Shown: positions 1-64,000 of the stretch, piece by piece
Numbering within the stretch: position 1 is the first letter of the stretch
Layout: each line of letters begins with the position of its first letter
Virus record (IMG/VR): IMGVR_UViG_3300045988_151230
Direction: 5' to 3' (one strand)
Length of the DNA stretch: 64,000 nt
Source: a virus
Lineage: Duplodnaviria; Heunggongvirae; Uroviricota; Caudoviricetes
The notes under the pieces: model-generated
The model's database searches: none
Seen by the model: the letters and a program-made list of their open reading frames with translations, nothing else
Told to the model about the DNA's origin: nothing
Made by a program: the position numbers and the translations under genes

Positions 1-9295: not shown

Positions 9296-9721
9296 TTAGA
9301 GATAAGCATCCAGTGACAACTGAAGCGCCTGGGCGATCTTTTTCAGTGCCTGCTCTTCTTGTTCACCAATGCCGTCCTGATCGGCAATATCAAGGCACAG
9401 ACACAGAACATCGACCGCCTCTGGAGTACCCGCAATATCAGACAGCTCACGAATAGCCTGTGCATTAGCAGAACGAGGGGACGCTTCGTAACGAGCACGG
9501 ATATTGGCGCTCATTTGGGCAATTTCACCAGCAAACGGAGAAAACGCAGGCAGAGCTGCAATTGTCTTCTCAAGAATGGCAATTTCTTTTGCGTCACATG
9601 TGCCGTCGGCATAGGAGATCATGTACGCGCCCCACACGGTGGCCTCAACCGCATCACGGTTCTCCATTTTTTTGACTTCGATAACTGCTTTACGAGTTTT
9701 CTTTTTGAAGAAACCTAACAT
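9296..9721 (-). CDS. TerB-like (tellurite-resistance TerB domain) protein
   Basis: 141-aa ORF; ADG...DQDGIGEQEEQALKKIAQALQLS resembles TerB helical repeats. Confidence 0.5.
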   Translation of the reverse strand: MLGFFKKKTRKAVIEVKKMENRDAVEATVWGAYMISYADGTCDAKEIAILEKTIAALPAFSPFAGEIAQMSANIRARYEASPRSANAQAIRELSDIAGTPEAVDVLCLCLDIADQDGIGEQEEQALKKIAQALQLSLDAYL

Positions 9722-9742
9722 GTGTTTTCCTTTTGTTATTTG

Positions 9743-9762
9743 TCAAAACAAGTTGTTTTCTA
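9743..9762. promoter_or_regulatory. recurring near-palindromic motif TCAAAACAAGTTGTTTTCTA
   Basis: Upstream of the TerB-like gene start. Confidence 0.45.
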
Positions 9763-9814
9763 GTTACATAAATTGCTTACGCAGAGATGGTCAATGCATA
9801 TGCACTAACAGCCG

Positions 9815-10003
9815 TCAGAAATAACCAAGTACCGAACCAACTGGAAAAACAAAAATCCCAACTACACGAGCCAAGGTCATGCCAGCCTGAAACTGGAGAT
9901 CGCCAGAGCAAACAAGTTTTATAATGTTCGATACCCAACCGGCGGCCATAAGGGCAAGAATTGCCAGCCAAATTTTTCCAAAGTGATTTGAAAACCAGTT
10001 CAT
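9815..10003 (-). CDS. small membrane protein (two predicted TM helices)
   Basis: 62-aa hydrophobic ORF starting right after the upstream stop. Confidence 0.35.
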   Translation of the reverse strand: MNWFSNHFGKIWLAILALMAAGWVSNIIKLVCSGDLQFQAGMTLARVVGIFVFPVGSVLGYF

Positions 10004-10218
10004 ACAACCGCCTTAGTCACAGCATGATCCTGAGTAACTGGATGAACTTGAGGTATCGCATCCACCGCCATCCCATCCAGAGTGACAGGACGCTCCACTG
10101 GAGTGGTGGTAATTGTCGTCGACGAAGGTGTGGTGATGGATGAATCCGGCATCAAAAGGCTCTGACCGGCTGGAACGGCTACCGTCGCCAGTGAAACGAT
10201 AATGAGAACGTAGGCCAT
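10000..10218 (-). CDS. small secreted protein with signal peptide MAYVLIIVSLATVAVPAGQS and Thr/Pro-rich mature part
   Basis: Internal Met of the 83-aa track ORF; overlaps the tail of 10013-10507 in another frame. Confidence 0.3.
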   Translation of the reverse strand: MAYVLIIVSLATVAVPAGQSLLMPDSSITTPSSTTITTTPVERPVTLDGMAVDAIPQVHPVTQDHAVTKAVV

Positions 10219-10507
10219 TGGTTTCAGCCTCTTTCTTTGAAAATTTTCCATTCGAACTGTCCTTGTTGTTTTTCTCCTTCACTAAAGGCCGTGCATTTTT
10301 CGCTTCGCGTGAAGAACCAGAGGCAACAATCGCCCCCACGTTCGCAACAACTGACGCTTGATTATCTAAACGTTCATTCAGCAACCGAACGGTAGTCTCT
10401 AGTTCATCAAGGCGTGACATAACACGACCGCTAAATAATTCGGCCAAAATTTGACGTAAAGAACGAGGACGTTTAGTTACAGAAGTGAAATAGGTTTGAC
10501 GTGCCAT
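10013..10507 (-). CDS. hypothetical protein; N-terminal 85 aa look protein-like, C-terminal S/G/H/C-rich tail may be read-through
   Basis: 164-aa ORF; 3' half overlaps the signal-peptide ORF. Confidence 0.3.
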   Translation of the reverse strand: MARQTYFTSVTKRPRSLRQILAELFSGRVMSRLDELETTVRLLNERLDNQASVVANVGAIVASGSSREAKNARPLVKEKNNKDSSNGKFSKKEAETNGLRSHYRFTGDGSRSSRSEPFDAGFIHHHTFVDDNYHHSSGASCHSGWDGGGCDTSSSSSYSGSCCD

Positions 10508-10655
10508 GTGGACTCCATCCAGTGTCAGAAAGAGTTGCGGCTGGCGATTGCCAGCCGCCTTTCTCGTTCCATCCTGGAACTGTGTCTTACCGACACATTG
10601 TCATCCTGACGCCGATAAGATACATGATTTAAAATGATAGGTAAACACTTACTTA

Positions 10656-11246
10656 CTATTTATTATAAACAAAACCAATATCTTTCTTGTGAGGCATATC
10701 TGCTGCTGAAAAAGCTGCGATCTTCGCGAGTCGATCACATATTTCATTTTCACGATGCCCGGCGTGACCTTTAACCCACTTCCAGCGAACATTATGTCGA
10801 CTTGCGGCCTCATCCAGACGCTTCCACAGATCAACATTCTTTACCGGTTTTTTGTCAGAAGTCATCCATCCATTGCGTTTCCACCATTTCATCCACTGTG
10901 TCATGCCGTTTTTCAGATACTGGCTATCAGAGTGCAAAATAACGTTGCATGGATATTTCAAACGCTCCAGCCCGATAAGTGCCCCCATCATCTCCATGCG
11001 GTTATTGGTGGTGCTATGAAAACCATCTGAGAACTCGCGTTCCTCACCACGATACTGGAGAACGATACCGTAACCGCCCGGGCCACCCGGATTTTTAAGG
11101 CAAGAGCCATCACTAAAGATTTTCACGGTTTTAAGCTGGGGATTGAACTCTACGACAGGCGTTGTGGGATTGGTGCGGGGGGAATTTTTGTTTTTGGCTT
11201 TTTTGCGAGTTTTTGCTTGCGATCGGGCTGGTGTCTTCGTCGTCAT
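10656..11246 (-). CDS. rnhA: ribonuclease HI
   Basis: [38 protein letters not shown] motifs; start taken at MTTKTP with AGGAG RBS; basic N-terminal extension. Confidence 0.85.
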
Positions 11247-11831
11247 ATAAACTCCTGAATCAAGCGCCGCGCCGATTTTTCCTCGCGCGTGCGCACACGC
11301 GTGCGTGTTAATAATTATTAAAATAAACAAATTACTTCCCAGAACAGGTTTTTATAAACCTGAACTGAACGAACGAAGTGAGTGAAGTTCACCTCGAACG
11401 AAGTGAGAGGTTGTCTTTTCAGGTAATACTCTCCCAGGGAGGTGAGTATAAAAATCTCTCACCAACCTGGTCGTTTCATAACCTGAAAAGTTATGGTCTA
11501 AGTCTACTGCCAGCTTAGACTTGGGAAGTTATGGATGACAGCACCCCAGAACCGAGATCTTCCCACACTTTATGAAGGGGAGTACTGGATTCAACCTCTC
11601 TAAACACCCCAGACTCGACAATCATAAAGTGACCCTTGTCTCTGCTCACTTTGGTTCCCCCTTCCCCGACACCTAAACGGCACCAGTTCTACGCTGGTAG
11701 TGAGCTTTTTTAAACCTGACGCCAGTGACGCTTACCCCCACCCATCAGGTCGAGTCTCCAGTCTACGACTGGAAACTATCAGATCTTAGCACTTACAATT
11801 CACTTTATGAATAGTTTGTACTTATCTATCA

Positions 11832-12059
11832 TTATGATTGATTATTTTCTCTACCATGTAGTTGAACATTCAAGGCAAACACCTCATTGATCAACTCACC
11901 TAAAAGCTGTTCAACAAGTTCGCGATGCTCGCCAAGATGCAAGCACTTAATTGCCCATTCGTACAAGTTGAAAGCCTGCTCACGATCTTTCATCATTTCA
12001 CGAGCCTGGGCCAGAAAATCGCTCTCTACGAGCGCAACGACATTAGTCGGGTATGACAT
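11832..12059 (-). CDS. hypothetical small protein
   Basis: Start placed at MSYPTNV, which carries the recurring leader CATGTTGGTTTCCTT. Confidence 0.35.
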   Translation of the reverse strand: MSYPTNVVALVESDFLAQAREMMKDREQAFNLYEWAIKCLHLGEHRELVEQLLGELINEVFALNVQLHGRENNQS

Positions 12060-12244
12060 GTTGGTTTCCTTAAAGTGGTTCATAAAATCGATTTTAAAGC
12101 GTCTGGGAAGGGGTTCTAGTGGATTCTGTAGTGATGTTCAGGTCTGGAGTCTCTGATACAAAACAGCCTTCTTCCGTATATTAATAATTAATATGTAGTT
12201 ATTTATATATACAGAAGCAGGCTAATTACAGACACCAGAACAAA

Positions 12245-12838
12245 CTAAGCAGCCTTCTTTGATGGTCTTTTTTTCCTGATCACATTCGCAGGATCATACC
12301 CTCCCAGACTTTTCATGACGTCCAAAGGGATCTTGCTTATAGAGTGCCCAGCGTCCTGACAGAATCCTCGAAAAACAACGAGCATACTGCCACCTGGGTT
12401 GATGTTTACTTCTACCTGACCCAGATTTACGTCAGGCTCGACAAACGCTACGCGGCCACCAGACAGAATAATCGTCTCATTCGCACACTCTGTTGCACGC
12501 TCATACCACTTTGTATCTAGGGATTGAGGAATTAGCATCACTGTTGTAACTCCGCGAGCCTGCTCACGTATAGCCGCATCAATCCAGGGGTAGATTTTGG
12601 AGTAGGGTGGATTGAGGAAGGCAATTGTACCTGGCTGTCCCCATTCAGATTTCAAAGCATCACGCTCAACGCCTATGAAATTAGGCAGCTTTGCATTGTC
12701 CTTGTTGCAGGCAACGTCAACATCAAATGTCACTCCAAGATAACGTTGAATGGCAGAAAACAGCCAGTCAGGTGTTCTCCAGAGGTCACGAAGAGAGTTG
12801 TCGCGCTTTCGCTGTTTGATTTTTTCGGCTGCAATCAT
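12245..12838 (-). CDS. phage-type DNA N6-adenine methyltransferase (Dam-like)
   Basis: 197-aa ORF; WRTPDWLF and FLNPPYS motifs. Confidence 0.75.
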   Translation of the reverse strand: MIAAEKIKQRKRDNSLRDLWRTPDWLFSAIQRYLGVTFDVDVACNKDNAKLPNFIGVERDALKSEWGQPGTIAFLNPPYSKIYPWIDAAIREQARGVTTVMLIPQSLDTKWYERATECANETIILSGGRVAFVEPDVNLGQVEVNINPGGSMLVVFRGFCQDAGHSISKIPLDVMKSLGGYDPANVIRKKRPSKKAA

Positions 12839-12850
12839 CTTCTTTCTCGA

Positions 12851-12869
12851 TAGGTAAGTATATACCTAT
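12851..12869. repeat. AT-rich palindrome TAGGTAAGTATATACCTAT
   Basis: 13 bp upstream of the Dam-like gene start; near-identical copy at 28404-28423. Confidence 0.45.
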
Positions 12870-13021
12870 TTTTGCATTTGATTTTATGTCTGGCAATCAA
12901 ATAAAACGCGCCAGAAATGCAAACGAGAAGCTCTCTGGCGCGTTTTTGTGGTGCTGGGTATGTGATTGGCTTACCCAGTACTATAAAGCTCTCTATGGGC
13001 TTTATTTTAAGTAGGGGAACG

Positions 13022-13831
13022 TCATCCAATAGTGTACTCCGCGACAAACTTCTTAACGATCGGTGATTCTTCGTTCAATGTTAGATTTCCACCGTCTCTA
13101 ACGGCAATTCCTGTCGCTGGAAATACAGCCATCATTTGCCCAGCCTGAGTTGACGCAGTATTAAGCGGATACGGTTTTTCTGGATTGCTCATTAAAGCAA
13201 TCTTAATACTATTACTTGTAGCCTTCTTTTCTGTGAGAAGGTGTCTCATGGAAATTACCGTGTAAACACTAATATCTGGACCTCCGCTAAACCAATTAAG
13301 AAGGTTTAATATCTTATCCTTTGCTTTGACAGGCGCGTTATCGTAAGCGTCTAAGAAAATATCTTTTTCTAAGCCCGCTTTATTGAAAAACGAATCATCT
13401 TTATCACTTAAAGTAAAACGAGGACCTCTTGCAGTACGAGCTTTTTTATTTGTATTGCTATCATTTGACTGTTGAACTTTTAATTCATCATTAACCTCAA
13501 CACACTCTTCAACCTCAATAAATCCCAATTGTTCTGGCTCGTTTTCGGCAGCTTCAACACTTTCAGCGTTAATTACGTTTATAGGCTCATGCGCTAACTC
13601 CAACTCATTTAAAGCAGAGCTGAAATCACCTGCTTTTTCTTCATTGAACAGTTCTTCGGCAACATCATCAGAACTCATGGCTACGCCAGCATCTAGGCCG
13701 AGCAGCAGATCGTCAATATCATCAGTATTTTCAACCTGTGCAGCTTTTTTTACTGGTTCATCAAGTGATTGCAACATGGCTGTCAGCTCGTCCAGATCAT
13801 CATTTGTCATTACATTTTCAACCGAACTCAT
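13022..13831 (-). CDS. hypothetical acidic protein
   Basis: 269-aa ORF rich in D/E. Confidence 0.45.
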   Translation of the reverse strand: MSSVENVMTNDDLDELTAMLQSLDEPVKKAAQVENTDDIDDLLLGLDAGVAMSSDDVAEELFNEEKAGDFSSALNELELAHEPINVINAESVEAAENEPEQLGFIEVEECVEVNDELKVQQSNDSNTNKKARTARGPRFTLSDKDDSFFNKAGLEKDIFLDAYDNAPVKAKDKILNLLNWFSGGPDISVYTVISMRHLLTEKKATSNSIKIALMSNPEKPYPLNTASTQAGQMMAVFPATGIAVRDGGNLTLNEESPIVKKFVAEYTIG

Positions 13832-13988
13832 GTAAGTCTCCTTCTGTTTGGTTACATTTGCGTTTCGATGGCTGCATTTTGACTAAACCTATCAGGCGGA
13901 AAAGTATTAAATACAGGCAGGAAATGATTGAAAGGCGACTGTTCTTTAAAAAAAGCCTACTTTAAACTTTTTAAAGTAGGCTTTTGTT

Positions 13989-14546
13989 TTACACAATTTC
14001 AGAGGGTAATTTAAAAAATCCGTACTTATTACGTGCCTTAAAGAAGCATTGCATCATTAAGTTTGTGTCATATAAGGCACTATGTGCTTTGGCATGATCG
14101 TATATAAAGCCAAGAGAGAAGGCCAACTCTTCAAGGCGGGGACGTTTACCGTCTTCTGTGGCCCACAATCCCGATAACATAGTATCTATAACAGGAACTT
14201 CTGGCAGTCTTACTCCATACCCTGAAAACTCGTGTCGAATAAATGGTATATCAAATGCTTCGCCGTTATGAGCAACCCACACACTACATGCCCCCATATA
14301 AGCGCCAATTTCGCTGGCATGATTTGACAACAAAGGTTCAGCTGCGAGCTGTTCCAATGAAATGCCATGAACGGCTTGAGCTTTCGGATCTATGTTTCTG
14401 CGAGGGTTAAAACGCATCTCCAGACTATCAATATGTCTCTGTGTCTCCAGTTCATAGCGGGTAATTGCGATTTCAATAATTTTATGACCAGCAAGGAAAT
14501 CCAGTCCCGTAGACTCGATATCGATGCCTGCAACAATCGTTGTCAT
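13989..14546 (-). CDS. DnaQ-like 3'-5' exonuclease (DEDDh family)
   Basis: Exo I DIESTG, Exo II HNGEAFDIPF, Exo III HSALYD. Confidence 0.8.
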   Translation of the reverse strand: MTTIVAGIDIESTGLDFLAGHKIIEIAITRYELETQRHIDSLEMRFNPRRNIDPKAQAVHGISLEQLAAEPLLSNHASEIGAYMGACSVWVAHNGEAFDIPFIRHEFSGYGVRLPEVPVIDTMLSGLWATEDGKRPRLEELAFSLGFIYDHAKAHSALYDTNLMMQCFFKARNKYGFFKLPSEIV

Positions 14547-14555
14547 CAGAACTCC

Positions 14556-14975
14556 TTACAACTTCTTAGCGCCCTTAAGTAGTGCGCTACGTACAAATTG
14601 AGCCGCTTTTTTCAAAGTTTCTTCACTGGTTTCACAGACAATCGGATCTTTCCACTTACCTGACACAGTGTTGAGAATATTGATTTGGTTGCTATCCAGA
14701 CAAACAGAGATATAAAGCACTGTGCCACCAGCCAGCATCAAATGCATAGGAAACAGAGGCTTTTTACTGCCTTCACTGAACTGAGACATGGCGATGTTAA
14801 TGGCTTCACCCACTTGTGTACCAACAAGCCCCTGCGCAGTTTCGAATATGGCACGAATAGCCAGACGAGCCTCTCGATCGCTCATAAGCGACCGGGAATG
14901 TTCGTCCGCTACACGAATCAAAGCCTCTGTTGTTTTCCGATCCAGTTCATCTTCAAGCAACATTTCACTAAACAT
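14556..14975 (-). CDS. hypothetical protein
   Basis: 139-aa ORF. Confidence 0.45.
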   Translation of the reverse strand: MFSEMLLEDELDRKTTEALIRVADEHSRSLMSDREARLAIRAIFETAQGLVGTQVGEAINIAMSQFSEGSKKPLFPMHLMLAGGTVLYISVCLDSNQINILNTVSGKWKDPIVCETSEETLKKAAQFVRSALLKGAKKL

Positions 14976-15036
14976 TTTTTATCCTTAACCCATTTTGAGA
15001 GTTTTATTGTCGCAATGTCGAAGAGGCGAACAATTT

Positions 15037-15681
15037 CTAATGAACGGTCACTCGGCCACAGAACCGGTTTTCTATCTTTTCTACAGCGTTATCTAGCATT
15101 CTCATCACTGATCTGGCTCTTGCTTCAACTGTGCGATACCGGTTGGAAACGACGAAGGTTTGCAGATCTCCCCTTTGCGGATGCAGGTGAATTTTTGTCA
15201 GTTCCCCGCACATCAACGCATCAATACGAGCGACATACAGACGGTCTAATGATGCTCGTTGTGACCGCAAGTAATCTCGCTCTGAGAGAGCGACCCCCGG
15301 GCGTAGGCCAGCAATGGCGTTAAAGTTTGAAATAGCAGTTTTGTGGCAAAACTTTTCGATATCGAGGGCTAACTCAATACACCGATCTTCATTTGTATGG
15401 CCGACCAAATCCAACGTGTAGGCCATAACATCAGCAGGTGTGCGATCGATAACAAAGCCTTCAGCACCACGCGTAAGTAGCTCTATATGCTTTGCTATTT
15501 CCATTTGAATCTGAAGCCGCTCATATAGAGGCATAGAATCACCTACTCGAACACCGAGGCGGCTCATCAAACTTCCGACACCAGCATCCACGTAAGGGAT
15601 TCCGTAATGTTTGTCGATATATTTAGCCAGGGTTGTTTTCCCACTGCCCTGAGCACCAGTGATCCCAATCCGGTAATCCAT
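15037..15681 (-). CDS. P-loop NTPase, possible (deoxy)nucleotide kinase
   Basis: Walker A GAQGSGKTT near the N-terminus; sits among nucleotide-metabolism genes. Confidence 0.5.
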   Translation of the reverse strand: MDYRIGITGAQGSGKTTLAKYIDKHYGIPYVDAGVGSLMSRLGVRVGDSMPLYERLQIQMEIAKHIELLTRGAEGFVIDRTPADVMAYTLDLVGHTNEDRCIELALDIEKFCHKTAISNFNAIAGLRPGVALSERDYLRSQRASLDRLYVARIDALMCGELTKIHLHPQRGDLQTFVVSNRYRTVEARARSVMRMLDNAVEKIENRFCGRVTVH

Positions 15682-16157
15682 TACGACCTTCTGTATACGA
15701 TCTGCGAAAAGCCAGGCTCTTCCTCGCTGGCTCGTTGGGTATAAGCTGTTTCAACAGGCACAAAGCCTAAATTACGCATCATGCTTGCCGGGAAGAATGC
15801 ATCGGCGTTTGGCACATCAACGCCGATGTGGGAGAGCCAAATCTCTTCAACATGCGGCATGAATAGCGAGTAAATTTGTTCCCCGCCAATCACCCACACA
15901 GGCTCTGGTAATCGCAACACATCATCCACACCAGCAGGGTAGAATCCATTTGGTACAAAGCCATGAGAGCGCGTCAAAACGAGGTTATGACGCTCTGGAA
16001 GAGGGCGTTTGAGACTTTCCATCGTTTTACGCCCCATAACGACAGTGGCGTTTTTGGTGAGTCTCTTAAATAGCTTCAGATCGGTAGAACAACGCCAGGG
16101 CAGTTCGTTCGCTATGCCGATCTCATAGTTACGGCCAACAGCAGCTATCATCTTCAT
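15681..16157 (-). CDS. dihydrofolate reductase
   Basis: MIAAVGRNYEIGIANELPW...VVMGRKTMESL...WVIGGEQIY pattern. Confidence 0.85.
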   Translation of the reverse strand: MKMIAAVGRNYEIGIANELPWRCSTDLKLFKRLTKNATVVMGRKTMESLKRPLPERHNLVLTRSHGFVPNGFYPAGVDDVLRLPEPVWVIGGEQIYSLFMPHVEEIWLSHIGVDVPNADAFFPASMMRNLGFVPVETAYTQRASEEEPGFSQIVYRRS

Positions 16158-16564
16158 TTGCTCACCTCATAGATGACCGGTCTATGATGAGAGTCAGCTA
16201 AAGCGGCACGGAGTCGAGGATCGTGCACCAGCGCAGCGATAAGCAGATCGCCTTTATGCTCCGCTAATGTGCGCTTAATATGCTTCTCATAACTAGTGCT
16301 ATTCGGTACGAGGTGAAGCCAGTCGTAATCAACACCAAAATCTTTCAGCCATCGTTTAGTGGGCGCTTCAAGAGTTTCAGAGCGGCTACTGATAAGCACC
16401 ACTTCAGCCCCTGAGCGAGCAAAACCACGCAACATACGGCTGGTGGGGAAAATGAGTTCATCACCGGCAATGAATTGGCCTGCATCCGAGTCAGATACAG
16501 ATTTACGATGGCTGGTATTTGCCAGCACACCTTCAATTTCGCATAAGACATACATACCTCTTGC
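16154..16564 (-). CDS. hypothetical protein
   Basis: Start taken at MARGMYV, overlapping the thymidylate synthase stop by a few bases. Confidence 0.4.
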   Translation of the reverse strand, partial: ARGMYVLCEIEGVLANTSHRKSVSDSDAGQFIAGDELIFPTSRMLRGFARSGAEVVLISSRSETLEAPTKRWLKDFGVDYDWLHLVPNSTSYEKHIKRTLAEHKGDLLIAALVHDPRLRAALADSHHRPVIYEVSK

Positions 16565-16568
16565 CATA

Positions 16569-17699
16569 TCACACCGCCACTGGAACCTTGATCCACGGTA
16601 GAGGGGCATAGCCAAGAATAAGAATCTCGTCCCATTTGAAATCATCCAGCTCAGACCATTCATTAGGGAATATAACGACCGGATCTGAATGCTCTGGAGC
16701 CTGTCGTTGCATTAGCTCACACACACCTTCCATGTGGTTGTTGTACAAATGCACGTCAAAGCCAAAATGCACAAATGCACCGGCCATGTGACCCGTAATC
16801 TTCGCGAGAAAATGAGTGAGAATGCCATAGCCAGCAATATTGAATGGCATACCAACAAAAGTGTCTACGCTACGCTGTACGAGGCAGGAGTTGAGGATGC
16901 GTTTGGGGATTCCAAGTTCATCCAGTTCAGTTTCAGTAACACTGCCGTCCATCTCCAGATCGTATAGCATCTTGGTGTAGATAGACTCATAACCGAGGCG
17001 ACTGTGTTGAAGACCAATGTCAGTTGCCATCGTTAAACGGGTTTCAAAATCCAGTTCACGACTCCACAAAGAGAAGACAAAGTGGCAAGGTGGCAGTTTC
17101 ATATCCTCAAGCTCGCCTACGTTCCATGCGTTAAGCATGATGCGACGATCGGTAGGGTTCGTGCGCAGTGTATCGACAATACGCTGTAGCTGATCGATTT
17201 CACGGGACAGCACTACGCGATCTTCACTGATACCCAGGTATCCCTCGACTTTGTACCCGCGTTCACGGAAAGTAGCGATCTTGCTCAGATATTCACTATG
17301 GCTCACGATGCGGGTATCTTCCCATCGACGCCACTGCTTACCGTAAACCGGCCCCAAATCGCCATTCTCATCGGCCCATGCATCCCAAATCTTAACGCCG
17401 TTATCCTTGAGAAATTGGATGTTGCCCGTGCCTTTCAGATACCACTCAAGTTCGACAAGCAGTGGCTTAAGATTTACCGCCTTTCCAGAAATAAGCGGCA
17501 CAGTCCCACCAGTAAGCATGTAGTAAGAGGGAACGTAGCAGGTGCTTAAAGTACCAGTGCCTGTGCGATCATCAGCCTGCACGCCGCTTTTAAGCACCGT
17601 CTCAATAACTTTTGCATACGATGCGTTTGTTACCTGACCGTTCGTATGCTCACGATTCAAAAGGAGTGACACAAAAACCTCACAAAGATAAGTAACCAC
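16569..17699 (-). CDS. thyA: thymidylate synthase with insertions
   Basis: DRTGTGTLS, WADENGDLGPVYGKQWR, NAWNVGELEDMKLPPCH, PFNIAGY motifs; exact start uncertain (track start is GTG). Confidence 0.85.
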   Translation of the reverse strand: MVTYLCEVFVSLLLNREHTNGQVTNASYAKVIETVLKSGVQADDRTGTGTLSTCYVPSYYMLTGGTVPLISGKAVNLKPLLVELEWYLKGTGNIQFLKDNGVKIWDAWADENGDLGPVYGKQWRRWEDTRIVSHSEYLSKIATFRERGYKVEGYLGISEDRVVLSREIDQLQRIVDTLRTNPTDRRIMLNAWNVGELEDMKLPPCHFVFSLWSRELDFETRLTMATDIGLQHSRLGYESIYTKMLYDLEMDGSVTETELDELGIPKRILNSCLVQRSVDTFVGMPFNIAGYGILTHFLAKITGHMAGAFVHFGFDVHLYNNHMEGVCELMQRQAPEHSDPVVIFPNEWSELDDFKWDEILILGYAPLPWIKVPVAV

Positions 17700-17843
17700 T
17701 TATTCATTGCGTGAGTTTACATTTATTGAGAGAACAAGACCAGACAGATAAAAAAATGGTGGCCATAGGCCACCAAAAACGAATAGTTGTTTCAGAAATT
17801 TAACGCGCCAGCGCAATATACACAGATAGATAACTACCTACAA

Positions 17844-18713
17844 TTATTTTTTGATCATTCCGTACATTGCTGAGGCTTTAGCTTGCTCAACAAAGGAGGA
17901 TAAATCGACATCACTATAGGTTGGAGACTTCAGAATCTTTCCATCGGAAATTCGAAAACCGATCATCTTATCGGTGCCATCAGCATGGCGAAATCCCAGG
18001 TCAGAAGAGTCGTATTTGCAGTTGGCCACAGCATGGCGACGCTCTTCGGCATCTGCAGGCCATAATTTTGTCATGTTGGACCGATGAATTTCGCCAACCA
18101 GCTCGACGACATTGATACCGAGAAAATCAGCCAGTCGATAAGTCATCATGCACGCCACATAGATTTTGTTCATTACACGGCGCAGTTCCTGAATCAGCTC
18201 AGAATCCTTAACAGTCTTCTTCTCAAGTTTATCTGCCAGCTCTTCGAGCATACATGACGCCTCACGAGCTTCCTGAAATGGCATTGCCATATCATCGAAA
18301 ACAGTGTTACCAGGCACAAAAATTGTCTGCATAAAGCGATCAATGCTCTGTTCCTGCGTGTAATAAGTCATGCCGGTAGAAATACCACCTTTGATGGCGA
18401 CCATCGTACCAACACCAACGTATAAAAAGTCGGCCATTGCATCCAGCAGTTGCTCAATATCCCCATTCATTGCGGCTGGAATACCTTCCACTACAGCTTC
18501 TTCATGAATCAGGCTTGCACGGAGACGAAGCAGCTCTGGTGTCGGCATAACGCGTCTCGGATGCTGGAAGAGTTCATGAAACTGATCGACCATCTTGTAA
18601 ATACTTTCAGTGGCTACACCATGGCCTTCATGCAACTCATATGGTTCTGGCTTAAATCCAATGAGTCGATCGGTGGCAAGTTTCAGGTGGTCAGTCAGTT
18701 TGGTAAAGTTCAT
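17844..18713 (-). CDS. possible MazG-like nucleoside triphosphate pyrophosphohydrolase
   Basis: 289-aa ORF with two helical EExxE...D-like segments; weak motif-level call. Confidence 0.4.
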   Translation of the reverse strand: MNFTKLTDHLKLATDRLIGFKPEPYELHEGHGVATESIYKMVDQFHELFQHPRRVMPTPELLRLRASLIHEEAVVEGIPAAMNGDIEQLLDAMADFLYVGVGTMVAIKGGISTGMTYYTQEQSIDRFMQTIFVPGNTVFDDMAMPFQEAREASCMLEELADKLEKKTVKDSELIQELRRVMNKIYVACMMTYRLADFLGINVVELVGEIHRSNMTKLWPADAEERRHAVANCKYDSSDLGFRHADGTDKMIGFRISDGKILKSPTYSDVDLSSFVEQAKASAMYGMIKK

Positions 18714-18790
18714 GCTAGTTTTGCTCCTTCTTAATTCTTGTGATCCATTGTGGCCCAGCGTTGCCAGGCCACATAATGCTTTGTATCGGT

Positions 18791-19933
18791 TTACAGGTCT
18801 GCAAACTGGCTTAGAGAAGCCTTATCCACGGTAGAATCGATCTGACCTACCAGATATGTGCTCTGCTCTGCCTCTTGTGGTGCAATTTGCAGTGTGTCGG
18901 TTAACAACCACTTGTTCATCCAGACCAGCGGATCAGTGGTAACTTCTGGAAATAAAGCCTTCAGGCCAAGACGATTCATAGCCAGATTGGTGCGGTATTT
19001 TACATAGGTTTTGAGAATATCCGCGTTTAAACCAATCATCGAACCGTCTTTGAAGAGATAGTCGGCCCAGTTCATTTCTTGTTCGGCGACTGATTTCATG
19101 GTGTCGTAAATGACGTTTTCTTCATCAGCAGCAATCTCTTTCCACAATAAACCTTCGCGACCGGTACGCATGAAGCGGATCATGCGTTCAGTTCCTTCGC
19201 AATGCAGAGCTTCATCACGGGCAATAAAGCGCATAATTTTGGTGTTACCCTCAAGCAACTTCCGTTCACCAAAGGCAAACGTACATGCAAAACTTACGTA
19301 GAAACGGATCGCCTCAAGCGCATTAATGGACACCAACGTGCGGAAAAGCTGACGATGCAAAGGGTATGGCTCCCAGCCATATTCATTTACGTACAGACGC
19401 TCAAATTCCTTCTCACCTAACGACTGGCGCTCGCAGGTCATCCCATAAAGCCTGTCATATTCAGCAGAGATACTGATCGCTCGGTTGATGATTTCTTCAT
19501 CCGTAACAATACCGTCAAAAACAATGCTCGGATCGTCCACCATGCCACGAATAATGTGGGTGTAGCTGCGGCTATGGATAGTCTCAGAGAAAGACCATGT
19601 TTCAACCCACGTTTCCAGTTCAGGAATAGAGATAAGCGGCAGCAGCGTTGCATTTGGGCTACGTCCCTGAACTGAATCGAGTAACGTTTGATAACGGAGA
19701 TTGCTCAGAAAAATGTGACGTTCGTGGTCCCGCAGCTTCGTGTTGAAGTCGATACGATCGCTCGAAATATCAACTTCTTCCGGCCGCCAGAAGAAAGACA
19801 ATTGACGTTCAATCAACTTTTCAAAATCACGGTATTTTTGCTGATCGTAACGTGCCACGTTGACAGATTGTCCGAGGAACATAGGCTCTTTGGTTGCATC
19901 ATTAGCACCCAAACGGAACGTTGAATATGACAT
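18791..19933 (-). CDS. nrdB: ribonucleotide reductase class Ia beta subunit
   Basis: Collinear with E. coli NrdB ([30 protein letters not shown]-terminal SQFADL). Confidence 0.9.
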
Positions 19934-19962
19934 GTGTTTTTCCTTTTTCTTTTTTGTTGCGT

Positions 19963-19998
19963 TTAAACAAGTTGTTATCTTATGTGTTTAAACAAGGC
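19963..19998. promoter_or_regulatory. recurring motif TTAAACAAGTTGTTATCTTA plus a second half-site GTTTAAACAAGG upstream of nrdB
   Basis: Lies between the nrdB start and the IS left end. Confidence 0.45.
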
Positions 19999-20018
19999 TT
20001 ACAAATCAAAGAGAAGGT

Positions 20019-21338
20019 GGGGATATCCCCTGAGGGATCCCCAGAAAATTTAGTAAACCATTATCATATTGGTATACCGTTGCTGTAGAACTTTCAGCCC
20101 TGCGTCAAGTGACAGTGTGTTTAGTATGAGTGGAGAATGTCGAATCACATTCTCCGCCAGTTTTAATAACGAGATGACTCGCCTGTGCTTCACTGTATTT
20201 GCCTGATATTTATGATGTATCCCTTTGTTTTCCAGGCTGAAACCGCTTAACCACATAATGATACTGGCTAATGTTGCGATCAGACTCAATACCGTGACCC
20301 GCCCGGATGAATGACTGGCACCAAACCGTAGTCCAAATCCCCAGCGAGGATTTTTTTCATCCCTGAAATTTTGCTCAATTTGCATTCTACGGCTGTATAA
20401 TTTCATTACCTGTTTTGGCGAGAACTCAGTACTGTTTGTGAAAATAAACCATGGTGATTTCCCGGCAGTACGAGCTTTAGCCGTCACCGATGGTCTGGTT
20501 GCTCTTTCCTTCGAGCGTTTAAATCTACGACCTTTAGGCTTACTTTTATAAAGATAAAAATGCCCTTCATGTTGTGCATTTTTATCTCGACCCAGCAGGC
20601 CTTCACCTAAATAAATTGCTGTCGTTGATGCTTTTGTGCCTGAGTCCGACACCTTTTCCCAGCCATTACCAACATTGTAATAATGATTGCCCAGTACCCG
20701 GCAAATATAGGTCCAGCCACGGGAGCGGAGCTGTTGGAACCATCGCCCCTGAAAACCGGCATCTGTAATAACAATGACATCAGTCCCGGGGGAAAAGCAC
20801 TCAGCAAGCGATTCCAGAAAACGCTCATGTACATCTGCATTCGCTGTCTGTGATGATGGAACGACACAACTCATCAACGGTAAAGAACGCCCGTCACATG
20901 CCAGGCTTGCCCGCAAAAGCTGAAAACGAGAGGCATGATAAGCACTCCAGTCAATGAGTATCACAACACGAGACATTCCCCGCGTAATCTTTTGGGTAAT
21001 TCGCTGAAAAATGGTGGAAACCTCATTTTGCAAATGTCGATTCCCCAACAGTCGATCCACCCGCTTTATTTTGTTTTTAACTGATGCCGTACCGGTTAAA
21101 TGACGCCCGATACTGGTAAGTGTGAGGGAAGCGCCATTTATTACAGCATTAGTTGCGTCAATCAGTGATTTTTGACGGTAAAGATGCAAAGGGGCCAGTA
21201 TGTTGTTAAGGAAATTTTGGCATAATGAACGTGCAGGCATAGTGGTGATCTCCTTGAAATTGTTAGCACAATCAATTAGATCACATCTCACTATGCCTGT
21301 CTTGTTTTCTGGGGATTCCTCAGGGGATATCCCCCACC
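20019..21338. mobile_element. IS4-family (IS10-like) insertion sequence, about 1.3 kb; exact ends ambiguous
   Basis: Terminal inverted repeats (C)TGAGGGATCCCCAGAAAA and TTTTCTGGGGATTCCTCA(G); both junctions carry GGGGATATCCCC. Confidence 0.7.
20050..21240 (-). CDS. IS4-family DDE transposase
   Basis: KRVDRLLGNRHLQ and YSRRMQIEQNFRDEK (Y-2-R-3-E-6-K) signature close to IS10 transposase; start taken at MPARSL inside the IS. Confidence 0.8.
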   Translation of the reverse strand: MPARSLCQNFLNNILAPLHLYRQKSLIDATNAVINGASLTLTSIGRHLTGTASVKNKIKRVDRLLGNRHLQNEVSTIFQRITQKITRGMSRVVILIDWSAYHASRFQLLRASLACDGRSLPLMSCVVPSSQTANADVHERFLESLAECFSPGTDVIVITDAGFQGRWFQQLRSRGWTYICRVLGNHYYNVGNGWEKVSDSGTKASTTAIYLGEGLLGRDKNAQHEGHFYLYKSKPKGRRFKRSKERATRPSVTAKARTAGKSPWFIFTNSTEFSPKQVMKLYSRRMQIEQNFRDEKNPRWGFGLRFGASHSSGRVTVLSLIATLASIIMWLSGFSLENKGIHHKYQANTVKHRRVISLLKLAENVIRHSPLILNTLSLDAGLKVLQQRYTNMIMVY

Positions 21339-21343
21339 ATATG

Positions 21344-23659
21344 TCAGATTTTGCAGGCTCCGTCGCACTCATCTTCTGGCTCGACGGCTACAGCTTGCGC
21401 CAGTGGATTCTGCGGTTCGTCGTCATCACGCTTTCCTGCACCATCTCTGGTGTTGTGGTAGTAAAGCGTTTTAACTCCCATCTTGTAGGCGAGAAGCAAA
21501 TCTGACAGTAGCGTCATCATTGGGACTTTATCGCCTTCAAAGCGAGAAGGGTCATAGTTGGTATTGGCTGAAATAGCCTGGTCAAAGAACTTCTGGATGA
21601 TCGCCACCTTTGTCAGATAGCCGCGGTTGTCCGGCATATCCCACAGGTATTCATACTGTTCCTTCAGTTTTTCAAACTCAGGCACGACCATCTTAACGAT
21701 GCCGTCCTTAGAAGATTTCACCGACACCGGGCCACGAGGCGGTTCGATGCCGTTGGTGGAATTAGTGATCTGGCTGGAAGTCTCGCATGGCATTTGTGCC
21801 GTCAGTGTGGAGTTGCGAAGGCCGTATTTTGCAATACGTTCACGCAGTTCTTCCCACGGCATCTTTAACTCAAAGTTGGTTTCGCCACTTTCGTCTAATG
21901 AAGAACGGTAATGGTCGATCGGCAACTGACCAATTGCGTACTTGGTCTGCTCAAACCAGTCACACTCACCTTTTGCTTCAGCAAGTCGGCAGCTGGCATC
22001 AAGAAGGTAATACTGGATAGCTTCGAATGTTTCATGCACCAGTTTATTGCCAGCGGTATCAGAATAACGAACGCCATTCTTTGCCAGGTAATAAGCAAAG
22101 TTGGTTACACCAATTCCCAAGCTACGACGAGCTTTGGCAGGCACTTCGGCTGCCTCCATCGGATAGTCTTGATAATCCAGTAACGAATCCAGTGCAGCAA
22201 CGGCATAGAACGCCACCTCTTTAAGAGACTCCAGTGAACGGATGGCTCCGAGGTTAAAAGCGGATAAAGTGCATAGCGCGATCTCACCGTTCGGGTCGTC
22301 GGTAAATGCCAGTGGACGGGTGGGTAGGGTGATCTCCATACACAGGTTTGACTGGCGGACAGGTGCAAGAGCAGGAATGAAAGCGCCATGCTCATTAATA
22401 TGATCGACGTTCGCAATATAAATTCGGCCCGTGGACGCTCGTTCCTGCATCAGAGATGAGAACAGCTCAATGGCAGGTACTGACTTCTTGCGAATTGAAT
22501 CATCGGCTTCGTATTTATGGTACAGCTTTTCAAACAGCTCCTGGTCTGTGAAGAAGGCTTCGTACATATCAGGCACATCATGCGGGCTGAACAGAGTGAT
22601 GTTCTCGCTTCTGACGAGTCGACGGTACATTAGACGGTTACTCATGACGCCGTAATCAAGATGGCGAACGCGGTTTTCATCAATACCACGGTTATTTTTC
22701 ACCACCAGCAGACTTTCAACTTCAAGATGCCAGATCGGGTAAAACGCTGTTGCTGCGCCACCACGAACACCACCTTGCGAACAAGATTTAACAGCCGTCT
22801 GGAAATGCTTCAGGAATGGAATAACTCCGGTATGGGTGGCTTCACCATTGCGGATCTCGCTGCCCAGCGCACGGATACGGCCAAAACCAATACCAATTCC
22901 AGCACGACGTGAAACGTAGTCGATAATTGCGGCTGAAGCTGCACTAATCCCTTTCAGACTATCGCCAGACTCAATCAGCACACAACTGGAGAACTGACGG
23001 GTTGGAGTACGGACGCCGGCCATGATTGGTGTGGGCAGAGACAGTTTGAACGTACTTGTAACGTCATAGAAACCTTTGACCATCTCCATACGTGTTTTGC
23101 CAGCGCAGTCGTCTTCCCAATTCTGGAACAGACACATGCCTACCAGCATATAGATATGTTGCGGCCCCTCATGAATCTCACCAGTAACACGGTTTTGAAC
23201 GAGGTATTTGCTTTGCAACTGCACCGTAGCTGCATAGCCAAAAAGATCGTCACGTTTCGGCTTAATGTAATTGCCGAGTTCTTCGATCTCTTCAAACGAA
23301 TAATGTGTCAGCAAATCCTTGTCATAAACGCCCTTGTTAACGTTCTTGACAATGTGTTGGTAGAAGTTCGGATAGTCGTAACGACCGAAGGCATCTTTGC
23401 GGATTTTAAAAATGTTCAGGCGGGCAGCCACCTGTGAGTAATTTGGTGCTTCTGGTGAGATCAAATCAGCGGCAGATTTAACCAAAGCCTCATGCAACTG
23501 GCTGGTGGTCATCCCATCAAAAATGCTGGCCGCAGCTCCCATTGCTACAGCGGATGCGCTTACACCACGAATGCCTTCTACGCCATACATTACGACGCGG
23601 TTGTATTTTTCTTCGGATAACGGCTCTGTTTGGCCGTTACGTTTTACGATGCTTATCAT
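21344..23659 (-). CDS. nrdA: ribonucleotide reductase class Ia alpha subunit
   Basis: 771 aa, collinear with E. coli NrdA including the C-terminal redox tail ending CDGACKI. Confidence 0.9.
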   Translation of the reverse strand: MISIVKRNGQTEPLSEEKYNRVVMYGVEGIRGVSASAVAMGAAASIFDGMTTSQLHEALVKSAADLISPEAPNYSQVAARLNIFKIRKDAFGRYDYPNFYQHIVKNVNKGVYDKDLLTHYSFEEIEELGNYIKPKRDDLFGYAATVQLQSKYLVQNRVTGEIHEGPQHIYMLVGMCLFQNWEDDCAGKTRMEMVKGFYDVTSTFKLSLPTPIMAGVRTPTRQFSSCVLIESGDSLKGISAASAAIIDYVSRRAGIGIGFGRIRALGSEIRNGEATHTGVIPFLKHFQTAVKSCSQGGVRGGAATAFYPIWHLEVESLLVVKNNRGIDENRVRHLDYGVMSNRLMYRRLVRSENITLFSPHDVPDMYEAFFTDQELFEKLYHKYEADDSIRKKSVPAIELFSSLMQERASTGRIYIANVDHINEHGAFIPALAPVRQSNLCMEITLPTRPLAFTDDPNGEIALCTLSAFNLGAIRSLESLKEVAFYAVAALDSLLDYQDYPMEAAEVPAKARRSLGIGVTNFAYYLAKNGVRYSDTAGNKLVHETFEAIQYYLLDASCRLAEAKGECDWFEQTKYAIGQLPIDHYRSSLDESGETNFELKMPWEELRERIAKYGLRNSTLTAQMPCETSSQITNSTNGIEPPRGPVSVKSSKDGIVKMVVPEFEKLKEQYEYLWDMPDNRGYLTKVAIIQKFFDQAISANTNYDPSRFEGDKVPMMTLLSDLLLAYKMGVKTLYYHNTRDGAGKRDDDEPQNPLAQAVAVEPEDECDGACKI

Positions 23660-23732
23660 GTATCACCAAATAAAGTGGGCCACTTAATATAGTGGCCCAT
23701 GTTAATAGATAAGCACTTACCTATCAATGAAA

Positions 23733-24302
23733 TCAAATGAGAGACTTAAGAACATCGCGCACCTGGCGGAACTGATCTGTTTGCATACCGGTATGGATGG
23801 CAGCCACCGCATCAGCCAAATGTTCGTTTTTGTTCACGAGAACATCCTGTCCAGATTGCTTACGACGCAGCCACGGTGCTTTAGGGTGTTTTTTCGTAGC
23901 CCACTGGATAATCTCTTCTTTCGATGTAGTAAGTTTATTGCCGACAAAATGCTTGATTTCGTTTGGAGTAACCTGGATCAATGGCTTATCCACACACGCA
24001 AGTACACCGATACAAATACCGTAAGACGTCTGCGAACGAGAGTTTTGGCTCCCAACCGGTAGCTCACAAAAAACCATATTTGCCTTATCAATGATTGGCT
24101 TCGCAACACGCCATATTTCACTGGCTCGGCGCAGATCGTCACTGTTCACACGAACGGTCTTTTTGTTACTCCCCGCTTTAGTCTCAACAAGAGTAAGGCC
24201 GTGAATCTCAAGTTCGTCCGTCTCAAGGTCCAAAGTGCCCACAGCAAGCCCAAAGTTGCTCATTGAGGGATCAACACCAACTACGCTGATTTTTTTACTC
24301 AT
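23733..24302 (-). CDS. RuvC-like Holliday junction resolvase
   Basis: VVGVDPS, CELPVG and ADAVAAIHTG motifs. Confidence 0.65.
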   Translation of the reverse strand: MSKKISVVGVDPSMSNFGLAVGTLDLETDELEIHGLTLVETKAGSNKKTVRVNSDDLRRASEIWRVAKPIIDKANMVFCELPVGSQNSRSQTSYGICIGVLACVDKPLIQVTPNEIKHFVGNKLTTSKEEIIQWATKKHPKAPWLRRKQSGQDVLVNKNEHLADAVAAIHTGMQTDQFRQVRDVLKSLI

Positions 24303-24311
24303 ATAGTCTCC

Positions 24312-25070
24312 TTACCATGTTCCCCATATAGGGTTTTCCAATAATCTCGCCTCCAACGAATTGGCTACTATTGCCGTTTGCAACGTTGGTTGGGGATAGT
24401 TTGCAAAGTCTGAATACTCATTTTCCTGCGTGACACGTTTATCTGCGGCATGTTTATCTGCGGTATGTTTAACACCACTTGCTATGAAATGACGCATGAT
24501 GCCCAACAGCCTCCGACTGTCTGCACTATCGTTTGCTAAAACATGAGGGAGCTGAAGTTCGATTTCTACCATTTCTCCATACTTACCAACAAACTGTAGT
24601 TTGTCCGCACTGTACTTTTTATCCCTCCTTTGGATAAGGAAACCAGTAAAAGCATCACCTGGCGATGCCAAACTATCCACCCGCTTATTGGCAAGTCGAA
24701 TAAGGTTCGTGAAAGCCATACAGTGATGCGCACCCATTCCCCCAAAGAACCCTTCGCTATTAATGTTAAGATCTTCAGTTTCATGGGATGCAATAAACCC
24801 AGGCCCGACGTTGGGAAGATATCCCCCCTCAACAAAAGGATTAATCAGGATCGGCGCAATACATCCAGGTGGTAGTGATTTCAAACTTTGCATCAATGGC
24901 GTCTCGGATATTAGACCAAGCAACGCGGCGAATTGTACTCCGTCAATATTGTTGCTGCCCCACAGAATACGTGGAGCCGCACCATTGGAAGTATGCCCAT
25001 TGATCAGTTTTATCGACTGCATCACTGCAAATACCTGCAAAAACTGCGAGCGGCTTAATTTAAACGACAT
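24312..25070 (-). CDS. hypothetical protein
   Basis: 252-aa ORF between the resolvase and SbcC-like genes. Confidence 0.45.
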   Translation of the reverse strand: MSFKLSRSQFLQVFAVMQSIKLINGHTSNGAAPRILWGSNNIDGVQFAALLGLISETPLMQSLKSLPPGCIAPILINPFVEGGYLPNVGPGFIASHETEDLNINSEGFFGGMGAHHCMAFTNLIRLANKRVDSLASPGDAFTGFLIQRRDKKYSADKLQFVGKYGEMVEIELQLPHVLANDSADSRRLLGIMRHFIASGVKHTADKHAADKRVTQENEYSDFANYPQPTLQTAIVANSLEARLLENPIWGTW

Positions 25071-26976
25071 AGCTGCGCCCCTCTTTAACTTCCAGCGTAA
25101 TAGTTTCCCGGAACCATGACTTCATCTCTTTATGGGAAATAATCAGCACAGTACCTCGCTCGCGAGCTTTGGACTCCAGAATACCCATGAGGCGTTCAAG
25201 ACCGGCTGTATCGAGTGCATCGTCAATTTCGTCGCCGATAAACAAATCGATGTTTTTACTCGCCCGGTTACTAACCAGATCCTGCAATGCCAAAGAACAC
25301 GCAATGCGAACCTTCCGCTTCTCACCACCAGAGAGGGTCTGGAACGACTTACTTGAACCTTTCTTCTGCACACTAATGTTGAATTTGTCGCGATACTCAC
25401 CTTTTTTAGTGACATCCATCGTCGACCACTCAGCAGTAATATTCCCGTCAGACAACGTATTGAGATACTCGGCAGTGCGTGTATTCAGGAAAGGCGTAAC
25501 AGACGTCAAAATATGAGAACGCACCCCGGCAGGAGAGTAGACCTGACGAGCTTTTTCCAATAGCAACGTTTGTTCCTGAATAGCCTTCAACTCATCTTTT
25601 AAGGACTTGAAGGTAGACTTACTGGATACCAGGTTATCTTCGTGTCTGGCGATAAGAGCAATAAACGGATTAATCTCTTTTGATATACGATCGACCTCAG
25701 TACGAGCACGAGTCACAAGAGACTCAATAGCAACAACCTCCTTCTCACGATGACGCAAAGATGAGAGTTGTTTCGTAAGCTCTTCAATCCGGGCAATGAT
25801 AGCCGTTACATCAGGTGTCGTTTTAACAAGGGCAGACTCAATGCTTAACGCTTTCTCAAGATTCGTTTTGTGTTTAGCCATTGCCTCTGCAAGTGTCTTC
25901 GCCTGACCAATTTCCTGACGTGCTTGTTCAATGAAATTCTCCTTCACCGTTGATAGATCTTCTTCGCAGTAGGCTTTGCCACAAGTAGGGCATGGTGATC
26001 CCACTTTAGTACCAACCTCTTCTGCTTTGGTCTTAAAATTACGCGCGCGGTTCATTGCATCAGCCTGACTATTTTCTGTAGCTTTGATGCTTGCCCGAAT
26101 ATCAGTTATCGCACCACGAACTTTGAGCAACTTGGCGTCATGTTCTTCTTTTGAGGCTAACTTTTTGCGCTCACTTTCGATTGCCTTCTCGGTATCACGG
26201 ATCTGTTCGGGAAGAGTGCGGATCTCAAGTTCAACTTCCGTTAACTCAACTTCGGCACTGGCCAGCCCAGCCAGGGCATCGTCATAACGTTTAGAACGCT
26301 CTTGCTCCCATGATTCAGAGGAGGCTTTCGCTGACTCAATTTCTGACTGTGTTGCCTCAATGGTCGAGATTGTCGACTCCAATTTGGTTTTAACCACATC
26401 CATACGTGCGGCAGCTGCATTAGCTCGCTCACGAGCAATAGCGTAGGCGCGTGTCAGTCTGTCAACGCCAGCGGCTTCTTCTACGATGGTTTTGAGGTTT
26501 TTGTCGGACATTCCAGGTAAATCTGGCATAGCTTCTTGGCTCGCATAGATGGAAGCCATGAAAACCTCTTTAGATGCACCGATCAGACGCTCGACGAACT
26601 CTTGCGTCAGCGCATCTTTGCCTTTCGTCATATCGCCGTCTTCACCACGAACGATAAGCCGATTTTTGAACTCTTTGTGTTTACGGTGACGAATGATCGC
26701 ATATCTCTTGCCTTCATCCTCGATGGTTACTGCAACACGACAGTTCTTTTCATGGTCGGTAGACAACACATCGTCACCCTTCACACCATGAGCTGTTTCG
26801 CCATAAAGACACCACATCAGGCTATTCATTAGCGTTGACTTTCCAGAGCCATTACTTGATGCGGAACTATCATCACTATTAACACCCTGAATGAGCACTA
26901 AACCACGCTGATCTAACTCGACCTCCGCGCTGGCGATAGCCATAAAATTCTCAACCTGGAGCTTTAAAAACTTCAT
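25060..26976 (-). CDS. sbcC: SbcC/Rad50-like ATPase
   Basis: N-terminal Walker A GSGKST, long coiled coil with CPTCGK hook, C-terminal LSGGEKRK signature and DEIDD Walker B. Confidence 0.8.
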   Translation of the reverse strand: MKFLKLQVENFMAIASAEVELDQRGLVLIQGVNSDDSSASSNGSGKSTLMNSLMWCLYGETAHGVKGDDVLSTDHEKNCRVAVTIEDEGKRYAIIRHRKHKEFKNRLIVRGEDGDMTKGKDALTQEFVERLIGASKEVFMASIYASQEAMPDLPGMSDKNLKTIVEEAAGVDRLTRAYAIARERANAAAARMDVVKTKLESTISTIEATQSEIESAKASSESWEQERSKRYDDALAGLASAEVELTEVELEIRTLPEQIRDTEKAIESERKKLASKEEHDAKLLKVRGAITDIRASIKATENSQADAMNRARNFKTKAEEVGTKVGSPCPTCGKAYCEEDLSTVKENFIEQARQEIGQAKTLAEAMAKHKTNLEKALSIESALVKTTPDVTAIIARIEELTKQLSSLRHREKEVVAIESLVTRARTEVDRISKEINPFIALIARHEDNLVSSKSTFKSLKDELKAIQEQTLLLEKARQVYSPAGVRSHILTSVTPFLNTRTAEYLNTLSDGNITAEWSTMDVTKKGEYRDKFNISVQKKGSSKSFQTLSGGEKRKVRIACSLALQDLVSNRASKNIDLFIGDEIDDALDTAGLERLMGILESKARERGTVLIISHKEMKSWFRETITLEVKEGRSYVV

Positions 26977-27205
26977 ATAACACCTTTGATACCGTGTGTT
27001 AGCTTTTGACCTTCTTTCAATCTGAACTCCGTATGCGCCGGGAAGGATCTGCGCCTCAATACGCCTTTTCTGGTTAACCTTCCAAGATAAAACGCTACGG
27101 GATTTCCTTGTGGCGGGTAGGGCTTGTGAAACATCACCGTCTGGCCTCGTTCAAGTCTTTTCATCGTGATGGCAAAGTCTCGAAAGCTCCCATAACGACT
27201 TTGCC

Positions 27206-28291
27206 TCACACAGCCTCCGAACTCTCCGCTTCGGTGAGGATTTCCTGACACAAAATATCCAACTTGCTCAGATCAAATCCGCCGTCAGTATCGTGGACAA
27301 TCTTGCAATAAGCAGATACCGACTCTCCCAGGCTATCGATTTTGCTGGTTTCCGTTGTGCTTGCTGTCCCTTCCATCATTGATGACTTACGGATGAAGTT
27401 GCACACGACACCTTTTGCACCCATTGTTTTGAGGATGTTCTGGTACTTAATGCCTTCTTCATCGTTCTCAATTACGGCACGGAAACGCACGTAGTTGCCG
27501 CGAATTTGGTCATCGGCAACATAATCTTCCAGGTTAATGAATTTAGGCGCACTGGTTTCGTAGTGACTGAAACTGCCGTCCGGGTTTACGATCATGTAAC
27601 CAGCCAGAGATCCAACATCTCCCCAATTTTGATGGGTCAGCGCACCGACACTGATAACTCCAGGAATGACCTCTTTGTGGTTGTGGTAATGCCCACTAAG
27701 CACGAGACGAAAGCCGATATCCTTTAACTCCTGCGCATCGATACCGACGTCAGGCATTGTTGGAATGGCTTTGTTAATGGATGTATGGATAACAACGTCA
27801 TGATTATCACCTTCTACGCTCTTACGTAATGCTTTCAGATCGCTGATAAGCTCCGCATGATTGTTACGCCAGCTAATCAGGTGGACAGTCACATCACCAA
27901 TTTTTATTGAGTGTGGGCGTTTGCCACATACGATTACCACGCCGATAGAACTCAGCGATGCTGCTGCGTTGGCGCTATATACTGAATCGTTGGTTTCAAG
28001 ATCGTGATTACCGGCCAGCATTACTACTGTCAGATCAAGCTCGTTGATAATCCACTTGTACGTTTCAGTTACGTAATGCAAAACAGAAGGGGACACAGTT
28101 CCTCGGACGTGAAATGTATCACCGGCAACCAACATGTACTTACAACCGGCCTTCTTCATGGCGATGGCTGCTTCTTTCGTTGCTTCCAACTGTATTTCAA
28201 GTCTGGAGTTAAGCCCCTCTGCGTTCGTCGTGGAGAACGCATCCCATTTGTGGTAGTGGCAGTCAGAAATGACGCCGTATGGCAAAGTCAT
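27206..28291 (-). CDS. sbcD: SbcD/Mre11-like nuclease
   Basis: Calcineurin-like motifs SDCHY, GDTFH, GNHD, SGHYH. Confidence 0.85.
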   Translation of the reverse strand: MTLPYGVISDCHYHKWDAFSTTNAEGLNSRLEIQLEATKEAAIAMKKAGCKYMLVAGDTFHVRGTVSPSVLHYVTETYKWIINELDLTVVMLAGNHDLETNDSVYSANAAASLSSIGVVIVCGKRPHSIKIGDVTVHLISWRNNHAELISDLKALRKSVEGDNHDVVIHTSINKAIPTMPDVGIDAQELKDIGFRLVLSGHYHNHKEVIPGVISVGALTHQNWGDVGSLAGYMIVNPDGSFSHYETSAPKFINLEDYVADDQIRGNYVRFRAVIENDEEGIKYQNILKTMGAKGVVCNFIRKSSMMEGTASTTETSKIDSLGESVSAYCKIVHDTDGGFDLSKLDILCQEILTEAESSEAV

Positions 28292-28403
28292 GTGTTTTTC
28301 CTTTGTGGTTATTTTGATACAAATTTTAAGAGCAATGAGAAGGTAAACAACTATGCATAACGGTATGTTAGGAATGAAACGAGCGTCTTAATATACAAAA
28401 TTT

Positions 28404-28423
28404 ATAAGTAAGTATATACCTAT
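28404..28423. repeat. AT-rich palindrome TAAGTAAGTATATACCTAT
   Basis: Near-identical to 12851-12869. Confidence 0.45.
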
Positions 28424-28545
28424 TTATTGTGGCGCAACTTTGCTTGTCTGTATGACTAAAAATAAGACAGGATCACTGTAGAACGCTATGAGAGCTATTT
28501 TGAGGAGGCGTAGATTCTATCTACGCCAATATACGATCTGGAGGG

Positions 28546-29190
28546 TTACAGCGCGTCAGTGGGCTTTTTACGCGCTGCGTTTATGCTTATGACGCCAGCT
28601 TTTGGACGTGGGTCAACAAGGTTAAGCTCTTCTTCGCTGTGGTATTCGAGGTCGAACTCACGTTTTACATGTCTGATGTAGATTGCGGTGAGCAGGCTAT
28701 CTTTGGTCAGAAAGTGTCCGTAGGATTTGCGGATCACTTCTTCTACCTTCTCGATTTTCTCACCACCCATACAGAGATGATTAAACCGGCTGTGTTTCCG
28801 CAACATTTCGTCTACTGGGCCTGAGTAAACCTTGTCTACTTTCCCAAAACGGATGATTTTCCCTGTGTCTGCGGATACGAGGCAAATCAGCTTGTCTGGT
28901 GATAAACGATCTCGCCACGTCACACCTGAACGGAGTGTGTTGAAGTAGGGAGCATCCAATCCGATGATCGGTTTACGAAATGCGAGTAATGGAACGTACC
29001 TGATGCAACTGTTTAAATGAAAATTCACACCAGCCTTATCAAGTTTAATTCTGGTTTCGTAGATCGGGCACTTCGCCGCTATACCGCAGATGTCACAAAG
29101 CAACTTCTGCTTATTCAGGTTGGAATTTGATTCGATAGTGTAGGAGCCGTCTTCAAGACGACGAACCCAGCGCGTGCGTTTTAGATCCAT
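28546..29190 (-). CDS. hypothetical protein
   Basis: 214-aa ORF next to the replicon origin region. Confidence 0.45.
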   Translation of the reverse strand: MDLKRTRWVRRLEDGSYTIESNSNLNKQKLLCDICGIAAKCPIYETRIKLDKAGVNFHLNSCIRYVPLLAFRKPIIGLDAPYFNTLRSGVTWRDRLSPDKLICLVSADTGKIIRFGKVDKVYSGPVDEMLRKHSRFNHLCMGGEKIEKVEEVIRKSYGHFLTKDSLLTAIYIRHVKREFDLEYHSEEELNLVDPRPKAGVISINAARKKPTDAL

Positions 29191-29268
29191 ATGTCATTTT
29201 TCTGTGATTGTTAGCCGAGGCAACGATAACCCACCAGGTGCGCCGAAGGTAGTAAATGCCTGTTTTAA

Positions 29269-29285
29269 TTATTCACATATCCACA
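29269..29285. promoter_or_regulatory. tandem DnaA boxes TTATTCACA and ATATCCACA
   Basis: 9/9 and 8/9 matches to TTATNCACA at the outer edge of the repA origin region. Confidence 0.5.
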
Positions 29286-29290
29286 GGATA

Positions 29291-29349
29291 GATCCTAATA
29301 AAGAGATCCATAGATAGATCCTTATATAGATCAAATAAGATCCCCGATC
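29291..29349. promoter_or_regulatory. cluster of six GATC sites in 59 bp
   Basis: GATC at 29291, 29305, 29317, 29329, 29339, 29346, between DnaA boxes and iterons. Confidence 0.5.
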
Positions 29350-29390
29350 GCTGTAAGCCGCGCCACGACTGGTCTGAAGTCATGTTCATG

Positions 29391-29491
29391 TATGCTGTCA
29401 GCGGTAATTGATAGTCTGTCAGCGGTTCACCGTATGCTGCCAACTGTTTTTGGTATTCTGTCAGCGGCAAATCAAGTATGCTGTCAGCGGT
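29391..29491. repeat. iteron array upstream of repA (five copies of about 15 bp, consensus TATGCTGTCAGCGGT)
   Basis: Copies at 29391, 29412, 29432 (degenerate), 29454, 29476. Confidence 0.75.
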
Positions 29492-29511
29492 TGAATGACA
29501 AAGGTGTCCAC

Positions 29512-30606
29512 ATGTCCACAAAAAATAAAAAAGGTAAAAATAACAAAGAAGTAGAAGATAACATCGACAACTTTGAAGAAGGTTCCCTTGAATTGTACAC
29601 AGGGGAACTTGTCCCTAATAGCAACAATACAGTCCAACCAATTGCGTTGATGCGACTGGGGTTGTTCGTCCCCACGCTTAAGGGAACAAAATACAGTAAA
29701 CGTAACAAGCCAAATGAGATCGATGCTTCAAAGGAGCTTGTCCAGCTCGAAGTAGCCCGTTCTGAAGGCTATTCCGATATCAAGATAACCGGTCCTCGTC
29801 TCGACATGGATCATGATTTCAAAACGTGGGTGGGCGTTGTGCGTTCGCTGGCAGAATACGGCGAACCTAACGGTCGTGTCGAGTTAAGCATCACGAAATT
29901 TGCTAAGTTTTGTGGCTATCCATCGTCACAGATCCGCAAAACACTCCGCGACCGGCTTACAAACAGTCTTTTGAAGATCATGCGTACAACTCTGTCTTTC
30001 CAGAGAACGTATGAAGAAAAGAACGTCGACGGCTCTAACAAGATCTCGCTTCTGATGGTGCACCTCATCAATAGCGTGGACTACAACGAGCAGAAAGATA
30101 CGGTGGTGTTCTATGCAGAACCGAAGCTGGCCGAACTATATCGCTTTGACCATAAGGTTCTTTTGCAGTTAAAGGTTATCAATAAGCTACCACGCAAAGA
30201 AACAGCACAGGCTCTGTACACCTTCATCGAAAGTCTTCCAACCAAGCCTGCGCCGGTATCGCTTGCTCGATTGCGTGCGCGACTCAATTTGAGTAGCAGG
30301 AATGTCAGCTCGCAGAATCAGACTATACGTAACGGCTTAAAAGCTCTCCAAGATTTGGGCTATCTCGAATACAGCGAGATTAAGCGTGGGCGGTCGATCT
30401 ATATCCAGATTCACAGCCGCAATCCAAAACTCAAAGTCGCACCGCCAAAACCTGAAGACATCGAACCCAAAAAACCAGATGAGAAAGCTGGGGAAATTGA
30501 TGCCAAACAGAACATTATCAACAAGATAACCGAACTTTCGCAGAATTTGACGCCTGAAAATATCAAGATGATTGAGATCCTTTCCAATAGTCTCAAACTG
30601 CTTTGA
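29512..30606 (+). CDS. repA: iteron-type plasmid replication initiator
   Basis: 364-aa plus-strand ORF flanked by matching iterons on both sides; start moved to MSTKNKK downstream of the iterons. Confidence 0.7.
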   Translation: MSTKNKKGKNNKEVEDNIDNFEEGSLELYTGELVPNSNNTVQPIALMRLGLFVPTLKGTKYSKRNKPNEIDASKELVQLEVARSEGYSDIKITGPRLDMDHDFKTWVGVVRSLAEYGEPNGRVELSITKFAKFCGYPSSQIRKTLRDRLTNSLLKIMRTTLSFQRTYEEKNVDGSNKISLLMVHLINSVDYNEQKDTVVFYAEPKLAELYRFDHKVLLQLKVINKLPRKETAQALYTFIESLPTKPAPVSLARLRARLNLSSRNVSSQNQTIRNGLKALQDLGYLEYSEIKRGRSIYIQIHSRNPKLKVAPPKPEDIEPKKPDEKAGEIDAKQNIINKITELSQNLTPENIKMIEILSNSLKLL

Positions 30607-30723
30607 TATGCTGTCAGCGGTGAAATGTATGCTATCAGCGGCTATTTTTCTGAAAAGTATGCTGTGAACGGTTAAAGATATGCTACCAGCGGTATAGTGA
30701 GATGAACGTATGCTGTGAGCGGT
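30607..30723. repeat. iteron array downstream of repA, cluster 1 (five copies)
   Basis: Copies of (T)ATGCT(G/A)(T/C)(C/G)A(G/A)CGG(T/C) starting at the repA stop. Confidence 0.75.
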
Positions 30724-30882
30724 AAATCATCTATCACCACTCAATGCTCTGTCATACCTCCCCAGTGGTTACTAACCTCGAAGAGTGCATTCCATATAGG
30801 TTTGCGCTCACTAACATTCTATTGCTATTGCGCTGATTGCTTGTAGTGAAAGGCATTTATTGCCTGCTACTCCCTGATAGAA

Positions 30883-31137
30883 CGTATGCTGTCAGCGGTG
30901 TTTTATTGAGGAATTTTTGTTTGGATATGCTATCAGCGGTAATTAATGGCATATGTCAGACATTCGTATGCTGCCAGCGGTAATTTTGTTCTGGTTATAC
31001 CCATACCGGTACACATTATTCATGCAATGTCTTAAGTATGCTGTCAGCGGTAAAAAATCGAGTAAAGTATGCTGTGAGCGGTGAGATAGACTCTCGATAT
31101 GCTATCAGCGGTAGTTGATTGTGTATGCTGTCAGCGG
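30883..31137. repeat. iteron array downstream of repA, cluster 2 (seven copies)
   Basis: Copies at 30883, 30924, 30965, 31035, 31065, 31096, 31121. Confidence 0.75.
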
Positions 31138-31185
31138 TGACGACTATGAAATATGACTGCGGAACGTGCCGCAGTCAGTTTGCAT

Positions 31186-31398
31186 TTAGTGTATTTTCTT
31201 TAACAGACCCCAAAGTGTTCCGGCTTTTGTAGTCAGTTTTCCTGTTTCTGGATCGTACATACGCCATTCACGCCGCTGGTGGACGATATACCCATCTTCA
31301 CGTTCCAGACGCTCAAGAATGCCAGGCTGCTTGAAACCCTTAGCACGCCAGTAGCCGCTTGTTTTCTCGATTTCCAGACCTGCCAGTGTTAATGCCAT
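31186..31398 (-). CDS. hypothetical small protein
   Basis: 70-aa ORF. Confidence 0.4.
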   Translation of the reverse strand: MALTLAGLEIEKTSGYWRAKGFKQPGILERLEREDGYIVHQRREWRMYDPETGKLTTKAGTLWGLLKKIH

Positions 31399-31733
31399 TA
31401 CCCAACCTCCTTGCAGTCATCGAAAAGGTAGCTTTGCTGAGAAGCGTGAACGCCATAGAAGCCCTTGTATTTGTTGTATACGAAGTGGTCTTCTCCGACG
31501 CCGGTTAATTTGCCATTACGATTTGTGAGATATGGGGATGACAACACTCGATCGTCACGCACAACATAGAACTGGTCGCCGCTGTCTACGACCATCGCTC
31601 CATATGGTGCTTTTATGACGTCGGTAAGAGCGCCATTCTTAACGTCGGCTACAGACATTTCACACTGATAAACAGTGGTGTCGGCCACAACGATCGAAGA
31701 AAGAAACAACAGCGCGAATGGGATGGTCTTCAT
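31398..31733 (-). CDS. secreted protein with N-terminal signal peptide
   Basis: MKTIPFALLFLSSIVVADTTV signal-like N-terminus. Confidence 0.45.
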   Translation of the reverse strand: MKTIPFALLFLSSIVVADTTVYQCEMSVADVKNGALTDVIKAPYGAMVVDSGDQFYVVRDDRVLSSPYLTNRNGKLTGVGEDHFVYNKYKGFYGVHASQQSYLFDDCKEVG

Positions 31734-31948
31734 GCTGCCACCTCTTTGATTACATCAAATGCTGAATTAAATACGAGCACGATAGCCAAAGCGTTTATGA
31801 CTACGTCGTGCACCGGGGAAAAGACTTTACGAATGACACCAGTGAAAATGCAGTCGATGACAAAAGCTATTGAAACGATGAGTAACAAGTATTCAATAAA
31901 AATCTTCATGATAGGTAGATACTAACTTATATAAACTTTACTGTAAAC

Positions 31949-32224
31949 TCACTCAAAAGTGCTGATGCTTAAAATACGCTCAAGATGTTCAGCATCTTCA
32001 TTACTGATTTGTTGAGTCTCTTCTACGTACCAACAGTTGCCGTTATGCCAACAAACACCATCATCATCAACCATCACTGAATCAGCGTCATGACCTGTAT
32101 ATTCAACAAGAGTACGCTGGATCAGCGCGTCAGTTTCTTCATCGTTAAGGCCATCGACTTTGACCATTAAAAGCGGAAACACGTCATAGACAGTGCTGGT
32201 AACGATTCGAACTAAAACTCTCAT
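31949..32224 (-). CDS. hypothetical small protein
   Basis: 91-aa ORF with the recurring leader. Confidence 0.4.
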   Translation of the reverse strand: MRVLVRIVTSTVYDVFPLLMVKVDGLNDEETDALIQRTLVEYTGHDADSVMVDDDGVCWHNGNCWYVEETQQISNEDAEHLERILSISTFE

Positions 32225-32279
32225 GTGTTTTTCCTTTTGTGGTTAGTGTTTACTTATTTTGTTAGTTATGAATAGGCGA

Positions 32280-32705
32280 TCAATCTTCTTGGTTAGGGAA
32301 AAACTGTTCAATAACTCTGTCAACGGCTGTGTCTATATGGAGTAGATGCCACACAACCATATCTTTGCTTCCCATGCCTTGTGTGAATATCACGTCATAC
32401 TTACGCCATGCGCAGTGGAACCAATATGCTGAGTCATCAATTGGTAAATCCTCTCCCGCCTCTTTGAAGTATTTCAGCAGCATTGCCTGCTCTGCCGTTG
32501 GCGTTGGACCTATTTCCTGAGCGTACATACGGATGAATCGCTGCCAGTCTGTCTCGTCGGGGGTTGGATCTGGTGGGGTCATTTCTGCGATAGCGTTTCG
32601 TAGCTGATGCGCCCAATCAGGTTCAGGAAAGCCTTTTGCTACTTCATCATCAATAACATCCAGAGCCACGTTTGCGGCATCGTAGAGTTTCTTAATAACT
32701 GTCAT
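32280..32705 (-). CDS. hypothetical protein
   Basis: 141-aa ORF; recurring upstream palindrome. Confidence 0.45.
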   Translation of the reverse strand: MTVIKKLYDAANVALDVIDDEVAKGFPEPDWAHQLRNAIAEMTPPDPTPDETDWQRFIRMYAQEIGPTPTAEQAMLLKYFKEAGEDLPIDDSAYWFHCAWRKYDVIFTQGMGSKDMVVWHLLHIDTAVDRVIEQFFPNQED

Positions 32706-32719
32706 GTTTTCTTATCCTT

Positions 32720-32739
32720 TTAAACAAATTGTTTTCTTA
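32720..32739. promoter_or_regulatory. recurring near-palindromic motif TTAAACAAATTGTTTTCTTA
   Basis: 15 bp upstream of the start at 32705. Confidence 0.45.
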
Positions 32740-32796
32740 ATAAGATAATTGCGATAAAAAAGGCGTCCAACTGGACGCCTGAACTTTTTAGGGGAG

Positions 32797-33627
32797 TTAT
32801 TTCACTGTAATGAAAGGAGTGTTAGCCCCTTGAGTCATGTACTGCGGTAACTGGCCATTCCATTTATTGATGGCTTCCAGTTCCATAACGTTCGGGTTTT
32901 GACGCAGAGCTTCACCGCGCAGACGAATGGCGTCTGCTTCTGCTTGCGCACGAGCACGGATAGCATCAGCTTCACCATTAGCCTGTTCACGTAGCATATT
33001 CGCCTCAGCTTTACGTTGTTCAACTTCCTGCTGACGTTGCAGAGTACGCTGGTTAGCCGTTACTTTGGCGTTGATAGATTCAATGACGGTTTTTGGGTAA
33101 TCAGGCTTTCCAACCCATGACAGGCTCAGTACCTCAATACCAACCGGAGACATCTCTTTCTGAATGTCTTTCAGTGCGTTGTCCAGCAATTGCGCCTTAC
33201 CACCGTCGATAAATGAGTCAGTGGTCATACGGCTGGCCAAACGGTTTAGAGAGTCGGCAATTTTCTGACGCAGATCTGATTCGGTGATATCGTCTACGCC
33301 TTTGCGATAGGTCTGGAACACCGTCGTTACCTTGTCACGATTAACCAGATACGCAACGCCAATTTTGTGACCAATAGCAGTACCGTCACTCATCTGGAAT
33401 GTGAACGGTTCGTCGTAGGTCTTCATTTGTTTGAAGGTCGGGAATACGTAAAGTTCGGTGTTAAGACCTGTCCATTGGCGACCAACGCCAACCACTTCAC
33501 CGATCCCTTTGTCTTCACCTAATTTGTTTACTTTGATGCCAACGTATCCAGGCTCCACGCGATCACAGCCAGTAAGACCCATTGTGCAAATAGCCGCCAG
33601 AGCAACTGCAAGTAAACCTTTCTTCAT
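32797..33627 (-). CDS. SPFH (band 7/prohibitin) domain lipoprotein
   Basis: Lipobox LTGC after a signal peptide; C-terminal QRKAEANMLREQANGEADAIRARAQAEADAIRLRGEAL coiled region typical of SPFH proteins. Confidence 0.65.
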   Translation of the reverse strand: MKKGLLAVALAAICTMGLTGCDRVEPGYVGIKVNKLGEDKGIGEVVGVGRQWTGLNTELYVFPTFKQMKTYDEPFTFQMSDGTAIGHKIGVAYLVNRDKVTTVFQTYRKGVDDITESDLRQKIADSLNRLASRMTTDSFIDGGKAQLLDNALKDIQKEMSPVGIEVLSLSWVGKPDYPKTVIESINAKVTANQRTLQRQQEVEQRKAEANMLREQANGEADAIRARAQAEADAIRLRGEALRQNPNVMELEAINKWNGQLPQYMTQGANTPFITVK

Positions 33628-33630
33628 TAC

Positions 33631-33831
33631 TTATTTCCCCTTTGCTTTGATTAATGAGTTGATAAACTTACGACCAGCAATAAGACCGATTACAGGAGCA
33701 CCAAAACCAACGATAACTCCAAACATGACGGCTAAATCACTCTTGGTAGAAATCAGCGACGGAACCAGTAAACCGTAGATGAGAGCCACTGAAAGGCCTG
33801 TGGCTACTGCCAATAGATAGATTTTGATCAT
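33631..33831 (-). CDS. small two-TM membrane protein, candidate partner of the SPFH protein
   Basis: 66-aa hydrophobic ORF immediately upstream and coupled to the SPFH gene. Confidence 0.45.
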   Translation of the reverse strand: MIKIYLLAVATGLSVALIYGLLVPSLISTKSDLAVMFGVIVGFGAPVIGLIAGRKFINSLIKAKGK

Positions 33832-33923
33832 GTGTTTTCCTATGTGGTTGTTATGCGAAAATAATAAGTAAGTACTTATATATTTTCAAGAGATAAAAAA
33901 GGCGTCCTGTGGACGCCTTGTGT

Positions 33924-36263
33924 TTACTCTTCTACTGACTCGGTGGGGTTGTCTTTTGCTCTTCGGTCGTCGATTGCCTGCAAAGCCGCAATGATTTCAG
34001 CCAGTGGCTTCTCCCGATACATCTCGACGATCTGCGATTTGGTGTATTTCTTGTCACCAATTTCAACTCGCCCGCTGGCGTTCTTTGGCAGGTATCCTTC
34101 TTCCAGCATGTACTCGACGAGCGATTCGATAACGTCGAGGCCACGAGTAGGATCGAAGTAGAATTTCCAGGTGCATTTGCCATACGGTGGTGCAACTTTG
34201 TTTTTGATGCATTCTGCGCCTACGTCCTGGCCGATCTTCTCTTTACCATCCTTCATCACCGATGCACCAAGACGGATACGTACAGAAGCGTAGAACTTCG
34301 GTGAATCTCCACCTGGCGACGTAGTAGGGTCGCCAAACATTACACCGATTTTTGTGCGAACCTGATTCAAGAAGATGATGCAGGCGTTGTATTTGCGTGC
34401 CCACAAAGCCAGAGTAGGGAAGTTCGCACTTGTCGCACGAGCCAGTGCCGTATTGTCGTTCATGTTTAGCTGATCTTTGTCTTTGGCAGTGCCTTCAGCC
34501 ATCTTTTCGAACTTCTCGGCTTTGGAGTTCGGAACCATAGACGCAAGTGAGTCAGCCACGATACAGATAGGTGCTGATTCAGGGATAAGCTCTTCATCAC
34601 GTACCAATTTAAGTATTGTGCCGATCAACTCTACAGAGTCTTCGAAGGTGTCAGGCTGCTTGTATACCCACTGACCGTCATCCTCATCTGCGTTCAGGCC
34701 ATTGGCTACAGCCAGGCCAACGTCAAAACTGTTTTCATGATCGAGGAATACCGCCAGACCATCTTGTTTTTGAGCGGAGATCATCGCTGCTGTTGCAAGG
34801 AATGTGTTGTGGCTGATAATCCCGTTAGACCAGAAAGAGTGTGTTTCCGGCATCGCTACGTCGAACGTTGGTGCTTCACCTTCCTCAATAGCCACGACTT
34901 CGTCGTAGAACAAGTTAGAGCCAATTACCGCTGCCAGTTGTGCAAACAGATGCTCGTTAAAACGATTCTTTCTGCCAATGAAGGAGACATAGATTTCTCG
35001 CAGTTTGTCTATTCCGACACGATCGCCGCGGCCAATAACGTGGTCTACCAGAGCGTAGTCTTCACGGGTGGTCTTGGTGAGCGACTCGTAGAGTGATTTC
35101 ACTAAGCCGCTGATGTGCGGAACATAGCCTGAGTAAGTGCGGTCAAAACCAATGTCCCGTTTGGTTGCCACTGATAAACGTGCCGGAGATTCGAAACCAA
35201 TCGTTGACAGAAAAAGGTCGTAATTAGAGCCACTGAATGACAGCCGGTAATATGTATTTTCATAACCCGCGACGTGTTTTTCAGAGATAGTTGACGTAAT
35301 CCCCAGATTCAGGAGCATGAGGCGAATTTGCTGTAGCAGCAGCCCACTCGCGCTCACAACCTCAATGCAGCGACCATCATTGACGTGGCATTCCAGCTCA
35401 AAGTAGCCGCGAAGGAATGCAATTTGAGCCTCGCTATTGGCGCGACGCACACTCAACGGAACCTGCTTGCCAGCAGCTTTCTCATACTCCAGACCATATT
35501 CTTTAAAAAGCAGCGAACGCACCTCTTTGCTAAACAGCACATGGTCTTCCGAGCCGTTATGTTTTCTCGTAACTGGCATCTTGTCTGATACCAGCGAAAT
35601 GAGGCGGTAGTACTCATCCTTGATGAAAGGATCTGTGTTAGAAAAATTCACTGAATTTTCAGAGGCCACGTATCCGTCAGCAATTAAATAGCCCATCAGT
35701 TTTGCGATATTGGCATCCAGGTGCTGATCGCCGAATTGATGTGTGCCAACCATTGAAGGAATCGTGTCGCCTACACTGATTTTTTCAGCATGTCGCCAGA
35801 CGACATTACCTAAGTCGTCAACCACACGGATTGGGTGACGGAACGTAGCCTCGATATAACCGCCTGATGCCAGCTTAATACGCTTGAATTTGCGACGGTT
35901 GTTCCATGTCAGGTGTGAGGTCTTCTCTATCACGCCATTTTCATTGATGAGTCCAACGTTATGCTCTACATCGCGAGTAGTGCATGTCGCTTTGTACCCT
36001 TCAATCTCAAACAACTCTTTCACTGTTACCATTCCACGCTCCGTCAGCAGCATGGTGTCTGCGGTAACACATTTCCCTGCACTTGGAGGACCGAATACTT
36101 CGACGATACGACCACATGGGAAGCCGCCATCGTAACGACCGGAAATAGCTTTGTTTAACGGTGGAAAGCCTGTATCAATCCAATGAGTTACTTTCTGAAT
36201 TTCGTCGTTGCTACCGATTTTCTTTTTCAGAGCAAGTGCCAGTGCGGATTTTCCTTTTGCCAT
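33924..36263 (-). CDS. recA: RecA recombinase interrupted by an intein
   Basis: Exteins align with RecA (GRIVEVFGPPSAGK ... IFLNQVRTKIGVMFGDPTTSPGG ... KNKVAPP); the Walker A is split after GK. Confidence 0.8.
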   Translation of the reverse strand: MAKGKSALALALKKKIGSNDEIQKVTHWIDTGFPPLNKAISGRYDGGFPCGRIVEVFGPPSAGKCVTADTMLLTERGMVTVKELFEIEGYKATCTTRDVEHNVGLINENGVIEKTSHLTWNNRRKFKRIKLASGGYIEATFRHPIRVVDDLGNVVWRHAEKISVGDTIPSMVGTHQFGDQHLDANIAKLMGYLIADGYVASENSVNFSNTDPFIKDEYYRLISLVSDKMPVTRKHNGSEDHVLFSKEVRSLLFKEYGLEYEKAAGKQVPLSVRRANSEAQIAFLRGYFELECHVNDGRCIEVVSASGLLLQQIRLMLLNLGITSTISEKHVAGYENTYYRLSFSGSNYDLFLSTIGFESPARLSVATKRDIGFDRTYSGYVPHISGLVKSLYESLTKTTREDYALVDHVIGRGDRVGIDKLREIYVSFIGRKNRFNEHLFAQLAAVIGSNLFYDEVVAIEEGEAPTFDVAMPETHSFWSNGIISHNTFLATAAMISAQKQDGLAVFLDHENSFDVGLAVANGLNADEDDGQWVYKQPDTFEDSVELIGTILKLVRDEELIPESAPICIVADSLASMVPNSKAEKFEKMAEGTAKDKDQLNMNDNTALARATSANFPTLALWARKYNACIIFLNQVRTKIGVMFGDPTTSPGGDSPKFYASVRIRLGASVMKDGKEKIGQDVGAECIKNKVAPPYGKCTWKFYFDPTRGLDVIESLVEYMLEEGYLPKNASGRVEIGDKKYTKSQIVEMYREKPLAEIIAALQAIDDRRAKDNPTESVEE
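34806..36071 (-). other. intein (about 422 aa) with LAGLIDADG-type homing endonuclease, inserted in the RecA P-loop
   Basis: Starts with Cys after GPPSAGK, ends with His-Asn before Thr; internal LMGYLIADGYVA and FLRGYFELE blocks. Confidence 0.7.
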
Positions 36264-36265
36264 GA

Positions 36266-36538
36266 TCAGGCTCCTTTTGTTTCGTTGATTCGTTTTAAAG
36301 CGGCGGATTCGTCGAATACAATCGCATCGTGATTAAGGAGTCTGGATACACGAGCGAGGATTTTTACGACCTGCTCGCTGACTAATCCAAACTCGCGATC
36401 TGTCGCTTTCATTCCGGCAGCGCCCAGAATTGACGGCAGTGCGATGACAGCGTACTCACCGTGATAAAAGACAATCTCTTTTGCCAGTTGGGTGGGGGTG
36501 GTTGTAGCGCCATTAATAATCGATTTAAGCATTAGCAA
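36266..36538 (-). CDS. hypothetical small protein
   Basis: 90-aa ORF between the flap nuclease and RecA. Confidence 0.4.
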   Translation of the reverse strand: MLMLKSIINGATTTPTQLAKEIVFYHGEYAVIALPSILGAAGMKATDREFGLVSEQVVKILARVSRLLNHDAIVFDESAALKRINETKGA

Positions 36539-37527
36539 TACCTTTCGAATGGAAGAACAAACACTTCAAGGTCTTCAAGGAACGAACGGAAATTCAGCTC
36601 GTAGCACAGTTGCTCGAATGCTTTCACGTCACGATTGCCTTTGATTGTTTCGATTTCGGTAGGCGGAAACTTCGTCTCAATCAGGTTCATTAGCGTGATG
36701 TTTCTCTTGAACGCTTCGAGCATTCGACAGCCTGTTTTCTCGTTGAAGGCATTCTTCGCTAGTTTGTTGAAGGCGGTCTTATGGCGTCCTTTGTCAACCA
36801 CGATTGAGCCGTCGTTGATGCCGCGTACCATCGTTGCGACACTTCCCCATTCATGCAGCAGCTCTTTCGCACCGCCAGCACCAATGCCACCAACACCGCT
36901 AATGTTGTCCGATTTATCGCCTTGTAATGCTTTTGCTTCCAAAAATGCGCGAGGAGTAGCGAATCCTGTCAGCTCCGCAAATTGCTCAAAATTAACCTGC
37001 TTGTTTTTGGCGTCTTCACGCAGGCTTACCCAGCTTACGTTTTCGCGAACTAACTGAAGCCAGTCGCTATCGCCTGTTAACAGATAGATGTGTTCAACGG
37101 TTGGCTGCGCTGCCATGCGGGATACCAGCAGCCCGGCCAGATCATCCGCTTCTGCATCTTTTGCAATGAGTTGGGTAACTCCAAGCGCGGTCATCATTTT
37201 GAGGATGTATGGCTTCTGGATAGCAAAGCCTTCCTTCATCTTTTTCATATCAGGATCGTCGTCGCGATTTGCTTTGTAGTCCGGGTAAAAGTCGCGACGC
37301 TTGTCACTAAATCCATCCCAAAGAATCATAGGTCGGGCATGGAGGATGGAGGCATAACGACGGACGTTCTTAACAAAGCCGAAAGCAGCCTGTACTTCCA
37401 TTTCGCCGTTGTGCAATTTGTCAGATTGTTGGTGGTAATAACCCAGGCTATTGCCATCTACGAAGAGATAATTCACCGGTACATTCCTTCCAAAAAGTAA
37501 GGCGTCCGTAGACGCCTTACTGGTCAC
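36532..37527 (-). CDS. 5'-3' exonuclease / flap endonuclease
   Basis: YLFVDGNSL, EADDLAG, LLTGDSDWLQL, GDKSDNISGVGGIG motifs. Confidence 0.8.
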   Translation of the reverse strand: MTSKASTDALLFGRNVPVNYLFVDGNSLGYYHQQSDKLHNGEMEVQAAFGFVKNVRRYASILHARPMILWDGFSDKRRDFYPDYKANRDDDPDMKKMKEGFAIQKPYILKMMTALGVTQLIAKDAEADDLAGLLVSRMAAQPTVEHIYLLTGDSDWLQLVRENVSWVSLREDAKNKQVNFEQFAELTGFATPRAFLEAKALQGDKSDNISGVGGIGAGGAKELLHEWGSVATMVRGINDGSIVVDKGRHKTAFNKLAKNAFNEKTGCRMLEAFKRNITLMNLIETKFPPTEIETIKGNRDVKAFEQLCYELNFRSFLEDLEVFVLPFERYC

Positions 37528-37536
37528 GTAATGGGA

Positions 37537-38565
37537 TTACAGAGAGTCCAGCTCTCTCAGTAGGTCATCCAGACCTTCATCTTCCGTCGCAGATGCGGCT
37601 GCTACAGATGTCGCTGCGACTGCTTCAGACTCTTTGACTGATACTGCAACGGCAGCGGAACTTGCTTCTGGTTTAAATTCAGTTTCAACGGCACGGAGGA
37701 TTTCTTCATCAACCAGACTGGTTGGTTCAGAAGCTGGGGTGTGAGCGGTAGCTACAGCAGTCGCACCCTCCGTATGACCAGTGACAGAGCCAAATCCAGG
37801 TAGTGCCGCAGCCGATGTTTTCGCGGTTGAGGAAATTGCTGGTGCAGATGCTGCGGCAGTTGGTGCAGCGATGCCAATCAGACGACCCATAGTGCGAACT
37901 GTCGACAGAAGACGAGTTTCATCAGCCTGATTTGCGTATGCGATCAGATCATGCTGGGTATTCCAGAATTTATCTTCGATATCGCCTTTGTAGACTTTAC
38001 GCTTAGGCGAGACGTCATATTTGGTATCGCGACCAGAGCCAGTACGTTTAATCAGGAATGCGTAGCCTTCCTCTTTGCTCAGTGGATTGCCGATATCATC
38101 AGCGATGTCTTCGGTGATTGCTTTGCAGATATCATCGAATACAGTAGACGGCAGCTCGATTAACTGGCATTTCTCAGCATCTGCGAAATCCTCACGAGCA
38201 GAAAGAATGCCGTTGACCAGGTAGCGAGGAGTGGCACGCATTTGACCGATGCGTTCTTCCATTGCTTTGTTACCCTTGTGACGAGCGCGACCTTCCATCA
38301 CCATTTCGCATAGCTGACAAGCGCGACCGTGAGTATGTTGCTCACAAATATAAGCGTTGGTTGCTTCTTTACCTTCCTCGTTCTGATACTTAACGTAGTG
38401 CATACCGAAAGTCTGGAAGAACTTACCGTTTGGGTCGTCTTTATTCGGGAAGATGCGGATATAGTTGACGCCGTCTTTTAAGCGAGTCAGATCAACGTTG
38501 TTACCACGTTTGGCGGCAATGTCTTCACGAGTTTTGTTAAGCAAATCAAGTAATGTCTTAGACAT
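37537..38565 (-). CDS. gp32-like single-stranded DNA-binding protein
   Basis: IRIFP, zinc-ligand block CEQHTHGRACQLC, RYLVNG and acidic C-terminal tail DDLLRELDSL. Confidence 0.6.
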   Translation of the reverse strand: MSKTLLDLLNKTREDIAAKRGNNVDLTRLKDGVNYIRIFPNKDDPNGKFFQTFGMHYVKYQNEEGKEATNAYICEQHTHGRACQLCEMVMEGRARHKGNKAMEERIGQMRATPRYLVNGILSAREDFADAEKCQLIELPSTVFDDICKAITEDIADDIGNPLSKEEGYAFLIKRTGSGRDTKYDVSPKRKVYKGDIEDKFWNTQHDLIAYANQADETRLLSTVRTMGRLIGIAAPTAAASAPAISSTAKTSAAALPGFGSVTGHTEGATAVATAHTPASEPTSLVDEEILRAVETEFKPEASSAAVAVSVKESEAVAATSVAAASATEDEGLDDLLRELDSL

Positions 38566-38647
38566 GTGTTTCTCCTTGTTGTGATTTGGCCGATGGCGCT
38601 ATGCGCGTTGGGCTTTCGTTCATTCGTGGCTCTTTCGAGCTGTTAAA

Positions 38648-38678
38648 TGATAGATCAGTACTTACTTATTATCTATCA
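38648..38678. repeat. AT-rich palindrome TGATAGAT...ATCTATCA around a TACTTACTTA core
   Basis: 8-bp inverted arms; upstream of the SSB gene start. Confidence 0.4.
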
Positions 38679-38682
38679 AAAA

Positions 38683-39114
38683 TCAACGGGGAGTAATAAA
38701 GCGTTCAGAGCCTAATCGCTCTAATTCAACGATGGTCATCTTTGACGCCTGAACGATCATGTCTCGGCGATGCGAAAAGGCGGCGACAGCATGTTTGTAT
38801 ATGTCTGCGATGTGCCGTGCTTCATCCAACTTCTGCCTTTTAGACAGATACTGTGGGTTTGTTTTAACCTTAGCGTCCAGTACAGACTCGTTGAACTTAA
38901 TGCCGTTCATACTCAAGTTCTTACGCTCTGTGTCGTATAGCTTTGCTTCAACAGCTTCAAGGTTAAGTTTTGCCTCTGCGACACTTCTTTCTGCATGAGC
39001 GAGTTTTGAGCCATACTCCATTAAAAGGCGGGGTTGTTTACGCCAGACTTCCTCCAGATTGTCTCGGTCAAACTCGAGATCAGACATTATTTTCTCGTAA
39101 ATATCGGTGATCAT
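38683..39114 (-). CDS. hypothetical protein
   Basis: 143-aa ORF between the DnaE-like and SSB genes. Confidence 0.45.
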   Translation of the reverse strand: MITDIYEKIMSDLEFDRDNLEEVWRKQPRLLMEYGSKLAHAERSVAEAKLNLEAVEAKLYDTERKNLSMNGIKFNESVLDAKVKTNPQYLSKRQKLDEARHIADIYKHAVAAFSHRRDMIVQASKMTIVELERLGSERFITPR

Positions 39115-39239
39115 GTGCTTTCCTTTTTACTTATCATCTTATATTGATTATATCATTGTGATGATAAGGCAAGGAGTTCGAGGATAGGGGATATGAGGGG
39201 ATAAGAGAAAACATGGCCATAGAGGCCATGTTTATTGGA

Positions 39240-42200
39240 TCACGACTTAATAGTTTCTGCTACGTCGGCTAATATCGCTTCTAGTCGTTCTCCCTCTTCA
39301 GGTCTGAAGTAAAGAATGTTGGGGTTAAACCCGTAAAAGACAGTAACGTCAAGGTCTGGAAGATACTCCTTCCTGCCGACCAAATCGGATGGCTTGTTTT
39401 TGTTGTTAAACAATGCCGTTGCCCGGCTGCCACACGTCAGCACATAGGTCGGACGCACCAGATTGATCTCTTCACGTATAAAGTCGGTGAACTGGCCGAT
39501 CTCGTCTTTGGTGTAGTCTTTTTCTTTGTCTTTAACCTTCTTGCAAACGCCTGTGACATAGAGATCGCCCATGCGTAAATCTCCAGCCGTCAATAGCTTG
39601 GCCTTAAAGTCGTCGTATCCGTTCTCCATAAAGTAACCGGTTCGAGCATCATTGCCGTTCGCATTGTCCAGAATGATCATGATTTTCGGCTTAATACCAA
39701 TGCTGGGGCGGATTAGTTCATCACCTAAGCCCATTTCAGCCGCCATCCGCGTCATGAGTACGTTAATCTCAGCCGAACGTTTGGGGTTCATCTCAAACGG
39801 ACGTGAGGCTTTAACTGCGTCTATGACAAGGTTTCCCATCAATTCAGCCTGGTCGCGTAGGCGCTCTGGATCAGTTGCTGGCAGACTACCTGGCTCGATG
39901 GATGCAAACGCCCCTACTTTTTGCAGCGATTCGCGCACTCGACTATTACAGGCACGTTTCTCGACAGCTTCTTCGAATTGCGCCAGTGACTCGAATTTGC
40001 CGCCAACTTTTTCTCGCGCTCTCATGATGGCTTGGCAGCCATTCTCAGAACACCCCTTCACAGCAGAGAATGGCGCATACAGCACCTGGCTGCCATCTTC
40101 AAGTGTGCGGATCTCGATTCGGTTAGATGACACGTTAACGTCTGGTGGCAATACGCGAATACCATAGGTCAGCGCATCTTTAACCAGCCCCTGGTGTTTA
40201 TCTTCGCCAAGAATAGTGAGAGCAGCAGCGAAAAACTCTGCGGGATAATGAGTTTTCAACCACATAGATTGATAACTGATTAAGGAGTAAGCAACAGAGT
40301 GTGATTTGTTGAACTGGTAGGCACCATTTTTTTCGAATGCGGTCCAGATCTCCTTCGCTTTCATCTCTGATAGCCCTGGATGTGACACTGTAACGCGTAC
40401 TGCGTTTATAGGTAATTTTGCGCCGTGCTCAAGTGCCTCTTCGACAGTTTTCAGAGTTCCGTCTTCGCATTTAAAATGTTCCGCACGGTGAATGCGCTGT
40501 GTAGTGCCATCTTCCAGCTCAACGTCTATCCAGCCAGCTTGAGCCTGAACGATGAACTTCTCGCCCATGCTCTTCATTTTTTCCATGTCTTTTTTGCCGA
40601 TCGCTTTACGAACGCCGTCAGCTTCAGCCATTGTGAAGCCAGCAAGCAATCGAGTCGCGTTCATCGTCTGTTCCTGATAGAGAATCACGCCATTTGTTTC
40701 TGCGGTAAGTTCATCAAGAACGGGGTGTAATGATTCCGGCGTCATAAAGCCTTTGGCTACAGAAACATAGTCATCCAACATGCCTGACTGAATTGGCCCC
40801 GGCCGGAAGAGCGCAGTCGTAGCAACAACCGTTTTAAAGCTCATTGGCTCAATTCCACCACCTAAATCTTTAAGCAGCTTGCGCATTGGGCCTGATTCAA
40901 GCTGGAAAACACCTTGAGTGTACCCAGCAGCAAAACCATCCAGCACCTTGCGATCTTCAAGAGAAATGGCATCAAGATTGATATCTTCACCTGTGTTCTC
41001 TTTTATGTAGCGTTTTGCACTATCGAGCAAATCGAGAGTTGCCAGACCAAGTACGTCCAGTTTAATTAGGCCCATAGCCTCGCAGTAACGCTTGTCAAAT
41101 GCGATACAACGCGCGTCACCACGGCGTTCAACCGGTGTACGTTCTGTCAGAGGAACACCTGCTACGATCATCCCTGCCGCATGTCTACCAAAGCCACGCA
41201 TAAGACTTTGTAACTTGCAGGCTGCATTGAATGCATCAGGATATTTTGTTGCGTATTTGTCGAGACTTGCCAGTTGTTCGCGCAGCTCTTCCAATGGAAG
41301 GCTATCATCCTCGACGTTCTTCAGTTCTTTTGATACCGCCATATCTGCGGACTCCACACCATAAATACGAGCGGTGTCACGTAGTGCAGAGGCCGCGCCC
41401 AGGTAGGTGAAGTTCGGAATGCCTGCAACGTAATCTTCGCCGTAGCGTTCATTCAGATACTCGATCACCTCATGGCGACGTGCCTGGCTGAAGTCCAAGT
41501 CCGCATCCGGCAAGTCGAGACGCTCAGGGTTGATGAAACGCTCAAACAGAAGACCGTGACGGATTGGGTCGACGTTGGTTATGCCTATGCACCACGCCAC
41601 CAGAGAACCGGCAGAGGAACCGCGACCAGGCCCGACAGGAATGCCAGTTTCACGGCTGTGATTCATCAGATCGCGTACCATCAGGAAGTAACCACAGAAT
41701 CCCAGGCGAGTCAGCGTGTCCATTTCGTACTTTAGCCGCTCAACATAAACCCTGTTCTCAGAAGCAGGTGGTGTGTATCCAAACTCTTTTGTGGTAAGAC
41801 GTTTACGCAGCCCTGCAACAGCCAGTTTCATCAGCGTTGCAGGTTCGTCGTCTGCCATCTTGGGCAGTGCTGGTGGCAATTCATGCCAGCGCCATGTGCA
41901 GGCATCGATAATGGAGTCCTGCGTTGTTGAGGCCATTGCAGCTGTTACCGGCACATCCATGCGAACGGAGAAGGCTTTAAGCGCCTCAAGGAGATGGCGA
42001 CGACCATTGATGGCGTTATCTCGCTGGTGGGGGATACGCAGACGATGCGGCTGGTCGATTTTTATGTTGTTCGTAACCATGTGCGCAATGTCTTTAATGT
42101 CTGCATCGTCGATCGATTCGTAATAAGCGGGATAGAACGCTACTGGCTCTATTTTCAGTGCGCTGGCGACTTTCATCGCTCGGACGTTAATCTGGTCGTA

Positions 42201-42758
42201 GAATGGGGTAGGGTGCGGATAAACCACACTATAGAAGTTGTCTTTCCCGCCCGCTGTAATCAGTGAGCTTATGATTTTTGCAAAATCGTTGCGTTGGAAC
42301 ACGCTACCGATGTCGGAAGTGAGCAGGATGATGTTGCCTTTGGCATATGTAGAAACCAACTGTTCGAGCGAGAGACGCGGTACAAAGTAGAACTGTTCTC
42401 GTGTGTTGGCCACCGTCATTAGTTCGCAGATGTCGCGATATCCTTGCTCATTTTTAATTAGAGCGGTAAACGAGTAGTTACGTCCCCGCTCTAATGATTC
42501 CATACATCTCATAGATTCTTTAGCAAGTTTAGCCCGGTGCTCGTATGTGGGATCATCAACAATGTTTAGTTTCACACCACAAATAACCGCCATGTCGTCA
42601 CCAGCGGCACGTTGTAGTGGAATAACGCTCGCAATATTCATGCTATCTGCTGAAATTACAGCGGTGTAGCCAGCTTCTCTGGCAATCTTCACCGCGTTTT
42701 CTGCTTTTAGAGCCGACTCCCCAAGTGAGAAGTCAGTTCGAACCATCAGTGCCTTCAT
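39240..42758 (-). CDS. dnaE: DNA polymerase III alpha-like replicative polymerase (DnaE family)
   Basis: 1172 aa; N-terminal PHP domain; catalytic GPGRGSSAGSLVAWCIGITNVDP...LLFERFINPERLDLPDADLDF. Confidence 0.9.
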   Translation of the reverse strand: MKALMVRTDFSLGESALKAENAVKIAREAGYTAVISADSMNIASVIPLQRAAGDDMAVICGVKLNIVDDPTYEHRAKLAKESMRCMESLERGRNYSFTALIKNEQGYRDICELMTVANTREQFYFVPRLSLEQLVSTYAKGNIILLTSDIGSVFQRNDFAKIISSLITAGGKDNFYSVVYPHPTPFYDQINVRAMKVASALKIEPVAFYPAYYESIDDADIKDIAHMVTNNIKIDQPHRLRIPHQRDNAINGRRHLLEALKAFSVRMDVPVTAAMASTTQDSIIDACTWRWHELPPALPKMADDEPATLMKLAVAGLRKRLTTKEFGYTPPASENRVYVERLKYEMDTLTRLGFCGYFLMVRDLMNHSRETGIPVGPGRGSSAGSLVAWCIGITNVDPIRHGLLFERFINPERLDLPDADLDFSQARRHEVIEYLNERYGEDYVAGIPNFTYLGAASALRDTARIYGVESADMAVSKELKNVEDDSLPLEELREQLASLDKYATKYPDAFNAACKLQSLMRGFGRHAAGMIVAGVPLTERTPVERRGDARCIAFDKRYCEAMGLIKLDVLGLATLDLLDSAKRYIKENTGEDINLDAISLEDRKVLDGFAAGYTQGVFQLESGPMRKLLKDLGGGIEPMSFKTVVATTALFRPGPIQSGMLDDYVSVAKGFMTPESLHPVLDELTAETNGVILYQEQTMNATRLLAGFTMAEADGVRKAIGKKDMEKMKSMGEKFIVQAQAGWIDVELEDGTTQRIHRAEHFKCEDGTLKTVEEALEHGAKLPINAVRVTVSHPGLSEMKAKEIWTAFEKNGAYQFNKSHSVAYSLISYQSMWLKTHYPAEFFAAALTILGEDKHQGLVKDALTYGIRVLPPDVNVSSNRIEIRTLEDGSQVLYAPFSAVKGCSENGCQAIMRAREKVGGKFESLAQFEEAVEKRACNSRVRESLQKVGAFASIEPGSLPATDPERLRDQAELMGNLVIDAVKASRPFEMNPKRSAEINVLMTRMAAEMGLGDELIRPSIGIKPKIMIILDNANGNDARTGYFMENGYDDFKAKLLTAGDLRMGDLYVTGVCKKVKDKEKDYTKDEIGQFTDFIREEINLVRPTYVLTCGSRATALFNNKNKPSDLVGRKEYLPDLDVTVFYGFNPNILYFRPEEGERLEAILADVAETIKS

Positions 42759-42938
42759 GTGTTTTTACCTTTCTGGTTTTTTTGATTTTGTCATTGGGGA
42801 AGCCTACGAACTTCCCATGCATCGAAATCGCAACTTCTTTTGCTGATTGGTGACAATCGGGCTTGTCTGGACACACCAGACAAGCCTTACCAGTTTCAGA
42901 AGCAGCGATAAGAGAGCCGAAACATCCTTTACGCACGA

Positions 42939-44174
42939 TTAACCAAATATTTTTTGAACAACTTCACGAGCCGCTTGTGCAGAAGCTGAAGGGAGTTTGT
43001 TAATGAAAGAACGCTCAATACCTGTCACAAAGTCGCCTCGCATCATTCCAATCTTGGCCGACAACAAAAGTTCACGAGGGCCAATTGGCTGACTAATGAG
43101 GTGTTCTTCGTATCCATCGCGAACGATACCGGCAAACTTAACCATCTTTTCAGCGTATTCATCCACGATGCCTGCATTTGTCAACATGTTGATCTCTGCG
43201 TCTTTGCTCATGTATTTCACATTCGAAACGATGCCAAAACGCGAAAAGTTCGCGGCGTTCTGGATGTTTGTACCCTGGTACAAGCCGGTTTCATCACCAG
43301 ATCCGTTCGTGTTGCCAGTGCCAATGAAAGCAAACCGTTCATGCGGAGTAATGCGACGCCATTCTGGAGTTGCCTCTTTGATGACCAACGCTTCACCTTC
43401 CAGCACTGGCTGATACACGCCAAGAATTTGTGGAAACGCAAAGTCGTATTCATCCGCGAGGTAAACCCAGCCATGCTTCATTGCGAGCGCAAGCAAGCCA
43501 GGTTCGAAATACGTAGAGCCATCACGCGCCAGAATTTGCCCCGTAACATGTGCCTCTTCCATTGATGCTGTATGTTGGGCACGGATCAACGGACGATTGA
43601 GCAAAGCACATAGCTGTGTAGGCAATGACGATTTGCCTGTTCCTGCATGACCCCACAAATAGCCAGGTATGCCAAGTTCAAGCATCATGAAAATATCTTT
43701 GATCAGTTCGAAGTCGCCATATACGTAGCCTTTCTTCACTTCGGGAACGAACTCTGGATACGGCGTATTGACGTTGACGCTAACCATGAGCGGCGTCCCA
43801 CGTTTTGTTCCGAGTTCTTCCACCGTTACGTTTAGCAGTTCGTGAGCTGCGACCAGATCTGTCTTGTACTCAACTGTGCCTGTGTAGCCAGGGCTACTGG
43901 TCAAGCCAGAAGATTTGGCCATTTCGCTTTTTTGCTCGGCACGTTTAGCTTGAATTGCATCAAGTGCCTTTTTCGATAGCGTTGGTTCATCTGGAAACTG
44001 CGTTGTGTACATTTTCAGTACGGTGTCAGGATCGGCATCTTTTACTGACTCAGGAATGCCCTCGCAATTACCATTGGCTACATGGGACTTAAAATAGTGA
44101 AATGATTTGCCGCACCACTTGCAAACAAGGTAATCAGAAGGATTTTTTTCATTTTGCAGTGCAGTAGTCGTCAT
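42939..44174 (-). CDS. CobS/MoxR-like AAA+ ATPase
   Basis: Walker A GHAGTGKSS, Walker B-like VYLADEYDF; N-terminal CxxC...C zinc-ribbon-like segment. Confidence 0.6.
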   Translation of the reverse strand: MTTTALQNEKNPSDYLVCKWCGKSFHYFKSHVANGNCEGIPESVKDADPDTVLKMYTTQFPDEPTLSKKALDAIQAKRAEQKSEMAKSSGLTSSPGYTGTVEYKTDLVAAHELLNVTVEELGTKRGTPLMVSVNVNTPYPEFVPEVKKGYVYGDFELIKDIFMMLELGIPGYLWGHAGTGKSSLPTQLCALLNRPLIRAQHTASMEEAHVTGQILARDGSTYFEPGLLALAMKHGWVYLADEYDFAFPQILGVYQPVLEGEALVIKEATPEWRRITPHERFAFIGTGNTNGSGDETGLYQGTNIQNAANFSRFGIVSNVKYMSKDAEINMLTNAGIVDEYAEKMVKFAGIVRDGYEEHLISQPIGPRELLLSAKIGMMRGDFVTGIERSFINKLPSASAQAAREVVQKIFG

Positions 44175-44269
44175 GCGTTTTTCCTTTGTTCTCTAATGAG
44201 CGTTCAACTTCTTATATAAATATATCATTATATATCGTAAGTGGTTACTTATCGTTAAGGCTGTTTTGT

Positions 44270-46378
44270 TCACTTTAAAATGATACGAGATAGTTCAGTA
44301 ACTACAGATGAACCAAGACTATCAACGCTCGTTACCAGGGCATGATTTGAGTAAAATCTCTCCGGTGCGTCAGTCATGATGCCAATTGCCATCAAATCAA
44401 TATCAGTCTGCGTTTCAATTTGCTTCGCAACTGAACGCAAATGAGCGTCAAAACCTCTCCCAACAGCCCACGGCGCGCCATCACTCAGAACAAGCATGAT
44501 CTTCCTGTCCTCCATGCGACCGGAAAATAACGATGCAAGGCTGGCTATGCTTTCACCATCCACGTTATTAAGAAGTGGGAATGTGTAGCCTACGCACCCC
44601 ATACGTGAGCGAACTTCGCGAGAATTTACCTTTTCATTCCAATTTTTGATGATAGGTAGCATTAAAGATTCAAAGCGAGAGAACTCATACTTGACAGCCT
44701 TAAGTTCTCCTGCCGCCATATGACTACCAAATGTAGTGAAGCCGGTGATAATGTTGGGAACATTTATTCGATCAAGGGCATCGGCGATGGTATATGCACT
44801 TGCAAGAGCCAGTTTAATCGTTATACCACTCATTGAACCTGATAAATCAATCACTTGTTGAACACAGGCGTTAACGGCTTTAGATTCTTCTTTTTTACGA
44901 AACACGCGAGCATCATTCATTGCTAATCTGTAGATACTAGAACCATGAATGCGCCCCCGACGCTGGCCCGGTATAAACTGAACTCTGTTTCTGCTTGCTA
45001 TTGCTCGCTCCAGGTCTTTTGCCAGCGTCGACGAAACACCTGACGAAAGATGCTTTTCAATATATTTGTCGAAGAGCTGGTTGCCTTCAGGAACGATGCG
45101 ATAGCGGCTGATTGGATATCCTCCCAAATCAATATCGGAGAATGTTTTAATAAGCCGTTTGATATGGGCTTCTGCCTGATCAATCGAGCCGATGAAGTCG
45201 TATGAGCGATTGTATGGCCTGTATTCGCTTTTCGAGCTTTCTGTTAACTCGCTTTTAATCGTTTCGGATAGCGCATCTTCTGTCATGCCTCCGACTTCAT
45301 CTTCCATGCTATCCAACTCCTCTAAAGCCTCTTCCAGACTCATTTTTGACGGAGTTGGGATATCTGAAGAGCCGTCTTCTGTCGTTTTTCTTTTTTCGTG
45401 GTCAGCGGTTAATGATTCTGACGCCGCGTTATCAGAAGCATCAGAATCTGATACCTCTTTATCATTTTCTGTATCATCGAATATTGTTTCTGATGATTCA
45501 GAATTATCTGAATCATCACTGTCGTTATTATCATGTTTGTACTTACTATGTGATTCTGATTTGATAGATTTGTGATTATCTAACACTGAGGGAGTCTCAT
45601 GATCTTCGTTGTCTTCATTGTTTTCTCCAGAGGCATCCGTCTGGTCAGCGTCTGAAGGATCGGAAGTTTTTCCCGGAGCTGACTCCTTACCTTTGCTTTC
45701 ACTTTCAGTGTCTTTGAGGATCTTAGCTATGGTCGCAGCCACCTTTACACAATCCTCGGTGCAAGACATGTTACGCACGGCCACATCGATACCATGTTCT
45801 TTTAATAATGAAATTGGTTTCTCAATGACAGGCCAATGTTCATCCATGAAATCTACGAACGGTGCTTGGCCATCCCAGGCTCTTACAACCGGACAGAGAA
45901 AGAAGTTTAGAAAAAGCGCGCGCTGATCTTTGCCACAATAAGCAATAGCCTCTGAAGCCTTTGGTTTAAAGACTTTTTCGATTATAAGGCGCTGAGTTGC
46001 CATCAGATTACGTCTTGTTCCGTTAAAGACCTGACCCATTTTTCGCTCGATGAACACGTCTTCTAAGGCATTCCATAGCGACCAGGAAGGAACGCGTCCT
46101 TTTTCTCTCATTTTGTTGGACACACGAATATCGGTAAACAAAATGTGAGCAACCTCATGATCGAGAAATCCGCGCACAGCATTCATCAATGCCGGTGTTG
46201 CGTTATCCGGGATTGATGGGATGTTTACGAGAATTGGCTCTCCATCATCGTTATAGCGTACATAAGCGTCGTCCCCTCGTTCTGCAACAGGGATGTTTTT
46301 ACCTGAAAGGAGAGCGACTACTCGTTTTACACTGTCACGGAAGTCCTGAACCTCTTTGATGGAACGTTTTTTAGACAT
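44270..46378 (-). CDS. vWA-domain protein (CobT-like partner) with a long acidic Ser/Asp-rich region
   Basis: MIDAS motif VIDLSGSMSG in the C-terminal vWA domain; 702 aa. Confidence 0.6.
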   Translation of the reverse strand: MSKKRSIKEVQDFRDSVKRVVALLSGKNIPVAERGDDAYVRYNDDGEPILVNIPSIPDNATPALMNAVRGFLDHEVAHILFTDIRVSNKMREKGRVPSWSLWNALEDVFIERKMGQVFNGTRRNLMATQRLIIEKVFKPKASEAIAYCGKDQRALFLNFFLCPVVRAWDGQAPFVDFMDEHWPVIEKPISLLKEHGIDVAVRNMSCTEDCVKVAATIAKILKDTESESKGKESAPGKTSDPSDADQTDASGENNEDNEDHETPSVLDNHKSIKSESHSKYKHDNNDSDDSDNSESSETIFDDTENDKEVSDSDASDNAASESLTADHEKRKTTEDGSSDIPTPSKMSLEEALEELDSMEDEVGGMTEDALSETIKSELTESSKSEYRPYNRSYDFIGSIDQAEAHIKRLIKTFSDIDLGGYPISRYRIVPEGNQLFDKYIEKHLSSGVSSTLAKDLERAIASRNRVQFIPGQRRGRIHGSSIYRLAMNDARVFRKKEESKAVNACVQQVIDLSGSMSGITIKLALASAYTIADALDRINVPNIITGFTTFGSHMAAGELKAVKYEFSRFESLMLPIIKNWNEKVNSREVRSRMGCVGYTFPLLNNVDGESIASLASLFSGRMEDRKIMLVLSDGAPWAVGRGFDAHLRSVAKQIETQTDIDLMAIGIMTDAPERFYSNHALVTSVDSLGSSVVTELSRIILK

Positions 46379-46476
46379 GGCTAATCCTTTGTTATGAAAA
46401 CAAATTATTTACTAGTGTGTTTAATGTAGCACTGCGCGAACAGGGAACTAAGCCATTCGCGCAGGGAGAAGAGGGG

Positions 46477-46689
46477 TTAACAGATTCTGACGGCTAAAGA
46501 CCCGGAGCCGATATTGAGAAGCGTGAAGCGTTTGTTGTTAAGTTCGAATATAAAGCCAGTTGTGTCATTCACACCAACCTGAATCTGCTCATTCGGTAGA
46601 TCGGTGAGGATGTCAGCTACACACTCATCAGCTAATTTCTGTACGTGTCCGATCTCAAGAGCGATTAGGCTGGAAATAGTGGTGTTCAT
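46477..46689 (-). CDS. hypothetical small protein
   Basis: 70-aa ORF. Confidence 0.35.
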   Translation of the reverse strand: MNTTISSLIALEIGHVQKLADECVADILTDLPNEQIQVGVNDTTGFIFELNNKRFTLLNIGSGSLAVRIC

Positions 46690-46939
46690 TCAATCAATCC
46701 ATTCTAACTTATACTATGGTAAGGAATACTACTAAAATTTATATCAATACTGAATACATTCATATCATATGCAAGTTAATTTTCTTACCTGTTTTGGGCT
46801 AATTTTTCTCCGTGCAATGGCCTTTAACCGGTCTTTTAAGTGCCTATCGAAAAAATGATAATAGCTTTACAACCCTAACCTTTGATGTAATATCGGTAAG
46901 CACTTACCAGAGAGAATTGAACGCGCAAAGGTTGTAACA

Positions 46940-47326
46940 ATGTCTGACAACAAGATTGAATTTATAGAAAGTCGCTATGCTGCTTTTATCGCAGGGCTGA
47001 TTGAATCCTCACCTATGAGTCAGGCCCAAATAGCCAGACTTATTGGTTATAAAAATGCCAACAACCTTTCTTTAATTAAAAGTGGCAAAATTCCTTTGCC
47101 TATCGATAAGGTTCGTCCGTTGGCGCTGGCGCTGGGTATTGAGCCAAGTCGTCTTATGATGATGGTGCTGGAAGAACGCCAACCTGAACTCGCAGCATTT
47201 TTATACAAAGAAGGCACCGCTCCTCTTAACGAGGACGAAAAACAGGTTCTTGCTGCATATAACGAGCGATTCGGTAAAGAGAAAGGCGCATCACAAAAGG
47301 TTGTTGAGGCCATAAAGTCTCTATGA
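46940..47326 (+). CDS. helix-turn-helix DNA-binding protein, candidate regulator
   Basis: MSQAQIARLIGYKNANNLSLIKSG helix-turn-helix-like segment; candidate promoter TTTACA-16 bp-TAATAT with a GGTAAGcacTTACC palindrome upstream. Confidence 0.5.
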   Translation: MSDNKIEFIESRYAAFIAGLIESSPMSQAQIARLIGYKNANNLSLIKSGKIPLPIDKVRPLALALGIEPSRLMMMVLEERQPELAAFLYKEGTAPLNEDEKQVLAAYNERFGKEKGASQKVVEAIKSL

Positions 47327-48424
47327 AAAATTTACACGAATAAGCTCTGTTGATAGACGATCTCCCTTGAATTTGTGGTCAATTTCGTCTAAATCCGGTT
47401 GCTCTACGATTGATGCGATGTACGTCGAGAAACTTTCTAAGGCGTCTCGCATCTCGTCCATATAATCGTGCCGGTCGTAGACTCGATCTATCCCCTCAAG
47501 ACTGTGGTTCATGATTTTGCGTGATACCTCCTGGCTTATGCCTAATGCTGGGAAGTAACTACGCGCAGTACGGCGCAAGTCTCGGGGTGTAAATGGCTCA
47601 AGCTCCATCAGTTCTGGTCGTTCCAGGATACGACGTAATGCCTGGGCTATTGCCACTTTAGACATAGGAAGGTCTTTCCCGATTTTTTTATTCGAAGGCA
47701 CGAGCCACTGGCTGCCTTTACCGTATTCGAACAACTCTTCAATACATGTGCGCATTAATGTGCTTAAAGGCAGCGAATGCTCACGGGCAGATTTGTTCCT
47801 CTTGCCTTGATTCCAAACCCCACGCTTAAGATTGAACTCACTTTTTTTAGCCCGCAGTACTTCGTCAGGTCGTCTTGCGGATACAAGACACAGCCTGGCC
47901 GCCCATTTTGTACCAGCGCACACATTGAAGTAGTCCCATATATTCCAGAACACCCATACCTCTGCGTCGGTCAGCTTCCGCTCGCGAGGTGTGGGCTTTG
48001 CGCCACCGGCAACTTTGTTTAGTGACATATCGTTTAACGGTGACACGTCTATCATCCCCTGGAAGGCGCACCAGCTAAGGAACTGCTTCATCAGAGAGAA
48101 AACGCGGCGGCCCATAACAATTTTGCCATCCAGTATTAGTGGGTTGACCAGTTGGTTCACCATGAACCTATTAATGTCACTTACTTTTACATCGGCAATG
48201 TGCGGCAAAACATGTATCAAAATACAATGAACAGCGATCTCTGGCCGACGTCTTGTTATCAGCAGAGATAAGCGAGTGAATAACATGAATGCGTCCGAGA
48301 ATCTCATGTCATTGCTGACCTGCGAGATCATAACGGCCTGCATTTGAGATGCTCTTTCGAGATACTCAATCGCCTCTTTTGAGGTGTTCTCCGCAGCGCG
48401 TGCTCTGTCAAAGCTATTTTTCAT
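47321..48424 (-). CDS. tyrosine site-specific recombinase / integrase
   Basis: C-terminal catalytic region with R (LRRTARS), H (MNHS) and Y (YDRHDY). Confidence 0.8.
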   Translation of the reverse strand: MKNSFDRARAAENTSKEAIEYLERASQMQAVMISQVSNDMRFSDAFMLFTRLSLLITRRRPEIAVHCILIHVLPHIADVKVSDINRFMVNQLVNPLILDGKIVMGRRVFSLMKQFLSWCAFQGMIDVSPLNDMSLNKVAGGAKPTPRERKLTDAEVWVFWNIWDYFNVCAGTKWAARLCLVSARRPDEVLRAKKSEFNLKRGVWNQGKRNKSAREHSLPLSTLMRTCIEELFEYGKGSQWLVPSNKKIGKDLPMSKVAIAQALRRILERPELMELEPFTPRDLRRTARSYFPALGISQEVSRKIMNHSLEGIDRVYDRHDYMDEMRDALESFSTYIASIVEQPDLDEIDHKFKGDRLSTELIRVNFS

Positions 48425-48451
48425 ATGACAATCACCGAGTTACGCCGATTC

Positions 48452-48470
48452 ACTGTATAAGTAAACAGTA
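48452..48470. promoter_or_regulatory. LexA-box-like palindrome ACTGTATAAGTAAACAGTA
   Basis: CTGT-N8-ACAG with AT-rich spacer, 28 bp upstream of the recombinase start. Confidence 0.4.
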
Positions 48471-48522
48471 TATTAGGCATAGATTCTTATAGGATCAAGA
48501 GTAAAAGTAACTCATTTTCAGT

Positions 48523-48555
48523 AATGATTCCATACATAGTAGGTATGGAATCATT
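48523..48555. repeat. lox-like site: 13-bp perfect inverted arms AATGATTCCATAC / GTATGGAATCATT around a 7-bp spacer
   Basis: Same 13-7-13 geometry as a Cre/lox-type site, about 100 bp upstream of the recombinase; single arms recur at 51542 and 52555. Confidence 0.45.
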
Positions 48556-48634
48556 TAGACGTTGTTTTTTGAATTTTAAGGGAAACAGGAGTGAGTTTGG
48601 TGGGAATAAAAACGGCTCTTGTGAGCCGTTTAAA

Positions 48635-48883
48635 TCAGAGGGTGCTGACGTATGCAGCCAGTTCTGTGTATCCGCCAATCGGTTGGCCATTGATCAGTAC
48701 CTGGGGGATAGTCTCTACCGGTTTACCAACAATTTCACTAAGTTTTTCCTTGTCGATACCGGCAGTGGTGATGTCGATGTACTCATAATCACCGTAGCCA
48801 TGTCCCTTTAGTTGCTTCGCCAGCTCGACCGCACGTTTGCAGTATGAACAGTTATCTCGTCCGTAGATAACGACTTTCATCAC
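48635..48883 (-). CDS. glutaredoxin / NrdH-like redoxin
   Basis: 82 aa with the CSYC active site in VVIYGRDNCSYCKRA. Confidence 0.75.
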   Translation of the reverse strand: MMKVVIYGRDNCSYCKRAVELAKQLKGHGYGDYEYIDITTAGIDKEKLSEIVGKPVETIPQVLINGQPIGGYTELAAYVSTL

Positions 48884-49047
48884 TTCACCTCGTGCAACTG
48901 CTGTTCATTAACGATGATTGTGCCAATTTCGCAGTAGTGGATACATGGTTTTGACTTCAGTGCCTGATGAGCTGCGCGACGCGCCTGTTTACGTTTGTTT
49001 CCCATATTGAGTCCTTTTAAGTGAATAATGAAAGAACTATACCGACA

Positions 49048-49075
49048 AATAATAGGTAAGTCATTACCTATTATT
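49048..49075. repeat. AT-rich palindrome AATAATAGGTAA-gtca-TTACCTATTATT
   Basis: 12-bp perfect inverted arms in the intergenic region. Confidence 0.45.
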
Positions 49076-49117
49076 TGTGCATTATCCCTCTACATAGTAG
49101 AGGGATATCGTCATGAC

Positions 49118-49930
49118 TCACGGCAGTTTTGCTCTAATTTCGAGTAATTTCTGTGCCGTTATGCTGATTTCATACGCCAGATCTTGTGTTTGGTTAATGA
49201 TTCCGTAATAGCGCTCAACCTGATCAGGATAAAAACGTCTGATATGGGGGATATCGATATAATCATAATACCCAAGCCCTCCAGCAGAATGTTCTCTGAA
49301 CAGCGCCCAAAAGTTGTTCACTTTCCCGACCAACTCCATACGGATTGTTTCTAAAACAACATCATTGAAGCTGTAAAAGGGGTTATGGGCAATATTATCA
49401 AATGCGTAGAGAGGGTCGGTAATGTCGGTGCTAACTTTTGCCCGGAACTGTTCGCTCTTCAGCATTTGGAGGTAGTTGTAATTAAAAATATCAGTAATGG
49501 CTTTTAAAACACCGACGTCTCTTTCTGAGTAATTGTTCTGACTCACCTGGTGCGTCATCTGTAGCAGAAGAGATTGTTGAGTTTCGGCCAGCTGCTTCCA
49601 GTTTTTCAATTGCTCAACGGAATAGATAGTGTAGTCAGAGTCAATGAGTGCGCCATGTGAACGACACATCCATATACCGTTATCAATCGAGCTTCGCTGT
49701 TCTGGGGTTAAGCTAGGATCATATCTCGGTCCACCTGGCGCTGCTGCTGTAATATGTGCCGCAATACCATTATTAATCCTGCTGTTTGTATCACTGCTAT
49801 CTGGACCTACAGTTGTCTGGTTGCAGCCAGGATAAGAGCACTTCCAGCCTACGCGTTCGGCTAGTGTTCGCTTCACCGATGGGGAAAAATCATCTCTGTT
49901 ACTCACATTTAACCTCGCAGTGTTAAACAA
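49118..49930 (-). CDS. HNH-motif nuclease-domain protein with a C-terminal domain of unknown function
   Basis: GWKCSYPGC ... AAHITAAAPGG ... NGIWMCRSH pattern. Confidence 0.5.
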   Translation of the reverse strand: MFNTARLNVSNRDDFSPSVKRTLAERVGWKCSYPGCNQTTVGPDSSDTNSRINNGIAAHITAAAPGGPRYDPSLTPEQRSSIDNGIWMCRSHGALIDSDYTIYSVEQLKNWKQLAETQQSLLLQMTHQVSQNNYSERDVGVLKAITDIFNYNYLQMLKSEQFRAKVSTDITDPLYAFDNIAHNPFYSFNDVVLETIRMELVGKVNNFWALFREHSAGGLGYYDYIDIPHIRRFYPDQVERYYGIINQTQDLAYEISITAQKLLEIRAKLP

Positions 49931-49937
49931 TCTATGG

Positions 49938-50492
49938 CTATTTGCGTTTGTCTTCTTTCAAGCGTGAAACTTTAATCATCTTATCGGTGATAGAAAGCAA
50001 TGTTACACCCTCTTTTTCGTTCACAAAGCCTGCACCGTTAATCACCATTACTAAACGATCCTTCCCTCGATAGACTTCATAATACTTGCCTGCACCACAG
50101 GTCTTTGTCTCAATACAGTCCATACCTGAGATAGCTTCTTGGTCGAAAATTCTGTCTTTCGTTGCTACCGGTTTTCCGTACTCCCTTGTCATCATTTCAC
50201 CGATCTGCATGAACGTATACTTACCGACATTTGTCGTTAAAGACGATTCAACCTTTCCATCAATGAGATTTCCATGCGTATGTGGTTCCTGTTCATTCGG
50301 TGCATTTTTATCTTGAAGAGCGAATACCTCAATACTGGGTGTTTGCTCTTGGAACTGGGCTTTATAGTTCTGTGCAAGATCGCTTTTATCTCTACCTATT
50401 AAGGTAATTTTGTCGATCTCCGATTCGTTACATCCCGTCAGAGCGAGCATGATTACCAGAGAGGCAAGAATATTGAGGTTGCGCTTATTCAT
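49938..50492 (-). CDS. lipoprotein
   Basis: Signal peptide MNKRNLNILASLVIMLALTGC with lipobox; start taken at the internal Met. Confidence 0.5.
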   Translation of the reverse strand: MNKRNLNILASLVIMLALTGCNESEIDKITLIGRDKSDLAQNYKAQFQEQTPSIEVFALQDKNAPNEQEPHTHGNLIDGKVESSLTTNVGKYTFMQIGEMMTREYGKPVATKDRIFDQEAISGMDCIETKTCGAGKYYEVYRGKDRLVMVINGAGFVNEKEGVTLLSITDKMIKVSRLKEDKRK

Positions 50493-50796
50493 TGGCTTAT
50501 CTCCATGTTTTTCTGCCACATCCTGTCACCCACATGCAGGCAGTCTAATGCTGCCGTTGCTAAATGAAGACCCAAAAGTGGTAAAACCATACCTGGAAAT
50601 ATTCTGGAGTCAACCCAGTAAAAAAGGGGCCGAAGCCCCTTTGAATTTTGCGCTGAAAAAAGTGTTGCTAGGATGTTAGCAAGCTATGGTTAAGAACGTC
50701 TGCCGTAATTGTCTATCACAGCGTTGAGCGGTCTGGTTTATGTTAGCGGAGTCTTAATCTGGGTGATTAAAAGGCCAAACCGCTCAACGCTGTGTC

Positions 50797-50883
50797 TGGC
50801 GGAGAGTAATGGAATCGAACCATCATCGCTTGCGCAATGGGACGGTTTTCAAGACCGCTTGAGCACCATGCTCCCTACTCTCC
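50797..50883 (-). tRNA. tRNA-Ser (anticodon UGA), class II with long variable arm
   Basis: GGAGAGT/ACTCTCC acceptor stem, anticodon loop CTTGAAA, T-loop TTCGATT, encoded CCA. Confidence 0.8.
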
Positions 50884-51100
50884 AATTGTTGTGGTTACCG
50901 GTACTGATCTCCGGCTTAGCGACCCCGGCTACTGACTGCATTGCAGTGTGTGAACTCGCCTCGTGTGTCGCTGGGGCATTTCTTTCCGCGCATCAGTCTG
51001 CGCATCAACCACAACGAAAAGAGCACTGTATGACGTTTGCACGGACTTACGCTTAAAACAGGGCAGTCTCGGCGGTTTTCAATGCTCTTTCCTGTTGTGT

Positions 51101-51176
51101 TGGTGCCGGTTAACGGACTCGAACCGCTGACATCCTGCTTACAAGGCAGGCGCTCTACCAACTGAGCTAAACCGGC
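51101..51176 (-). tRNA. tRNA-Thr (anticodon UGU)
   Basis: GCCGGTT/AACCGGC acceptor stem, D-arm GCTCAGTTGGTAGAGC, anticodon loop CTTGTAA, encoded CCA. Confidence 0.85.
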
Positions 51177-51180
51177 AATT

Positions 51181-51267
51181 TGGTGGGGAGTGATGGAGTC
51201 GAACCACCCGAGTCGCAATGACAGTAGATTTACAGTCTACACCGCTACCTCTACGGACTAACTCCCC
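51181..51267 (-). tRNA. tRNA-Tyr (anticodon GUA), class II
   Basis: GGGGAGT/ACTCCCC acceptor stem, anticodon loop CTGTAAA, long variable arm, T-loop TTCGACT, encoded CCA. Confidence 0.8.
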
Positions 51268-51272
51268 TAAAT

Positions 51273-51347
51273 TGGCGATGGTGGGTGGATTCGAACCACC
51301 GACCAGTTGGTTAACAGCCAACTGCTCTACCGCTGAGCTACACCATC
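51273..51347 (-). tRNA. tRNA-Asn (anticodon GUU)
   Basis: GATGGTG/CACCATC acceptor stem, anticodon loop CTGTTAA, T-arm GGTGGTTCGAATCCACC, encoded CCA. Confidence 0.85.
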
Positions 51348-51896
51348 AATTCAGCACTGCCAGTATTTATTACTCAACAGTGCCAATCGCGACGGTTTAG
51401 TTTCTGCCAGGAAACGCACCGCTACTTGCACTTTTCGTTAGTGCCAGACGCTTTCGACTTCGCTCAATAGTAGAAGGCAAAATCTTTAAGTAGATGATGT
51501 TTCTGAGGACAGCACCTACTTTGTAATTTATACAATGTGATGTATGGAATCATTTGTTGTGAAAACAGGCACCAATGGCAACAGTGGTTAAACCTACACA
51601 ACAATCCCGTCTTCACAACGTTGAGGCCACTACTCCGATTGAATGTTTGCCCAACATGTTACATATCAACGCTCGCCGGTATCTCTGTGAATAGAACCTT
51701 AGAATTGATAAAAATGTAATGGCCTCAACGCTGTGTGCTGGCTAACCATACCAGCCGGGCTACGTCGCCGCTTTTTAACCCAGTATAAACGACATAATTG
51801 AACAAAATGACGTAACAGGATGGGCGGTCAGTGGCTAAGAATCCGGGAGTCATATGGAGTTGAAAATATACCAACCGCCCATTCTGTTACTTCATC

Positions 51897-51920
51897 GGAG
51901 GGAACATGAATGTTCCCTCC
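51897..51920. repeat. 24-bp perfect palindrome GGAGGGAACAT-ga-ATGTTCCCTCC
   Basis: 11-bp arms with a 2-nt centre, in the ORF-free region beside the tRNA cluster. Confidence 0.45.
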
Positions 51921-52125
51921 TGCGTTCTGCAATCACACTCGCTCAGTGTGTCCCATTTCGGTAACGAGGCTGGAAACTGACCTCGCTGGTGTTTGGCTTA
52001 TTAGGCTACTGCCAGATAGACTTCTTCGTTTGCACTTGTATTTAAGTTCAAACAGTCGCGTCTCAACGAAAACAAAGTCATCTTATACACAAAAGATAAG
52101 TAAGTAAATACTTATCAATATGTTT

Positions 52126-52416
52126 TTATTCGGTTGTGACTTTTTTGATCAAGGCCACTCTACGACTAGGTGTTCTTGTAATGGTGGCAGTGAATCGTTT
52201 CGCTTGGATAGTAATGGTTTCGTTCTCCTTAAGTTGCCCGTAGCGAGTTTCCACTAGGGTGCCAAGACGCCACAGACCATCATCGATACGTTTATGACTA
52301 GCAAATTTAATCAGCAACAGTTTTACGACTAACTGACCTACGTAAAAGGCGAATGCGACTCCGGCCGCTAAGAAATAGGTGGCCAACCACCATTCCCAAG
52401 AAGTTAAATTGCTCAT
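52126..52416 (-). CDS. small membrane protein
   Basis: 96-aa ORF with N-terminal TM segment WWLATYFLAAGVAFAFYVGQLVV. Confidence 0.45.
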   Translation of the reverse strand: MSNLTSWEWWLATYFLAAGVAFAFYVGQLVVKLLLIKFASHKRIDDGLWRLGTLVETRYGQLKENETITIQAKRFTATITRTPSRRVALIKKVTTE

Positions 52417-52561
52417 TTTTTCACCTTTGTTTCATGAACTACCCGATACACACGCTTTCCGATGCACAGTGTTTTGGTTTTAAGTTCCTGCTTAATTAAA
52501 TCACGACAGATGCCGAAGCCGATAAGGAAGCCACCCATAAAAGCTAATGAGATGTATGGAA

Positions 52562-52777
52562 TCATTTTAACACTCCTGATTCTACTAATTGCTGTAGCAA
52601 TACTTTCCCTTTATCAGTTAACTGGTAGTTGGCCGAACACCACGTTTCAGAAACGTTTGCAACCAACCCTAAACGCTCTAACTTAGCTCGCGTTTTAGGC
52701 TTCCAGTACTCAGGGAACTCCGGCCACTTACTGATTTCATGAAGCGTTTCCTTCTCCCGTTTACTTAATACGATCAT
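52562..52777 (-). CDS. hypothetical small protein
   Basis: 71-aa ORF; flanked by further sub-60-aa hydrophobic ORFs at about 52417-52565 and 52777-52935. Confidence 0.4.
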   Translation of the reverse strand: MIVLSKREKETLHEISKWPEFPEYWKPKTRAKLERLGLVANVSETWCSANYQLTDKGKVLLQQLVESGVLK

Positions 52778-52936
52778 CCTTAATCTCCTTCAGGGTGTTG
52801 GTTATTTCTACAATGCGATAAATACGACCGCGTCTTTCTATAACACCGCTTTTAATGTAGTCATTGATGCAACTGGACATCACCACAATACCTATGAAAA
52901 AACCAACTGCTAAAAATGCAATCATCCAGCCGAGCA

Positions 52937-54259
52937 TCATTCTTTATCTCCGATTCGATCTTCTGTATCGCGTAAGCAACGCGGCCATTTCAGTCGTGGG
53001 TGGCGTAAGCTGCCGTCCGGTGTTTTCTCGTGACAATGAACCTCGACAATACGACCACGGTACTTCTCTTTGTTGTTCCAGATCTCATCCAGATATTTAT
53101 GCTTAATGCCGCTCGCACGAACGATGACGCCGTTTTCAAGACGAATAACAATTTTTCCAAGTGTGTTGGCAAAACCAGAGTCCGGGTCGCCCGGCTCAAA
53201 GTCGATAATTTCACCATCTTCTGAATCTTCGTCTTTTAACTTCCACCAGCTGCGGGTACGTTTAAACTCGTAAACAGAGTTCGGATCTTTGCCCATCTCC
53301 CCTTCTTCGTTATCGTCCAGGCGTTTCATGAAGCGTTCGATGAAGTCTTCGTGGCTATGGATGATATAGAACGGATGCAGGTGAATGTCTTGTGTGTAGC
53401 CTTCACTGCGATCGTTTTTGAACAACGCCACCAGCATAGCCAGGCGCTCTTTCAGCTTCATACCTGTCTTTGCATACTCTTTGGATTTAGCCTGTGCTCG
53501 CCATTCCGGTAGGAAGAAGTCGAAAACATGATAAATAGCGCCAATTGCCTGCACGTTCTTTTTGCGCAATGCAGATACGGACTGGTTAAATGAACCGGCA
53601 GTTCCTTCACCATCGAAGAAGATGTGTTTGTGGCCTGAAAGTTTGCCTAATTCGAGCATTGCTGGCTTTAGGTGATCGAGAGACGTGATTGGATTACCAG
53701 TACGAGAAAGGAAGTTAACCTCTTCCTCGTCAACAATAACCTCGCAAATTACTCGCAAACCATCGAGCTTAAGACTGCCAATCATCGGCCATTTTGCTTT
53801 AGGATTTGGCTTGAAGGGGTATTTGTCGCCTTTTTCTTTATACGGTGACGCCAGCTGCACCTCGAATTTCGGAATGGGATTTTCAAAAACCTTGTTGCAT
53901 AGGCTAATCCCAACACCTGCTTTCGGGTCTTTTAAGAGGAAACGACGGAACACGTCCTGCCCATCGGCGCACATTGACGCCACGATAGACTCAACAGCTG
54001 CTATTGCTGCGTTCCCCGTTAGCTCGCGAGAGGCCAGCTTATTCAGTACATCAATGGCTTTTTCGTCACTTGGGATGGACTCACTAAGCGGCTCTGCCAC
54101 TTTGTATTTCTTTACCCCAAAACGGATGAAAGGGTTGAGCATCAATGAAACCATGCTTTGCTCGAAGTCATCCATGTTGGCCAATGCCTCTTTTTTTGCA
54201 TTGGTTCCCATAGCTTTCATTTCGTCCAGCTTATGCTTAAGTGCGATCAACTTTTTCAT
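52937..54259 (-). CDS. ATP-dependent DNA ligase
   Basis: Adenylation motif I GSLKLDGLRV (KxDG); 440 aa. Confidence 0.75.
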   Translation of the reverse strand: MKKLIALKHKLDEMKAMGTNAKKEALANMDDFEQSMVSLMLNPFIRFGVKKYKVAEPLSESIPSDEKAIDVLNKLASRELTGNAAIAAVESIVASMCADGQDVFRRFLLKDPKAGVGISLCNKVFENPIPKFEVQLASPYKEKGDKYPFKPNPKAKWPMIGSLKLDGLRVICEVIVDEEEVNFLSRTGNPITSLDHLKPAMLELGKLSGHKHIFFDGEGTAGSFNQSVSALRKKNVQAIGAIYHVFDFFLPEWRAQAKSKEYAKTGMKLKERLAMLVALFKNDRSEGYTQDIHLHPFYIIHSHEDFIERFMKRLDDNEEGEMGKDPNSVYEFKRTRSWWKLKDEDSEDGEIIDFEPGDPDSGFANTLGKIVIRLENGVIVRASGIKHKYLDEIWNNKEKYRGRIVEVHCHEKTPDGSLRHPRLKWPRCLRDTEDRIGDKE

Positions 54260-54738
54260 TGTTGTTTTACCTCCATATGTTGATCGATTTGCTCATGTGT
54301 TTCTTTTGTTGTTTCTTCAAGCAACGCCGCATACACGTCAGTGATCGCTGTTTGTGATGTGGTGCTCTTCTTAACCATGCTATTAATCGTTACACTGTCA
54401 CGTTTTCGTTTTAAAGTTCTGGCTTGTTTATTCCGTTCTTCAACCTCCTTAATGAGCACGGTCATATCTTCGAAATACAGAGATTCTCCTTTACGAATCT
54501 CTTCAACCATCATTTTTAACGCCTTGCATTTGCCTGCTTTGATAGCGGTTGCGCACGACTGGAATGAAGTTCGAGGAAGACGGTTTTCTTTGAAGGCAAG
54601 AATGGTGTGCTGGCAAACGGAGTAGCTGCAATATGCCGACTCACCGTTTATCTTTACTTCCTCACAACGAAGTGAATAACCATTATTTCCTGAAATAGAG
54701 GGGATTTTTGACAAATCAGCTTTCACAACTACCGCCAT
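54256..54738 (-). CDS. hypothetical Cys-rich protein
   Basis: 160-aa ORF coupled to the ligase gene. Confidence 0.45.
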   Translation of the reverse strand: MAVVVKADLSKIPSISGNNGYSLRCEEVKINGESAYCSYSVCQHTILAFKENRLPRTSFQSCATAIKAGKCKALKMMVEEIRKGESLYFEDMTVLIKEVEERNKQARTLKRKRDSVTINSMVKKSTTSQTAITDVYAALLEETTKETHEQIDQHMEVKQQ

Positions 54739-54793
54739 AAATAATCTTGTACTTACCTATCGTTATTTGCGTAAAAAACGACGCGCGGAGAGA

Positions 54794-55576
54794 TTACCAA
54801 CTTCCCCAGCTAATCATCTTGCGCTGATTGCTTTCTAAGCGATAGGGGGCAAGAAGCTCTGTGACATGATTGGTGGCGTATGATTTAGCCTCTTGCTCTA
54901 TCATCGGTAATTCGTTAGCAATCCTGACCATCTTCCCAGCAAACTCCGCCATTACGCCATCACATGCCTTCCCAGCATCAATAACGATATGCACCAGATC
55001 CAACTGGCTTTTGCACATGTCGCAAAGAGACGCATACTCACTCTCTCTGATTACATTTACGGCATCATTAGCCCCTTTATTAAGCAAGACTTCCAACAGG
55101 TTTGTCGGGGTAACGAAATCGGCTTTAAGTGACAATGTTCTCTCACCTTTTATCGACCGTAAGTACTCTTCGTAGTTTTGCTTGTCTTCCAGCAAAAATA
55201 AGCTATGCATAGTTAGAAGTGATTCTTGAATAGCCTCTTCAATAATACTGTCATTTGACGCACAAAAAACGGTATTTGTGTAGATCACTTTGCCATCCAT
55301 CCATGCCCCAACCTGCACTTTAAGACTGATCGGGTTTTCTTTGCTAATAAAAACAACTAATGCAGAACGCCGTGCACAAGAAGGTTCACCCCATACGTGT
55401 AACTTAACCTTCAGATAAGGTAGCCCCGGTAGCGGGATCTCGACCAAACGAGTGGCGATATGATCCATTGCTGTTTTTACGGCTTTTTCAATGATGTCTA
55501 GCCGATTGCTCTCGCTGATTTCTAAACCAGTTTTATCAATGATGTCGCAGGCTAATTTCTGAATTTCGTCTTTCAT
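54794..55576 (-). CDS. hypothetical protein
   Basis: 260-aa ORF. Confidence 0.45.
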   Translation of the reverse strand: MKDEIQKLACDIIDKTGLEISESNRLDIIEKAVKTAMDHIATRLVEIPLPGLPYLKVKLHVWGEPSCARRSALVVFISKENPISLKVQVGAWMDGKVIYTNTVFCASNDSIIEEAIQESLLTMHSLFLLEDKQNYEEYLRSIKGERTLSLKADFVTPTNLLEVLLNKGANDAVNVIRESEYASLCDMCKSQLDLVHIVIDAGKACDGVMAEFAGKMVRIANELPMIEQEAKSYATNHVTELLAPYRLESNQRKMISWGSW

Positions 55577-55654
55577 ACCAACTCCTAGCTAACAGATGAA
55601 AGTATTCTCACAGAAAGATAAGTAATCATCTACTTATTTTAAAGGTGATTGTTA

Positions 55655-56833
55655 TCATAGAGCCTTAATGCCCAAAACCTTGCTTTGTAACTCCAACTGC
55701 TTGGTATACGGTTTTGCCCGATAATAGGCTTTGATGATTTGCTCTGGCGTTGCATCGCCCGGGTCGAGTCCTTCCTCGCCCAAACACGCCACTTTGACAT
55801 TAAGACCAATACTGGTCAGTCGCCTGGCTGCGGCCATCGTGTTGCGTATAGCTTGCTTTTCACTATCCCACATCATGATCACATTACGTAATCCACGCGC
55901 CTTGAGCGTCAGGAACGCGCCTAACTGATCTTCTGCATCCTGAGTGGTGTTACCAGATAGATGCATCCCGAACGTTCCTATTGGTTCCACGTAATCACGT
56001 AATGTTTCTTCGTCAAAAATAGCTCGTTTAACCCCCATAACATCGAACGCCCCCTCACAGACAACTACAGTCTGTTTGCCGACTGCATTATGGCCGTTGT
56101 AGAGAAACTTACCTGAAGCTGGAAGTTGCATTGGAAAGAGGTAGCGGCGTTCTGCTGTACCGGTAATGTCTCGTCCCTGAAATGTCTTCATTACCCCATC
56201 CAGATCGTAAACCGGTATCAGTATTCGCATATCGAATATCTGTCCTTTAACCTGATCTGTATACGGATCTACATAGGCGTGCTTGCCTTCGACGCAGTAT
56301 CGTAGGTCAAAATACTTTGCCATTTCAGGCGATATGTTTCGTTCAACCAGATAGTCTGGAAGACGGCCATCTATAGGAAGCTCGTAATGACGAGGGAGTG
56401 CAACTGGCTCCTCTAACTCGACTGTGCTTGCAAGCACTAGCTCTTCTTTCTTTGGTGCCCACCCCTGGGAAAGAAGGGCGTTCTGCACATATTCCTCGAA
56501 CTGTCGTCGTGATTTGCCGCTGTAGTGCTTGAGGAAGACCAGCTTATTGAACTGAATCTCTTCGGGATGATCACCAGCGAAGCATTTACCGACGCCACTG
56601 GTCAGATTGAAATATACCTTCCAGTTGGAGCTGCCGCATACCGGACACTCCTTGATATTCACTTCACGACCGCGAGTACTCACGCCTCCACGTCGATAAA
56701 CGATACCTTCAGTATCCAACCATTGTTCAAAATCTAATTCGGTAATTAGCTCTTTCAGCTCGCTCACGATAATTCCACTTTTAACAGGCAATATTGTGAC
56801 CAACCTAAATGTTGATATAACATAAAGGCTCAT
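55655..56833 (-). CDS. DNA primase (zinc-ribbon plus TOPRIM)
   Basis: CPVCGSSNW...C zinc ribbon; TOPRIM VVVCEGAFDVM and MMWDSEKQ; start taken at MSLYVI, which carries the recurring leader. Confidence 0.7.
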   Translation of the reverse strand: MSLYVISTFRLVTILPVKSGIIVSELKELITELDFEQWLDTEGIVYRRGGVSTRGREVNIKECPVCGSSNWKVYFNLTSGVGKCFAGDHPEEIQFNKLVFLKHYSGKSRRQFEEYVQNALLSQGWAPKKEELVLASTVELEEPVALPRHYELPIDGRLPDYLVERNISPEMAKYFDLRYCVEGKHAYVDPYTDQVKGQIFDMRILIPVYDLDGVMKTFQGRDITGTAERRYLFPMQLPASGKFLYNGHNAVGKQTVVVCEGAFDVMGVKRAIFDEETLRDYVEPIGTFGMHLSGNTTQDAEDQLGAFLTLKARGLRNVIMMWDSEKQAIRNTMAAARRLTSIGLNVKVACLGEEGLDPGDATPEQIIKAYYRAKPYTKQLELQSKVLGIKAL

Positions 56834-56914
56834 GTGTTTTTCTTTTGTGGTTTGGCAAAAGAAAAGTTGTTTCACCAATGAATCAAGCGTGGAGGTGTTC
56901 TCCACGCTTATTTT

Positions 56915-58255
56915 TTAGGTAACGTCTAAGATTCGCTCAATGAAGCGCATTTGTTCGAGGTTTTGTTTAACGCGAATGCTGATCCCTCCCTGCTGGTTAC
57001 GTGAACCAGCAAAGTAGAGACGAGCCTCTCCTTTCGCTTCTTCTTCTTCGGTTTTGTTGATCGTTATTACCAGGTCAGCAATACGTACTTTTTCGATGTT
57101 GTCGGCAGCGTGCATCATTGTGGCAACTTCTGACGCGCCACCTTCACGGTTTGTCTGCGATGCCGTGATCCCAGCAACGTTATGCTTGTCATAAAGAGCA
57201 CGTAAATCGGTGTAGATACTACGAATGTTGGCGCGATCATCACGAAGGTCATAACTGGCACGCATCAAATCTGCGTAGTCGACAACAACCATGTCAGGCA
57301 CCATGCCATTGGCTTTCATGCTGTTAAGCATACGGTCCAGATCTGCCGGTGACATACTTCCTGACGGACGCTCAACCACCCACAAACTACCAATCCCCTT
57401 CGTGGCTCCCAACTCTGCCAACTTACGATGAACCTCATCGCGCCGTTCCACCAGCTTGGACATTTCTGTCTCCGACAATCTTGCATCAAAACGGTCGGAT
57501 AAAATGGTGGTGTGAACCTCCAGCGAGAGATACAGAACATTGTAGCCAGCAAGCGTTGCGTTTATGGAAAACTCACCCATTGCGGTCGATTTACCGGATT
57601 TAGCGAACCCCATGAAGAGCACCATTTCGCGCTTTGCCCAGCCTTTTTGGTACAGCAACCTATCGAGAAGAGGGAGTCCAGTTGTAATACTGTTTGGTAC
57701 ATACTCCTCTGAAGCCTCATATTCACGCGCTTTCAATCGCTCACTTGCGGAGGTGTAGTAGTCATAGATTCCGGTCGCTTCGTTCGATCCAATCTGCTGA
57801 ACCTTGGCCATGATTGCCATCGCCCCCTGAAAGTCGCCTTTCTCTTTCAGTTCAGCAGCCTTAATCAGAGCATCATCAAACGCTACACTTTTTGCGAAGG
57901 TTGATACCTGGTCAACCATGTACGAGGTATCGGACAATTTTTCTGCAAGAATGCGCTTAAACGCAGCAACAACATCGGCGAATAGTTCCTCACGGATAGT
58001 CTTATCGCGTTTCGCACGCTTAAGCATATCCAGAATTGCAGATGAAGAGGGCGCGCTCTTGTACATACGATAATAGCCCGAAACCATATTAACCAATATG
58101 GCATTGGCCGCATTGGCAAACTGGCTAGGCACAACCAGATCTCCCGCACGAGTAAGAAACTCGTGATCACGACAAAAATATGCCGTCAGTCTGTTCTGGA
58201 AATCTTCATCAAACTCTTCGGACAGCCCGCGTCCTGTATGGCAAAGTTCGGTCAT
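56915..58255 (-). CDS. DnaB-like replicative DNA helicase
   Basis: Walker A GFAKSGKST, Walker B VVVDYADL, RecA-fold C-terminal domain; 446 aa. Confidence 0.8.
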   Translation of the reverse strand: MTELCHTGRGLSEEFDEDFQNRLTAYFCRDHEFLTRAGDLVVPSQFANAANAILVNMVSGYYRMYKSAPSSSAILDMLKRAKRDKTIREELFADVVAAFKRILAEKLSDTSYMVDQVSTFAKSVAFDDALIKAAELKEKGDFQGAMAIMAKVQQIGSNEATGIYDYYTSASERLKAREYEASEEYVPNSITTGLPLLDRLLYQKGWAKREMVLFMGFAKSGKSTAMGEFSINATLAGYNVLYLSLEVHTTILSDRFDARLSETEMSKLVERRDEVHRKLAELGATKGIGSLWVVERPSGSMSPADLDRMLNSMKANGMVPDMVVVDYADLMRASYDLRDDRANIRSIYTDLRALYDKHNVAGITASQTNREGGASEVATMMHAADNIEKVRIADLVITINKTEEEEAKGEARLYFAGSRNQQGGISIRVKQNLEQMRFIERILDVT

Positions 58256-58272
58256 GTGCTTTCCTTTGTTTT

Positions 58273-58291
58273 TTAAACAAATTGTTTTCTA
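58273..58291. promoter_or_regulatory. recurring near-palindromic motif TTAAACAAATTGTTTTCTA
   Basis: 18 bp upstream of the helicase start. Confidence 0.45.
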
Positions 58292-58298
58292 GTATTAG

Positions 58299-64000: not shown

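Follow-up and report, generated by a model that had tools for sequence, protein, structure and literature searches.

A promoter, a gene for a 66-aa hairpin membrane protein, a translationally coupled gene for an SPFH lipoprotein, and a terminator together make up a self-contained unit on the minus strand of the window (the whole 64,000-nucleotide stretch of viral DNA that was analyzed; Table 1), and the pairing of the two genes is far more general than the initial annotation had supposed. Across related phages, a homolog of the small gene was found upstream of the SPFH gene and on the same strand at 235 of 247 loci, directly adjacent in 213, a co-occurrence in relatives that the proposed pairing implied. 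There is roughly an even chance that the SPFH protein homo-oligomerizes into a cage that sits on the periplasmic side of the inner membrane, has the hairpin protein as its partner, and is used in the phage cycle.

The window belongs to an SSU5-like phage-plasmid of E. coli. The region is 99.9% identical to many E. coli plasmids of ~110 kb and 95–99.6% identical to the SSU5-like phages Cyrano, CMS-2020a, and PhiR41_1, near-identical carriers that bear out the suggested carriage on a mobile element. Both open reading frames were recovered on the minus strand where they had been annotated, with an intergenic spacing of 3 nt from the small gene to the SPFH gene (TAA-GTA-ATG). The cassette promoter is kept in SSU5 and Cyrano (sequence comparison), the terminator of the upstream recA-like gene is the predicted upstream boundary of the cassette, and the two flanking terminators are a direct repeat with nearly identical stems. 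A perfect palindrome in the promoter spacer (TAAGTACTTA) was considered as an operator and rejected, as it occurs a single time in the window and its near-matches are at chance level.

Table 1. Features of the hairpin-SPFH cassette, in order of transcription
Feature	Position	Strand	Basis
Intrinsic terminator of upstream recA-like gene	33899..33919	-	9-pair stem-loop then T-run
Sigma-70-type promoter of cassette, TTGAAA-17 nt-TATTAT	33861..33889	-	10/12 consensus positions
Shine-Dalgarno AGGAAA of small gene	33836-33841	-	
66-aa two-TM hairpin membrane protein gene	33631..33831	-	phrog_1130 match, hydrophobic helices
Small-protein signature, residues 19-46	33694..33777	-	Family conservation
276-aa SPFH lipoprotein gene (phrog_200)	32797..33627	-	Pfam, PHROG matches
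Signal peptide and lipobox, residues 1-21	33565..33627	-	Translation; L18-T-G-C21, then Asp22
SPFH/Band 7 domain, residues 23-209	33001..33561	-	Pfam PF01145, AF2, Foldseek
Long Ala/Glu-rich helix, residues 179-243	32899..33093	-	AF2; aligned to SPFH coiled coils
Conserved C-terminal segment, residues 245-276	32800..32895	-	Invariant residues in diverse alignment
Intrinsic terminator closing cassette	32761..32780	-	8-pair stem then T-run

The larger gene encodes an SPFH lipoprotein, as first annotated, based on a match to the Band_7/SPFH family (PF01145; 106.2 bits; cut-off, 23.6 bits; E = 2.6e-30) that spans profile positions 2–176 of 176, and on a canonical lipobox. The protein also matched the phrog_200 family (‘lipoprotein’) at 3e-108. 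Its N-terminus, MKKGLLAVALAAICTMGLTG followed by C, was read by eye from the translation for a signal peptide with [LVI][ASTVI][GAS]C, and consists of MKK, a hydrophobic core, and the lipobox L-T-G-C, of which Cys21 is invariant in a diverse alignment (A1). Asp at position +2 of the mature lipoprotein is the Lol-avoidance signal of E. coli, and it is present in all four of the enterobacterial temperate elements read (window, as Asp22, SSU5, P88, and P0021). From Lol-sorting studies, Arg at +3 could weaken this retention signal. Among 153 unique relatives, the +2 residue is variable (S, n = 42; D, n = 40; E, n = 20; Y, n = 6), so that retention in the inner membrane is well founded for the enterobacterial Asp-type members only.

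The coiled C-terminus that had been described was seen as a single predicted helix (residues 179–243) in an AF2 model of the monomer built on 28 sequences at 64–95% identity. The model (pLDDT, 79) combines an alpha/beta domain, mostly at pLDDT 80–95, with this 65-residue helix at pLDDT 82–90. On alignment, the helix matches the coiled coils of HflC, prohibitin, and QmcA, and it probably corresponds to the coiled-coil helix that builds the wall of SPFH cages. The best Foldseek match was HflC (7vhq_G, 5e-14), with further matches to HflK, prohibitin, erlin, stomatin, flotillin, and QmcA-YbbJ (8z5g), all of which are cage-forming SPFH proteins and all listed at probability 1.00, and the SPFH profile searched against PDB sequences matched prohibitin, HflC, QmcA, and HflK. 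To our knowledge, every solved SPFH protein (HflK/C, prohibitin, stomatin, flotillin, erlin, and QmcA) forms a ring or dome. The flotillin models scored below their cut-offs (PF15975, 19.9 bits, cut-off 27; FloT NF058507, 16 bits, cut-off 700). The C-terminal segment consists of a helix (residues 245–254) and the motif K-W-x-G-x-x-P ... P-F-[IV]-x-[VI]-K, with P245, L250, K255, W256, G258, and P261 invariant in alignment A1, and is a candidate oligomer cap or closure element; its low pLDDT in the monomer model may arise because the segment orders only in the oligomer.

The 66-aa protein has two hydrophobic helices that occupy residues about 3–54, leaving no room for a soluble NfeD domain. It matched phrog_1130 (‘membrane protein’) at 2.1e-25 over residues 1–65 of 66, with zero Pfam or NCBIfam matches at E up to 0.1. 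Homology to NfeD was rejected on this result and on the lack of an OB-fold domain, and the protein belongs to a family of its own, separate from NfeD. Lys and Arg are more abundant at the N-terminus (2.25) and C-terminus (3.95) than in the loop (0.75), a charge distribution that predicts an N-in/C-in hairpin. The family carries the signature Y-G-x3-P-x-L-x-S...V-x2-G, in which P (97%), L (82%), S (98%), V (81%), and G (100%) are conserved among 130 unique members, and every signature residue is present in the window protein (Y19 G20 ... P24 x L26 x S28 ... D32 ... V35 .. G38 ... P46). In the predicted topology, the signature extends from the end of the first TM helix through a brief periplasmic turn into the beginning of the second. 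Single-sequence searches with the small protein returned SSU5-type relatives only (32 proteins; 8 representatives), and the wider family was exposed only by synteny with an iterated HMM. A spanin-like arrangement, with the lipoprotein in the outer membrane and its partner in the inner one, was also considered and rejected for this element: position +2 is Asp, the small protein has a minimal periplasmic loop, and Cyrano encodes Rz/Rz1 separately.

When the SPFH proteins were clustered at 70% identity, a partner was detected in 36 of 41 clusters. Manual inspection of the five partner-negative clusters revealed 2- or 3-TM ORFs upstream in all; the ORF of one cluster (L195) carries the full signature, whereas those of the other four (L144, L229, L007, and L009) resemble the loop motif only loosely. 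In the FelixO1-like MM7 and the LUZ24-like DL54, the candidate partner is non-adjacent, and the crAss-like cr85_1 also has a partner. The coupling to a small two-TM protein, as initially described, is common to relatives, with gaps or overlaps of +3, -4, and -20 nt among 80 close loci and overlaps of -8 and -11 nt from the coordinates of N4, Ro1, and cr85_1. In P0021, a natural frameshift fusion was observed. The possibility of a ‘split anchor’, with TM-anchored SPFH relatives lacking a hairpin, was raised by the HMM result for the L195 group but was rejected, as on manual inspection this group has a 55-aa signature hairpin ORF directly upstream and the TM-anchored L167 has a partner.

The lineages with the pair include N4, rV5-like, P2-like, P1-like, lambdoid Stx, and crAss-like phages, and it is common in strictly virulent phages (N4, rV5-like, N4-like, jumbo, and crAss-like). 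Members of the SPFH family also occur in phages of Gram-positive and Bacteroidota hosts. The SPFH protein has ~77% identity across SSU5-like, P1-like, P2-like, and lambdoid elements, a related gene is found in 14% of complete E. coli genomes, and the cassette is carried at 93–94% amino-acid identity on Y. pestis and Salmonella plasmids of about 96–137 kb, which we take to be pMT1 and pHCM2. The pair is located within the early operon of P88, in the early-left region of phiP27 between helix-turn-helix regulator genes and xis/int, and in the P1-like RCS47 between plp/upl and the tRNA-Met/dnaB (ban) genes, where canonical P1 presumably has other accessory genes (tciABC). In the window and at all Gram-negative phage loci inspected, the pair lies outside the lysis module.

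Both genes are under purifying selection (dN/dS: SPFH gene, ~0.03; small gene, 0.13–0.30), which indicates real genes and not chance ORFs. The small gene evolves much faster than the SPFH gene and has had a different history: between the window and Cyrano, its dS is 0.63, compared with 0.04 for SPFH. Such discordance is unusual for an obligate structural partner and counts against the scaffold reading, as do the non-adjacent candidate partners of MM7 and DL54.

Expression data are available for Cyrano, whose host in the macrophage dataset is an adherent-invasive E. coli and in which the pair corresponds to genes 56/57. The two genes were at floor level in RNA-seq from overnight LB cultures (PMC9928086, S1 Table). 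After 6 h in macrophages, they reached log2(fpkm+5) values of 7.6 and 7.3, an fpkm rise of ~40-fold for the small gene and ~10-fold for the SPFH gene, while the flanking genes stayed flat (recA-like gene, 4.06; gene 58, 4.1; PMC9928086, S1 Table). The lytic cycle of Cyrano was reported to be repressed in macrophages, with neighboring lytic genes uninduced (PMC9928086). Induction of the pair between flat neighbors fits its own promoter and terminators. About a dozen other Cyrano loci were likewise up in macrophages (PMC9928086, S1 Table), and so the response is not specific to the cassette. Set against the pattern of a moron (a prophage gene expressed autonomously in the lysogen), the picture is mixed: the pair has a promoter and flanking terminators and was induced in macrophages independently of its neighbors, but it was silent in overnight LB cultures and is missing from the published Cyrano moron list (PMC9928086).

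Under the cage reading, the SPFH protein would be exported, lipid-modified at Cys21, and retained in the inner membrane through the Asp at +2. By analogy with solved SPFH proteins, the long helix and the C-terminal tail would drive assembly of a ring or dome, which would sit periplasmically on the inner membrane as HflK/C does. The near-invariant P-x-L-x-S...G turn of the hairpin would lie at the periplasmic membrane surface, making the small protein a putative membrane-embedded partner held by or under the SPFH ring, and ring and hairpin together may fence off a patch of inner membrane. The role of such a structure could be to condition or stabilize the host inner membrane or to corral a host membrane protein, though ‘membrane conditioning’ is vague as a function. 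Because virulent phages carry the pair as well as temperate ones, usually in early or middle gene regions, it most likely serves primarily the infection cycle of the phage itself. SSU5-like phage-plasmids may have additionally acquired a promoter of their own for the pair, such that it would be on in the lysogen under host stress, as in macrophages.

Among known systems, E. coli HflK/HflC provides the best fold and sequence matches and shares with the phage protein the SPFH domain, long coiled-coil helix, conserved C-terminal closure segment, and periplasmic orientation. It differs in that the phage protein is lipid-anchored instead of having an N-terminal transmembrane helix and is encoded by one phage-borne SPFH gene, with a 66-aa hairpin partner that has no HflK/C equivalent. 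The initial likening to stomatin/NfeD-type pairs held for gene layout, as the SPFH-NfeD operons (QmcA-YbbJ of E. coli; stomatin PH1511-PH1510 of Pyrococcus) also join an SPFH protein and a small membrane protein in two genes, but did not extend to homology: the phage partner is a hairpin only, with its own signature and without an NfeD/OB-fold domain, and the nearest relatives of the SPFH protein are HflC/HflK and prohibitin, not QmcA. Further, QmcA faces the cytoplasm, whereas the phage SPFH protein is predicted to be exported. In the Kayvirus MbpV-MbpS pair (Staphylococcus phage K group), a phage SPFH protein is likewise preceded by a small membrane protein, but MbpS is only about 24–26% identical and appears TM-anchored, MbpV has one TM and a charged tail without the hairpin signature, and the pair is in the lysis region. 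It has been speculated that the lytic enzyme Tgl is exported in a Sec-dependent manner with the aid of MbpS, and MbpV was noted as holin-like (PMC7150955). Both window proteins are clear members of their PHROG families, which are recorded as two separate families with no function, the near-obligate pairing and the signature apparently unrecorded.

Several other readings were weighed. It is possible, if unlikely, that the pair is a previously unrecognized pan-phage two-component device in which a lipid-anchored SPFH dome on the outer face of the cytoplasmic membrane and its dedicated hairpin capture one specific host machine of that membrane, for instance FtsH, a factor for DNA entry or transport, or the holin target, and so control the entry of competitors or the timing of membrane failure; in Proteobacteria and Bacteroidota alike, both virulent and temperate phages would use such a device.

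Superinfection exclusion, among the roles initially suggested, is unlikely. The SPFH ring and hairpin would block the ejection machinery or DNA of a second phage at the inner membrane, one route being sequestration of an inner-membrane entry factor, and protect the infected or lysogenic cell. The lipobox and topology predict a location where incoming DNA must cross, and the placement among early or middle genes in several phages and the site in RCS47 are in keeping with exclusion, as is the small protein, which evolves rapidly and in a mosaic fashion, like genes in phage-phage conflict. Virulent phages with early exclusion proteins are known (Imm and Sp of T4; the lipoprotein Llp of T5), and presence in virulent phages is thus compatible with this role. 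However, neither protein matched any PADLOC-DB v2 model at E up to 0.1, by which a known anti-phage defense system was rejected, and the silence of the pair in LB-grown Cyrano lysogens argues against constitutive protection. The low dN/dS of the SPFH gene (0.03) and its ~77% identity across unrelated phage types are atypical for an exclusion determinant, and no experimental report of exclusion was found in the literature searched. The strictly virulent carriers, together with the PADLOC result and silence in LB, argue against a lysogen-only defense, and both superinfection exclusion and abortive infection, also proposed at first, are weakened as general explanations.

A distinctly unlikely alternative is that the phage cage mimics host HflK/C, either competing with it or taking its place around the FtsH periplasmic domain, which would alter the turnover of membrane and regulatory proteins of phage or host, such as CII-type regulators, holins, LpxC, and SecY. 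HflC and HflK are the nearest named relatives in sequence and fold, with an extracytoplasmic topology in common, and the phiP27 pair lies in an early-left region that we take to correspond to the lambda region encoding cIII. FtsH is a known phage target, for example of lambda CIII (PMC1838920). The HflC and HflK equivalogs scored far below their cut-offs, though (TIGR01932, 30.2 vs 134.4 bits; TIGR01933, 18.7 vs 159.4 bits), and the phage has a single SPFH gene, no heterodimer, and a protein without the HflK-type N-terminal transmembrane/cytoplasmic segment. With family members in phages of Gram-positive and Bacteroidota hosts, any FtsH link would need to be very general.

A lysogenic-conversion factor, that is, a conditional moron that aids envelope survival against acid, oxidants, and antimicrobial peptides in phagocytes or, alternatively, a lipoprotein ligand for host immunity, is quite improbable as the role of the cassette in the phage-plasmid. 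The promoter and terminators of the cassette, its rise in macrophages without induction of neighboring lytic genes, and its carriage on Y. pestis and Salmonella plasmids all agree with such a factor. There is possible precedent in host HflKC, which contributes to aminoglycoside and oxidative-stress tolerance (PMC10434171), and in PM0222, a prophage-borne, HflK/C-like SPFH protein of the Gram-negative pathogen Pasteurella multocida that is reported to be a virulence factor via TLR1/2 (PMC9872710), though this TLR1/2 activity concerns the animal host, not phage biology, and PM0222 is at most a putative relative of the present clade. Conversion cannot account for the pair in obligately virulent phages, and the dozen or so other Cyrano loci up in macrophages weigh against it. 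A lysis or secretion helper, a scaffold organizing holin, endolysin, or Sec-dependent export and thereby setting lysis timing, is highly improbable: the Kayvirus mbpS and mbpV genes directly adjoin the endolysin gene lysK, the remarks on MbpS export and the holin-like MbpV point this way, and N4 has strongly delayed lysis, but the Gram-negative pairs inspected lie outside the lysis module, about 30 kb separate the pair in Cyrano from the genes for holin, endolysin, and spanin, and MbpV has no similarity to the hairpin family.

The initial description of the module as poorly characterized still applies. A 2026 paper calls it unclear why such a gene occurs in a phage genome, and in the literature searched an experimental function was not found for any phage SPFH protein, only speculation. 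The structures of SPFH cages (HflK/C, prohibitin, stomatin, and flotillin) are now understood, whereas what they act on and what they are for is still under debate. Genes that bring a phage no benefit tend to be lost, and this 1.1-kb module is retained at ~77% protein identity across element types and is recognizable in N4, rV5-like, jumbo, and crAss-like phages. Solving its function would provide a minimal tractable SPFH system, with one scaffold gene, one 66-aa partner, and easily scored phenotypes, and could expose a vulnerability of the host inner membrane exploited by many phages. Given its carriage on Y. pestis and Salmonella plasmids and its induction in macrophages, a role in pathogen envelope physiology is also possible.

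The hairpin gene and the SPFH lipoprotein gene form a self-contained cassette of ~1.16 kb, because the pair has its own sigma-70-type promoter and is bracketed by two intrinsic terminators. The promoter is kept in phage SSU5 and in Cyrano, a near-identical phage-plasmid in E. coli LF82. Only three bases separate the two genes (...AAG GGG AAA TAA GTA ATG...), and the purine-rich 3' end of the hairpin gene therefore doubles as the SPFH ribosome-binding site. Both terminators are near-identical direct repeats of ~27 nt (AGGCGTCCA..GGACGCCTTTTTTATC) and are followed by similar Shine-Dalgarno/start regions (ATAGGAAAACACATG and ATAAGAAAACATG); together, these repeats may be the scar of a cassette insertion or duplication.

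Coordinates of the cassette and of neighboring features in the window
Feature	Position	Strand	Remarks
recA/UvsX-like recombinase gene	33924-36263	-	779 aa; upstream
Upstream intrinsic terminator	33899-33919	-	directly past stop of recA-like gene
Promoter TTGAAA-17-TATTAT	33889-33861	-	10/12 consensus positions; between upstream terminator and hairpin gene
Hairpin gene	33631..33831	-	66 aa, ORF
SPFH gene	32797..33627	-	276 aa, ORF
Downstream intrinsic terminator	32761-32780	-	closes cassette
DUF7238 gene	32280-32705	-	Pfam E 5e-38, phrog_1451; no known function; downstream
phrog_2209 gene	31949-32224	-	no known function; downstream
Three small genes	31186-31909	-	adjoin replication origin; Cyrano homologues CYRAN_60-62
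Iterons	29386-29491, 30602-31138		~15 copies
Rep3-type initiator gene	29392-30606		iterons on both sides

The mobile-element location claimed in the initial annotation was borne out: the region shares 99.9% identity with many E. coli plasmids of ~110 kb and 95-99.6% with Escherichia phages CMS-2020a, PhiR41_1, and Cyrano. These phages are related to Salmonella phage SSU5, in which the recA-like, small, and SPFH genes follow one another in the same order. The genes around the cassette, including a Rep3-type initiator with flanking iterons, SSB, exonuclease, UvsY, and HicAB, fit a phage-plasmid, and the initiator with its iterons (~16-20 nt; GTATGCTGTCAGCGGT) is the plasmid replication origin. 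An intein bearing a LAGLIDADG homing-endonuclease domain splits the recA-like gene (Pfam RecA, Intein_splicing, LAGLIDADG_3); in SSU5 the homologue lacks the insert and spans just 1,077 nt, and some plasmid records name the intein-bearing gene just 'LAGLIDADG family homing endonuclease'. SSU5 has an additional NinX-like gene between the SPFH and DUF7238 genes, absent from the window. The products of the three small genes adjoining the origin are a membrane protein of 59 aa, a protein of 111 aa that looks secreted, and one of 70 aa resembling 'P1 Cra'.

The larger gene had been read as an SPFH lipoprotein, which was confirmed: its product covers the entire Pfam Band_7/SPFH profile at 106 bits (cut-off 23.6), matches phrog_200 at 3e-108, and starts with a lipoprotein signal peptide with the lipobox L-T-G-C21, followed by Asp22. 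Outside enterobacterial temperate elements, residue +2 of these lipoproteins varies. An AF2 model (pLDDT 79) has an alpha/beta SPFH domain (21-176), a long helix, a short helix (245-254), and an unconfident tail; the proposed coiled C-terminus is the long one, a single predicted helix of 65 residues (179-243). Foldseek matches to the model in the PDB were HflC, HflK, prohibitin, erlin, stomatin, flotillin, and QmcA, each of which has been solved as a ring or dome, and a profile search of PDB sequences returned prohibitin, HflC, QmcA, and HflK. By the defining tests, the protein belongs to the SPFH superfamily and lies outside the HflK/C, flotillin, and NfeD-partnered families; an HflK or HflC orthologue was ruled out (19-30 bits vs cut-offs of 134-159). 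Across distant relatives, P245, L250, K255, W256, G258, and P261 are invariant in the C-terminal 30 residues, a P-F near the end is among the conserved positions, and we infer that this segment is a closure element of the oligomer. The names 'serine protease', 'transposase fusion protein', 'peptidyl-tRNA hydrolase', and 'portal protein', which many phage records give to this product, seem to be annotation errors passed from entry to entry, the first probably stemming from confusion with the NfeD/ClpP-class partners of stomatin.

The smaller product was found to be a two-transmembrane partner as described, with two hydrophobic helices and tight coupling to the SPFH gene, and it matches phrog_1130 at 2e-25, with no matches in Pfam, NCBIfam, or PADLOC. 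The suggested stomatin/NfeD-type pairing was not sustained, the 66-aa protein having neither room for nor trace of the OB-fold domain that defines NfeD. Single-sequence searches recovered SSU5-type relatives only. In P88, N4, Ro1, and PAN70, the gene preceding the SPFH homologue carries the same turn motif. An HMM seeded with these genes was iterated over 249 loci and gave a family of 130 unique sequences, whose signature is Y(57%)-G(75%)-x3-P(97%)-x-L(82%)-x-S(98%)-x2-D(53%)-x3-V(81%)-x2-G(100%)...P(51%). The K+R counts (2.25 N-terminus, 0.75 loop, 3.95 C-terminus) place both termini on the cytoplasmic side and the conserved turn at the membrane surface facing the periplasm, the side on which the exported SPFH domain is predicted to lie.

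Pairing of the two genes is near-universal. Among the 249 loci, gathered from the phage collection and three IMG/VR scans with alignments in different order, 247 have the SPFH ORF, and in 235 of these the HMM detects a hairpin gene upstream, on the SPFH strand (213 immediately adjacent, 18 one small ORF away), bearing out the co-occurrence set beforehand as a test. At 70% identity, 36 of 41 SPFH clusters have a detected partner, which is seen in a crAss-like phage too. The five others (phage loci L195, L144, and L229, MM7, and phiCbK) each have an upstream ORF with two or three transmembrane segments, that of L195 with the full hairpin signature and the other four with a looser likeness to the loop motif only, below the HMM threshold. 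Coupling is conserved, since overlaps or gaps stay within +3 to -20 nt (+3, -4, -8, -11, -20). Both genes are under purifying selection, unequally (dN/dS ~0.03 SPFH, 0.13-0.30 hairpin). Their histories can differ: the SPFH protein of Cyrano is identical to that of the window, and the dS of 0.04 for SPFH vs 0.63 for the hairpin gene (dN 0.145; L002 7732-7932 in Cyrano) points to a recombination breakpoint between the coupled genes. In an NCBI protein, P0021 (347 aa, 8 member sequences), a frameshift joins a P1-type hairpin to its SPFH lipoprotein; the fusion is either a sequencing/assembly artefact or a natural single-chain pair.

The SPFH protein occurs in 642 of 50,697 phage records (tblastn) and in 642 plasmid records, including Y. 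pestis (93.8% identity) and Salmonella (92.9%) plasmids. Temperate elements carry it at ~77-94% identity (SSU5, P1-like RCS47, P2-like P88, Stx2e phage phiP27, many Stx2 phages, Klebsiella prophages) and virulent phages at 25-69% (N4, N4-like, rV5-like, FelixO1-like, LUZ24-like, phiCbK, ~350-kb jumbo, crAss-like, Lak, and Bacillus phages, Staphylococcus Kayvirus). A related gene is present in 760 of 5,426 complete E. coli genomes (distant blastn), and the full SSU5-type cassette in 195. Most neighborhoods are early or middle regions: in P88 the pair lies in the early operon, in N4 it follows RNA polymerase II, and in phiP27 it is in the early-left region adjoining xis/int; only in Kayvirus does the SPFH gene adjoin an endolysin gene. 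In RCS47 (L252 3980-5931) the pair lies between plp/upl and tRNA-Met, upstream of dnaB-like ban, a position which we take to be that of tciABC in canonical P1; if so, membrane-related accessory genes would be exchanged at this site. Immediately upstream of the pair in N4 (strain 3HA13), the gene at L004 1401-1715 matches PF17420, 'Superinfection exclusion gene product 17' (E 1e-55).

No studies on the function of the phage pair were found among open-access papers and bioRxiv, in keeping with its description as poorly characterized; a 2020 Kayvirus paper offers only speculation on Sec-dependent export (PMC7150955), and a 2026 paper still calls it unclear why a phage should have such a gene (PMC13239085). 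Published RNA-seq of Cyrano (one strain, one study; log2(fpkm+5), two replicates, LB overnight vs macrophages at 6 h) records conditional, autonomous transcription of the cassette (PMC9928086). The hairpin gene CYRAN_56 rose from the floor (2.32, 2.32) to 7.61 and 7.70 and the SPFH gene CYRAN_57 from 4.30 and 3.02 to 7.25 and 7.42, with the flanking recA-like CYRAN_55 at 3.56 and 3.12 vs 4.06 and 4.05, and flanking CYRAN_58 at 2.69 and 2.32 vs 4.20 and 3.94. Such a pattern fits the predicted promoter and terminators of the cassette. The authors, whose list of 13 Cyrano morons does not include the pair, concluded that the lytic cycle is repressed in macrophages (PMC9928086); the cassette is therefore not constitutive in the lysogen and does not simply follow the lytic programme either. 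It is not alone in this response, about a dozen other loci being raised as well, and CYRAN_60-62 are induced beyond the pair (~2.3-3.8 to 8.3-9.0; PMC9928086).

Relative to described SPFH systems, the lipid anchor that replaces a transmembrane segment, the dedicated hairpin partner of 55-90 aa, marked by an invariant signature of its own, and the phage-wide spread of the pair appear new; PHROG already lists both families (phrog_200, phrog_1130), yet unlinked and without function. By sequence rules, the SPFH protein would be exported, lipidated, and held in the inner membrane by Asp+2. By analogy to all solved relatives, it would oligomerise into a dome on the periplasmic face, touched by the conserved turn of the hairpin, and a patch of inner membrane would be fenced off. 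Among the rival readings of its specific benefit, superinfection exclusion ranks first and is unlikely; an HflK/C mimic that modulates FtsH is less probable, a lysogen stress or virulence factor comes behind it, and a lysis or secretion helper is improbable. The main reading, the periplasmic-face dome with its hairpin together with the uses that follow, carries middling confidence. Since virulent phages keep the pair among early or middle genes, its basic use would be in the infection cycle, to condition the membrane or to capture a membrane protein of the host, and stress-responsive expression in the lysogen may be a later addition in the SSU5 lineage.

Follow-up and report, generated by a model that had tools for sequence, protein, structure and literature searches.

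The 64,000-nt stretch of viral DNA analysed here (the window) carries a RecA-family gene whose ATP-binding loop is interrupted in frame, and the locus raises the questions of what the insert is, whose recombinase it occupies and how it came to be there. A first-pass annotation had described a RecA split in its P-loop by a homing-endonuclease intein at 33924-36263; the span is correct, although the strand, which is minus, was left unstated. We are highly confident that the insert belongs to the class 1 inteins and carries a LAGLIDADG homing endonuclease with two motifs, that it is placed between GPPSAGK and T in the recombinase of an SSU5-like phage-plasmid, and that it is the element catalogued as RecA c2 by Topilina et al.

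In the translation of the 779-aa open reading frame the Walker A motif GPPSAGK occupies residues 58-64 and is followed directly by Cys65, the first of 422 inserted residues, which end with His485-Asn486 and give way to Thr487, exactly to the residue as had been proposed. Excision of the insert in silico regains GPPSAGKT and leaves a 357-aa RecA-family protein, the predicted ligated junction reading ...GPPSAGK-TFLATAAMISAQK. The precursor is matched end to end by a 779-position profile (phrog_9666) and its gene has a ribosome-binding site (AAGGAG) 7 nt upstream. In the C-extein, PICIVADS resembles a Walker B motif and NQVRTKIGVMFGDPTTSPGG resembles loop L2. Compositional anomaly was considered as a sign of foreign origin and dropped, the GC content being flat (0.46-0.51) across the gene and hence uninformative. 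The parts of the gene and its upstream partners are listed in Table 1.

Table 1. Positions in the window of the recombinase gene, the parts of its precursor and the neighbouring recombination genes
Feature	Position	Strand	Evidence or remark
Intein-containing RecA-family recombinase gene, whole precursor	33924..36263	-	779 aa + stop; ORF list, translation, Pfam
N-extein, aa 1-64, ends with GPPSAGK (36072..36092)	36072..36263	-	Aligns to E. coli RecA GPESSGK
Intein, 422 aa, precursor aa 65-486, Cys1 to His421-Asn422	34806..36071	-	Translation, Pfam, empty allele, AF2 fold
Intein block A (CVTADTMLLTERG), Cys1 as N-terminal nucleophile	36033..36071	-	Motif, relatives, NCBIfam TIGR01445
Intein block B (GGYIEATFRHPIRV), TxxH Thr76...His79	35823..35864	-	Motif; kept in 7/7 covering relatives
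First LAGLIDADG motif LMGYLIADGYV, putative catalytic Asp132	35667..35699	-	Aligned to PI-PkoII, TliVMA
Second LAGLIDADG motif (FLRGYFELECHV), putative catalytic Glu227	35382..35417	-	Aligned to FLEGYFIGDGDV of PI-PkoII
Intein blocks F and G (PTFDVAMPETHSFW, SNGIISHN), terminal His-Asn	34806..34871	-	Motif, relatives
C-extein, aa 487-779, opens with Thr+1 (codon ACA); RecA core	33924..34805	-	Translation, RecA alignments
Small ORF, upstream partner	36266..36538	-	
5'-3' exonuclease, upstream partner	36532..37527	-	Pfam 5_3_exonuc_N, 5_3_exonuc
gp32-like ssDNA-binding protein, upstream partner	37537..38565	-	Pfam gp32 1.7e-66

The profile search that the first-pass annotation had suggested recognises the insert as an intein, with Pfam Intein_splicing (PF14890) scoring 44.3 bits (2e-11) above its gathering score of 35.8 and NCBIfam TIGR01445 (intein_Nterm) scoring 35.5 bits against a cut-off of 24.5. 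The LAGLIDADG-like blocks that had been noticed resolve into two motifs, LMGYLIADG at intein residues 125-133 and LRGYFELEC at 220-228, and Pfam LAGLIDADG_3 (PF14528; 63.4 bits, cut-off 22.5, 2e-17) spans residues 215-292. The residues expected to carry out splicing are likewise in place. Cys1, which is Cys65 of the precursor and stands right after Lys64, is conserved in all six relatives that span the N-terminal junction, and the Thr and His of block B (Thr76-Phe-Arg-His79) are retained in each of the seven that span this block. Motif inspection finds the block F Asp, blocks F and G form the most conserved stretch in the alignment of relatives, and the C-terminal Ser-His485-Asn486 followed by Thr487 is conserved among them (SHN/T, the slash marking the junction). 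The terminal Cys and His-Asn context, the lack of which had been named as the mark of a non-splicing domain, is therefore intact, and at the level of sequence the assignment to class 1 inteins with a nested LAGLIDADG homing endonuclease is supported.

In alignments the first motif (LMGYLIADGYV) pairs with LLGYYVSEG of PI-PkoII and FLGYLIADG of the TliVMA intein, and Glu227 of the second stands opposite a catalytic Asp of PI-PkoII. This second motif is unusual, reading ELEC where PI-PkoII and other LAGLIDADG enzymes show DGDG or GDG, so the endonuclease could be weakened. The AF2 model of the intein (pLDDT 79.8, pTM 0.83) has endonuclease-containing inteins as its best Foldseek matches, namely TliVMA (2.5e-19, TM 0.68), PI-PfuI, PI-PkoII and PI-SceI. 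These structures (7qss, 1dq3, 2cw7 and 1vde) are matched over the full length; the endonuclease part also matches I-DmoI, and the model matches mini-intein structures as well. Cysteines are found at position 50 of the N-extein and at positions 1, 30, 228 and 235 of the intein. Because the +1 residue is Thr, which is less nucleophilic than Cys or Ser, splicing might proceed slowly or only under certain conditions.

Turning to the host protein, the first-pass annotation had called it RecA, and this stands as regards the family but not as regards the cell's own enzyme. Pfam RecA (PF00154, cut-off 27) scores 125.5 bits (3e-36) with the precursor and 145.8 bits (2e-42) with the spliced protein, and in the core 32% of residues are identical to those of E. 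coli RecA, the alignment with E. coli RecA structures spanning Walker A and a 23-letter stretch paired with IFLNQVRTKIGVMFGDPTTSPGG. The RecA equivalog model TIGR02012, with a cut-off of 325.3, gives only 132.6 bits for the precursor and 153.7 bits for the spliced extein, a Pfam search of the host protein found no RecA_C domain, and the extein matches phrog_97, "UvsX-like recombinase" (1e-91). Across 5426 complete E. coli genomes, 252 matches lie on plasmids and none on chromosomes, and the window itself is an SSU5-like phage-plasmid of E. coli. The upstream partners together cover 36266..38565 on the minus strand; in the record of phage Cyrano the same neighbours are named Exonuclease and "SSB T4 gp32-like", and the next gene further on (at about 38.7-39.1 kb of the window) is "UvsY recombination mediator". 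Since all E. coli matches are plasmid-borne, TIGR02012 stays below its cut-off and the gene is part of a phage recombination module, cellular recA is ruled out as the host gene, which is the phage-plasmid's own RecA-family, UvsX-like recombinase. The P-loop DNA of E. coli recA presumably carries many differences from the phage-plasmid site. Nor does the protein belong with the Mtu-type "intein-containing recombinase RecA" proteins (NF007072): it scores 100 bits where the cut-off is 1024, and the insertion point differs.

Comparison with intein-free alleles, another of the checks that had been suggested, gives an exact empty counterpart. Phage CMS-2020a is 99.4-99.5% identical to the window on both flanks, lacks precisely 1266 nt (gene nt 193-1458), and reads GGGAAA/ACGTTC at the junction. 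Its product is the predicted spliced protein without any difference, so that the restored GPPSAGKT exists as a natural allele; the SSU5 recombinase gene is also intein-free. The long, intein-containing allele is present in 114 of 250 E. coli genomes, about half of the alleles thus being empty. In PLSDB 248 plasmids with nine genus labels carry the intein at 94-100% identity, and it is also found in the isolated phages Cyrano and PhiR41_1. The gene has about 736 alleles in PLSDB. By genus label, and in two separate searches, the intein occupies none of 63 Yersinia (pMT1-type) alleles and 1 of 42 Salmonella alleles. Some gene copies are broken further by insertion sequences.

Among Escherichia, Klebsiella and Enterobacter plasmids the intein DNA is 97-99.8% identical whereas the exteins differ by 15-21%. 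For the window against a Klebsiella plasmid the identities are 97.0% (intein), 78.6% (N-extein) and 81.6% (C-extein), with a synonymous divergence (pS) of 0.085 in the intein and 0.71 in the extein; extein pS ranges over 0.64-0.71, the intein being about 8-fold below the flanking gene. Klebsiella and Enterobacter differ at 2 of 1266 intein positions and at 138 of 885 in the C-extein. The break points in identity fall at the splice junctions, with short shared flanks: GGGAAA before the insertion point and ACATTCCT after it are common to all intein-containing alleles, and of the 34 differences between the intein-containing Enterobacter gene and the intein-free SSU5 gene, 9 are found no more than 20 nt from the junction, an enrichment with a Fisher p of 1.5e-6. 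Co-converted tracts of roughly 10-20 nt are predicted from these data. High identity across lineages could in principle reflect ordinary recombination of a gene segment, but the sharpness of the boundaries at the splice junctions argues for homing. The population signature of homing is present, with sporadic occurrence, an intein younger than its host gene and co-converted flanks, and recent homing among enterobacterial phage-plasmids is well supported by these sequence comparisons. The pN/pS ratio is 0.16 for the whole intein and 0.18-0.19 for the endonuclease region, estimates built on just 38-40 substitutions, and 0.02-0.04 for the extein of intein-containing alleles, which indicates strong purifying selection.

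These observations suggest the following mechanism. The 779-aa precursor, in which no P-loop is possible, would be inactive as an ATPase and as a recombinase. Cys1 would attack the Lys64-Cys65 bond in an N-S acyl shift, the N-extein would be passed to Thr+1, and cyclisation of Asn422, aided by His421, would release the intein, after which an O-N shift would give a normal peptide bond and a 357-aa recombinase with no difference from what intein-free alleles encode. With Asp132 and Glu227 as catalytic residues, the freed intein, or the precursor, would then cleave the uninterrupted sequence ...GCAGGGAAA/ACGTTCCTT... (the slash marking the insertion point) in a gene copy that has no intein; the putative substrate, the intein-free allele, carries GGTCCTCCAAGTGCAGGGAAAACGTTCCTTGCAACAGCAGCG. 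Two related phage-plasmids or phages sharing one cell would provide the occasion, and repair off the intein-containing copy would copy in the intein together with a few flanking bases. A literature search found no experiment on splicing, cleavage or homing of the RecA c2 intein.

The unusual second LAGLIDADG motif bears on whether the intein is still mobile. It is unlikely, in our judgement, that splicing is intact while the endonuclease is dead or dying and the intein is a vertical passenger spread by ordinary recombination and plasmid movement. Distant same-site relatives (P0007, P0012 and P0013) are clearly without endonuclease motifs, so the lineage does undergo endonuclease decay, and ELEC in place of the GDG of PI-PkoII would fit such a course. 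In the window intein, however, both acidic residues are retained, and the pN/pS of the endonuclease region, the 8-fold deficit in pS with breaks at the junctions and short shared flanks, and the polymorphism of the E. coli alleles, as expected under an active homing cycle, all speak against it. Far less credible still, and in our view very nearly negligible, is the reading of the insert as a non-splicing domain or pseudogenising insertion that simply inactivates the recombinase. RefSeq product names do mostly mention just the endonuclease or the Hint domain ("LAGLIDADG family homing endonuclease", "hint domain-containing protein"), and the additional insertion sequences in some copies would fit a dead gene. 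Against this, the catalytic splice residues are all intact, the frame is open over 779 codons, almost all of the roughly 100 records listed give the gene as one CDS, and the strong purifying selection on the extein implies that the gene is not dead.

By analogy with the Pyrococcus RadA intein, the insert might instead have been recruited as a conditional switch on the recombinase, responding to redox state, temperature, ssDNA or induction. The insertion point is shared with the RadA inteins of Pho and Tsib, where splicing is controlled by the native exteins; Thr+1 and the several cysteines could support slow or redox-sensitive splicing, and the intein persists in functional isolated phages (Cyrano and PhiR41_1). 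We nevertheless regard this as quite improbable: near-identical alleles with and without the intein occur at similar frequency, so the phage-plasmid does not need the intein, and Topilina et al. (2015, PMC4513877) report that steric constraints in the E. coli RecA precursor do not allow intein-extein orientations like those of Pho RadA. A double role, in which active inter-genus homing among SSU5-like phage-plasmids is combined with post-translational gating of the recombinase, also seems to us improbable; in its regulatory half, slow or conditional splicing at Thr+1 may tune recombination to the plasmid or phage stage. The class 1 intein with its homing endonuclease is the preferred reading.

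For intein biology the locus is one more example of a known P-loop hot spot; what the present comparison adds is the population evidence for recent homing, together with the short co-conversion tracts at the junction. The literature label "E. coli RecA intein" stands against a mobile phage-plasmid owner, which alters the reading of "the first E. coli intein", and in hundreds of phage-plasmid records the usual RefSeq names conceal that the product is a recombinase. With 99.5%-identical intein-plus and intein-minus alleles in cultivable E. coli elements, and clear evidence of recent spread between genera, the system offers a convenient mesophilic model in which homing and conditional splicing could be measured in the natural host. 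If homing is indeed active, the near-identity of the intein could be used to trace which of these phage-plasmids have lately shared a cell and exchanged genes in gut and clinical strains.

The intein has been known since 2015 from the catalogue of Topilina, Novikova, Stanger, Banavali and Belfort (NAR 43:6631, PMC4513877; Table 1 and Fig. 1 cover the RecA c2 inteins) and is found in hundreds of database records. Their Table 1 lists "c2 (65-486)" RecA inteins in eight E. coli strains, two Enterobacter and one Salmonella, and the authors assign c2 to the P-loop position that archaeal RadA inteins also occupy. The coordinates, insertion point and host genera are identical to those of the window intein, and a plasmid of a listed strain, E. 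coli MS 145-7, carries intein DNA 100% identical, and a gene 99.3% identical, to the window; the two are thus the same element. That paper holds no splicing or homing data, and the exclusive location on SSU5-like phage-plasmids is added here. The literature gave no prior report tying inteins to SSU5 or phage-plasmids, the phage-plasmid matches appearing irrelevant by title and abstract, and one of them naming inteins in its reference list alone.

At the c1 point, the RadA inteins of P. horikoshii and Thermococcus occupy the same Walker A-end position in a recombinase of the RecA superfamily, where the insertion compromises ATPase activity before splicing (review, PMC8529194). They have a related Hint fold (Foldseek 4e2t, E about 1e-4) with very low sequence similarity (phmmer E = 0.1), and those of Pho and Tsib are mini-inteins without an endonuclease, archaeal, chromosomal and thermophilic, unlike the window intein; independent invasion of the shared site has been proposed earlier. 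The inteins of M. tuberculosis RecA (PI-MtuI, point a) and M. leprae RecA (point b) also reside in a RecA-family recombinase, and PI-MtuI has a LAGLIDADG endonuclease as the window intein does, but their insertion points (residue 252 or about 205-211) belong to the monomer-monomer interface and not to the P-loop, and their host is chromosomal recA. TliVMA, PI-PfuI, PI-PkoII and PI-SceI likewise have a Hint domain split by a two-motif LAGLIDADG endonuclease and are the best matches both in fold (E 2.5e-19 to 1e-8, TM up to 0.68) and in PDB sequence, yet they share only 9-22% sequence identity and occupy other sites in other host proteins.

A word-index protein search with the intein gave 13 clusters, mostly fragments, and so does not amount to a census of the family. 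Related inteins (P0004-P0013), 27-45% identical to that of the window, interrupt other RecA genes from metagenomes and genomes at the same GK/C...HN/T site; Thr+1 and the signatures of blocks A, B, F and G are shared. They are distant alleles, and in several of them the endonuclease domain is degenerate. Some differ in their setting, as in P0007, where the host is a canonical RecA that has a RecA_C domain and is encoded on a contig of 550 kb. P0004, which has an in-frame TGA in block F/G, follows the gene order of the window, with pol III alpha, gp32, 5'-3' exonuclease and recA.

The minus-strand ORF, whose ATG follows an AAGGAG ribosome-binding site at a distance of 7 nt, encodes a precursor whose translation bears out the coordinates and residues of the first-pass annotation (GPPSAGK, Cys, the 422-residue insert, His-Asn and Thr). 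Removal of the insert in silico joins GPPSAGK to TFLATAAM in a 357-residue product, recovering the GPPSAGKT junction that had been predicted, and the Pfam RecA match moves from 3e-36 to 2e-42. Pfam profiles also gave Intein_splicing (2e-11) and LAGLIDADG_3 (2e-17) on the precursor, and since these and RecA all exceed their Pfam gathering cut-offs, the resemblance of the insert to an intein is not due to chance. Every defining sequence block of a class 1 intein is present, and the LAGLIDADG-like blocks noticed earlier were located as two motifs, whose Asp132 and Glu227 align by phmmer opposite the catalytic acids of the solved inteins PI-PkoII and TliVMA. An AlphaFold2 model of the intein made with nine relatives (mean pLDDT 79.8, pTM 0.83) has as its top Foldseek matches in the PDB full-length endonuclease-containing inteins, namely TliVMA (E = 2.5e-19, TM 0.68), PI-PfuI, PI-PkoII, PhoVMA and PI-SceI, followed by mini-inteins, among them the splicing domains of Pho RadA and Mtu RecA, and then by I-DmoI, a free-standing LAGLIDADG enzyme.

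Features of the intein-containing gene, its surroundings and related records
Feature	Location	Strand	Details
Long ORF, 779 codons	window 33924..36263	-	ORF list and translation
Walker A residues	precursor 58-64		GPPSAGK; translation
Insert	window 34806..36071	-	Cys65 to His485-Asn486, exactly 422 residues; translation
Thr (+1 residue of intein)	precursor 487		directly after insert; translation
Block A			CVTADTMLL, opens with Cys1
Block B			EATFRHP, holds Thr76-x-x-His79
First LAGLIDADG motif	between blocks B and F		LMGYLIADG, Asp132
Second LAGLIDADG motif	between blocks B and F		LRGYFELEC, Glu227
Block F			PTFDVAMPETHSFW
Block G			SNGIISHN
nrdB	window 18791..19933
Transposase ORF	window 20050..21372	-	440 aa; DDE_Tnp_1, Pfam 2e-20
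nrdA	window 21344..23659
tRNA cluster	window 50797..51347	-	Ser(tga), Thr(tgt), Tyr(gta), Asn(gtt)
DfrA51-labelled gene	NZ_CP027358 38782..39258
In-frame TGA in related intein	ERZ27257820 k141_7541 7430..7470		replaces Trp of HSFWSNG
IS3-family-like element	CP043255 4080..5242		1163 bp, two transposase ORFs
Split intein match	CP059946.1 60873..62917		two pieces over 2045 nt

Comparison with intein-free alleles, also proposed by the annotation, gave a precise answer. Among phage records, a megablast search with this region recovered two Escherichia phages that contain the intein, PhiR41_1 and Cyrano (97-98% identity), while two Escherichia phage CMS-2020a records matched at 99% in two pieces covering 72% of the query. 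The CMS-2020a gene aligns to nt 1-192 and nt 1456-2340 of the window gene with the pieces abutting, so that what it lacks is precisely the 1266-nt insert, and its translation matches the predicted spliced product at every residue. This exact empty allele is the strongest in silico support for an intein over a domain gained by the protein. The gene of Salmonella phage SSU5, type member of the SSU5-like group, is likewise uninterrupted (358 aa), unlike that of the window. The long form occurs in 114 of the 250 E. coli genomes carrying the gene, about half of the alleles being empty.

The annotation's reading of a RecA split by an intein holds for a RecA-family P-loop gene and fails for the cellular RecA. 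The spliced protein shares 32% identity with E. coli RecA over the ATPase core, scores 153.7 bits against the NCBI RecA equivalog model (cut-off 325.3), has no RecA C-terminal domain detectable by Pfam and matches the PHROG 'UvsX-like recombinase' at 1e-91; the host protein is therefore the mobile element's own RecA-family recombinase. The window comes from an SSU5-like phage-plasmid, and its recombinase gene occurs in 736 PLSDB plasmids (Klebsiella 269, Escherichia 229, Enterobacter 91, Yersinia 63, Salmonella 42, others) and in 250 of 5426 complete E. coli genomes, on a plasmid in every case and on a chromosome in none, which also speaks against a cellular RecA. It sits in a phage recombination and replication module with a small ORF, a 5'-3' exonuclease, a gp32-like ssDNA-binding protein, a gene labelled UvsY-like in the Cyrano annotation and DNA polymerase III alpha, and more distantly ligase, primase, nrdAB, thyA and RepB. 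A transposase ORF lies between nrdA and nrdB, overlapping the nrdA end by 29 nt; because this gap is only 100 nt in the close relative NZ_CP027358, a plasmid whose recombinase gene is 99.8% identical to the window's, the ORF is an insertion sequence specific to the window's element. The four-tRNA cluster is annotated in NZ_CP027358 as well. In that plasmid the RefSeq 'trimethoprim-resistant dihydrofolate reductase DfrA51' stands beside thymidylate synthase in this phage-plasmid family's block of nucleotide-metabolism genes; it is probably a DHFR native to the phage and not a resistance cassette gained from elsewhere.

An intein-only search matched 248 PLSDB plasmids at 94-100% identity (Escherichia 123, Klebsiella 71, Enterobacter 41, Citrobacter 6, Salmonella 1, others; none labelled Yersinia), whereas most records matched by the full gene fall in the 80-95% identity bands. 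Against Klebsiella plasmid CP034047 the window shows 78.6% identity in the N-extein, 97.0% in the intein and 81.6% in the C-extein, and between Klebsiella and Enterobacter plasmids the N-exteins are 85.4% identical, with 2 differences in the 1266 nt of the intein and 138 in the 885 nt of the C-extein. In comparisons of the window with the Klebsiella and Enterobacter alleles, synonymous divergence amounts to 0.085-0.089 for the intein and 0.64-0.71 for the exteins. All intein-containing alleles, regardless of background, share the immediate flanks GGGAAA and ACATTCCT. Intein-containing alleles each have a close empty partner, CMS-2020a for the window allele (99.5%) and SSU5 for the Enterobacter allele (96.8-96.9%). 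Of the 34 differences in the latter pair, 9 fall no more than 20 nt from the junction (Fisher p = 1.5e-6), a clustering that resembles short co-conversion tracts. For the intein as a whole pN/pS is 0.16, and for its endonuclease region 0.18-0.19, on small counts of 25-26 synonymous and 13-14 non-synonymous changes. Taken together, the discordant identities, synonymous divergence, shared flanks and pN/pS indicate that the intein is far younger in these lineages than its host genes, has moved laterally with junction-precise boundaries and remains under constraint, the picture expected of an active homing endonuclease.

The intein anatomy, fold, exact empty allele and population signature are shown directly here, and the annotation's intein interpretation stands with its host corrected to a phage-plasmid recombinase. 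By established class 1 chemistry, splicing would proceed through an N-S acyl shift at Lys64-Cys65, trans-esterification onto Thr487, Asn486 cyclisation aided by His485 and an O-N shift to give the ligated recombinase. If the Pho RadA intein, which occupies the same position, is a guide, the precursor, its P-loop broken between Lys and Thr, would be ATPase-inactive until splicing. Conditional splicing could then serve as a regulatory switch, a possible but unsupported reading, and near-identical empty alleles are abundant, so the element apparently has no need of the intein. For the homing endonuclease, the LAGLIDADG anatomy and population data suggest that it cleaves the empty allele and that repair then copies the intein in.

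Two copies show signs of further insertion. An IS3-family-like element interrupts the C-extein (gene nt ~1771) on Escherichia albertii plasmid CP043255, making that copy a pseudogene, and on E. coli plasmid CP059946.1 the intein match, with no annotated gene, spans 2045 rather than 1266 nt, implying a ~780-bp insertion within the intein. When the intein served as protein query, relatives with 27-45% identity turned up in other RecA genes at the same GK/C...SHN/T position. One metagenomic relative (P0004) lies on a contig with the window's gene order (pol III alpha, gp32, 5'-3' exonuclease, recA); another (P0007) has lost the first of its LAGLIDADG motifs and interrupts a canonical RecA, complete with RecA_C domain, that is encoded on a 550-kb contig. 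With such same-site relatives, this lineage, c2 in the survey discussed below, reaches beyond Enterobacteriaceae and displays the stages usual for a homing cycle. In contig ERZ27257820 k141_7541 the P0004 intein, 44% identical to the window's, has an in-frame TGA, so the gene is called as two ORFs (478 and 306 aa); possible explanations are a nonsense mutation, a sequencing error and translation of TGA as Trp.

RefSeq names the same 779-aa protein inconsistently, as 'LAGLIDADG family homing endonuclease' in most records and elsewhere as 'hint domain-containing protein', 'recombinase RecA' or 'intein-containing recombinase RecA', and its PHROGs entry is phrog_9666, 'unknown function'. A full-text literature search found no paper testing splicing or cleavage of this intein or tying it to SSU5-like elements. 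What is new is modest: the setting on a phage-plasmid, database names that mislead and a clear signature of recent inter-genus homing. The intein itself is already known. A survey of RadA and RecA inteins defined five insertion points (Topilina et al. 2015, PMC4513877), of which c is the P-loop, where the archaeal RadA inteins (c1), the well-studied mini-intein of Pyrococcus horikoshii RadA among them, and those of 'bacterial RecA' (c2) are unrelated. Its Table 1 lists c2 inteins at coordinates 65-486 in eight E. coli strains, two Enterobacter and one Salmonella; the window intein has identical coordinates, and its DNA is 100% identical to that on plasmid NZ_CP146657.1 of the survey-listed strain MS 145-7.

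Follow-up and report, generated by a model that had tools for sequence, protein, structure and literature searches.

A CobS/CobT-type motor-adaptor pair with an intact HExxH motif and a candidate DNA-binding finger, encoded upstream of dnaE in an SSU5-type phage-plasmid

We analysed a stretch of 64,000 nucleotides (the window) from an SSU5/pHCM2-type phage-plasmid with an E. coli host. Two minus-strand open reading frames lie exactly where the original prediction had placed them. A cobT-like gene (44270-46378, 702 aa) encodes an M48-like N-terminal domain, an acidic disordered linker, a shaft segment and a vWA/MIDAS domain, and a cobS-like gene (42939-44174, 411 aa) encodes a candidate Ros/MucR-type zinc-finger region at the N-terminus followed by a MoxR-class AAA+ module. 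Their neighbour is a genuine dnaE gene for DNA polymerase III alpha (39240-42758, minus strand; Pfam PHP, DNA_pol3_alpha, finger and HHH_6 domains), as expected from the claim that the pair adjoins the replicative polymerase. The wording that it sits directly after the polymerase is correct in plus-strand coordinates only; in the direction of transcription the pair is upstream of dnaE, with which it forms one apparent operon. The closely packed genes are transcribed in the order 70-aa ORF, cobT-like, cobS-like, 67-aa ORF, dnaE. The 67-aa ORF (42733-42936, minus strand) belongs to a family of unknown function (PHROG 6337, E 3e-45), starts 2 nt past the cobS-like stop codon and overlaps the start of dnaE by 26 nt. 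The 70-aa ORF immediately upstream of the cobT-like gene (46477-46689, minus strand; PHROG 2627, E 5e-40) is probably the first gene of the transcription unit; other lineages have small ORFs at this position, and comparison did not establish homology among them. A divergent HTH regulator gene (46940-47326, plus strand), annotated as 'putative repressor' in phage Cyrano, would be the candidate for control of the operon, whose promoter is probably located within the 250-bp divergent region next to it. A terminator-like hairpin with a 10-bp stem, found by a consensus scan as a pattern match only, lies just past the dnaE stop codon (39209-39233, minus strand) and may mark the end of the operon. 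The window also contains a glutaredoxin gene at 48635-48883.

The arrangement is conserved well beyond this element. CobT, CobS and DnaE were encoded in this order and on a single strand at all 16 of the 16 diverse loci examined, with DnaE identities as low as 28%. In ICP2-type phages and T4-like cyanophages, the pair is found beside helicase and Pol I genes, or beside clamp and clamp-loader genes. The relative phage Cyrano (98.5% identical, 108 kb, of which the first 100 kb were checked) encodes class Ia NrdAB, ThyX and DHFR, and its class Ia reductase is B12-independent.

Profile searches for CobS, CobT and vWA assigned the two proteins to Pfam CobT, CobT_C and AAA_5 and to PHROG 1576 and PHROG 249, with matches far beyond chance (E-values down to 1e-301). 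Together with best PDB matches to Brucella CobS and CobT, these assignments established that a CobS-like MoxR-class AAA+ ATPase adjoins a MIDAS-bearing CobT-like vWA protein, as had been proposed. The ATPase matched Pfam AAA_5 (E 2e-15) and, over residues 11-410, PHROG 249, named 'porphyrin biosynthesis' (E 1.1e-106). Its best PDB match was Brucella CobS 9ujv (E 1e-25), followed by midasin, CbbQ and NorQ. Against the equivalog model TIGR01650 it scored 86.6 bits versus a cutoff of 558.55, over residues 141-411 only. These residues form the AAA+ module (42942-43754, minus strand), with Walker A at G175-S182, Walker B at D241-E242, sensor-1 N288, arginine finger R312 and sensor-2 R367. All seven AAA+ catalytic residues are kept and are invariant in the family alignment, mapping onto Brucella CobS as G175/K181 to G71/K77, D241/E242 to D141/E142, N288 to N186, R312 to R210 and R367 to R271. 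A CbbQ_C small subdomain was present in 59 of 59 homologues.

The N-terminal extension of the ATPase (residues 12-70, 43965-44141, minus strand) carries the pattern C18-x2-C21-G-x3-H26-x4-H31 ... Y56 ... P61 ... S67 and resembles a divergent Ros/MucR-type zinc finger. When a profile was built from 12 sequences of the extension, the Ros DNA-binding domain 2jsp was the sole significant PDB match (E 4.7e-4). Among 59 homologues, 26 matched Pfam ROS_MUCR (PF05443) at E<=0.01. Of eight scanned one by one, two scored above the curated cutoff. The window copy itself had no Pfam match, and a Foldseek search with its AlphaFold2 model (pLDDT 82) returned no matches. Putative ligands C-x2-[C/D]-x9-H-x4-H, with Cys or Asp as the second ligand and a conserved Y...P after them, would be common to the extension and the Ros/MucR domain (PF05443; Ros87, 2jsp), whose zinc-ligand pattern is C-x2-[C/D]-x9-H-x3-4-H. 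The window copy retains C18, C21 and H31 but differs by an insertion of 12 residues and at its last ligand, where a Cys at +6 replaces the His at +4, and is too divergent for the Pfam model. A Cys-to-Asp change at the second ligand is known in the Ros family (PMC5745721), and the homologues here fit this pattern. Ros/MucR proteins are described as H-NS-like proteins that bind AT-rich DNA (PMC11662661). They normally carry the domain fused to a MucR oligomerisation domain, whereas in the phage it is fused to an AAA+ ATPase. The extension is restricted to the proteobacterial clade that encodes DnaE, which includes many phage-plasmid-like contigs besides SSU5-type elements, Pseudomonas ZY21 and Rhizobium RHph_N1_10; it is missing from the CobS of cyanophages and ICP2. 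The finger would probably tether the machine to DNA.

The CobT-like protein matched Pfam CobT at residues 9-294 (E 6.5e-27), Pfam CobT_C at residues 492-701 (E 3e-82) and PHROG 1576 over its full length (residues 5-702, E 3.3e-301). The best PDB match was Brucella CobT 9uka_G (E 7e-17), and RefSeq now names the phage protein 'cobaltochelatase CobT-related protein'. Against the equivalog model TIGR01651 the score was 66 bits versus a cutoff of 759.05, over residues 295-697 only, so that the N-domain went unrecognised. This N-domain (residues 1-228, 45695-46378, minus strand) is predicted to consist of a helix, a three-stranded sheet and a helical bundle, and the topology of the model is that of published CobT_N. 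It contains an HExxH motif, H74-E75-V-A-H78 (46145-46159, minus strand), that is invariant in 57 diverse relatives, and the long helix after it carries the conserved N103, E106, D107 and E111. The motif was intact in 143 of 146 full-length diverse viral-type representatives and in none of 123 cellular CobT proteins (120 from Rhizobiaceae and three from other orders). Where the window protein reads RGFLDHEVAH, all cellular CobT sequences examined read RGxxD[SA]xAL[RQ], a degenerate, pseudo-peptidase helix. In gluzincin metallopeptidases (M48/M56-like), the zinc ligands are an HExxH on one helix and a Glu on a later helix of a zincin fold. Since a putative complete HExxH...E zinc site is kept, unlike in true CobT, the N-domain probably either works as a peptidase or at least binds metal.

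Downstream of the N-domain, the acidic Ser/Asp/Glu-rich linker (about residues 229-440, 45059-45694, minus strand; S 16%, D 13.5%, E 12.6%) includes the Ser/Asp-rich stretch singled out in the original prediction (DSDDSDNSESSE...). This stretch is real and lies within a region of about 210 residues (226-440) with a net charge of -34, but the description of it as unusual did not survive comparison: Brucella and Sinorhizobium CobT have a disordered acidic linker of about 90 residues, and the family median is more acidic than the window copy. The highest D+E content over 60 residues was 0.35 for the window protein, against medians of 0.50 for 146 viral-type proteins and 0.48 for 120 cellular CobT proteins. 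What really separates the pair from CobST, and had been missed, is the intact HExxH, the lack of CobN in the sequence covered and the probable zinc finger at the N-terminus of the ATPase. A segment equivalent to the CobT shaft follows the linker (about residues 466-507, 44858-44983, minus strand), aligns with Brucella CobT residues from about 373 to 413 and bears a GxRxGR...DDRVFR signature conserved in the family alignment. In Brucella, the CobT shaft inserts into the pore of the CobS ring (bioRxiv 10.64898/2026.07.21.739949). The vWA domain (residues 492-701, 44276-44905, minus strand) carries the MIDAS D511-x-S513-G-S515, encoded at 44834-44848, and an S-D633-G motif, neither of which varies among relatives, and DxSGS occurs in 143 of 146 representatives.

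Comparison with the class I cobaltochelatase of Brucella melitensis, Sinorhizobium and Pseudomonas denitrificans (9ujv, 9uka; bioRxiv 10.64898/2026.07.21.739949) showed the same AAA+ catalytic residues and the same three-part CobT build of M48-like N-domain, acidic disordered linker, and shaft plus vWA domain with MIDAS. The polar CobS-CobT_N contacts are kept as well, with phage E404, Q407 and K408 facing R69, D73 and N124, and these contacts would join the ATPase small subdomain to the adaptor N-domain as in cellular CobST. Other parts of the interface are lost. The C-terminal CobS helix alpha10 (A322-V326), which binds CobT_N, is absent, the phage protein ending at the residue aligned with Brucella G315; the CobT alpha1 patch that matches alpha10 is likewise missing; and the CobS pore residues that touch the shaft are changed. 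The phage ATPase has an additional N-terminal region of about 140 residues with the zinc finger, and the phage order of cobT then cobS is the reverse of the cellular order of cobS then cobT (four of four loci examined). We found no report in the literature of the HExxH motif, the Ros/MucR fusion, the reversed order or the contact-patch loss relative to cellular CobST.

A CobN partner for the phage pair is also lacking in the sequence covered, as no CobN-like gene is present in the window, where no ORF other than DnaE exceeds 800 aa, or in the first 100 of the 108 kb of phage Cyrano. To our knowledge, based on established B12 metabolism, E. coli has no CobN of its own. The same family is abundant in elements of Klebsiella, Acinetobacter, Yersinia and Vibrio, hosts in which, as far as we know, the aerobic B12 pathway is likewise absent or unusual. 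Production of cobyrinic acid diamide in E. coli has been shown to depend on heterologous cobN, cobS and cobT (PMC6249242), and the entire upstream aerobic pathway is needed as well; because of these requirements, E. coli offers neither the partner nor the substrate of a chelatase motor.

A viral copy of CobS/CobT is in itself well known and widespread. Few so-called auxiliary metabolic genes of tailed viruses are as widespread as cobS, which usually has a cobT-like gene with it, and cobS has been reported as core in marine T4-like cyanophages. Clusters of cobST in tailed viruses (PHROG 249 plus PHROG 1576) have been published, and the phage pair is a member of that family, along with those of SSU5/pHCM2/pMT1-type phage-plasmids, Vibrio phage ICP2, haloarchaeal tailed viruses and T4-like cyanophages, the last having cobS plus a gene annotated 'peptidase'. 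Adjacency, the cobT-then-cobS order and a position among replication or nucleotide-metabolism genes are common to these clusters and the window pair, and HExxH is common to the CobT-like proteins of Rhizobium phage, ICP2-type phages and cyanophages; the ATPase finger of the window clade is not found in cyanophage or ICP2 CobS. That the role on phages is not established, as the original prediction stated, is in line with the literature: PMC9983427 calls the function of cyanophage cobS unknown, and we found no published functional test.

We assign a probability of roughly 0.45 to the reading that the pair is a virus-type derivative of the CobS/CobT motor-adaptor, CobN-independent and unrelated to cobalamin in this host, that acts on a replication client. 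With no chelatase partner, a retained zinc site of the protease type and a probable DNA-binding finger, the pair most likely has a different, replication-linked job. By homology, six CobS-like AAA+ subunits would assemble into an ATP-driven ring that grips the shaft segment of the CobT-like protein, with the adaptor N-domain docked on the ATPase small subdomain. Two modules of the adaptor, the M48-like N-domain and the vWA/MIDAS domain, would be available to bind the client or act on it catalytically, while the Ros/MucR-type finger on the ATPase would anchor the machine to DNA. The client would be a protein or nucleoprotein complex met in phage or plasmid DNA replication, which would be remodelled, removed or cleaved. 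A replication-linked client is likely since dnaE and the pair share an apparent transcription unit within the replication and recombination module.

It is possible, though unlikely, that viral 'CobT' is the catalytic arm of an ATP-driven, DNA-tethered metalloprotease/segregase and not a chelatase adaptor. Six Ros-type fingers would then anchor the ring on DNA while the ring pulls the adaptor shaft, and a DNA-bound client, caught by the MIDAS domain, would be cut at the live M48-like site. At replication forks, SPRTN/Wss1 act as DNA-dependent metalloproteases together with the AAA+ unfoldase p97/Cdc48, and there too, as proposed for the phage pair, an HExxH zincin and an AAA+ motor are combined with a DNA-binding element in the setting of replication. 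The likeness is one of analogy only: the parts are arranged differently, and no sequence or fold relationship to the phage pair was found. If such a machine exists, tailed phages would possess replication-coupled protein removal analogous to SPRTN/Wss1 plus p97, and the cellular cobaltochelatase motor would derive from a machine of this kind, its protease domain inactivated and reused for CobN docking.

We regard as doubtful the alternative that the pair is a MoxR/vWA maturation chaperone, which would insert or exchange a metal in a phage enzyme in the way that NorQ/NorD serve nitric oxide reductase; candidate clients are NrdB, a di-iron subunit, and the PHP domain of the neighbouring DnaE, which binds metal. 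The MoxR AAA+/vWA pairs NorQ/NorD, CbbQ/CbbO, RavA/ViaA, CoxD/CoxE and midasin likewise consist of an AAA_5-type ATPase and a MIDAS adaptor through which the ring engages a client, and their known clients are metabolic enzymes or pre-ribosomes. We know of no description of such adaptors with an M48-like live HExxH, or of such ATPases with a Ros-type finger. Chaperone function would be in keeping with the presence of NorQ and CbbQ among the PDB matches, the dnaE linkage at 16 of 16 loci, the glutaredoxin gene nearby (48635-48883), the location of nrdC beside the CobT-like gene in cyanophage Syn33 and the presence of NrdAB on the element, and maturation is the general activity of CobST, BchI/D, NorQD, CoxDE and CbbQO (bioRxiv 10.64898/2026.07.21.739949). 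However, the pair is kept in ICP2-type phages, which have Pol I, and in cyanophages, which have a T4-type polymerase, so DnaE cannot be the client in general. A maturation role explains neither the conserved HExxH nor the DNA-binding finger, and nothing direct points to any client.

A role in host takeover or counter-defence appears improbable. Here a DNA-tethered motor and peptidase would free the incoming or induced genome from host proteins bound to DNA, for instance nucleoid-associated silencers, roadblocks or defence proteins, by stripping them off or cleaving them. The kinship of the finger with the H-NS-like AT-rich DNA binders described in PMC11662661 and the intact zincin motif are consistent with this, and the start of the operon beside a repressor-like gene suggests early expression. 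A search of the PADLOC-DB 2.0 defence models gave no match beyond a negligible 15.9-bit match to DrmE; because it is absent from these models, the pair is not itself a known defence system. The proposal is nevertheless wholly inferential and overlaps the replication-client reading, from which only its client differs; moreover, relatives without the finger exist, and there is no similarity to known anti-defence proteins.

It is very improbable that the pair works as auxiliary metabolic genes (Liu et al. 2021), with viral CobS/CobT replacing or supplementing the host motor and driving host CobN to place cobalt into hydrogenobyrinic acid a,c-diamide, thereby yielding more cobalamin for B12-dependent enzymes in infection, because it meets the absence of CobN from the first 100 of the 108 kb of Cyrano, the B12-independent reductase and the requirements of E. 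coli set out above, both proteins fall far below the curated cobaltochelatase cutoffs, and the N-domain differs systematically from that of true CobT. Hijacking of host CobN by viral CobST, proposed for archaeal and bacterial tailed viruses (PMC8651126), is the sole proposal that we found in the literature; it agrees with the database names ('porphyrin biosynthesis', 'cobalamin biosynthesis protein CobT'), with solved CobS and CobT being the closest sequence relatives, and with the retained CobT architecture, MIDAS and polar contacts.

Virome studies routinely score cobS as 'vitamin B12 synthesis', a label that does not fit E. coli phage-plasmids, and any answer on the role of phage CobS/CobT would correct much metagenomic annotation. 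This role is directly testable because laboratory E. coli supports growth of the relatives Cyrano and PhiR41_1, and the residues that separate the viral proteins from the chelatase motor can be mutated at the HExxH site, the MIDAS, Walker B and the zinc finger. Annotated copies of the pair already exist in 4% of complete E. coli genomes, in about 500 phages and in >1000 plasmids, the last being those of clinical Enterobacteriaceae and Acinetobacter.

The two genes lie side by side on the minus strand, as a cobT-like ORF at 44270..46378 (702 aa) and a cobS-like ORF at 42939..44174 (411 aa), each with an AAGGA ribosome-binding site in front of it. Profile searches for CobS, CobT and vWA domains matched the cobT-like protein to Pfam CobT (residues 9-294, E 6.5e-27), to CobT_C, which is the vWA domain (residues 492-701, E 3e-82), and to PHROG 1576 (E 3e-301). 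The cobS-like protein was matched by AAA_5 and by PHROG 249, 'porphyrin biosynthesis' (E 1e-106). The ORFs and the AAA_5, CobT and CobT_C matches confirmed the original prediction of a CobS-like AAA+ ATPase paired with a CobT-like vWA protein in this region; its interpretation is right in substance and wrong on the linker. The pair had also been placed directly after the replicative polymerase. It does adjoin dnaE, but because transcription runs from a 70-aa ORF through the cobT-like gene, the cobS-like gene and a 67-aa ORF to dnaE, it lies upstream of the polymerase. The 67-aa ORF begins 2 nt past the stop codon of the cobS-like gene and runs into the start of dnaE, and a terminator-like hairpin follows dnaE (39233-39209, minus strand). 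Encoded downstream of dnaE are a UvsY-like protein, a gp32-type SSB, a flap endonuclease and a RecA that contains an intein. In a promoter scan, sigma-70-like sites were fewer than in shuffled sequence, and none upstream of the operon was convincing.

The pair is a known and very common viral gene pair and its occurrence is ordinary, as the plasmid, phage and E. coli genome counts and the published cobST clusters of tailed viruses (PMC3037004; PMC8651126) make plain. Escherichia phages Cyrano, PhiR41_1 and CMS-2020a (two records) were 97.3-99.5% identical to the region, and Salmonella phage SSU5 75%. E. coli plasmids matched it at 100% identity, and DNA-level matches were present in 464 plasmid records. 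At the protein level, 1023 plasmid records carried the vWA domain, among them 347 from Klebsiella, 229 from Escherichia and 147 from Acinetobacter. Of the 1023, 884 were typed as non-mobilizable; among the matches listed, most plasmids were ~100-120 kb in size. Among complete E. coli genomes 219 of 5426 carried the pair, plasmid-borne every time. Of the 494 phage records with the ATPase, 434 were cyanophages, a group in which the function of cobS has been stated as unknown (PMC9983427). In RefSeq the larger protein goes by the name 'cobaltochelatase CobT-related protein'. A profile search of genome contigs aimed at cellular CobT yielded only 13 phage-plasmid-like loci, adding diversity and no control, and a viral-contig search yielded 80 close SSU5-type relatives, adding no diversity. 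The CobT-CobS-DnaE module was seen on ~100-130 kb contigs of Magnetospirillum, Faunimonas, Paracoccus and Phyllobacterium, and on contigs of other sizes from Methylocystis, Castellaniella, Oxalobacter and Xenorhabdus (comparison loci L006-L018). This distribution suggests that SSU5-like phage-plasmids with such a replication module are spread over Alpha-, Beta- and Gammaproteobacteria.

We mapped the published Brucella contact residues onto the window proteins by way of the genuine Sinorhizobium cobS-cobT locus, which was chosen because all of these residues match there. The seven ATPase catalytic residues of cellular CobS are kept in the cobS-like protein, as are the polar CobS-CobT_N contacts on both partners (E404, Q407 and K408 of the ATPase; R69, D73 and N124 of the adaptor). 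The shaft segment aligns with that of Brucella CobT and bears family-wide conserved residues, and the MIDAS is invariant among relatives. Since catalytic residues, polar contacts, shaft and MIDAS are all conserved, the two proteins, by homology, very probably assemble like CobST. In Brucella CobT (bioRxiv 10.64898/2026.07.21.739949) ~90 disordered residues link an M48-like N-domain to a C-domain that combines a 'shaft' with a vWA/MIDAS fold, and this linker is likewise acidic. The Ser/Asp-rich stretch of the window protein, originally called unusual, turned out to be unremarkable: its peak D+E fraction in any 60-residue window was 0.35, below the medians of both 120 cellular CobT (0.48) and 146 viral-type representatives (0.50). 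The acidic linker is a family trait.

What is new is a set of systematic differences from the chelatase motor, the first of which lies in the adaptor's N-domain. Where cellular CobT reads RG-x-x-D-[SA]-x-A-L-[RQ], the same helix of the window protein reads RGFLD-H-E-V-A-H. All 12 proteins taken from diverse proteobacterial loci had the HExxH motif, as did 143 of the 146 full-length representatives, each drawn from a different 50%-identity cluster. It was found in none of 120 Rhizobiaceae CobT and was likewise absent from Pandoraea, Sphingomonas and Cereibacter CobT, a cellular control covering four proteobacterial orders only. H74, E75, H78, E106, D107 and E111 are invariant in an alignment of 57 sequences. 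An AlphaFold2 model of the N-domain (pLDDT 89, pTM 0.84) has the topology of published CobT_N; it places the HExxH on the first helix past the sheet, with the conserved Glu residues on the long helix that follows. Searched against the PDB, the phage N-domain failed to retrieve Brucella CobT_N as a profile and gave only spurious HLA matches as a single sequence. The comparison with cellular CobT was made via the Sinorhizobium locus with MAFFT and hhalign; the hhalign match was weak (E 0.015, probability 3%) and in the same register as MAFFT. An ImmA/IrrE-type anti-repressor protease, considered given the neighbouring repressor gene, had no profile or fold support. The predicted zinc site on the adaptor is probably functional, and we found no published mention of this phage HExxH difference. 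Pandoraea oxalativorans pPO70-1 (comparison locus L025, 372-7830) carries a cellular-type cobS-cobT pair without HExxH directly after ureC/B/A, ureD and ureG and not among cob genes, a placement that prompts the question whether its task is nickel or urease maturation.

The motor differs as well. The cobS-like ATPase has an N-terminal extension of ~140 residues that cellular, cyanophage and ICP2 CobS do not have, with a conserved core of C-x2-[C/D]-G-x3-H-x4-H...Y...P...S. The only significant PDB match of the extension profile was the Ros zinc-finger DNA-binding domain (E 4.7e-4). Pfam ROS_MUCR was matched by 26 of 59 homologues at E<=0.01, and above the curated cutoff by two of eight scanned individually; a second ligand that alternates between Cys and Asp, as in this core, is typical of the Ros family (PMC5745721). 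Membership of the window extension in the Ros/MucR family is, on these profile matches, probable rather than proven, because the window copy is divergent, has no Pfam match of its own, and gave nothing in a Foldseek search with a model of the finger region (pLDDT 82). Support from fold is weak for this extension and for the adaptor's N-domain alike. A 'DNA binding protein' encoded between the cyanophage cobT and cobS genes, considered as a free-standing Ros finger, proved to be a pyrimidine-dimer glycosylase. We found no published Ros-CobS fusion. Relative to cellular CobST, the hydrophobic half of the CobS-CobT_N contact is missing on both window partners, and the pore residues that touch the shaft are changed.

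Gene order sets the two groups apart too: cobT precedes cobS at every viral-type locus examined, whereas cobS precedes cobT at all four cellular loci. The order CobT-CobS-DnaE on one strand was found in 16 of 16 loci long enough to judge, drawn from metagenomes and from contigs assigned to Alpha-, Beta- and Gammaproteobacteria, with DnaE identity down to 28%. ICP2-type phages carry the pair upstream of helicase and Pol I genes, and in a T4-like cyanophage cobS precedes the clamp and clamp-loader genes and the CobT-like gene, there labelled 'peptidase', comes after nrdC. The link of the pair to replication and nucleotide metabolism is consistent; it may reflect mere inheritance of a conserved early module. 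One metagenomic relative of the replication module (comparison locus L020, 11076-14450) has a DnaE with a fused uracil-DNA glycosylase (UDG) domain. Genuine cobS-cobT genes have a conserved neighbourhood of their own, being preceded by BolA-family and J-domain protein genes in Sphingomonas (L026, 3023-7797) and Cereibacter (L027, 3172-7857), with a J-domain-like ORF also upstream in Sinorhizobium (L019, 2012-5873).

The pair is not a cobaltochelatase in an E. coli host. Against the curated equivalog models, the cobS-like protein scored 86.6 bits (cutoff 558.55) and the cobT-like protein 66 bits (cutoff 759), with its N-domain unmatched. The window has no ORF longer than 800 aa other than DnaE, and no CobN was found in the first 100 of 108 kb of the annotated Cyrano genome. 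Cyrano encodes class Ia NrdAB, ThyX and DHFR and is thereby independent of a B12-dependent reductase. For E. coli to form the chelatase product, heterologous cobN, cobS and cobT had to be supplied along with the upstream pathway, and the proteins called 'CobS' and 'CobT' in E. coli itself are unrelated enzymes of the nucleotide loop (PMC6249242). Given the systematic differences from the true chelatase motor, the label of B12 auxiliary metabolic gene is untenable for this element, and these differences offer a testable alternative to it. The best-supported reading, to which we assign a probability of about 0.45, is a CobN-independent motor-adaptor with a replication-linked protein or nucleoprotein client. 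The motor-adaptor would act on this client during replication; the adaptor would carry the probably functional zinc site and the motor, in this clade, a DNA tether. Maturation of a metal cofactor in a phage enzyme, such as NrdB or DnaE, is unlikely, and a host-takeover or counter-defence variant more doubtful still. The published CobN-hijack model is very improbable in an E. coli host, and as a defence system the pair was rejected, PADLOC being negative. In Cyrano (OV696614.1, 43137-46576) the cobT-like gene is labelled 'dimethylbenzimidazole phosphoribosyltransferase' and the cobS-like gene 'cobalamin synthetase', labels that belong to the unrelated CobT and CobS with which Salmonella and E. 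coli assemble the nucleotide loop and that are wrong here because the names collide.

Several smaller features surround the operon. Between the 70-aa ORF and the cobT-like gene lies an inverted repeat (46433-46472, minus strand; CTGCGCGAA ... TTCGCGCAG) with 9-bp arms and a loop of ~15 nt, right after the 70-aa stop and ~50 nt ahead of the cobT-like start, without a T-run behind it; the repeat might act as a regulatory hairpin or as a site of RNA processing. A small ORF upstream of cobT was considered as a conserved third component and dropped, with only 12-22% identity and no demonstrable homology. The 67-aa ORF (42733-42936, minus strand; PHROG 6337) contains the Cys-rich motif CLVCPDKPDC, and its product may be a small protein that binds zinc; the slot between cobS-like and dnaE is filled in other lineages by unrelated ORFs of 170-180 aa. 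In plasmid NZ_CP031136.1 (L001, 99.8% identical), the counterpart of window dnaE (39240-42758) is locus 13100-17650, where the gene table lists an HNH endonuclease (14364-15098) and no CDS for dnaE. Such a listing suggests that some relatives have a split polymerase gene, an intein or a mobile insertion; alternatively, the missing CDS could be an omission from the PLSDB gene table. A GrxA/NrdC-type glutaredoxin gene (48635-48883, minus strand) lies ~2 kb upstream of the pair, and in cyanophage Syn33 (L005, 5627-5896) nrdC immediately precedes the CobT-like 'peptidase' gene; the association with redox partners of ribonucleotide reductase may be a recurrent one. A tRNA cluster at 50797-51347 on the minus strand comprises four genes, for Ser(tga), Thr(tgt), Tyr(gta) and Asn(gtt), where the Cyrano annotation has Asn, Thr and Ser only. 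The RecA/UvsX-type recombinase (33924-36263, minus strand, 779 aa) is split by an intein carrying a homing endonuclease of the LAGLIDADG type, and RefSeq labels the whole ORF only 'LAGLIDADG family homing endonuclease'; a metagenomic relative shows the domain order RecA_N, Intein_splicing, RecA_N.

Follow-up and report, generated by a model that had tools for sequence, protein, structure and literature searches.

The DNA that we analysed (the window, 64 000 nucleotides) is part of an SSU5-like phage-plasmid of ~108 kb, with 99% identity to Escherichia phage CMS-2020a and 97% to Cyrano/pLF82. The source element is a phage of the SSU5/pHCM2/pMT1 type with a plasmid lifestyle. Such phage-plasmids are frequent in enterobacteria and include the F1-capsule plasmid of Y. 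pestis and pHCM2 of S. Typhi; the records of the relatives are circular. An initial annotation of the region had described a tyrosine recombinase gene, a convergent HTH gene, a LexA-type box and a perfect palindrome of two 13 bp arms around a 7 bp spacer, and each of these features is borne out by the sequence and the list of open reading frames.

The recombinase gene (int; 47321..48424, minus strand), labelled 'integrase' in all records, encodes 367 amino acids and was assigned from its open reading frame, Pfam and PHROG. The protein matches Phage_integrase (PF00589; E = 6.8e-10) and, weakly, PF22022 in Pfam, integrase in PHROG (1e-46) and PRK09692 in NCBIfam (2e-8); the domains of the family are PF22022 and PF00589. 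The arm-binding domain PF13356 is missing in all members that are at least 43% identical and is present in the next relatives, which are of the P4 type and at most 34% identical; homologs in the range 24–34% are P4-type integrases. In an alignment of 35 homologs the catalytic residues are R185, R284 and Y316, which never vary, and K211 and H307, with a conservation of at least 90%. We note that the histidine of the HxxR motif (His-II) reads as R281 in the window recombinase, while most family members have histidine at this position.

The AlphaFold model of the recombinase has a pLDDT of 86.3; its first 40 N-terminal residues are helical and it lacks a β arm-binding domain. The top Foldseek match is λ Int (1z1b; E = 6e-7, TM 0.60, residues 75–356), with the Tn1549 Int core also among the closest. 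Other matches are Xer (XerH), IntI (2a3v) and Cre, together with the recombinase-fold repressors MrpR (8a0a), YopR (8bj6) and SroF (9rgl). Cre is found by fold at E of about 0.02 with ~10% identity, and a PDB sequence search with the recombinase returned zero chains at E ≤ 1, Cre included. Both the signature with its Tyr nucleophile and the core-binding/catalytic fold of the tyrosine recombinase superfamily (PF00589) are present. As judged from the model and the domain search, the enzyme is of the two-domain 'simple' type: it has a core-binding and a catalytic domain, and an arm-binding domain is missing. No other site-specific recombinase was detected in the element: neither a second tyrosine recombinase elsewhere in the ~108 kb nor a homolog of the serine recombinase of pMT1 was found, and a scan of the window and L140 for dif/cer-like Xer sites, with a tolerance of up to two mismatches for the XerD arm and of up to four for the XerC arm, gave no match.

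The HTH (XRE-like) gene (46940..47326, plus strand; 128 aa) has weak HTH_19/HTH_3 matches and a match to phrog_8 (6.6e-12). It converges on int, the 3' ends overlapping by 6 bp. A promoter scan gave TTTACA-16-TAATAT at 46866-93 (plus strand), and a repeat search together with conservation gave a candidate HTH operator, the palindrome GGTAAGCACTTACC, at 46895-908 on the same strand; this promoter/operator region is conserved in relatives with HTH proteins 66–100% identical. The Cyrano ortholog, CYRAN_45, is annotated as a 'putative repressor' and is expressed ten times above background in the lysogen (Cyrano paper). The HTH protein is probably a prophage regulator or repressor that stands outside the recombination module, with which the initial annotation had grouped its gene: the gene is absent beside the megaplasmid homologs of the recombinase described below and has its own candidate operator.

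The palindrome at 48523..48555, ~100 bp 5' of int, is perfect and comprises a left arm AATGATTCCATAC (48523-35), an asymmetric 7 bp spacer ATAGTAG (48536-42) and a right arm GTATGGAATCATT (48543-55). We predict it to be a core recombination site from its sequence, its presence at more than 120 loci and the covariation of its arms. As single-stranded DNA it folds with -11.1 kcal/mol (z = -6.45). The palindrome is not unique per se, because eight inverted repeats with closely spaced arms of 12 nt or more occur in the window; its distinguishing marks are the recurrence of its arms and their conservation. A scan with the pattern GATTCCATAC-N7-GTATGGAATC found seven enterobacterial loci in GTDB genomes and 114 in IMG/VR. 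At every scanned locus that reaches far enough (more than 120 enterobacterial loci) an int ortholog lies 43–99 bp from the palindrome, which was upstream of int in 139 of the 139 loci checked. The spacer is 7 bp long in all of the more than 120 loci and has at least 12 sequences, with four cases in which it is flipped in situ. The 10 nt arm core is invariant down to 56% recombinase identity, and the outer 3 nt vary symmetrically between the arms (AAT/ATT, TGT/ACA and TTT/AAA). This anatomy is that of a minimal site, for which inverted arms of 11–13 bp and an asymmetric spacer of 6–8 bp with fixed length are expected.

More distant homologs (41–49% identical) are found on megaplasmids of Pantoea, Rahnella and Erwinia, where the neighbouring genes are unrelated and no HTH gene lies alongside; those of Pantoea and Rahnella are 270–610 kb in size, and phage genes are absent in the regions examined. 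These homologs also have a 13-7-13 palindrome, 85–146 bp upstream, with symmetrically altered arms (ATGACTCCAGAC/GTCTGGAGTCAT), and ATGACTCCAGAC-type arms occur as well in SSU5-like elements of Xenorhabdus and Providencia. Since the same geometry recurs with symmetric arm changes in distant homologs, the site tracks the recombinase. The initial annotation had likened the palindrome to a Cre/lox-type site; its constant place beside the gene, and arms that change symmetrically by lineage even without HTH or phage genes, support its assignment as the recombinase's own site. The papers searched give neither a site nor a function for this 'integrase', and a full-text search with the arm sequence returned unrelated primer matches only.

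Several other origins of the palindrome were considered and rejected. Chance is excluded for it and for the 13-mers by the copy counts and the conservation. A replication terminus or origin does not fit, as there is no GC-skew switch and repA is ~17 kb away. A protelomerase target (telRL, N15-type) was rejected on the grounds that the centre, with an odd number of bases (7 bp), is asymmetric, that the relatives are circular and that the protein has 367 amino acids with a λ-Int-like fold. We regard it as very unlikely that the palindrome and its copies are not a recombination site at all, being instead operators of a regulator (a recombinase-fold repressor such as MrpR or YopR of SPβ, or the HTH protein) or a hairpin serving as a terminator or insulator. 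The occurrence of the motif as dispersed single copies, the presence of MrpR, YopR and SroF among the fold matches, the position of the palindrome 24 bp upstream of the int -35 element and its good folding speak for such a function. MrpR and YopR are catalytically dead, however, and the catalytic residues including the Tyr nucleophile are retained across the present family; the palindrome stays beside int where the HTH gene is missing, and another palindrome is conserved at the HTH promoter, which are also the reasons for which binding of the 13-mer by the HTH protein was rejected as the main reading. Nor would a bare hairpin hold a 10 nt arm sequence invariant or recur as unpaired singles, and a T-run 9 nt from the stem is atypical of an intrinsic terminator.

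Besides the two arms, the window contains three further exact copies of the 13-mer, at 51542 (plus strand), 52554 (plus strand) and 42493 (minus strand). The initial annotation had listed single copies at 51542, which is correct, and at 52555, which is one base off, and had missed the third copy, which lies inside dnaE. Allowing up to two mismatches, there are six matches in the window against 1.95 expected, a number reached in none of 100 shuffles; five exact copies in 64 kb are far beyond chance. In the genome of the closest relative, the other 44.5 kb are free of further copies.

The conserved unit of the single copies is a half-site of 16 bp, GAT plus the arm. Half-site A (GATGTATGGAATCATT; 42493..42508, minus strand), inside dnaE, encodes C-M-E-S-L in a variable loop and shows zero synonymous change over five lineages although the flanking residues vary; in clades without the motif the protein sequence of this loop is not conserved. 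Half-sites B (51539..51554) and C (52551..52566), both of the sequence GATGTATGGAATCATT on the plus strand, were found by motif search. The former is non-coding and has orthologs in Klebsiella, pHCM2 and Enterobacter. The latter overlaps the junction between stop and start of the open reading frames 52562-52777 and 52413-52565 (both minus strand), where the product begins 'MIPYI'; its orthologs are in Klebsiella, pMT1 and pHCM2. We observe a tRNA cluster downstream of half-site B, which thus lies upstream of these genes; apart from tRNAs, Rfam gave nothing in the 42–54 kb part of the window.

All three half-sites are conserved with fixed polarity and are directed toward the core site from both sides. 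They covary with the arm variant (ACA, six of six). The initial annotation had proposed the single copies as places to look for recombination junctions in related genomes; comparison of relatives does not bear this out, as they stand at conserved orthologous positions, partly in coding sequence, and therefore look like selected half-sites. An origin as decayed relics or junction scars was rejected in view of the 13 of 13 bases kept across genera, the arm covariation and the lack of synonymous drift in dnaE. The singles are likewise not linked to a nearby hairpin, no conserved structure being present, and are not σ70 promoters, with zero matches and an orientation independent of transcription. 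Oriented half-sites, one of them within the coding sequence of dnaE, are a concrete and testable oddity.

Between the palindrome and int lies a putative σ70 promoter (48470..48498, minus strand) with -35 TTGATC at 48493-98, a 17 bp spacer and -10 TAATAT at 48470-75. It agrees with the consensus at eight of 12 positions, which is under the scan threshold of nine of 12, and is kept in Klebsiella, pMT1, pHCM2 and other relatives; we infer its assignment from sequence reading. Directly downstream of the -10 element, with 1 nt of overlap, is the LexA-type (SOS) box, the 20-mer CACTGTATAAGTAAACAGTA (48451..48470), with the halves CTGT at 48453-56 and ACAG at 48465-68. The pattern CTGT-N8-ACAG is not rare by itself (two in the window against 0.9 expected), and the reality of the box rests on its position and conservation, not on the count. 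It is present at 111 of the 132 loci whose int has 55% identity or more; there CTGT and ACAG are invariant and the inner 8 nt occur in more than 20 variants; it is absent in the clade below 55% and from about half of the clade at 55–62%. The AT-rich centre, the promoter overlap and the orthologous conservation are those of a LexA operator, and binding of LexA to the box is putative. A second, canonical LexA box in the same element precedes a UmuD-like gene.

Published RNA-seq of E. coli LF82 allows a comparison of these two genes. The log2 expression of Cyrano int is 5.6 in LB, 6.1 in medium at 6 h and 10.3 in macrophages at 6 h, and int and the UmuD-like gene with its LexA box have an identical rank order over five conditions. 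Cyrano int is among the genes most induced in macrophages, in data that are perhaps not strand-specific and in which many Cyrano genes go up. According to the Cyrano paper, macrophages are SOS-inducing and ciprofloxacin induces Cyrano 39-fold. The possible SOS regulation proposed in the initial annotation is strengthened by the conservation of the box on the promoter and by the rise of int together with the canonical LexA-box gene under SOS-inducing conditions.

The LexA control would tie int expression to induction, and the macrophage and ciprofloxacin responses agree with a function in the lytic cycle, in which the enzyme would circularize terminally redundant DNA after infection, or process replication products formed after SOS, in preference to plasmid maintenance. 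Cre/loxP of P1 serves both cyclization and plasmid maintenance. There is no well-known precedent for a LexA-repressed resolvase, and SOS control is established for the integrases of integrons; the function of the enzyme may therefore be one that is specific to induction. We nevertheless consider a primarily lytic function unlikely: homologs with the same geometry reside on the 270–610 kb megaplasmids, where phage genes are absent in the regions examined, and pMT1 of Y. pestis, which is not known as an active phage, retains both the gene and the site.

The distribution of the element bears on the proposal of an integration module, which was among the options of the initial annotation. Of 5426 complete E. 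coli genomes, 252 contain the element; all 262 places are plasmid, with 0 of 262 chromosomal. A PLSDB search gave 1079 plasmids with the recombinase element, and in the GTDB scan the full palindrome was confined to plasmid-like contigs. One Y. pestis record with two int copies was examined as a possible dimer or duplication and turned out to be a circle of ~96 kb that had been assembled as an over-long linear sequence. It has been reported that pMT1 has integrated into the chromosome of Y. pestis, by whatever mechanism; this, the 'integrase' label in all records and the P4-type integrases as nearest sequence relatives would suit a palindrome that acts as the core of attP in integration and excision. 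The exclusively plasmid locations and the missing arm-binding domain oppose this, and the symmetry of the site and the tolerance of in situ spacer flips argue against an oriented arm-type architecture. Use of the site for entry into the host chromosome is in our view extremely improbable.

A variable cargo island starts at the palindrome, where colinearity with relatives breaks at 48555-48573. Colinear blocks of 8–17 kb with 97–98% identity stop exactly at 48555-48557 in four relatives, and likewise in many E. coli plasmids. Among int alleles with 99–100% identity, at least eight different cargo-side flanks adjoin the same site sequence. The cargo to the right of the site is made up of entire operons that have regulators of their own and includes CYRAN_43, two chaperone-usher fimbrial operons, toxin–antitoxin pairs and, in pMT1, the caf1 F1-capsule operon; the site thus marks the sharp edge of an island with virulence and fitness operons. 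The far boundary is diffuse and falls within conserved genes such as grx and tRNAs. Next to the palindrome, the cargo-side flank (48556..48580) carries a T-run/GAA element, TTTTTTGAATTTT, at 48565-77. It was defined from the flanks of ~60 site variants and the upstream sequences of distant relatives, and is loosely conserved; relatives have CAGAwTTyAAAAAA on the opposite strand. A role as an accessory or promoter element is possible.

These boundaries are what one would expect of a gene-exchange platform in which the palindrome is chiefly an entry point for cargo, used when the recombinase fuses related plasmids at the site and homologous resolution follows elsewhere, in a loosely integron-like and SOS-induced manner. 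The different flanks on an identical site and the virulence and fitness cargo point the same way, as does the LexA control that the recombinase would have in common with integrons; LexA reportedly controls the integron integrase. On the other hand, two palindromes flanking a cassette were found at none of the loci scanned in GTDB and IMG/VR, an attC-like array is missing, the far boundary is diffuse, and a conserved 33 bp anchor beside unconstrained DNA would by itself yield an equally sharp edge. We therefore rate cargo exchange as quite unlikely to be the main function of the site.

In our view, the region is probably a Cre/loxP-like multimer-resolution module under SOS control, a reading that we hold with moderate confidence and that is drawn mainly from exclusion and analogy. 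The observations that support it are the anatomy of the site, the linkage of gene and site, the arm covariation, the plasmid-only range, the absence of an arm-binding domain, the conservation of the LexA box and the co-induction of int with the SOS gene. Each arm would be occupied by one recombinase protomer; a pair of sites within a plasmid multimer would synapse, with strand exchange over the asymmetric 7 bp spacer, and multimers that arise from homologous recombination would be converted into monomers. Arm binding, exchange at the spacer and the resolution role itself are suggested by analogy. With multimers returned to monomers, we propose that the low-copy prophage-plasmid would be stably inherited. 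The same reaction could circularize terminally redundant infecting DNA. Among the three options of the initial annotation, dimer resolution would accordingly be the best fit, and cyclization may take place as well. As the LexA box lies over the int promoter, we further propose that int expression stays low while the lysogen is at rest and increases in the SOS response, a time at which RecA activity and prophage induction would raise the likelihood of multimers and concatemers. Two findings count against the proposed SOS-controlled module, the replacement of His-II by R281 and the lack of the LexA box in part of the family. In addition, pMT1 also encodes a serine recombinase, and in some relatives the resolvase may therefore be an enzyme other than the tyrosine recombinase.

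A pure resolution role leaves the extra single copies and the start of the cargo island at the palindrome unexplained. Both could be accommodated if the recombinase, once relieved of LexA, also occupied the three 16 bp half-sites and thereby organized or regulated ~10 kb of the element, with the palindrome as an exchange point for cargo; the enzyme would then be resolvase, regulator and exchange device in one. Within this stretch lie the cargo island, int and the repressor gene as well as the beginning of the replication genes. Such a role might work through looping or roadblocks, or by controlling dnaE and the ligase/tRNA operon, and cargo such as the F1 capsule genes of Y. pestis or chaperone-usher fimbriae might be moved between related plasmids. 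We regard this extended role as doubtful. On the preferred reading of a resolution module, the definition of the site could account for the monomeric state of these large low-copy elements, and an enzyme of plasmid maintenance would be tied to the SOS response.

Comparison with known systems places the module between several types. By sequence, the recombinase is closest to the P4/CP4-57-type integrases, which are λ-like and heterobivalent (PRK09692, PF22022), and by fold to the core of λ Int. It differs from the P4/CP4-57 integrases in lacking PF13356 and in having a simple symmetric palindrome with a flippable spacer as its site, and from λ/P4-type attP systems in that integrated copies were not found in the complete E. 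coli genomes. In the recombinase-fold systems Tn4430/Tn5401 TnpI/IRS and SPβ MrpR/YopR, the protein's motif occurs in the core and as separate copies with a regulatory role. Their extra sites lie beside the core or at transposon ends, whereas the singles described here are 1–10 kb away and one is intragenic. With dispersed sites present and the catalytic residues retained, only the second half of what defines the MrpR/YopR type applies. The resemblance to IntI/attI consists in a tyrosine recombinase that is putatively LexA-repressed, a site directly upstream, variable cargo beyond it and the fold match to IntI (2a3v); the differences are the absence of attC hairpins, of a cassette array and of a second site, and cargo in the form of whole operons.

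Resolution of plasmids by tyrosine recombinases is performed by ResD/rfsF of F, by Rsd/crs of the Salmonella virulence plasmid and by the host XerCD at cer/psi. Xer sites have an 11-6/8-11 layout with two different arms and accessory sequences, and the element differs from the cer/psi systems in having no detectable Xer site. It is similar to ResD/rfsF and Rsd/crs in that the site adjoins the recombinase gene and in the proposed role of keeping a large low-copy plasmid monomeric. Cre/loxP of P1 has a spacer of 8 bp, compared with 7 bp in the window site, and differs further in that the present module has a LexA box at the promoter and additional single half-sites; the recombinase has no detectable sequence relation to Cre, its nearest relatives being P4-type integrases. 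The family may offer engineering a natural lox-like set, with two arm specificities (GATTCCATAC and GACTCCAGAC), at least a dozen 7 bp spacers and recombinases unrelated in sequence to Cre. The similarity to P1 Cre/loxP lies in a temperate phage that persists as a low-copy plasmid, a two-domain tyrosine recombinase without an arm-binding domain, a site of two perfect 13 bp inverted arms with an asymmetric spacer upstream of the recombinase gene and, in the roles that would be expected, multimer resolution and possibly cyclization.

The 2.5 kb around the locus are 99% identical to Escherichia phage CMS-2020a, 97% identical to Cyrano (pLF82, the plasmid prophage carried by E. coli LF82) and about 73% identical to Klebsiella phage-plasmids, which indicates that the window is part of a ~108 kb phage-plasmid of the SSU5/pHCM2/pMT1 type. 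An HTH gene (46940–47326, + strand) and the gene for a tyrosine recombinase of 367 residues, int (47321–48424, − strand; Phage_integrase domain, E = 6.8e-10), lie tail to tail with a 6 bp overlap. They are accompanied by a LexA-type box, CACTGTATAAGTAAACAGTA (48451–48470), and by the perfect palindrome AATGATTCCATAC-ATAGTAG-GTATGGAATCATT (48523–48555), in which two 13-mer arms enclose a 7 bp spacer. The sequence and the ORF list bear out all four of these features of the initial annotation. The single 13-mers that it listed needed correction: the copy at 51542 stands, the one placed at 52555 lies at 52554 and a third had been overlooked. The exact 13-mer thus occurs five times in the window, in the two arms and at 51542 (+), 52554 (+) and 42493 (−), and the closest relative yielded no further copies in the remaining 44.5 kb of its genome.

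When GTDB genomes and IMG/VR were scanned for GATTCCATAC-N7-GTATGGAATC, a recombinase ortholog was found to start 43–99 bp from the palindrome at every locus of sufficient length except three Amycolatopsis matches, near which there is no recombinase. In these three contigs (L018, L020 and L021) the palindromes extend symmetrically further, with no homolog of the window recombinase nearby, and an unrelated operator is their probable identity. Within the arms, the inner 10 nt stay unchanged down to 56% protein identity, and the outer three vary symmetrically (AAT/ATT, TGT/ACA and TTT/AAA). The decisive comparison for ownership of the palindrome is provided by the distant homologs. Recombinases with 41–49% identity are carried by Pantoea, Rahnella and Erwinia plasmids of 135–613 kb, where their neighbours are unrelated and include no HTH or phage genes; the 13-7-13 geometry is nevertheless kept, 85–146 bp upstream, with arms ATGACTCCAGAC/GTCTGGAGTCAT. 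This second arm type is also found in SSU5-like elements of Xenorhabdus and Providencia, whose recombinases are 44–47% identical. Since the megaplasmids and these elements have it in common, arm sequence tracks recombinase lineage and not genomic context. The sequence comparisons indicate that the palindrome belongs to the recombinase.

The spacer is 7 bp long at all loci, with at least twelve different sequences. In four pairs (L002 and L068; L016/L070; L023/L125; L035/L072/L135) the spacers are exact reverse complements. Between L002 and L068 the spacer (window 48536–48542) is reversed and both flanks are identical, so that its orientation relative to the flanks is unconstrained. Perfect inverted repeats undergo loop flips, and we interpret the reverse-complement spacers as in situ flips of the inverted-repeat loop.

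Sequence searches with the recombinase returned only weak matches to P4-type integrases, and no solved relative was found by sequence at E ≤ 1. Down to 43% identity, the family members all come from plasmids and phage-plasmids of Enterobacterales; they have a central and a catalytic domain and lack the arm-binding domain PF13356, which is present in the next relatives (≤34% identity). The AlphaFold model (pLDDT 86.3) comprises a short helical N-terminus followed by two domains, and the folds that it matches best are those of the lambda Int core, Tn1549 Int, Xer proteins and IntI, with Cre matching less well. In the family alignment R185, R284 and Y316 do not vary and K211 and H307 hardly do; the HxxR motif of the window protein has an Arg in place of the His. 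This predicted make-up matches that of 'simple' recombinases, which act on minimal sites.

The putative int promoter, read on the recombinase strand (TTGATC-17 nt-TAATAT), is followed immediately by TACTGTTTACTTATACAGTG; it agrees with the consensus at eight of 12 positions and was missed by the promoter scan tool. The LexA box is present at 111 of the 132 loci with a recombinase at least 55% identical, its CTGT and ACAG being invariant and its inner 8 nt occurring in more than 20 versions. It is absent from the clade below 55% and from about half of the 55–62% clade. The sole other CTGT-N8-ACAG of the window (2014–2029) lies ahead of a UmuD-like S24 peptidase gene (1606–1995, − strand). The canonical LexA box TACTGTATACACATACAGTG (2012–2031) is directly upstream of this UmuD/LexA-like gene, the ortholog of CYRAN_98 of Cyrano. 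An adjoining ORF (468–1568, + strand, 366 residues) encodes an Mrp/ApbC-like P-loop ATPase; the Cyrano counterpart, CYRAN_99, is labelled 'Septum site-determining protein' and is expressed in the lysogen.

In published RNA-seq of LF82, five conditions were sampled, namely an overnight culture in LB, medium after 1 and 6 h, and macrophages after 1 and 6 h. In that order, the log2 expression values are 5.6, 7.9, 6.1, 8.9 and 10.3 for Cyrano int and 7.2, 9.7, 9.1, 11.3 and 12.2 for the UmuD-like gene. The rank order is identical and both genes are up in macrophages, which according to the authors of the LF82 study provoke an SOS response; they also report a 39-fold induction of Cyrano by ciprofloxacin. 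The int pattern is consistent with LexA control, but is no proof of it.

In every phage-plasmid relative the HTH gene converges on int, with which it overlaps or from which it lies no more than 9 bp away, and it is absent beside the megaplasmid homologs; it is a neighbour and not a component of the recombination module. Its ortholog CYRAN_45, annotated as 'putative repressor', shows expression in the lysogen. The promoter scan placed its promoter (TTTACA-16-TAATAT) at 46866–46893, and a conserved palindrome, GGTAAGCACTTACC (46895–46908), which follows the −10 element immediately, is a likelier candidate operator for the HTH regulator than the 13-mer. Two copies of GGTAAGCACTTACC with one mismatch occur elsewhere in the window, at 23708–23721 and at 49055–49068, the latter within a perfect 15-4-15 palindrome (49045–49078). 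No terminator was found between the HTH and recombinase genes, so that LexA-controlled int transcription must run antisense into the regulator gene; any contribution of this to induction is speculative. Divergent from the HTH gene, and heading the cobT/cobS/dnaE block, is a conserved 70-residue ORF (46477–46689, − strand; phrog_2627, of unknown function), whose Cyrano ortholog CYRAN_46 is the neighbour with the strongest macrophage induction (log2 from 4.3 to 10.8).

The three single half-sites, of which one lies inside dnaE, share the 16-mer GAT+GTATGGAATCATT. NGAT precedes 124 of 131 single copies, and the GAT extension never occurs beside arms within a palindrome. Singles are found at orthologous positions in elements from E. 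coli, Klebsiella, Salmonella, Yersinia, Enterobacter and Serratia. They end in ACA in six of six cases where the palindrome arms do so and in none of 125 in other clades. The dnaE copy encodes C-M-E-S-L in a loop with variable flanking residues; the loop shows no protein conservation in clades without the motif and the motif contains no synonymous changes, which argues that selection here is on the DNA. Read as AATGATTCCATACATC, all 131 copies face the palindrome, from either side, although they represent only some three to four independent positions and chance would produce this polarity roughly one time in four to one in eight. The polarity is independent of transcription, since every neighbouring gene lies on the minus strand. 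Elements of the GACTCCAGAC arm type have no singles, nor do the megaplasmids, so that singles are an accessory feature confined to one clade. Next to them, no structure, promoter or change in skew was found. TnpI of Tn5401 and MrpR/YopR of SPbeta are precedents for recombinases or recombinase-fold proteins with extra binding sites, and MrpR/YopR appear among the fold matches of the window recombinase.

Many relatives carry GATGTATGGAATCA(A/G)G within the recombinase gene itself (L003 6486; L008–L011 8607). It encodes D-V-W-N-Q around the invariant W204, follows the polarity rule of the singles and probably reflects coincidence at the coding level; at this position the window reads GGGGTTTGGAATCAAGG. 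The half-site at 51542 falls in ~780 nt without a convincing ORF (51350–52125, − strand), upstream of a tRNA-Asn/Tyr/Thr/Ser cluster (50797–51347). This region also holds an 11-2-11 palindrome (51897–51920), and Rfam reported nothing here other than the neighbouring tRNAs.

Colinear blocks of 8–17 kb with 97–98% identity stop at window 48555–48557 in four relatives, and colinearity ends there in many E. coli plasmids too. To the right lies a variable zone of 2–7 kb, and similarity returns around the tRNA genes. This island starts at the exact outer end of the palindrome and spans 48556 to ~51100 in the window, 1600–7870 in L010 (pMT1), 8154–14000 in L002 and 18917–24800 in L152. In the window it is empty, the palindrome abutting the glutaredoxin terminator. 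It holds CYRAN_43, expressed 723-fold above background, in Cyrano, two different chaperone–usher fimbrial operons in PhiR41_1 and pDETEC87, the F1 capsule operon caf1R-caf1M-caf1A-caf1 in Y. pestis pMT1, and RelE or YafO toxin systems in other relatives. A loosely conserved element, CAGAwTTyAAAAAA, is found 10–25 nt from the arm, each cargo variant having its own version. Such a pattern is expected if related plasmids swap their cargo sides here; the same picture would result from a conserved anchor beside unconstrained DNA. Cassette capture of the integron kind is ruled out, as none of the loci carries two sites.

The initial annotation had offered resolution or cyclisation, possibly SOS-regulated, or an integration module. 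The gene and site are present in 252 of 5426 complete E. coli genomes, at 262 places that are all plasmid and in no case chromosomal, which leaves integration unsupported. The gene is also found in 1079 PLSDB plasmids, among them pMT1 of Y. pestis (86% identity) and pHCM2 of S. Typhi (85%). A resolution system is to be expected, because the plasmid is low-copy (5.5 copies of Cyrano per cell) and ~108 kb in size. No second tyrosine recombinase and no dif/cer-like Xer site were found in the element, nor was a homolog of the pMT1 serine recombinase found in the E. coli element; int and the palindrome are its only resolution candidate. In the pMT1 record NZ_CP033700.1, a linear, over-long assembly in which ~36 kb of the circle are repeated, the serine recombinase (L155 1751–2371) lies beside a ParAB/toxin–antitoxin region. 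In our view, the evidence best supports a lox-like resolution or cyclisation system controlled by the SOS response, and the recombinase may circularise infecting DNA. The oriented half-sites and the cargo boundary of this so far uncharacterised module merit experiments. By analogy with Cre/loxP of P1, it is rather probable that int and the palindrome serve as the resolution system of this plasmid.

Follow-up and report, generated by a model that had tools for sequence, protein, structure and literature searches.

The closest described counterparts of the locus considered here are immune effectors built around an HNH nuclease domain. In CBASS, Cap5 (HNH-SAVED; PDB 7rwk, 7rwm and 8fm1) combines an N-terminal helix, the motif series CxxxxC...AAH...N...CxxH and a long following helix, and obeys a two-domain logic in which the effector comes first and a regulatory domain second. 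The HNH domain of SPARHA HNH-APAZ (PDB 9om4) is activated through dimerisation and tetramerisation via an N-terminal helix, and the effector is active against plasmids as well as phages (PMC12738770). PDC-M68 is a multi-gene candidate in PADLOC on which we found no literature, and the Shedu protein SduA carries an N-terminal HNH-like part. The same N-terminal HNH type occurs in two 368-aa phage proteins, ORF2 of the P2-EC46 Z region, which belongs to a moron locus known to vary among P2-like prophages, and the 'lysogenic conversion protein' of Yersinia phage vB_YenM_31.17 (PHROG 34329). The P2 hotspot described by Rousset et al. is gpA-gpQ and not this Z region.

The window analysed here, a stretch of 64,000 nucleotides, comes from an Escherichia coli phage-plasmid of the SSU5/pHCM2 type. 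A preliminary description had pointed to a pair of reading frames on its minus strand, an HNH nuclease-domain protein and a lipoprotein, lying between recombinase and redoxin genes on one side and a tRNA cluster on the other, and these neighbours were confirmed. The features of the region are as follows.

47321-48424: tyrosine recombinase
48635-48883: GrxA (Pfam, 3.8e-11)
48904-49005, minus strand: 5' remnant of phoH, a pseudogene (RefSeq pseudogene annotation and homology map)
49039-49107, minus strand: pair of strong hairpins in tandem, immediately behind the stop codon of the HNH gene
49118-49906, minus strand: 262-aa HNH plus four-helix-bundle protein, GTG start, stop codon at 49118-49120 (RefSeq start, WP_021520503.1)
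49130-49525, minus strand: C-terminal helical (four-helix-bundle-like) domain, residues 128-259, a proposed sensor or regulatory module
49553-49906, minus strand: N-terminal HNH nuclease domain of the Cap5/SPARHA type, residues 1-118, with helix 9-18 and long helix 97-118
49938-50492, minus strand: 184-aa orphan lipoprotein, ATG start (RefSeq start; PHROG 15156, full length, E 8e-114)
50430-50432, minus strand: codon of the lipid-attachment residue Cys21
50433-50492, minus strand: lipoprotein signal peptide
50586-50613, minus strand: candidate sigma-70-like promoter TTGACT-16-TATGGT upstream of the lipoprotein-HNH unit (consensus scan, 9/12)
50620-50642, minus strand: intrinsic terminator GGGGC-UUCG-GCCCC plus U run (sequence reading; fold -20.5 kcal/mol, z -3.7)
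50797-50883: tRNA-Ser
51101-51347: tRNA-Thr, tRNA-Tyr and tRNA-Asn

The extent first given for the pair, 49118-50519, holds as regards the reading frames but needs correction at their starts. RefSeq annotation and homologue alignments place the HNH start at GTG 49906, with R4, D5 and F7 invariant just after it, and that of the lipoprotein at ATG 50492, so the longest-frame starts at 49930 and 50519 appear less likely. The order of the genes was also misread: read along the coding strand, the HNH gene is the second of the two, 31 nt behind the lipoprotein gene. Neither gene is a chance reading frame, since the HNH gene has a dN/dS of 0.15-0.23 across relatives and both products match PHROGs over their full length (PHROG 21516 for the HNH protein, E 4e-181). 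Pfam, NCBIfam and PHROGs supply a functional name for neither, and our literature searches on PDC-M68, the RefSeq accessions and integron or P2 HNH defence genes retrieved nothing specific and no paper naming the proteins.

Profile and structure-based searches, as the preliminary description had proposed, identified the first half of the 262-aa protein as an HNH (His-Me finger) domain of the Cap5/SPARHA type. It has the beta-beta-alpha metal finger, the catalytic His, the structural Asn, the metal-binding His and the Cys/His zinc ligands, it is intact, and its motif residues are invariant among homologues. Strong matches were confined to immune effector nucleases, namely PDC-M68A (the best in PADLOC, 8e-25, residues 14-138), CBASS HNH effectors and SduA, together with SPARHA HNH-APAZ (the best sequence match in the PDB, 9om4, 2e-18) and Cap5. 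Like Cap5, the protein has the N-terminal helix, the motif series, the long following helix and the order of effector and putative regulatory domain; like SPARHA, it has a counterpart of the activating N-terminal helix (residues 9-18), and the oligomerisation-dependent activation published for SPARHA is a plausible model (PMC12738770). However, the dimer-bridging Glu of the SPARHA and Cap5 HNH domains (E50 in MllaSPARHA) is not conserved and is replaced by Ile48 at H-3, so activation may differ from that of both systems.

Beyond the HNH domain the likeness to each of these systems ends. The Cap5/SAVED-HNH model matches only residues ~7-135, the remainder being a helical bundle of ~135 aa with no SAVED match, and, unlike in CBASS, there is no CD-NTase within 6 kb, the gene being solitary elsewhere. 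The alignment with 9om4 stops at residue ~121, and neither an APAZ domain nor a pAgo-sized neighbour is present. The PDC-M68A match is limited to profile positions 4-125 of 253, the C-terminal halves being different; only positions 10-132 of the 326 of SduA match residues 7-135, and Pfam gave no DUF4263 match in the protein, which places it outside Shedu. Identity to P2-EC46 ORF2 and the vB_YenM_31.17 protein amounts to 39-54% over 100-174 residues, but their C-terminal regions differ from that of the window protein. PADLOC holds no model for the full-length architecture of HNH plus helical bundle.

The C-terminal domain itself, previously put at 170 aa, is smaller (~135-140 aa) and is confidently assigned as a four-helix bundle, and searches of Pfam, PADLOC and the PDB found no relatives for it, yielding generic helical-bundle matches only. 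A profile of 143 positions built for it recovered 148 proteins at E<=1e-3 among 1.84 billion. Their N-terminal partners include PF01844 HNH (17), HNH_3/2/5 (13), TIR_2 (7e-18), TIR, CAP12-PCTIR_TIR, ThsB_TIR, DUF4062, Mrr_cat and SLFN_AlbA_2, as well as LmuA-like, PDC-S60-like or spbK-like modules, and at least 44 of the proteins carry N-terminal transmembrane helices. The class with a single transmembrane helix, ~165 aa long as against 262 aa for the window protein, is homologous to the C-terminal domain (hhalign, 99%, E 8e-18). This one domain, for which neither Pfam nor PADLOC 2023 has a model, occurs in various phyla joined to eight or more sorts of effector module. The exchange of effector domains on a common sensor or regulatory module serves as an operational criterion for anti-phage defence genes and is typical of immune proteins directed against phages; the C-terminal domain, whose partners include three HNH types, shows it.

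From these fusion patterns we propose that the C-terminal domain acts as a sensor, although its function may be no more than oligomerisation or targeting. A bolder suggestion, which we make tentatively and with rather less than even confidence, is that residues 128-259 represent an unrecognised, widespread cytoplasmic sensor that detects an infection cue directly and switches on whatever effector is fused to it, defining a new single-gene abortive-infection family. The effectors of such a family would comprise Cap5-type and classical HNH DNases, TIR NADases, Mrr/LmuA-like nucleases, a Schlafen-like module and a membrane-disrupting transmembrane helix, and its vehicles would be integron cassettes, prophage morons and phage-plasmid cargo. 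CapRel, a fused toxin-antitoxin single-protein sensor whose effector is a tRNA pyrophosphokinase, is a parallel solely in the logic proposed, whereby a small C-terminal domain restrains the toxic enzyme at the N-terminus and responds directly to a phage cue. CapRel is not known to share sequence or fold with the window protein, whose effector would be a DNase.

Full-length homologues of the HNH protein are found in diverse mobile settings. In Vibrio parahaemolyticus the gene forms an integron cassette by itself, with attC-like repeats on either side; in Rouxiella it lies in a P2-like prophage behind the tail-fibre genes, a moron site equivalent to that of P2-EC46 ORF2; in a Klebsiella island it is beside an integrase. 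In a Pseudomonas aeruginosa ICE it follows an HTH gene resembling a restriction-modification C protein, near SIR2 plus HerA, in Shewanella it is flanked by an MvaI/BcnI restriction-modification system and an AAA_21 ATPase pair, and in Massilia it adjoins a dCTP-deaminase defence gene. No neighbour common to these contexts was found. Defence neighbours occur in only part of the ~14 contexts, the other loci having housekeeping or ICE genes only, and the underlying scan covered 87 neighbouring genes with no matched control. Some apparent partners were discarded: GajB matches among the neighbours stemmed from a Rep helicase, the gene upstream of the Dyella copy encodes a MATE pump, the 'PtuA-sized' frame in Firmicutes is a Tn916-type NlpC/P60 hydrolase, and a 135-aa frame preceding the Firmicutes copies is probably spurious.

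Given the modules to which the C-terminal domain is fused and the solitary-cargo contexts beside restriction-modification, dCTP deaminase and SIR2-HerA genes, the 262-aa protein is probably a single-protein immune or abortive-infection nuclease in which the C-terminal domain senses or regulates. The dN/dS values, the near identity of the gene in diverged backbones and its accessory status also speak for this reading. The preliminary description had left the choice between a homing endonuclease and a defence or abortive-infection effector; domain fusions and context favour the latter. The HNH domain would be the effector, cutting DNA non-specifically, as characterised relatives do only once driven to oligomerise, and the C-terminal domain would hold the nuclease inactive as long as no infection cue (probably a phage protein or some other signal in the cytoplasm) releases or assembles the protein, a logic akin to that of fused toxin-antitoxin sensors. 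The element would benefit through the protection of its lysogen against rival phages or other mobile elements. If this is correct, an immune nuclease missing from current listings travels with SSU5/pHCM2-type phage-plasmids, elements frequent in clinical E. coli, Salmonella Typhi, Enterobacter and Klebsiella, and could influence both susceptibility to phages and the success of phage therapy. The protein would then also be a compact one-gene system in which to study infection sensing by a small helical domain and the activation of a Cap5-type HNH by it.

The target of the nuclease might be other than phages, the protein being a conflict toxin for plasmid addiction or for inter-element competition (anti-plasmid or anti-conjugation). 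This reading, which overlaps mechanistically with an immune nuclease and differs mainly in the target, fits the plasmid-like and integrative nature of the carriers, the toxins such as YafO near the locus in phage-plasmid relatives and the action of the related SPARHA effector on plasmids as well as phages (PMC12738770). We nevertheless consider it unlikely: classical addiction needs a conserved adjoining antitoxin or immunity gene, of which there is none, and both the fusions (TIR, LmuA-like, ThsB-like and transmembrane) and the neighbours (restriction-modification, dCTP deaminase and SIR2-HerA) are of the kind found in anti-phage islands.

The segment from ~48870 to 50619, between grxA and tRNA-Ser, is an accessory slot that varies among relatives of the element. 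In the nearest backbone relative, pGMI17-003_2, the flanks are 99.4% and 98.9% identical, while window positions 48870-50619 are missing and a different gene stands there; phage Cyrano has neither the HNH nor the lipoprotein gene. Among ~600-800 SSU5-like plasmids, 68-71 carry the HNH gene (~9-12%) and 85-108 the lipoprotein gene. This presence/absence comparison bears out the cargo position suggested at the outset, and core status of both genes in all relatives, the finding named then as decisive against it, is not what we see: both are accessory. The slot of HNH-less relatives holds other genes, and no clean empty site was seen. In relatives the HNH gene lies directly beside phoH and grxA, with phoH intact and adjoining it in pHCM2 and in Enterobacter and Citrobacter plasmids; the phoH remnant in the window marks, by comparison with pHCM2-type relatives, a deletion of phoH and two more genes. 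Toxin-antitoxin toxins such as YafO are found nearby in phage-plasmid relatives.

It is distinctly improbable, against this background, that the HNH protein has a role in the life cycle of the element itself, by degrading host DNA for nucleotides, by acting in replication or recombination, or by assisting terminase in packaging. The gene does sit in a region of DNA and nucleotide metabolism, near phoH, grxA, ligase and primase (the annotated genes within 6 kb being tRNAs, lipoprotein, phoH remnant, grxA, integrase, HTH, ligase and primase). However, its low frequency in SSU5-like plasmids and its absence from Cyrano and the closest backbone relatives are at odds with such a role, as are homologues in non-phage settings (integron cassette, ICEs and chromosomal islands), and packaging genes are not adjacent.

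A free-standing homing endonuclease that cuts HNH-less alleles, with the C-terminal domain recognising the DNA target, would account for the presence/absence polymorphism and for an HNH gene that is 98.1% identical between the window and Enterobacter pMB2617_2, although the backbones are only 76-81% identical. A BFVD structure search, which returned nothing at E<=0.001, showed a weak likeness to phage HNH homing enzymes (E>=0.045). We regard homing as very improbable all the same, for the HNH subtype is that of the Cap5/SPARHA effectors and not the phage homing type, the protein has no detected NUMOD, AP2 or HTH DNA-binding module, and its C-terminal domain is common to TIR, DUF4062 and membrane-anchored proteins, which have no need of a DNA target. 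Moreover, the contexts (integron cassette, ICEs and P2-like moron site) are unrelated and have no common flanking target gene, and the slot of HNH-less relatives is filled by other genes rather than cleanly empty.

Equally remote is a two-gene system in which the lipoprotein supplies an envelope sensor or exclusion component and the HNH protein the cytoplasmic nuclease. The genes are co-oriented, with 31 nt between them, apparently one promoter and hairpins after them, and at every SSU5-like HNH locus inspected the lipoprotein gene immediately precedes the HNH gene, even at identities of the HNH allele as low as 58%. Yet p20170902CC-1 and an IncY P1-like plasmid have the lipoprotein gene but no HNH gene, more plasmids overall carry the former, the HNH plus four-helix-bundle homologues examined in six independent non-SSU5 settings have no lipoprotein neighbour, and the lipoprotein has no homologues beyond enterobacterial phage-plasmids. 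The products would also reside in different compartments, and between the window and pMB2617_2 the HNH genes are 98% identical but the lipoprotein genes only 68%. The comparisons therefore argue against the earlier treatment of the two genes as a pair: the lipoprotein is not a partner of the HNH protein, and the slot would hold two independent morons with discordant histories, transcribed together from their own promoter, although a lineage-specific functional link may exist within SSU5-like elements. The locus cautions that adjacency and co-transcription need not signify a system. A colicin-like operon of HNH toxin and lysis lipoprotein was considered but rejected, as the HNH domain is N-terminal, translocation and receptor domains and an immunity gene are lacking, and the lipoprotein is large and upstream.

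The shared promoter is a candidate inside the variable segment, just past the end of homology at 50620, and promoter consensus matches are fewer in the real than in shuffled sequence. Homology with relatives that lack the cargo restarts at this same position on the tRNA-Ser side, and the predicted terminator there closes the tRNA-Ser unit and forms the backbone-side boundary of the cargo. At the other end, the tandem hairpins have a fold of -34.5 kcal/mol (z -6.75; 0/200 shuffles equally stable) and, with no call by a simple terminator scan, are possibly a terminator or an RNA-stabilising element.

The upstream gene was correctly described as encoding a lipoprotein. Its signal peptide ends in the lipobox MNKRNLNILASLVIMLALTG, directly before CNESE, in which L18, T19, G20 and C21 are invariant in the family; this conforms to the pattern [LVI][ASTVI][GAS]C of Lgt/LspA substrates and predicts lipidation, the Pfam LPAM_1 match being weak (E 0.077). 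The 184-aa product is accordingly a predicted Sec/SPII-exported lipoprotein, and Asn at +2 would probably direct it to the outer membrane. Single-sequence and profile searches recovered only 16-17 close clusters, all enterobacterial, with no relative outside enterobacterial phage-plasmids, in the PDB or among PADLOC models, and the AlphaFold model, built on 13 shallow sequences, is unusable (pLDDT 41.7). T5 Llp, Cor and lambda Bor are phage-encoded exclusion or lysogenic-conversion lipoproteins, which the product resembles as a small prophage- or plasmid-borne moron with a hypervariable mature part; by analogy, one might guess at a surface or superinfection-exclusion role. Unlike them, it is larger (163-aa mature form) and shows no detectable sequence similarity to exclusion lipoproteins, its homologues being confined to 17 enterobacterial clusters. 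The family is fast-diverging, although Cys126 and Cys132 are conserved.

We interpret the HNH gene of the window as probably encoding a single-polypeptide immune or abortive-infection nuclease that is carried as phage-plasmid cargo. Its HNH domain would be the effector and its helical C-terminal domain (residues 128-259 of 262) the sensor or regulator. The analysis establishes which domains are present, what they are fused to elsewhere, that the gene moves alone and that it is accessory; defence activity, trigger and activation mechanism are inferred. The F6326-C1 plasmid of Escherichia coli O169:H41 is 100% identical to the studied region, many ~110-kb E. coli and Shigella plasmids are 99.8-99.9% identical, and the region is collinear with Salmonella Typhi pHCM2, phage Cyrano and phage CMS-2020a, which on sequence grounds identifies the window as an SSU5/pHCM2-type phage-plasmid.

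Gene order around the HNH gene in the window
51347-51101, minus strand, tRNA-Asn, tRNA-Tyr and tRNA-Thr
50883-50797, minus strand, tRNA-Ser
50642-50620, minus strand, canonical intrinsic terminator
50613-50586, minus strand, predicted sigma-70-like promoter
50492-49938, minus strand, lipoprotein gene
49906-49118, minus strand, HNH gene
49107-49039, minus strand, two strong hairpins
49005-48904, minus strand, phoH 5' remnant
48883-48635, minus strand, grxA
48424-47321, minus strand, tyrosine recombinase gene

The preliminary description treated both open reading frames as real genes, which is borne out by end-to-end matches to PHROG 21516 (HNH protein, E 4e-181) and PHROG 15156 (lipoprotein, E 8e-114), both labelled 'unknown function', by conservation across Escherichia, Salmonella, Enterobacter, Citrobacter and Kluyvera elements, and by a dN/dS of 0.15-0.23 for the HNH gene, indicating purifying selection. 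Homologue alignments favour the RefSeq starts, GTG 49906 (HNH) and ATG 50492 (lipoprotein), over the longest-ORF starts. R4, D5 and F7, directly after GTG 49906, are invariant, and homologues start two to three residues ahead of them; the shorter PHROG start of the HNH protein would remove all three.

The nuclease domain is nearly undetected by Pfam (HNH_2, E 0.21). Defence-system models match residues ~7-138, namely PDC-M68A (8e-25), CBASS HNH effectors (up to 8e-20), SduA (6e-17) and SAVED-HNH (8e-17). A profile built from 41 full-length homologues matches the SPARHA HNH-APAZ effector 9om4 (2e-18) and, at 2e-12 to 5e-7, Cap5 structures, each match being confined to residues ~7-121, and C23, C28, H51, N76, C81 and H84 are invariant among homologues. 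In SPARHA and Cap5, an HNH of the same type is a non-specific dsDNA nuclease that stays inactive until dimerisation through the N-terminal helices is followed by pairing of the dimers (PMC12738770). The N-terminal helix has an equivalent at residues 9-18, and the bridging Glu is replaced by Ile48, so the details of activation may differ.

The C-terminal domain, searched alone as a 143-position profile against 1.84 billion representatives (E<=1e-3), was found in 148 proteins, placed at the C-terminus behind differing N-termini that extend beyond the Cap5-type HNH family. These partners comprise at least two other kinds of classical HNH (PF01844 in 17, HNH_3/HNH_2/HNH_5 in 13), TIR domains (TIR_2 at 7e-18, TIR, CAP12/Pycsar-type and ThsB-type), DUF4062, Mrr_cat (1e-9), Schlafen/AlbA_2 (9e-11), LmuA-like, spbK-like, PDC-S60-like and pAgo-associated REase-like modules and, in at least 44 cases, one or two transmembrane (TM) helices; many TM-type members, ~165 aa long, consist of a TM helix and the C-terminal domain and nothing else. 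Every PADLOC match on the fusion proteins lay in an N-terminal module; the shared domain had none. When the HNH-family domain was compared, profile against profile, with 25 single-TM proteins, the probability of homology was 99% (E 8e-18, 126 columns), and both versions share the motif [DE]FG...P.[FY].F.D..LE.LR..L......F. Basic residues follow the TM helix, which by the positive-inside rule would place the domain of TM-type members in the cytoplasm.

A constant small domain combined with interchangeable cell-killing effectors is a pattern known from immune-system sensor or regulatory domains, and this broad effector swapping makes the HNH+4HB protein (HNH plus four-helix bundle), one of many such candidates, a good one for testing. 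Membership of Cap5, SPARHA, Shedu or PDC-M68 was rejected, as their defining second domains and partner genes were not found; the HNH module is all that is shared with them. Since, in addition, no paper or database model describing the C-terminal domain or the full architecture was found, the protein is a candidate immune HNH effector whose presumed regulatory domain is new. Set against this fusion repertoire, another kind of conflict toxin is an unlikely reading, although the best placed of four rivals that we all consider less likely than an immune nuclease.

The HNH+4HB architecture is rare (only ~10 of the best 80 loci match over the full length, in a search of 185,579 species representatives) and patchily spread over Klebsiella, Rouxiella, Morganella, Shewanella, Photobacterium, Vibrio, Pseudomonas, Massilia, Dyella and clostridia. 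The V. parahaemolyticus homologue is a one-gene cassette in an integron array, with attC-like ~130-nt repeats on either side; the Klebsiella homologue lies beside the integrase gene of a small island, and in Firmicutes, C. perfringens among them, the gene is found at the margin of Tn916-like or serine-recombinase elements. The Shewanella homologue is flanked by an MvaI/BcnI R-M system and an AAA_21 ATPase with a 203-aa gene, the Massilia homologue has a dCTP-deaminase defence gene 1.1 kb away (PADLOC 2.9e-167; the deaminase domain was confirmed), and that of P. aeruginosa sits in an ICE directly behind an R-M C-protein-like HTH, near SIR2 and HerA. The Rouxiella homologue occupies a P2-like prophage, with tail-fibre genes on one side and the tail module on the other. 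We take the P2 Z/fun locus to be a site of exclusion genes. The P2-EC46 'Z-region' (GenBank AJ512680) has a gene, annotated as one for lysogenic conversion, whose product begins with this HNH type but ends in a different C-terminal region. When the immediate neighbours were compared all against all by BLAST, no partner gene common to the homologues' contexts emerged, which indicates that the HNH+4HB gene works and moves as a unit of one.

The HTH of the P. aeruginosa ICE (L007 7702-7998 in locus coordinates; 98 aa) ends 2 nt before the homologue and resembles R-M controller (C) proteins and CapH (6e-14, 6e-9), a hint that in this lineage a toxic gene is kept under transcriptional control. P0279, a classical-HNH member of the C-terminal domain family, is surrounded by LysE and acetyltransferase genes in one orientation, a neighbourhood that may be an integron-type array like that of V. 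parahaemolyticus.

Within the SSU5-like family, sized by a DNA-ligase query (798 related plasmids, 592 at >=80% coverage), the HNH gene occurs in 68-71 plasmids and the lipoprotein gene in 85-108. The locus is present in 210 of 5,426 complete E. coli genomes, plasmid-borne every time, with both genes in 20. The nearest backbone is that of pGMI17-003_2, with 99.4% identity up to 48869 and 98.9% from 51080; this plasmid carries a 420-aa plus-strand gene in place of 48870-50619. The genes are no conserved core with a replication or packaging role, the outcome that the preliminary description had set against cargo, and a life-cycle nuclease is a still less probable reading than a toxin. The homing endonuclease that it also entertained is very improbable.

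Most E. coli relatives carry, instead of the HNH gene or both genes, a plus-strand hypothetical gene of 395-431 aa in several alleles (L011 3445-4740, L018 3815-5002, L019 3782-5002 and L020 3723-4985, all plus strand). One allele has a sub-threshold Pfam putAbiC match (E 8e-4), and phage Cyrano has yet different content; this may be a place where SSU5-like elements in general collect defence or exclusion genes. In relatives of pHCM2 type the series runs from phoH through two small genes to the HNH and lipoprotein genes, in some of them with a 242-aa gene beyond; what separates the HNH gene from grxA there is phoH, a small ORF and a Gp49-family gene. The window lineage, as its phoH remnant records, lost these three, and its arrangement derives from the pHCM2-type order through deletion of the two small genes and the greater part of phoH. 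The 242-aa gene (pHCM2, L003 6585-7313; equivalents in L012 and L022) lies directly upstream of the lipoprotein gene; it has weak HEPN/AbiD-like PADLOC matches (RTasHEPN 1.6e-4, AbiD 0.025) and is missing from the window.

The lipoprotein has a separate history. It carries a predicted textbook signal peptide and lipobox LTG|C, with Asn next after the lipidated Cys, and two more invariant cysteines, C126 and C132; no homologues were found beyond 17 enterobacterial clusters, profile search included. Two elements, p20170902CC-1 and an IncY P1-type plasmid, have the lipoprotein gene but no HNH gene. Against Enterobacter asburiae pMB2617_2, identity is 98.1% for the HNH gene, 68% for the lipoprotein gene and 76-81% for the integrase, grxA and ligase genes. 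These solitary occurrences and discordant identities speak against the pair proposed in the preliminary description, and a genuine two-gene system is as improbable as homing. In a sliding comparison with pMB2617_2, identity is 97-100% over 48960-49917, falls to 53-78% across the mature lipoprotein (49940-50440) and returns to 92-97% in the signal peptide and promoter. As the alleles are also mosaic between two or more classes and their dN (~0.22) exceeds the backbone-gene value by a factor of two to four, the mature lipoprotein is a hypervariable cassette between conserved flanks, which fits a surface-exposed or specificity-determining product. A role in superinfection exclusion may be proposed by analogy with Llp and Cor. 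The IncY homologue (pTetA_020022, L013 3992-4546; 67% amino acid identity) has unrelated neighbours in a P1-like phage-plasmid, which shows that the lipoprotein moron has been exchanged between two phage-plasmid families.

The tRNA-Tyr gene (51181-51267) is missing from phage Cyrano and pWP4-S18-ESBL-07_2 and found in other relatives. The interval between the recombinase gene and grxA, empty in the window, is a second variable spot, holding a YafO-family toxin and partner gene in Enterobacter and Citrobacter relatives (L012 405-1336, L021 2269-3297 and L023 2365-3296). All SSU5-like loci compared contain the palindrome AATGATTCCATAC-ATAGTAG-GTATGGAATCATT (48523-48555; 13-bp arms, 7-nt spacer), which in the window lies upstream of the tyrosine recombinase gene by ~100 bp. 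It resembles sites of the lox/dif type, and the 'integrase' may therefore serve to resolve multimers, like Cre at loxP in P1.
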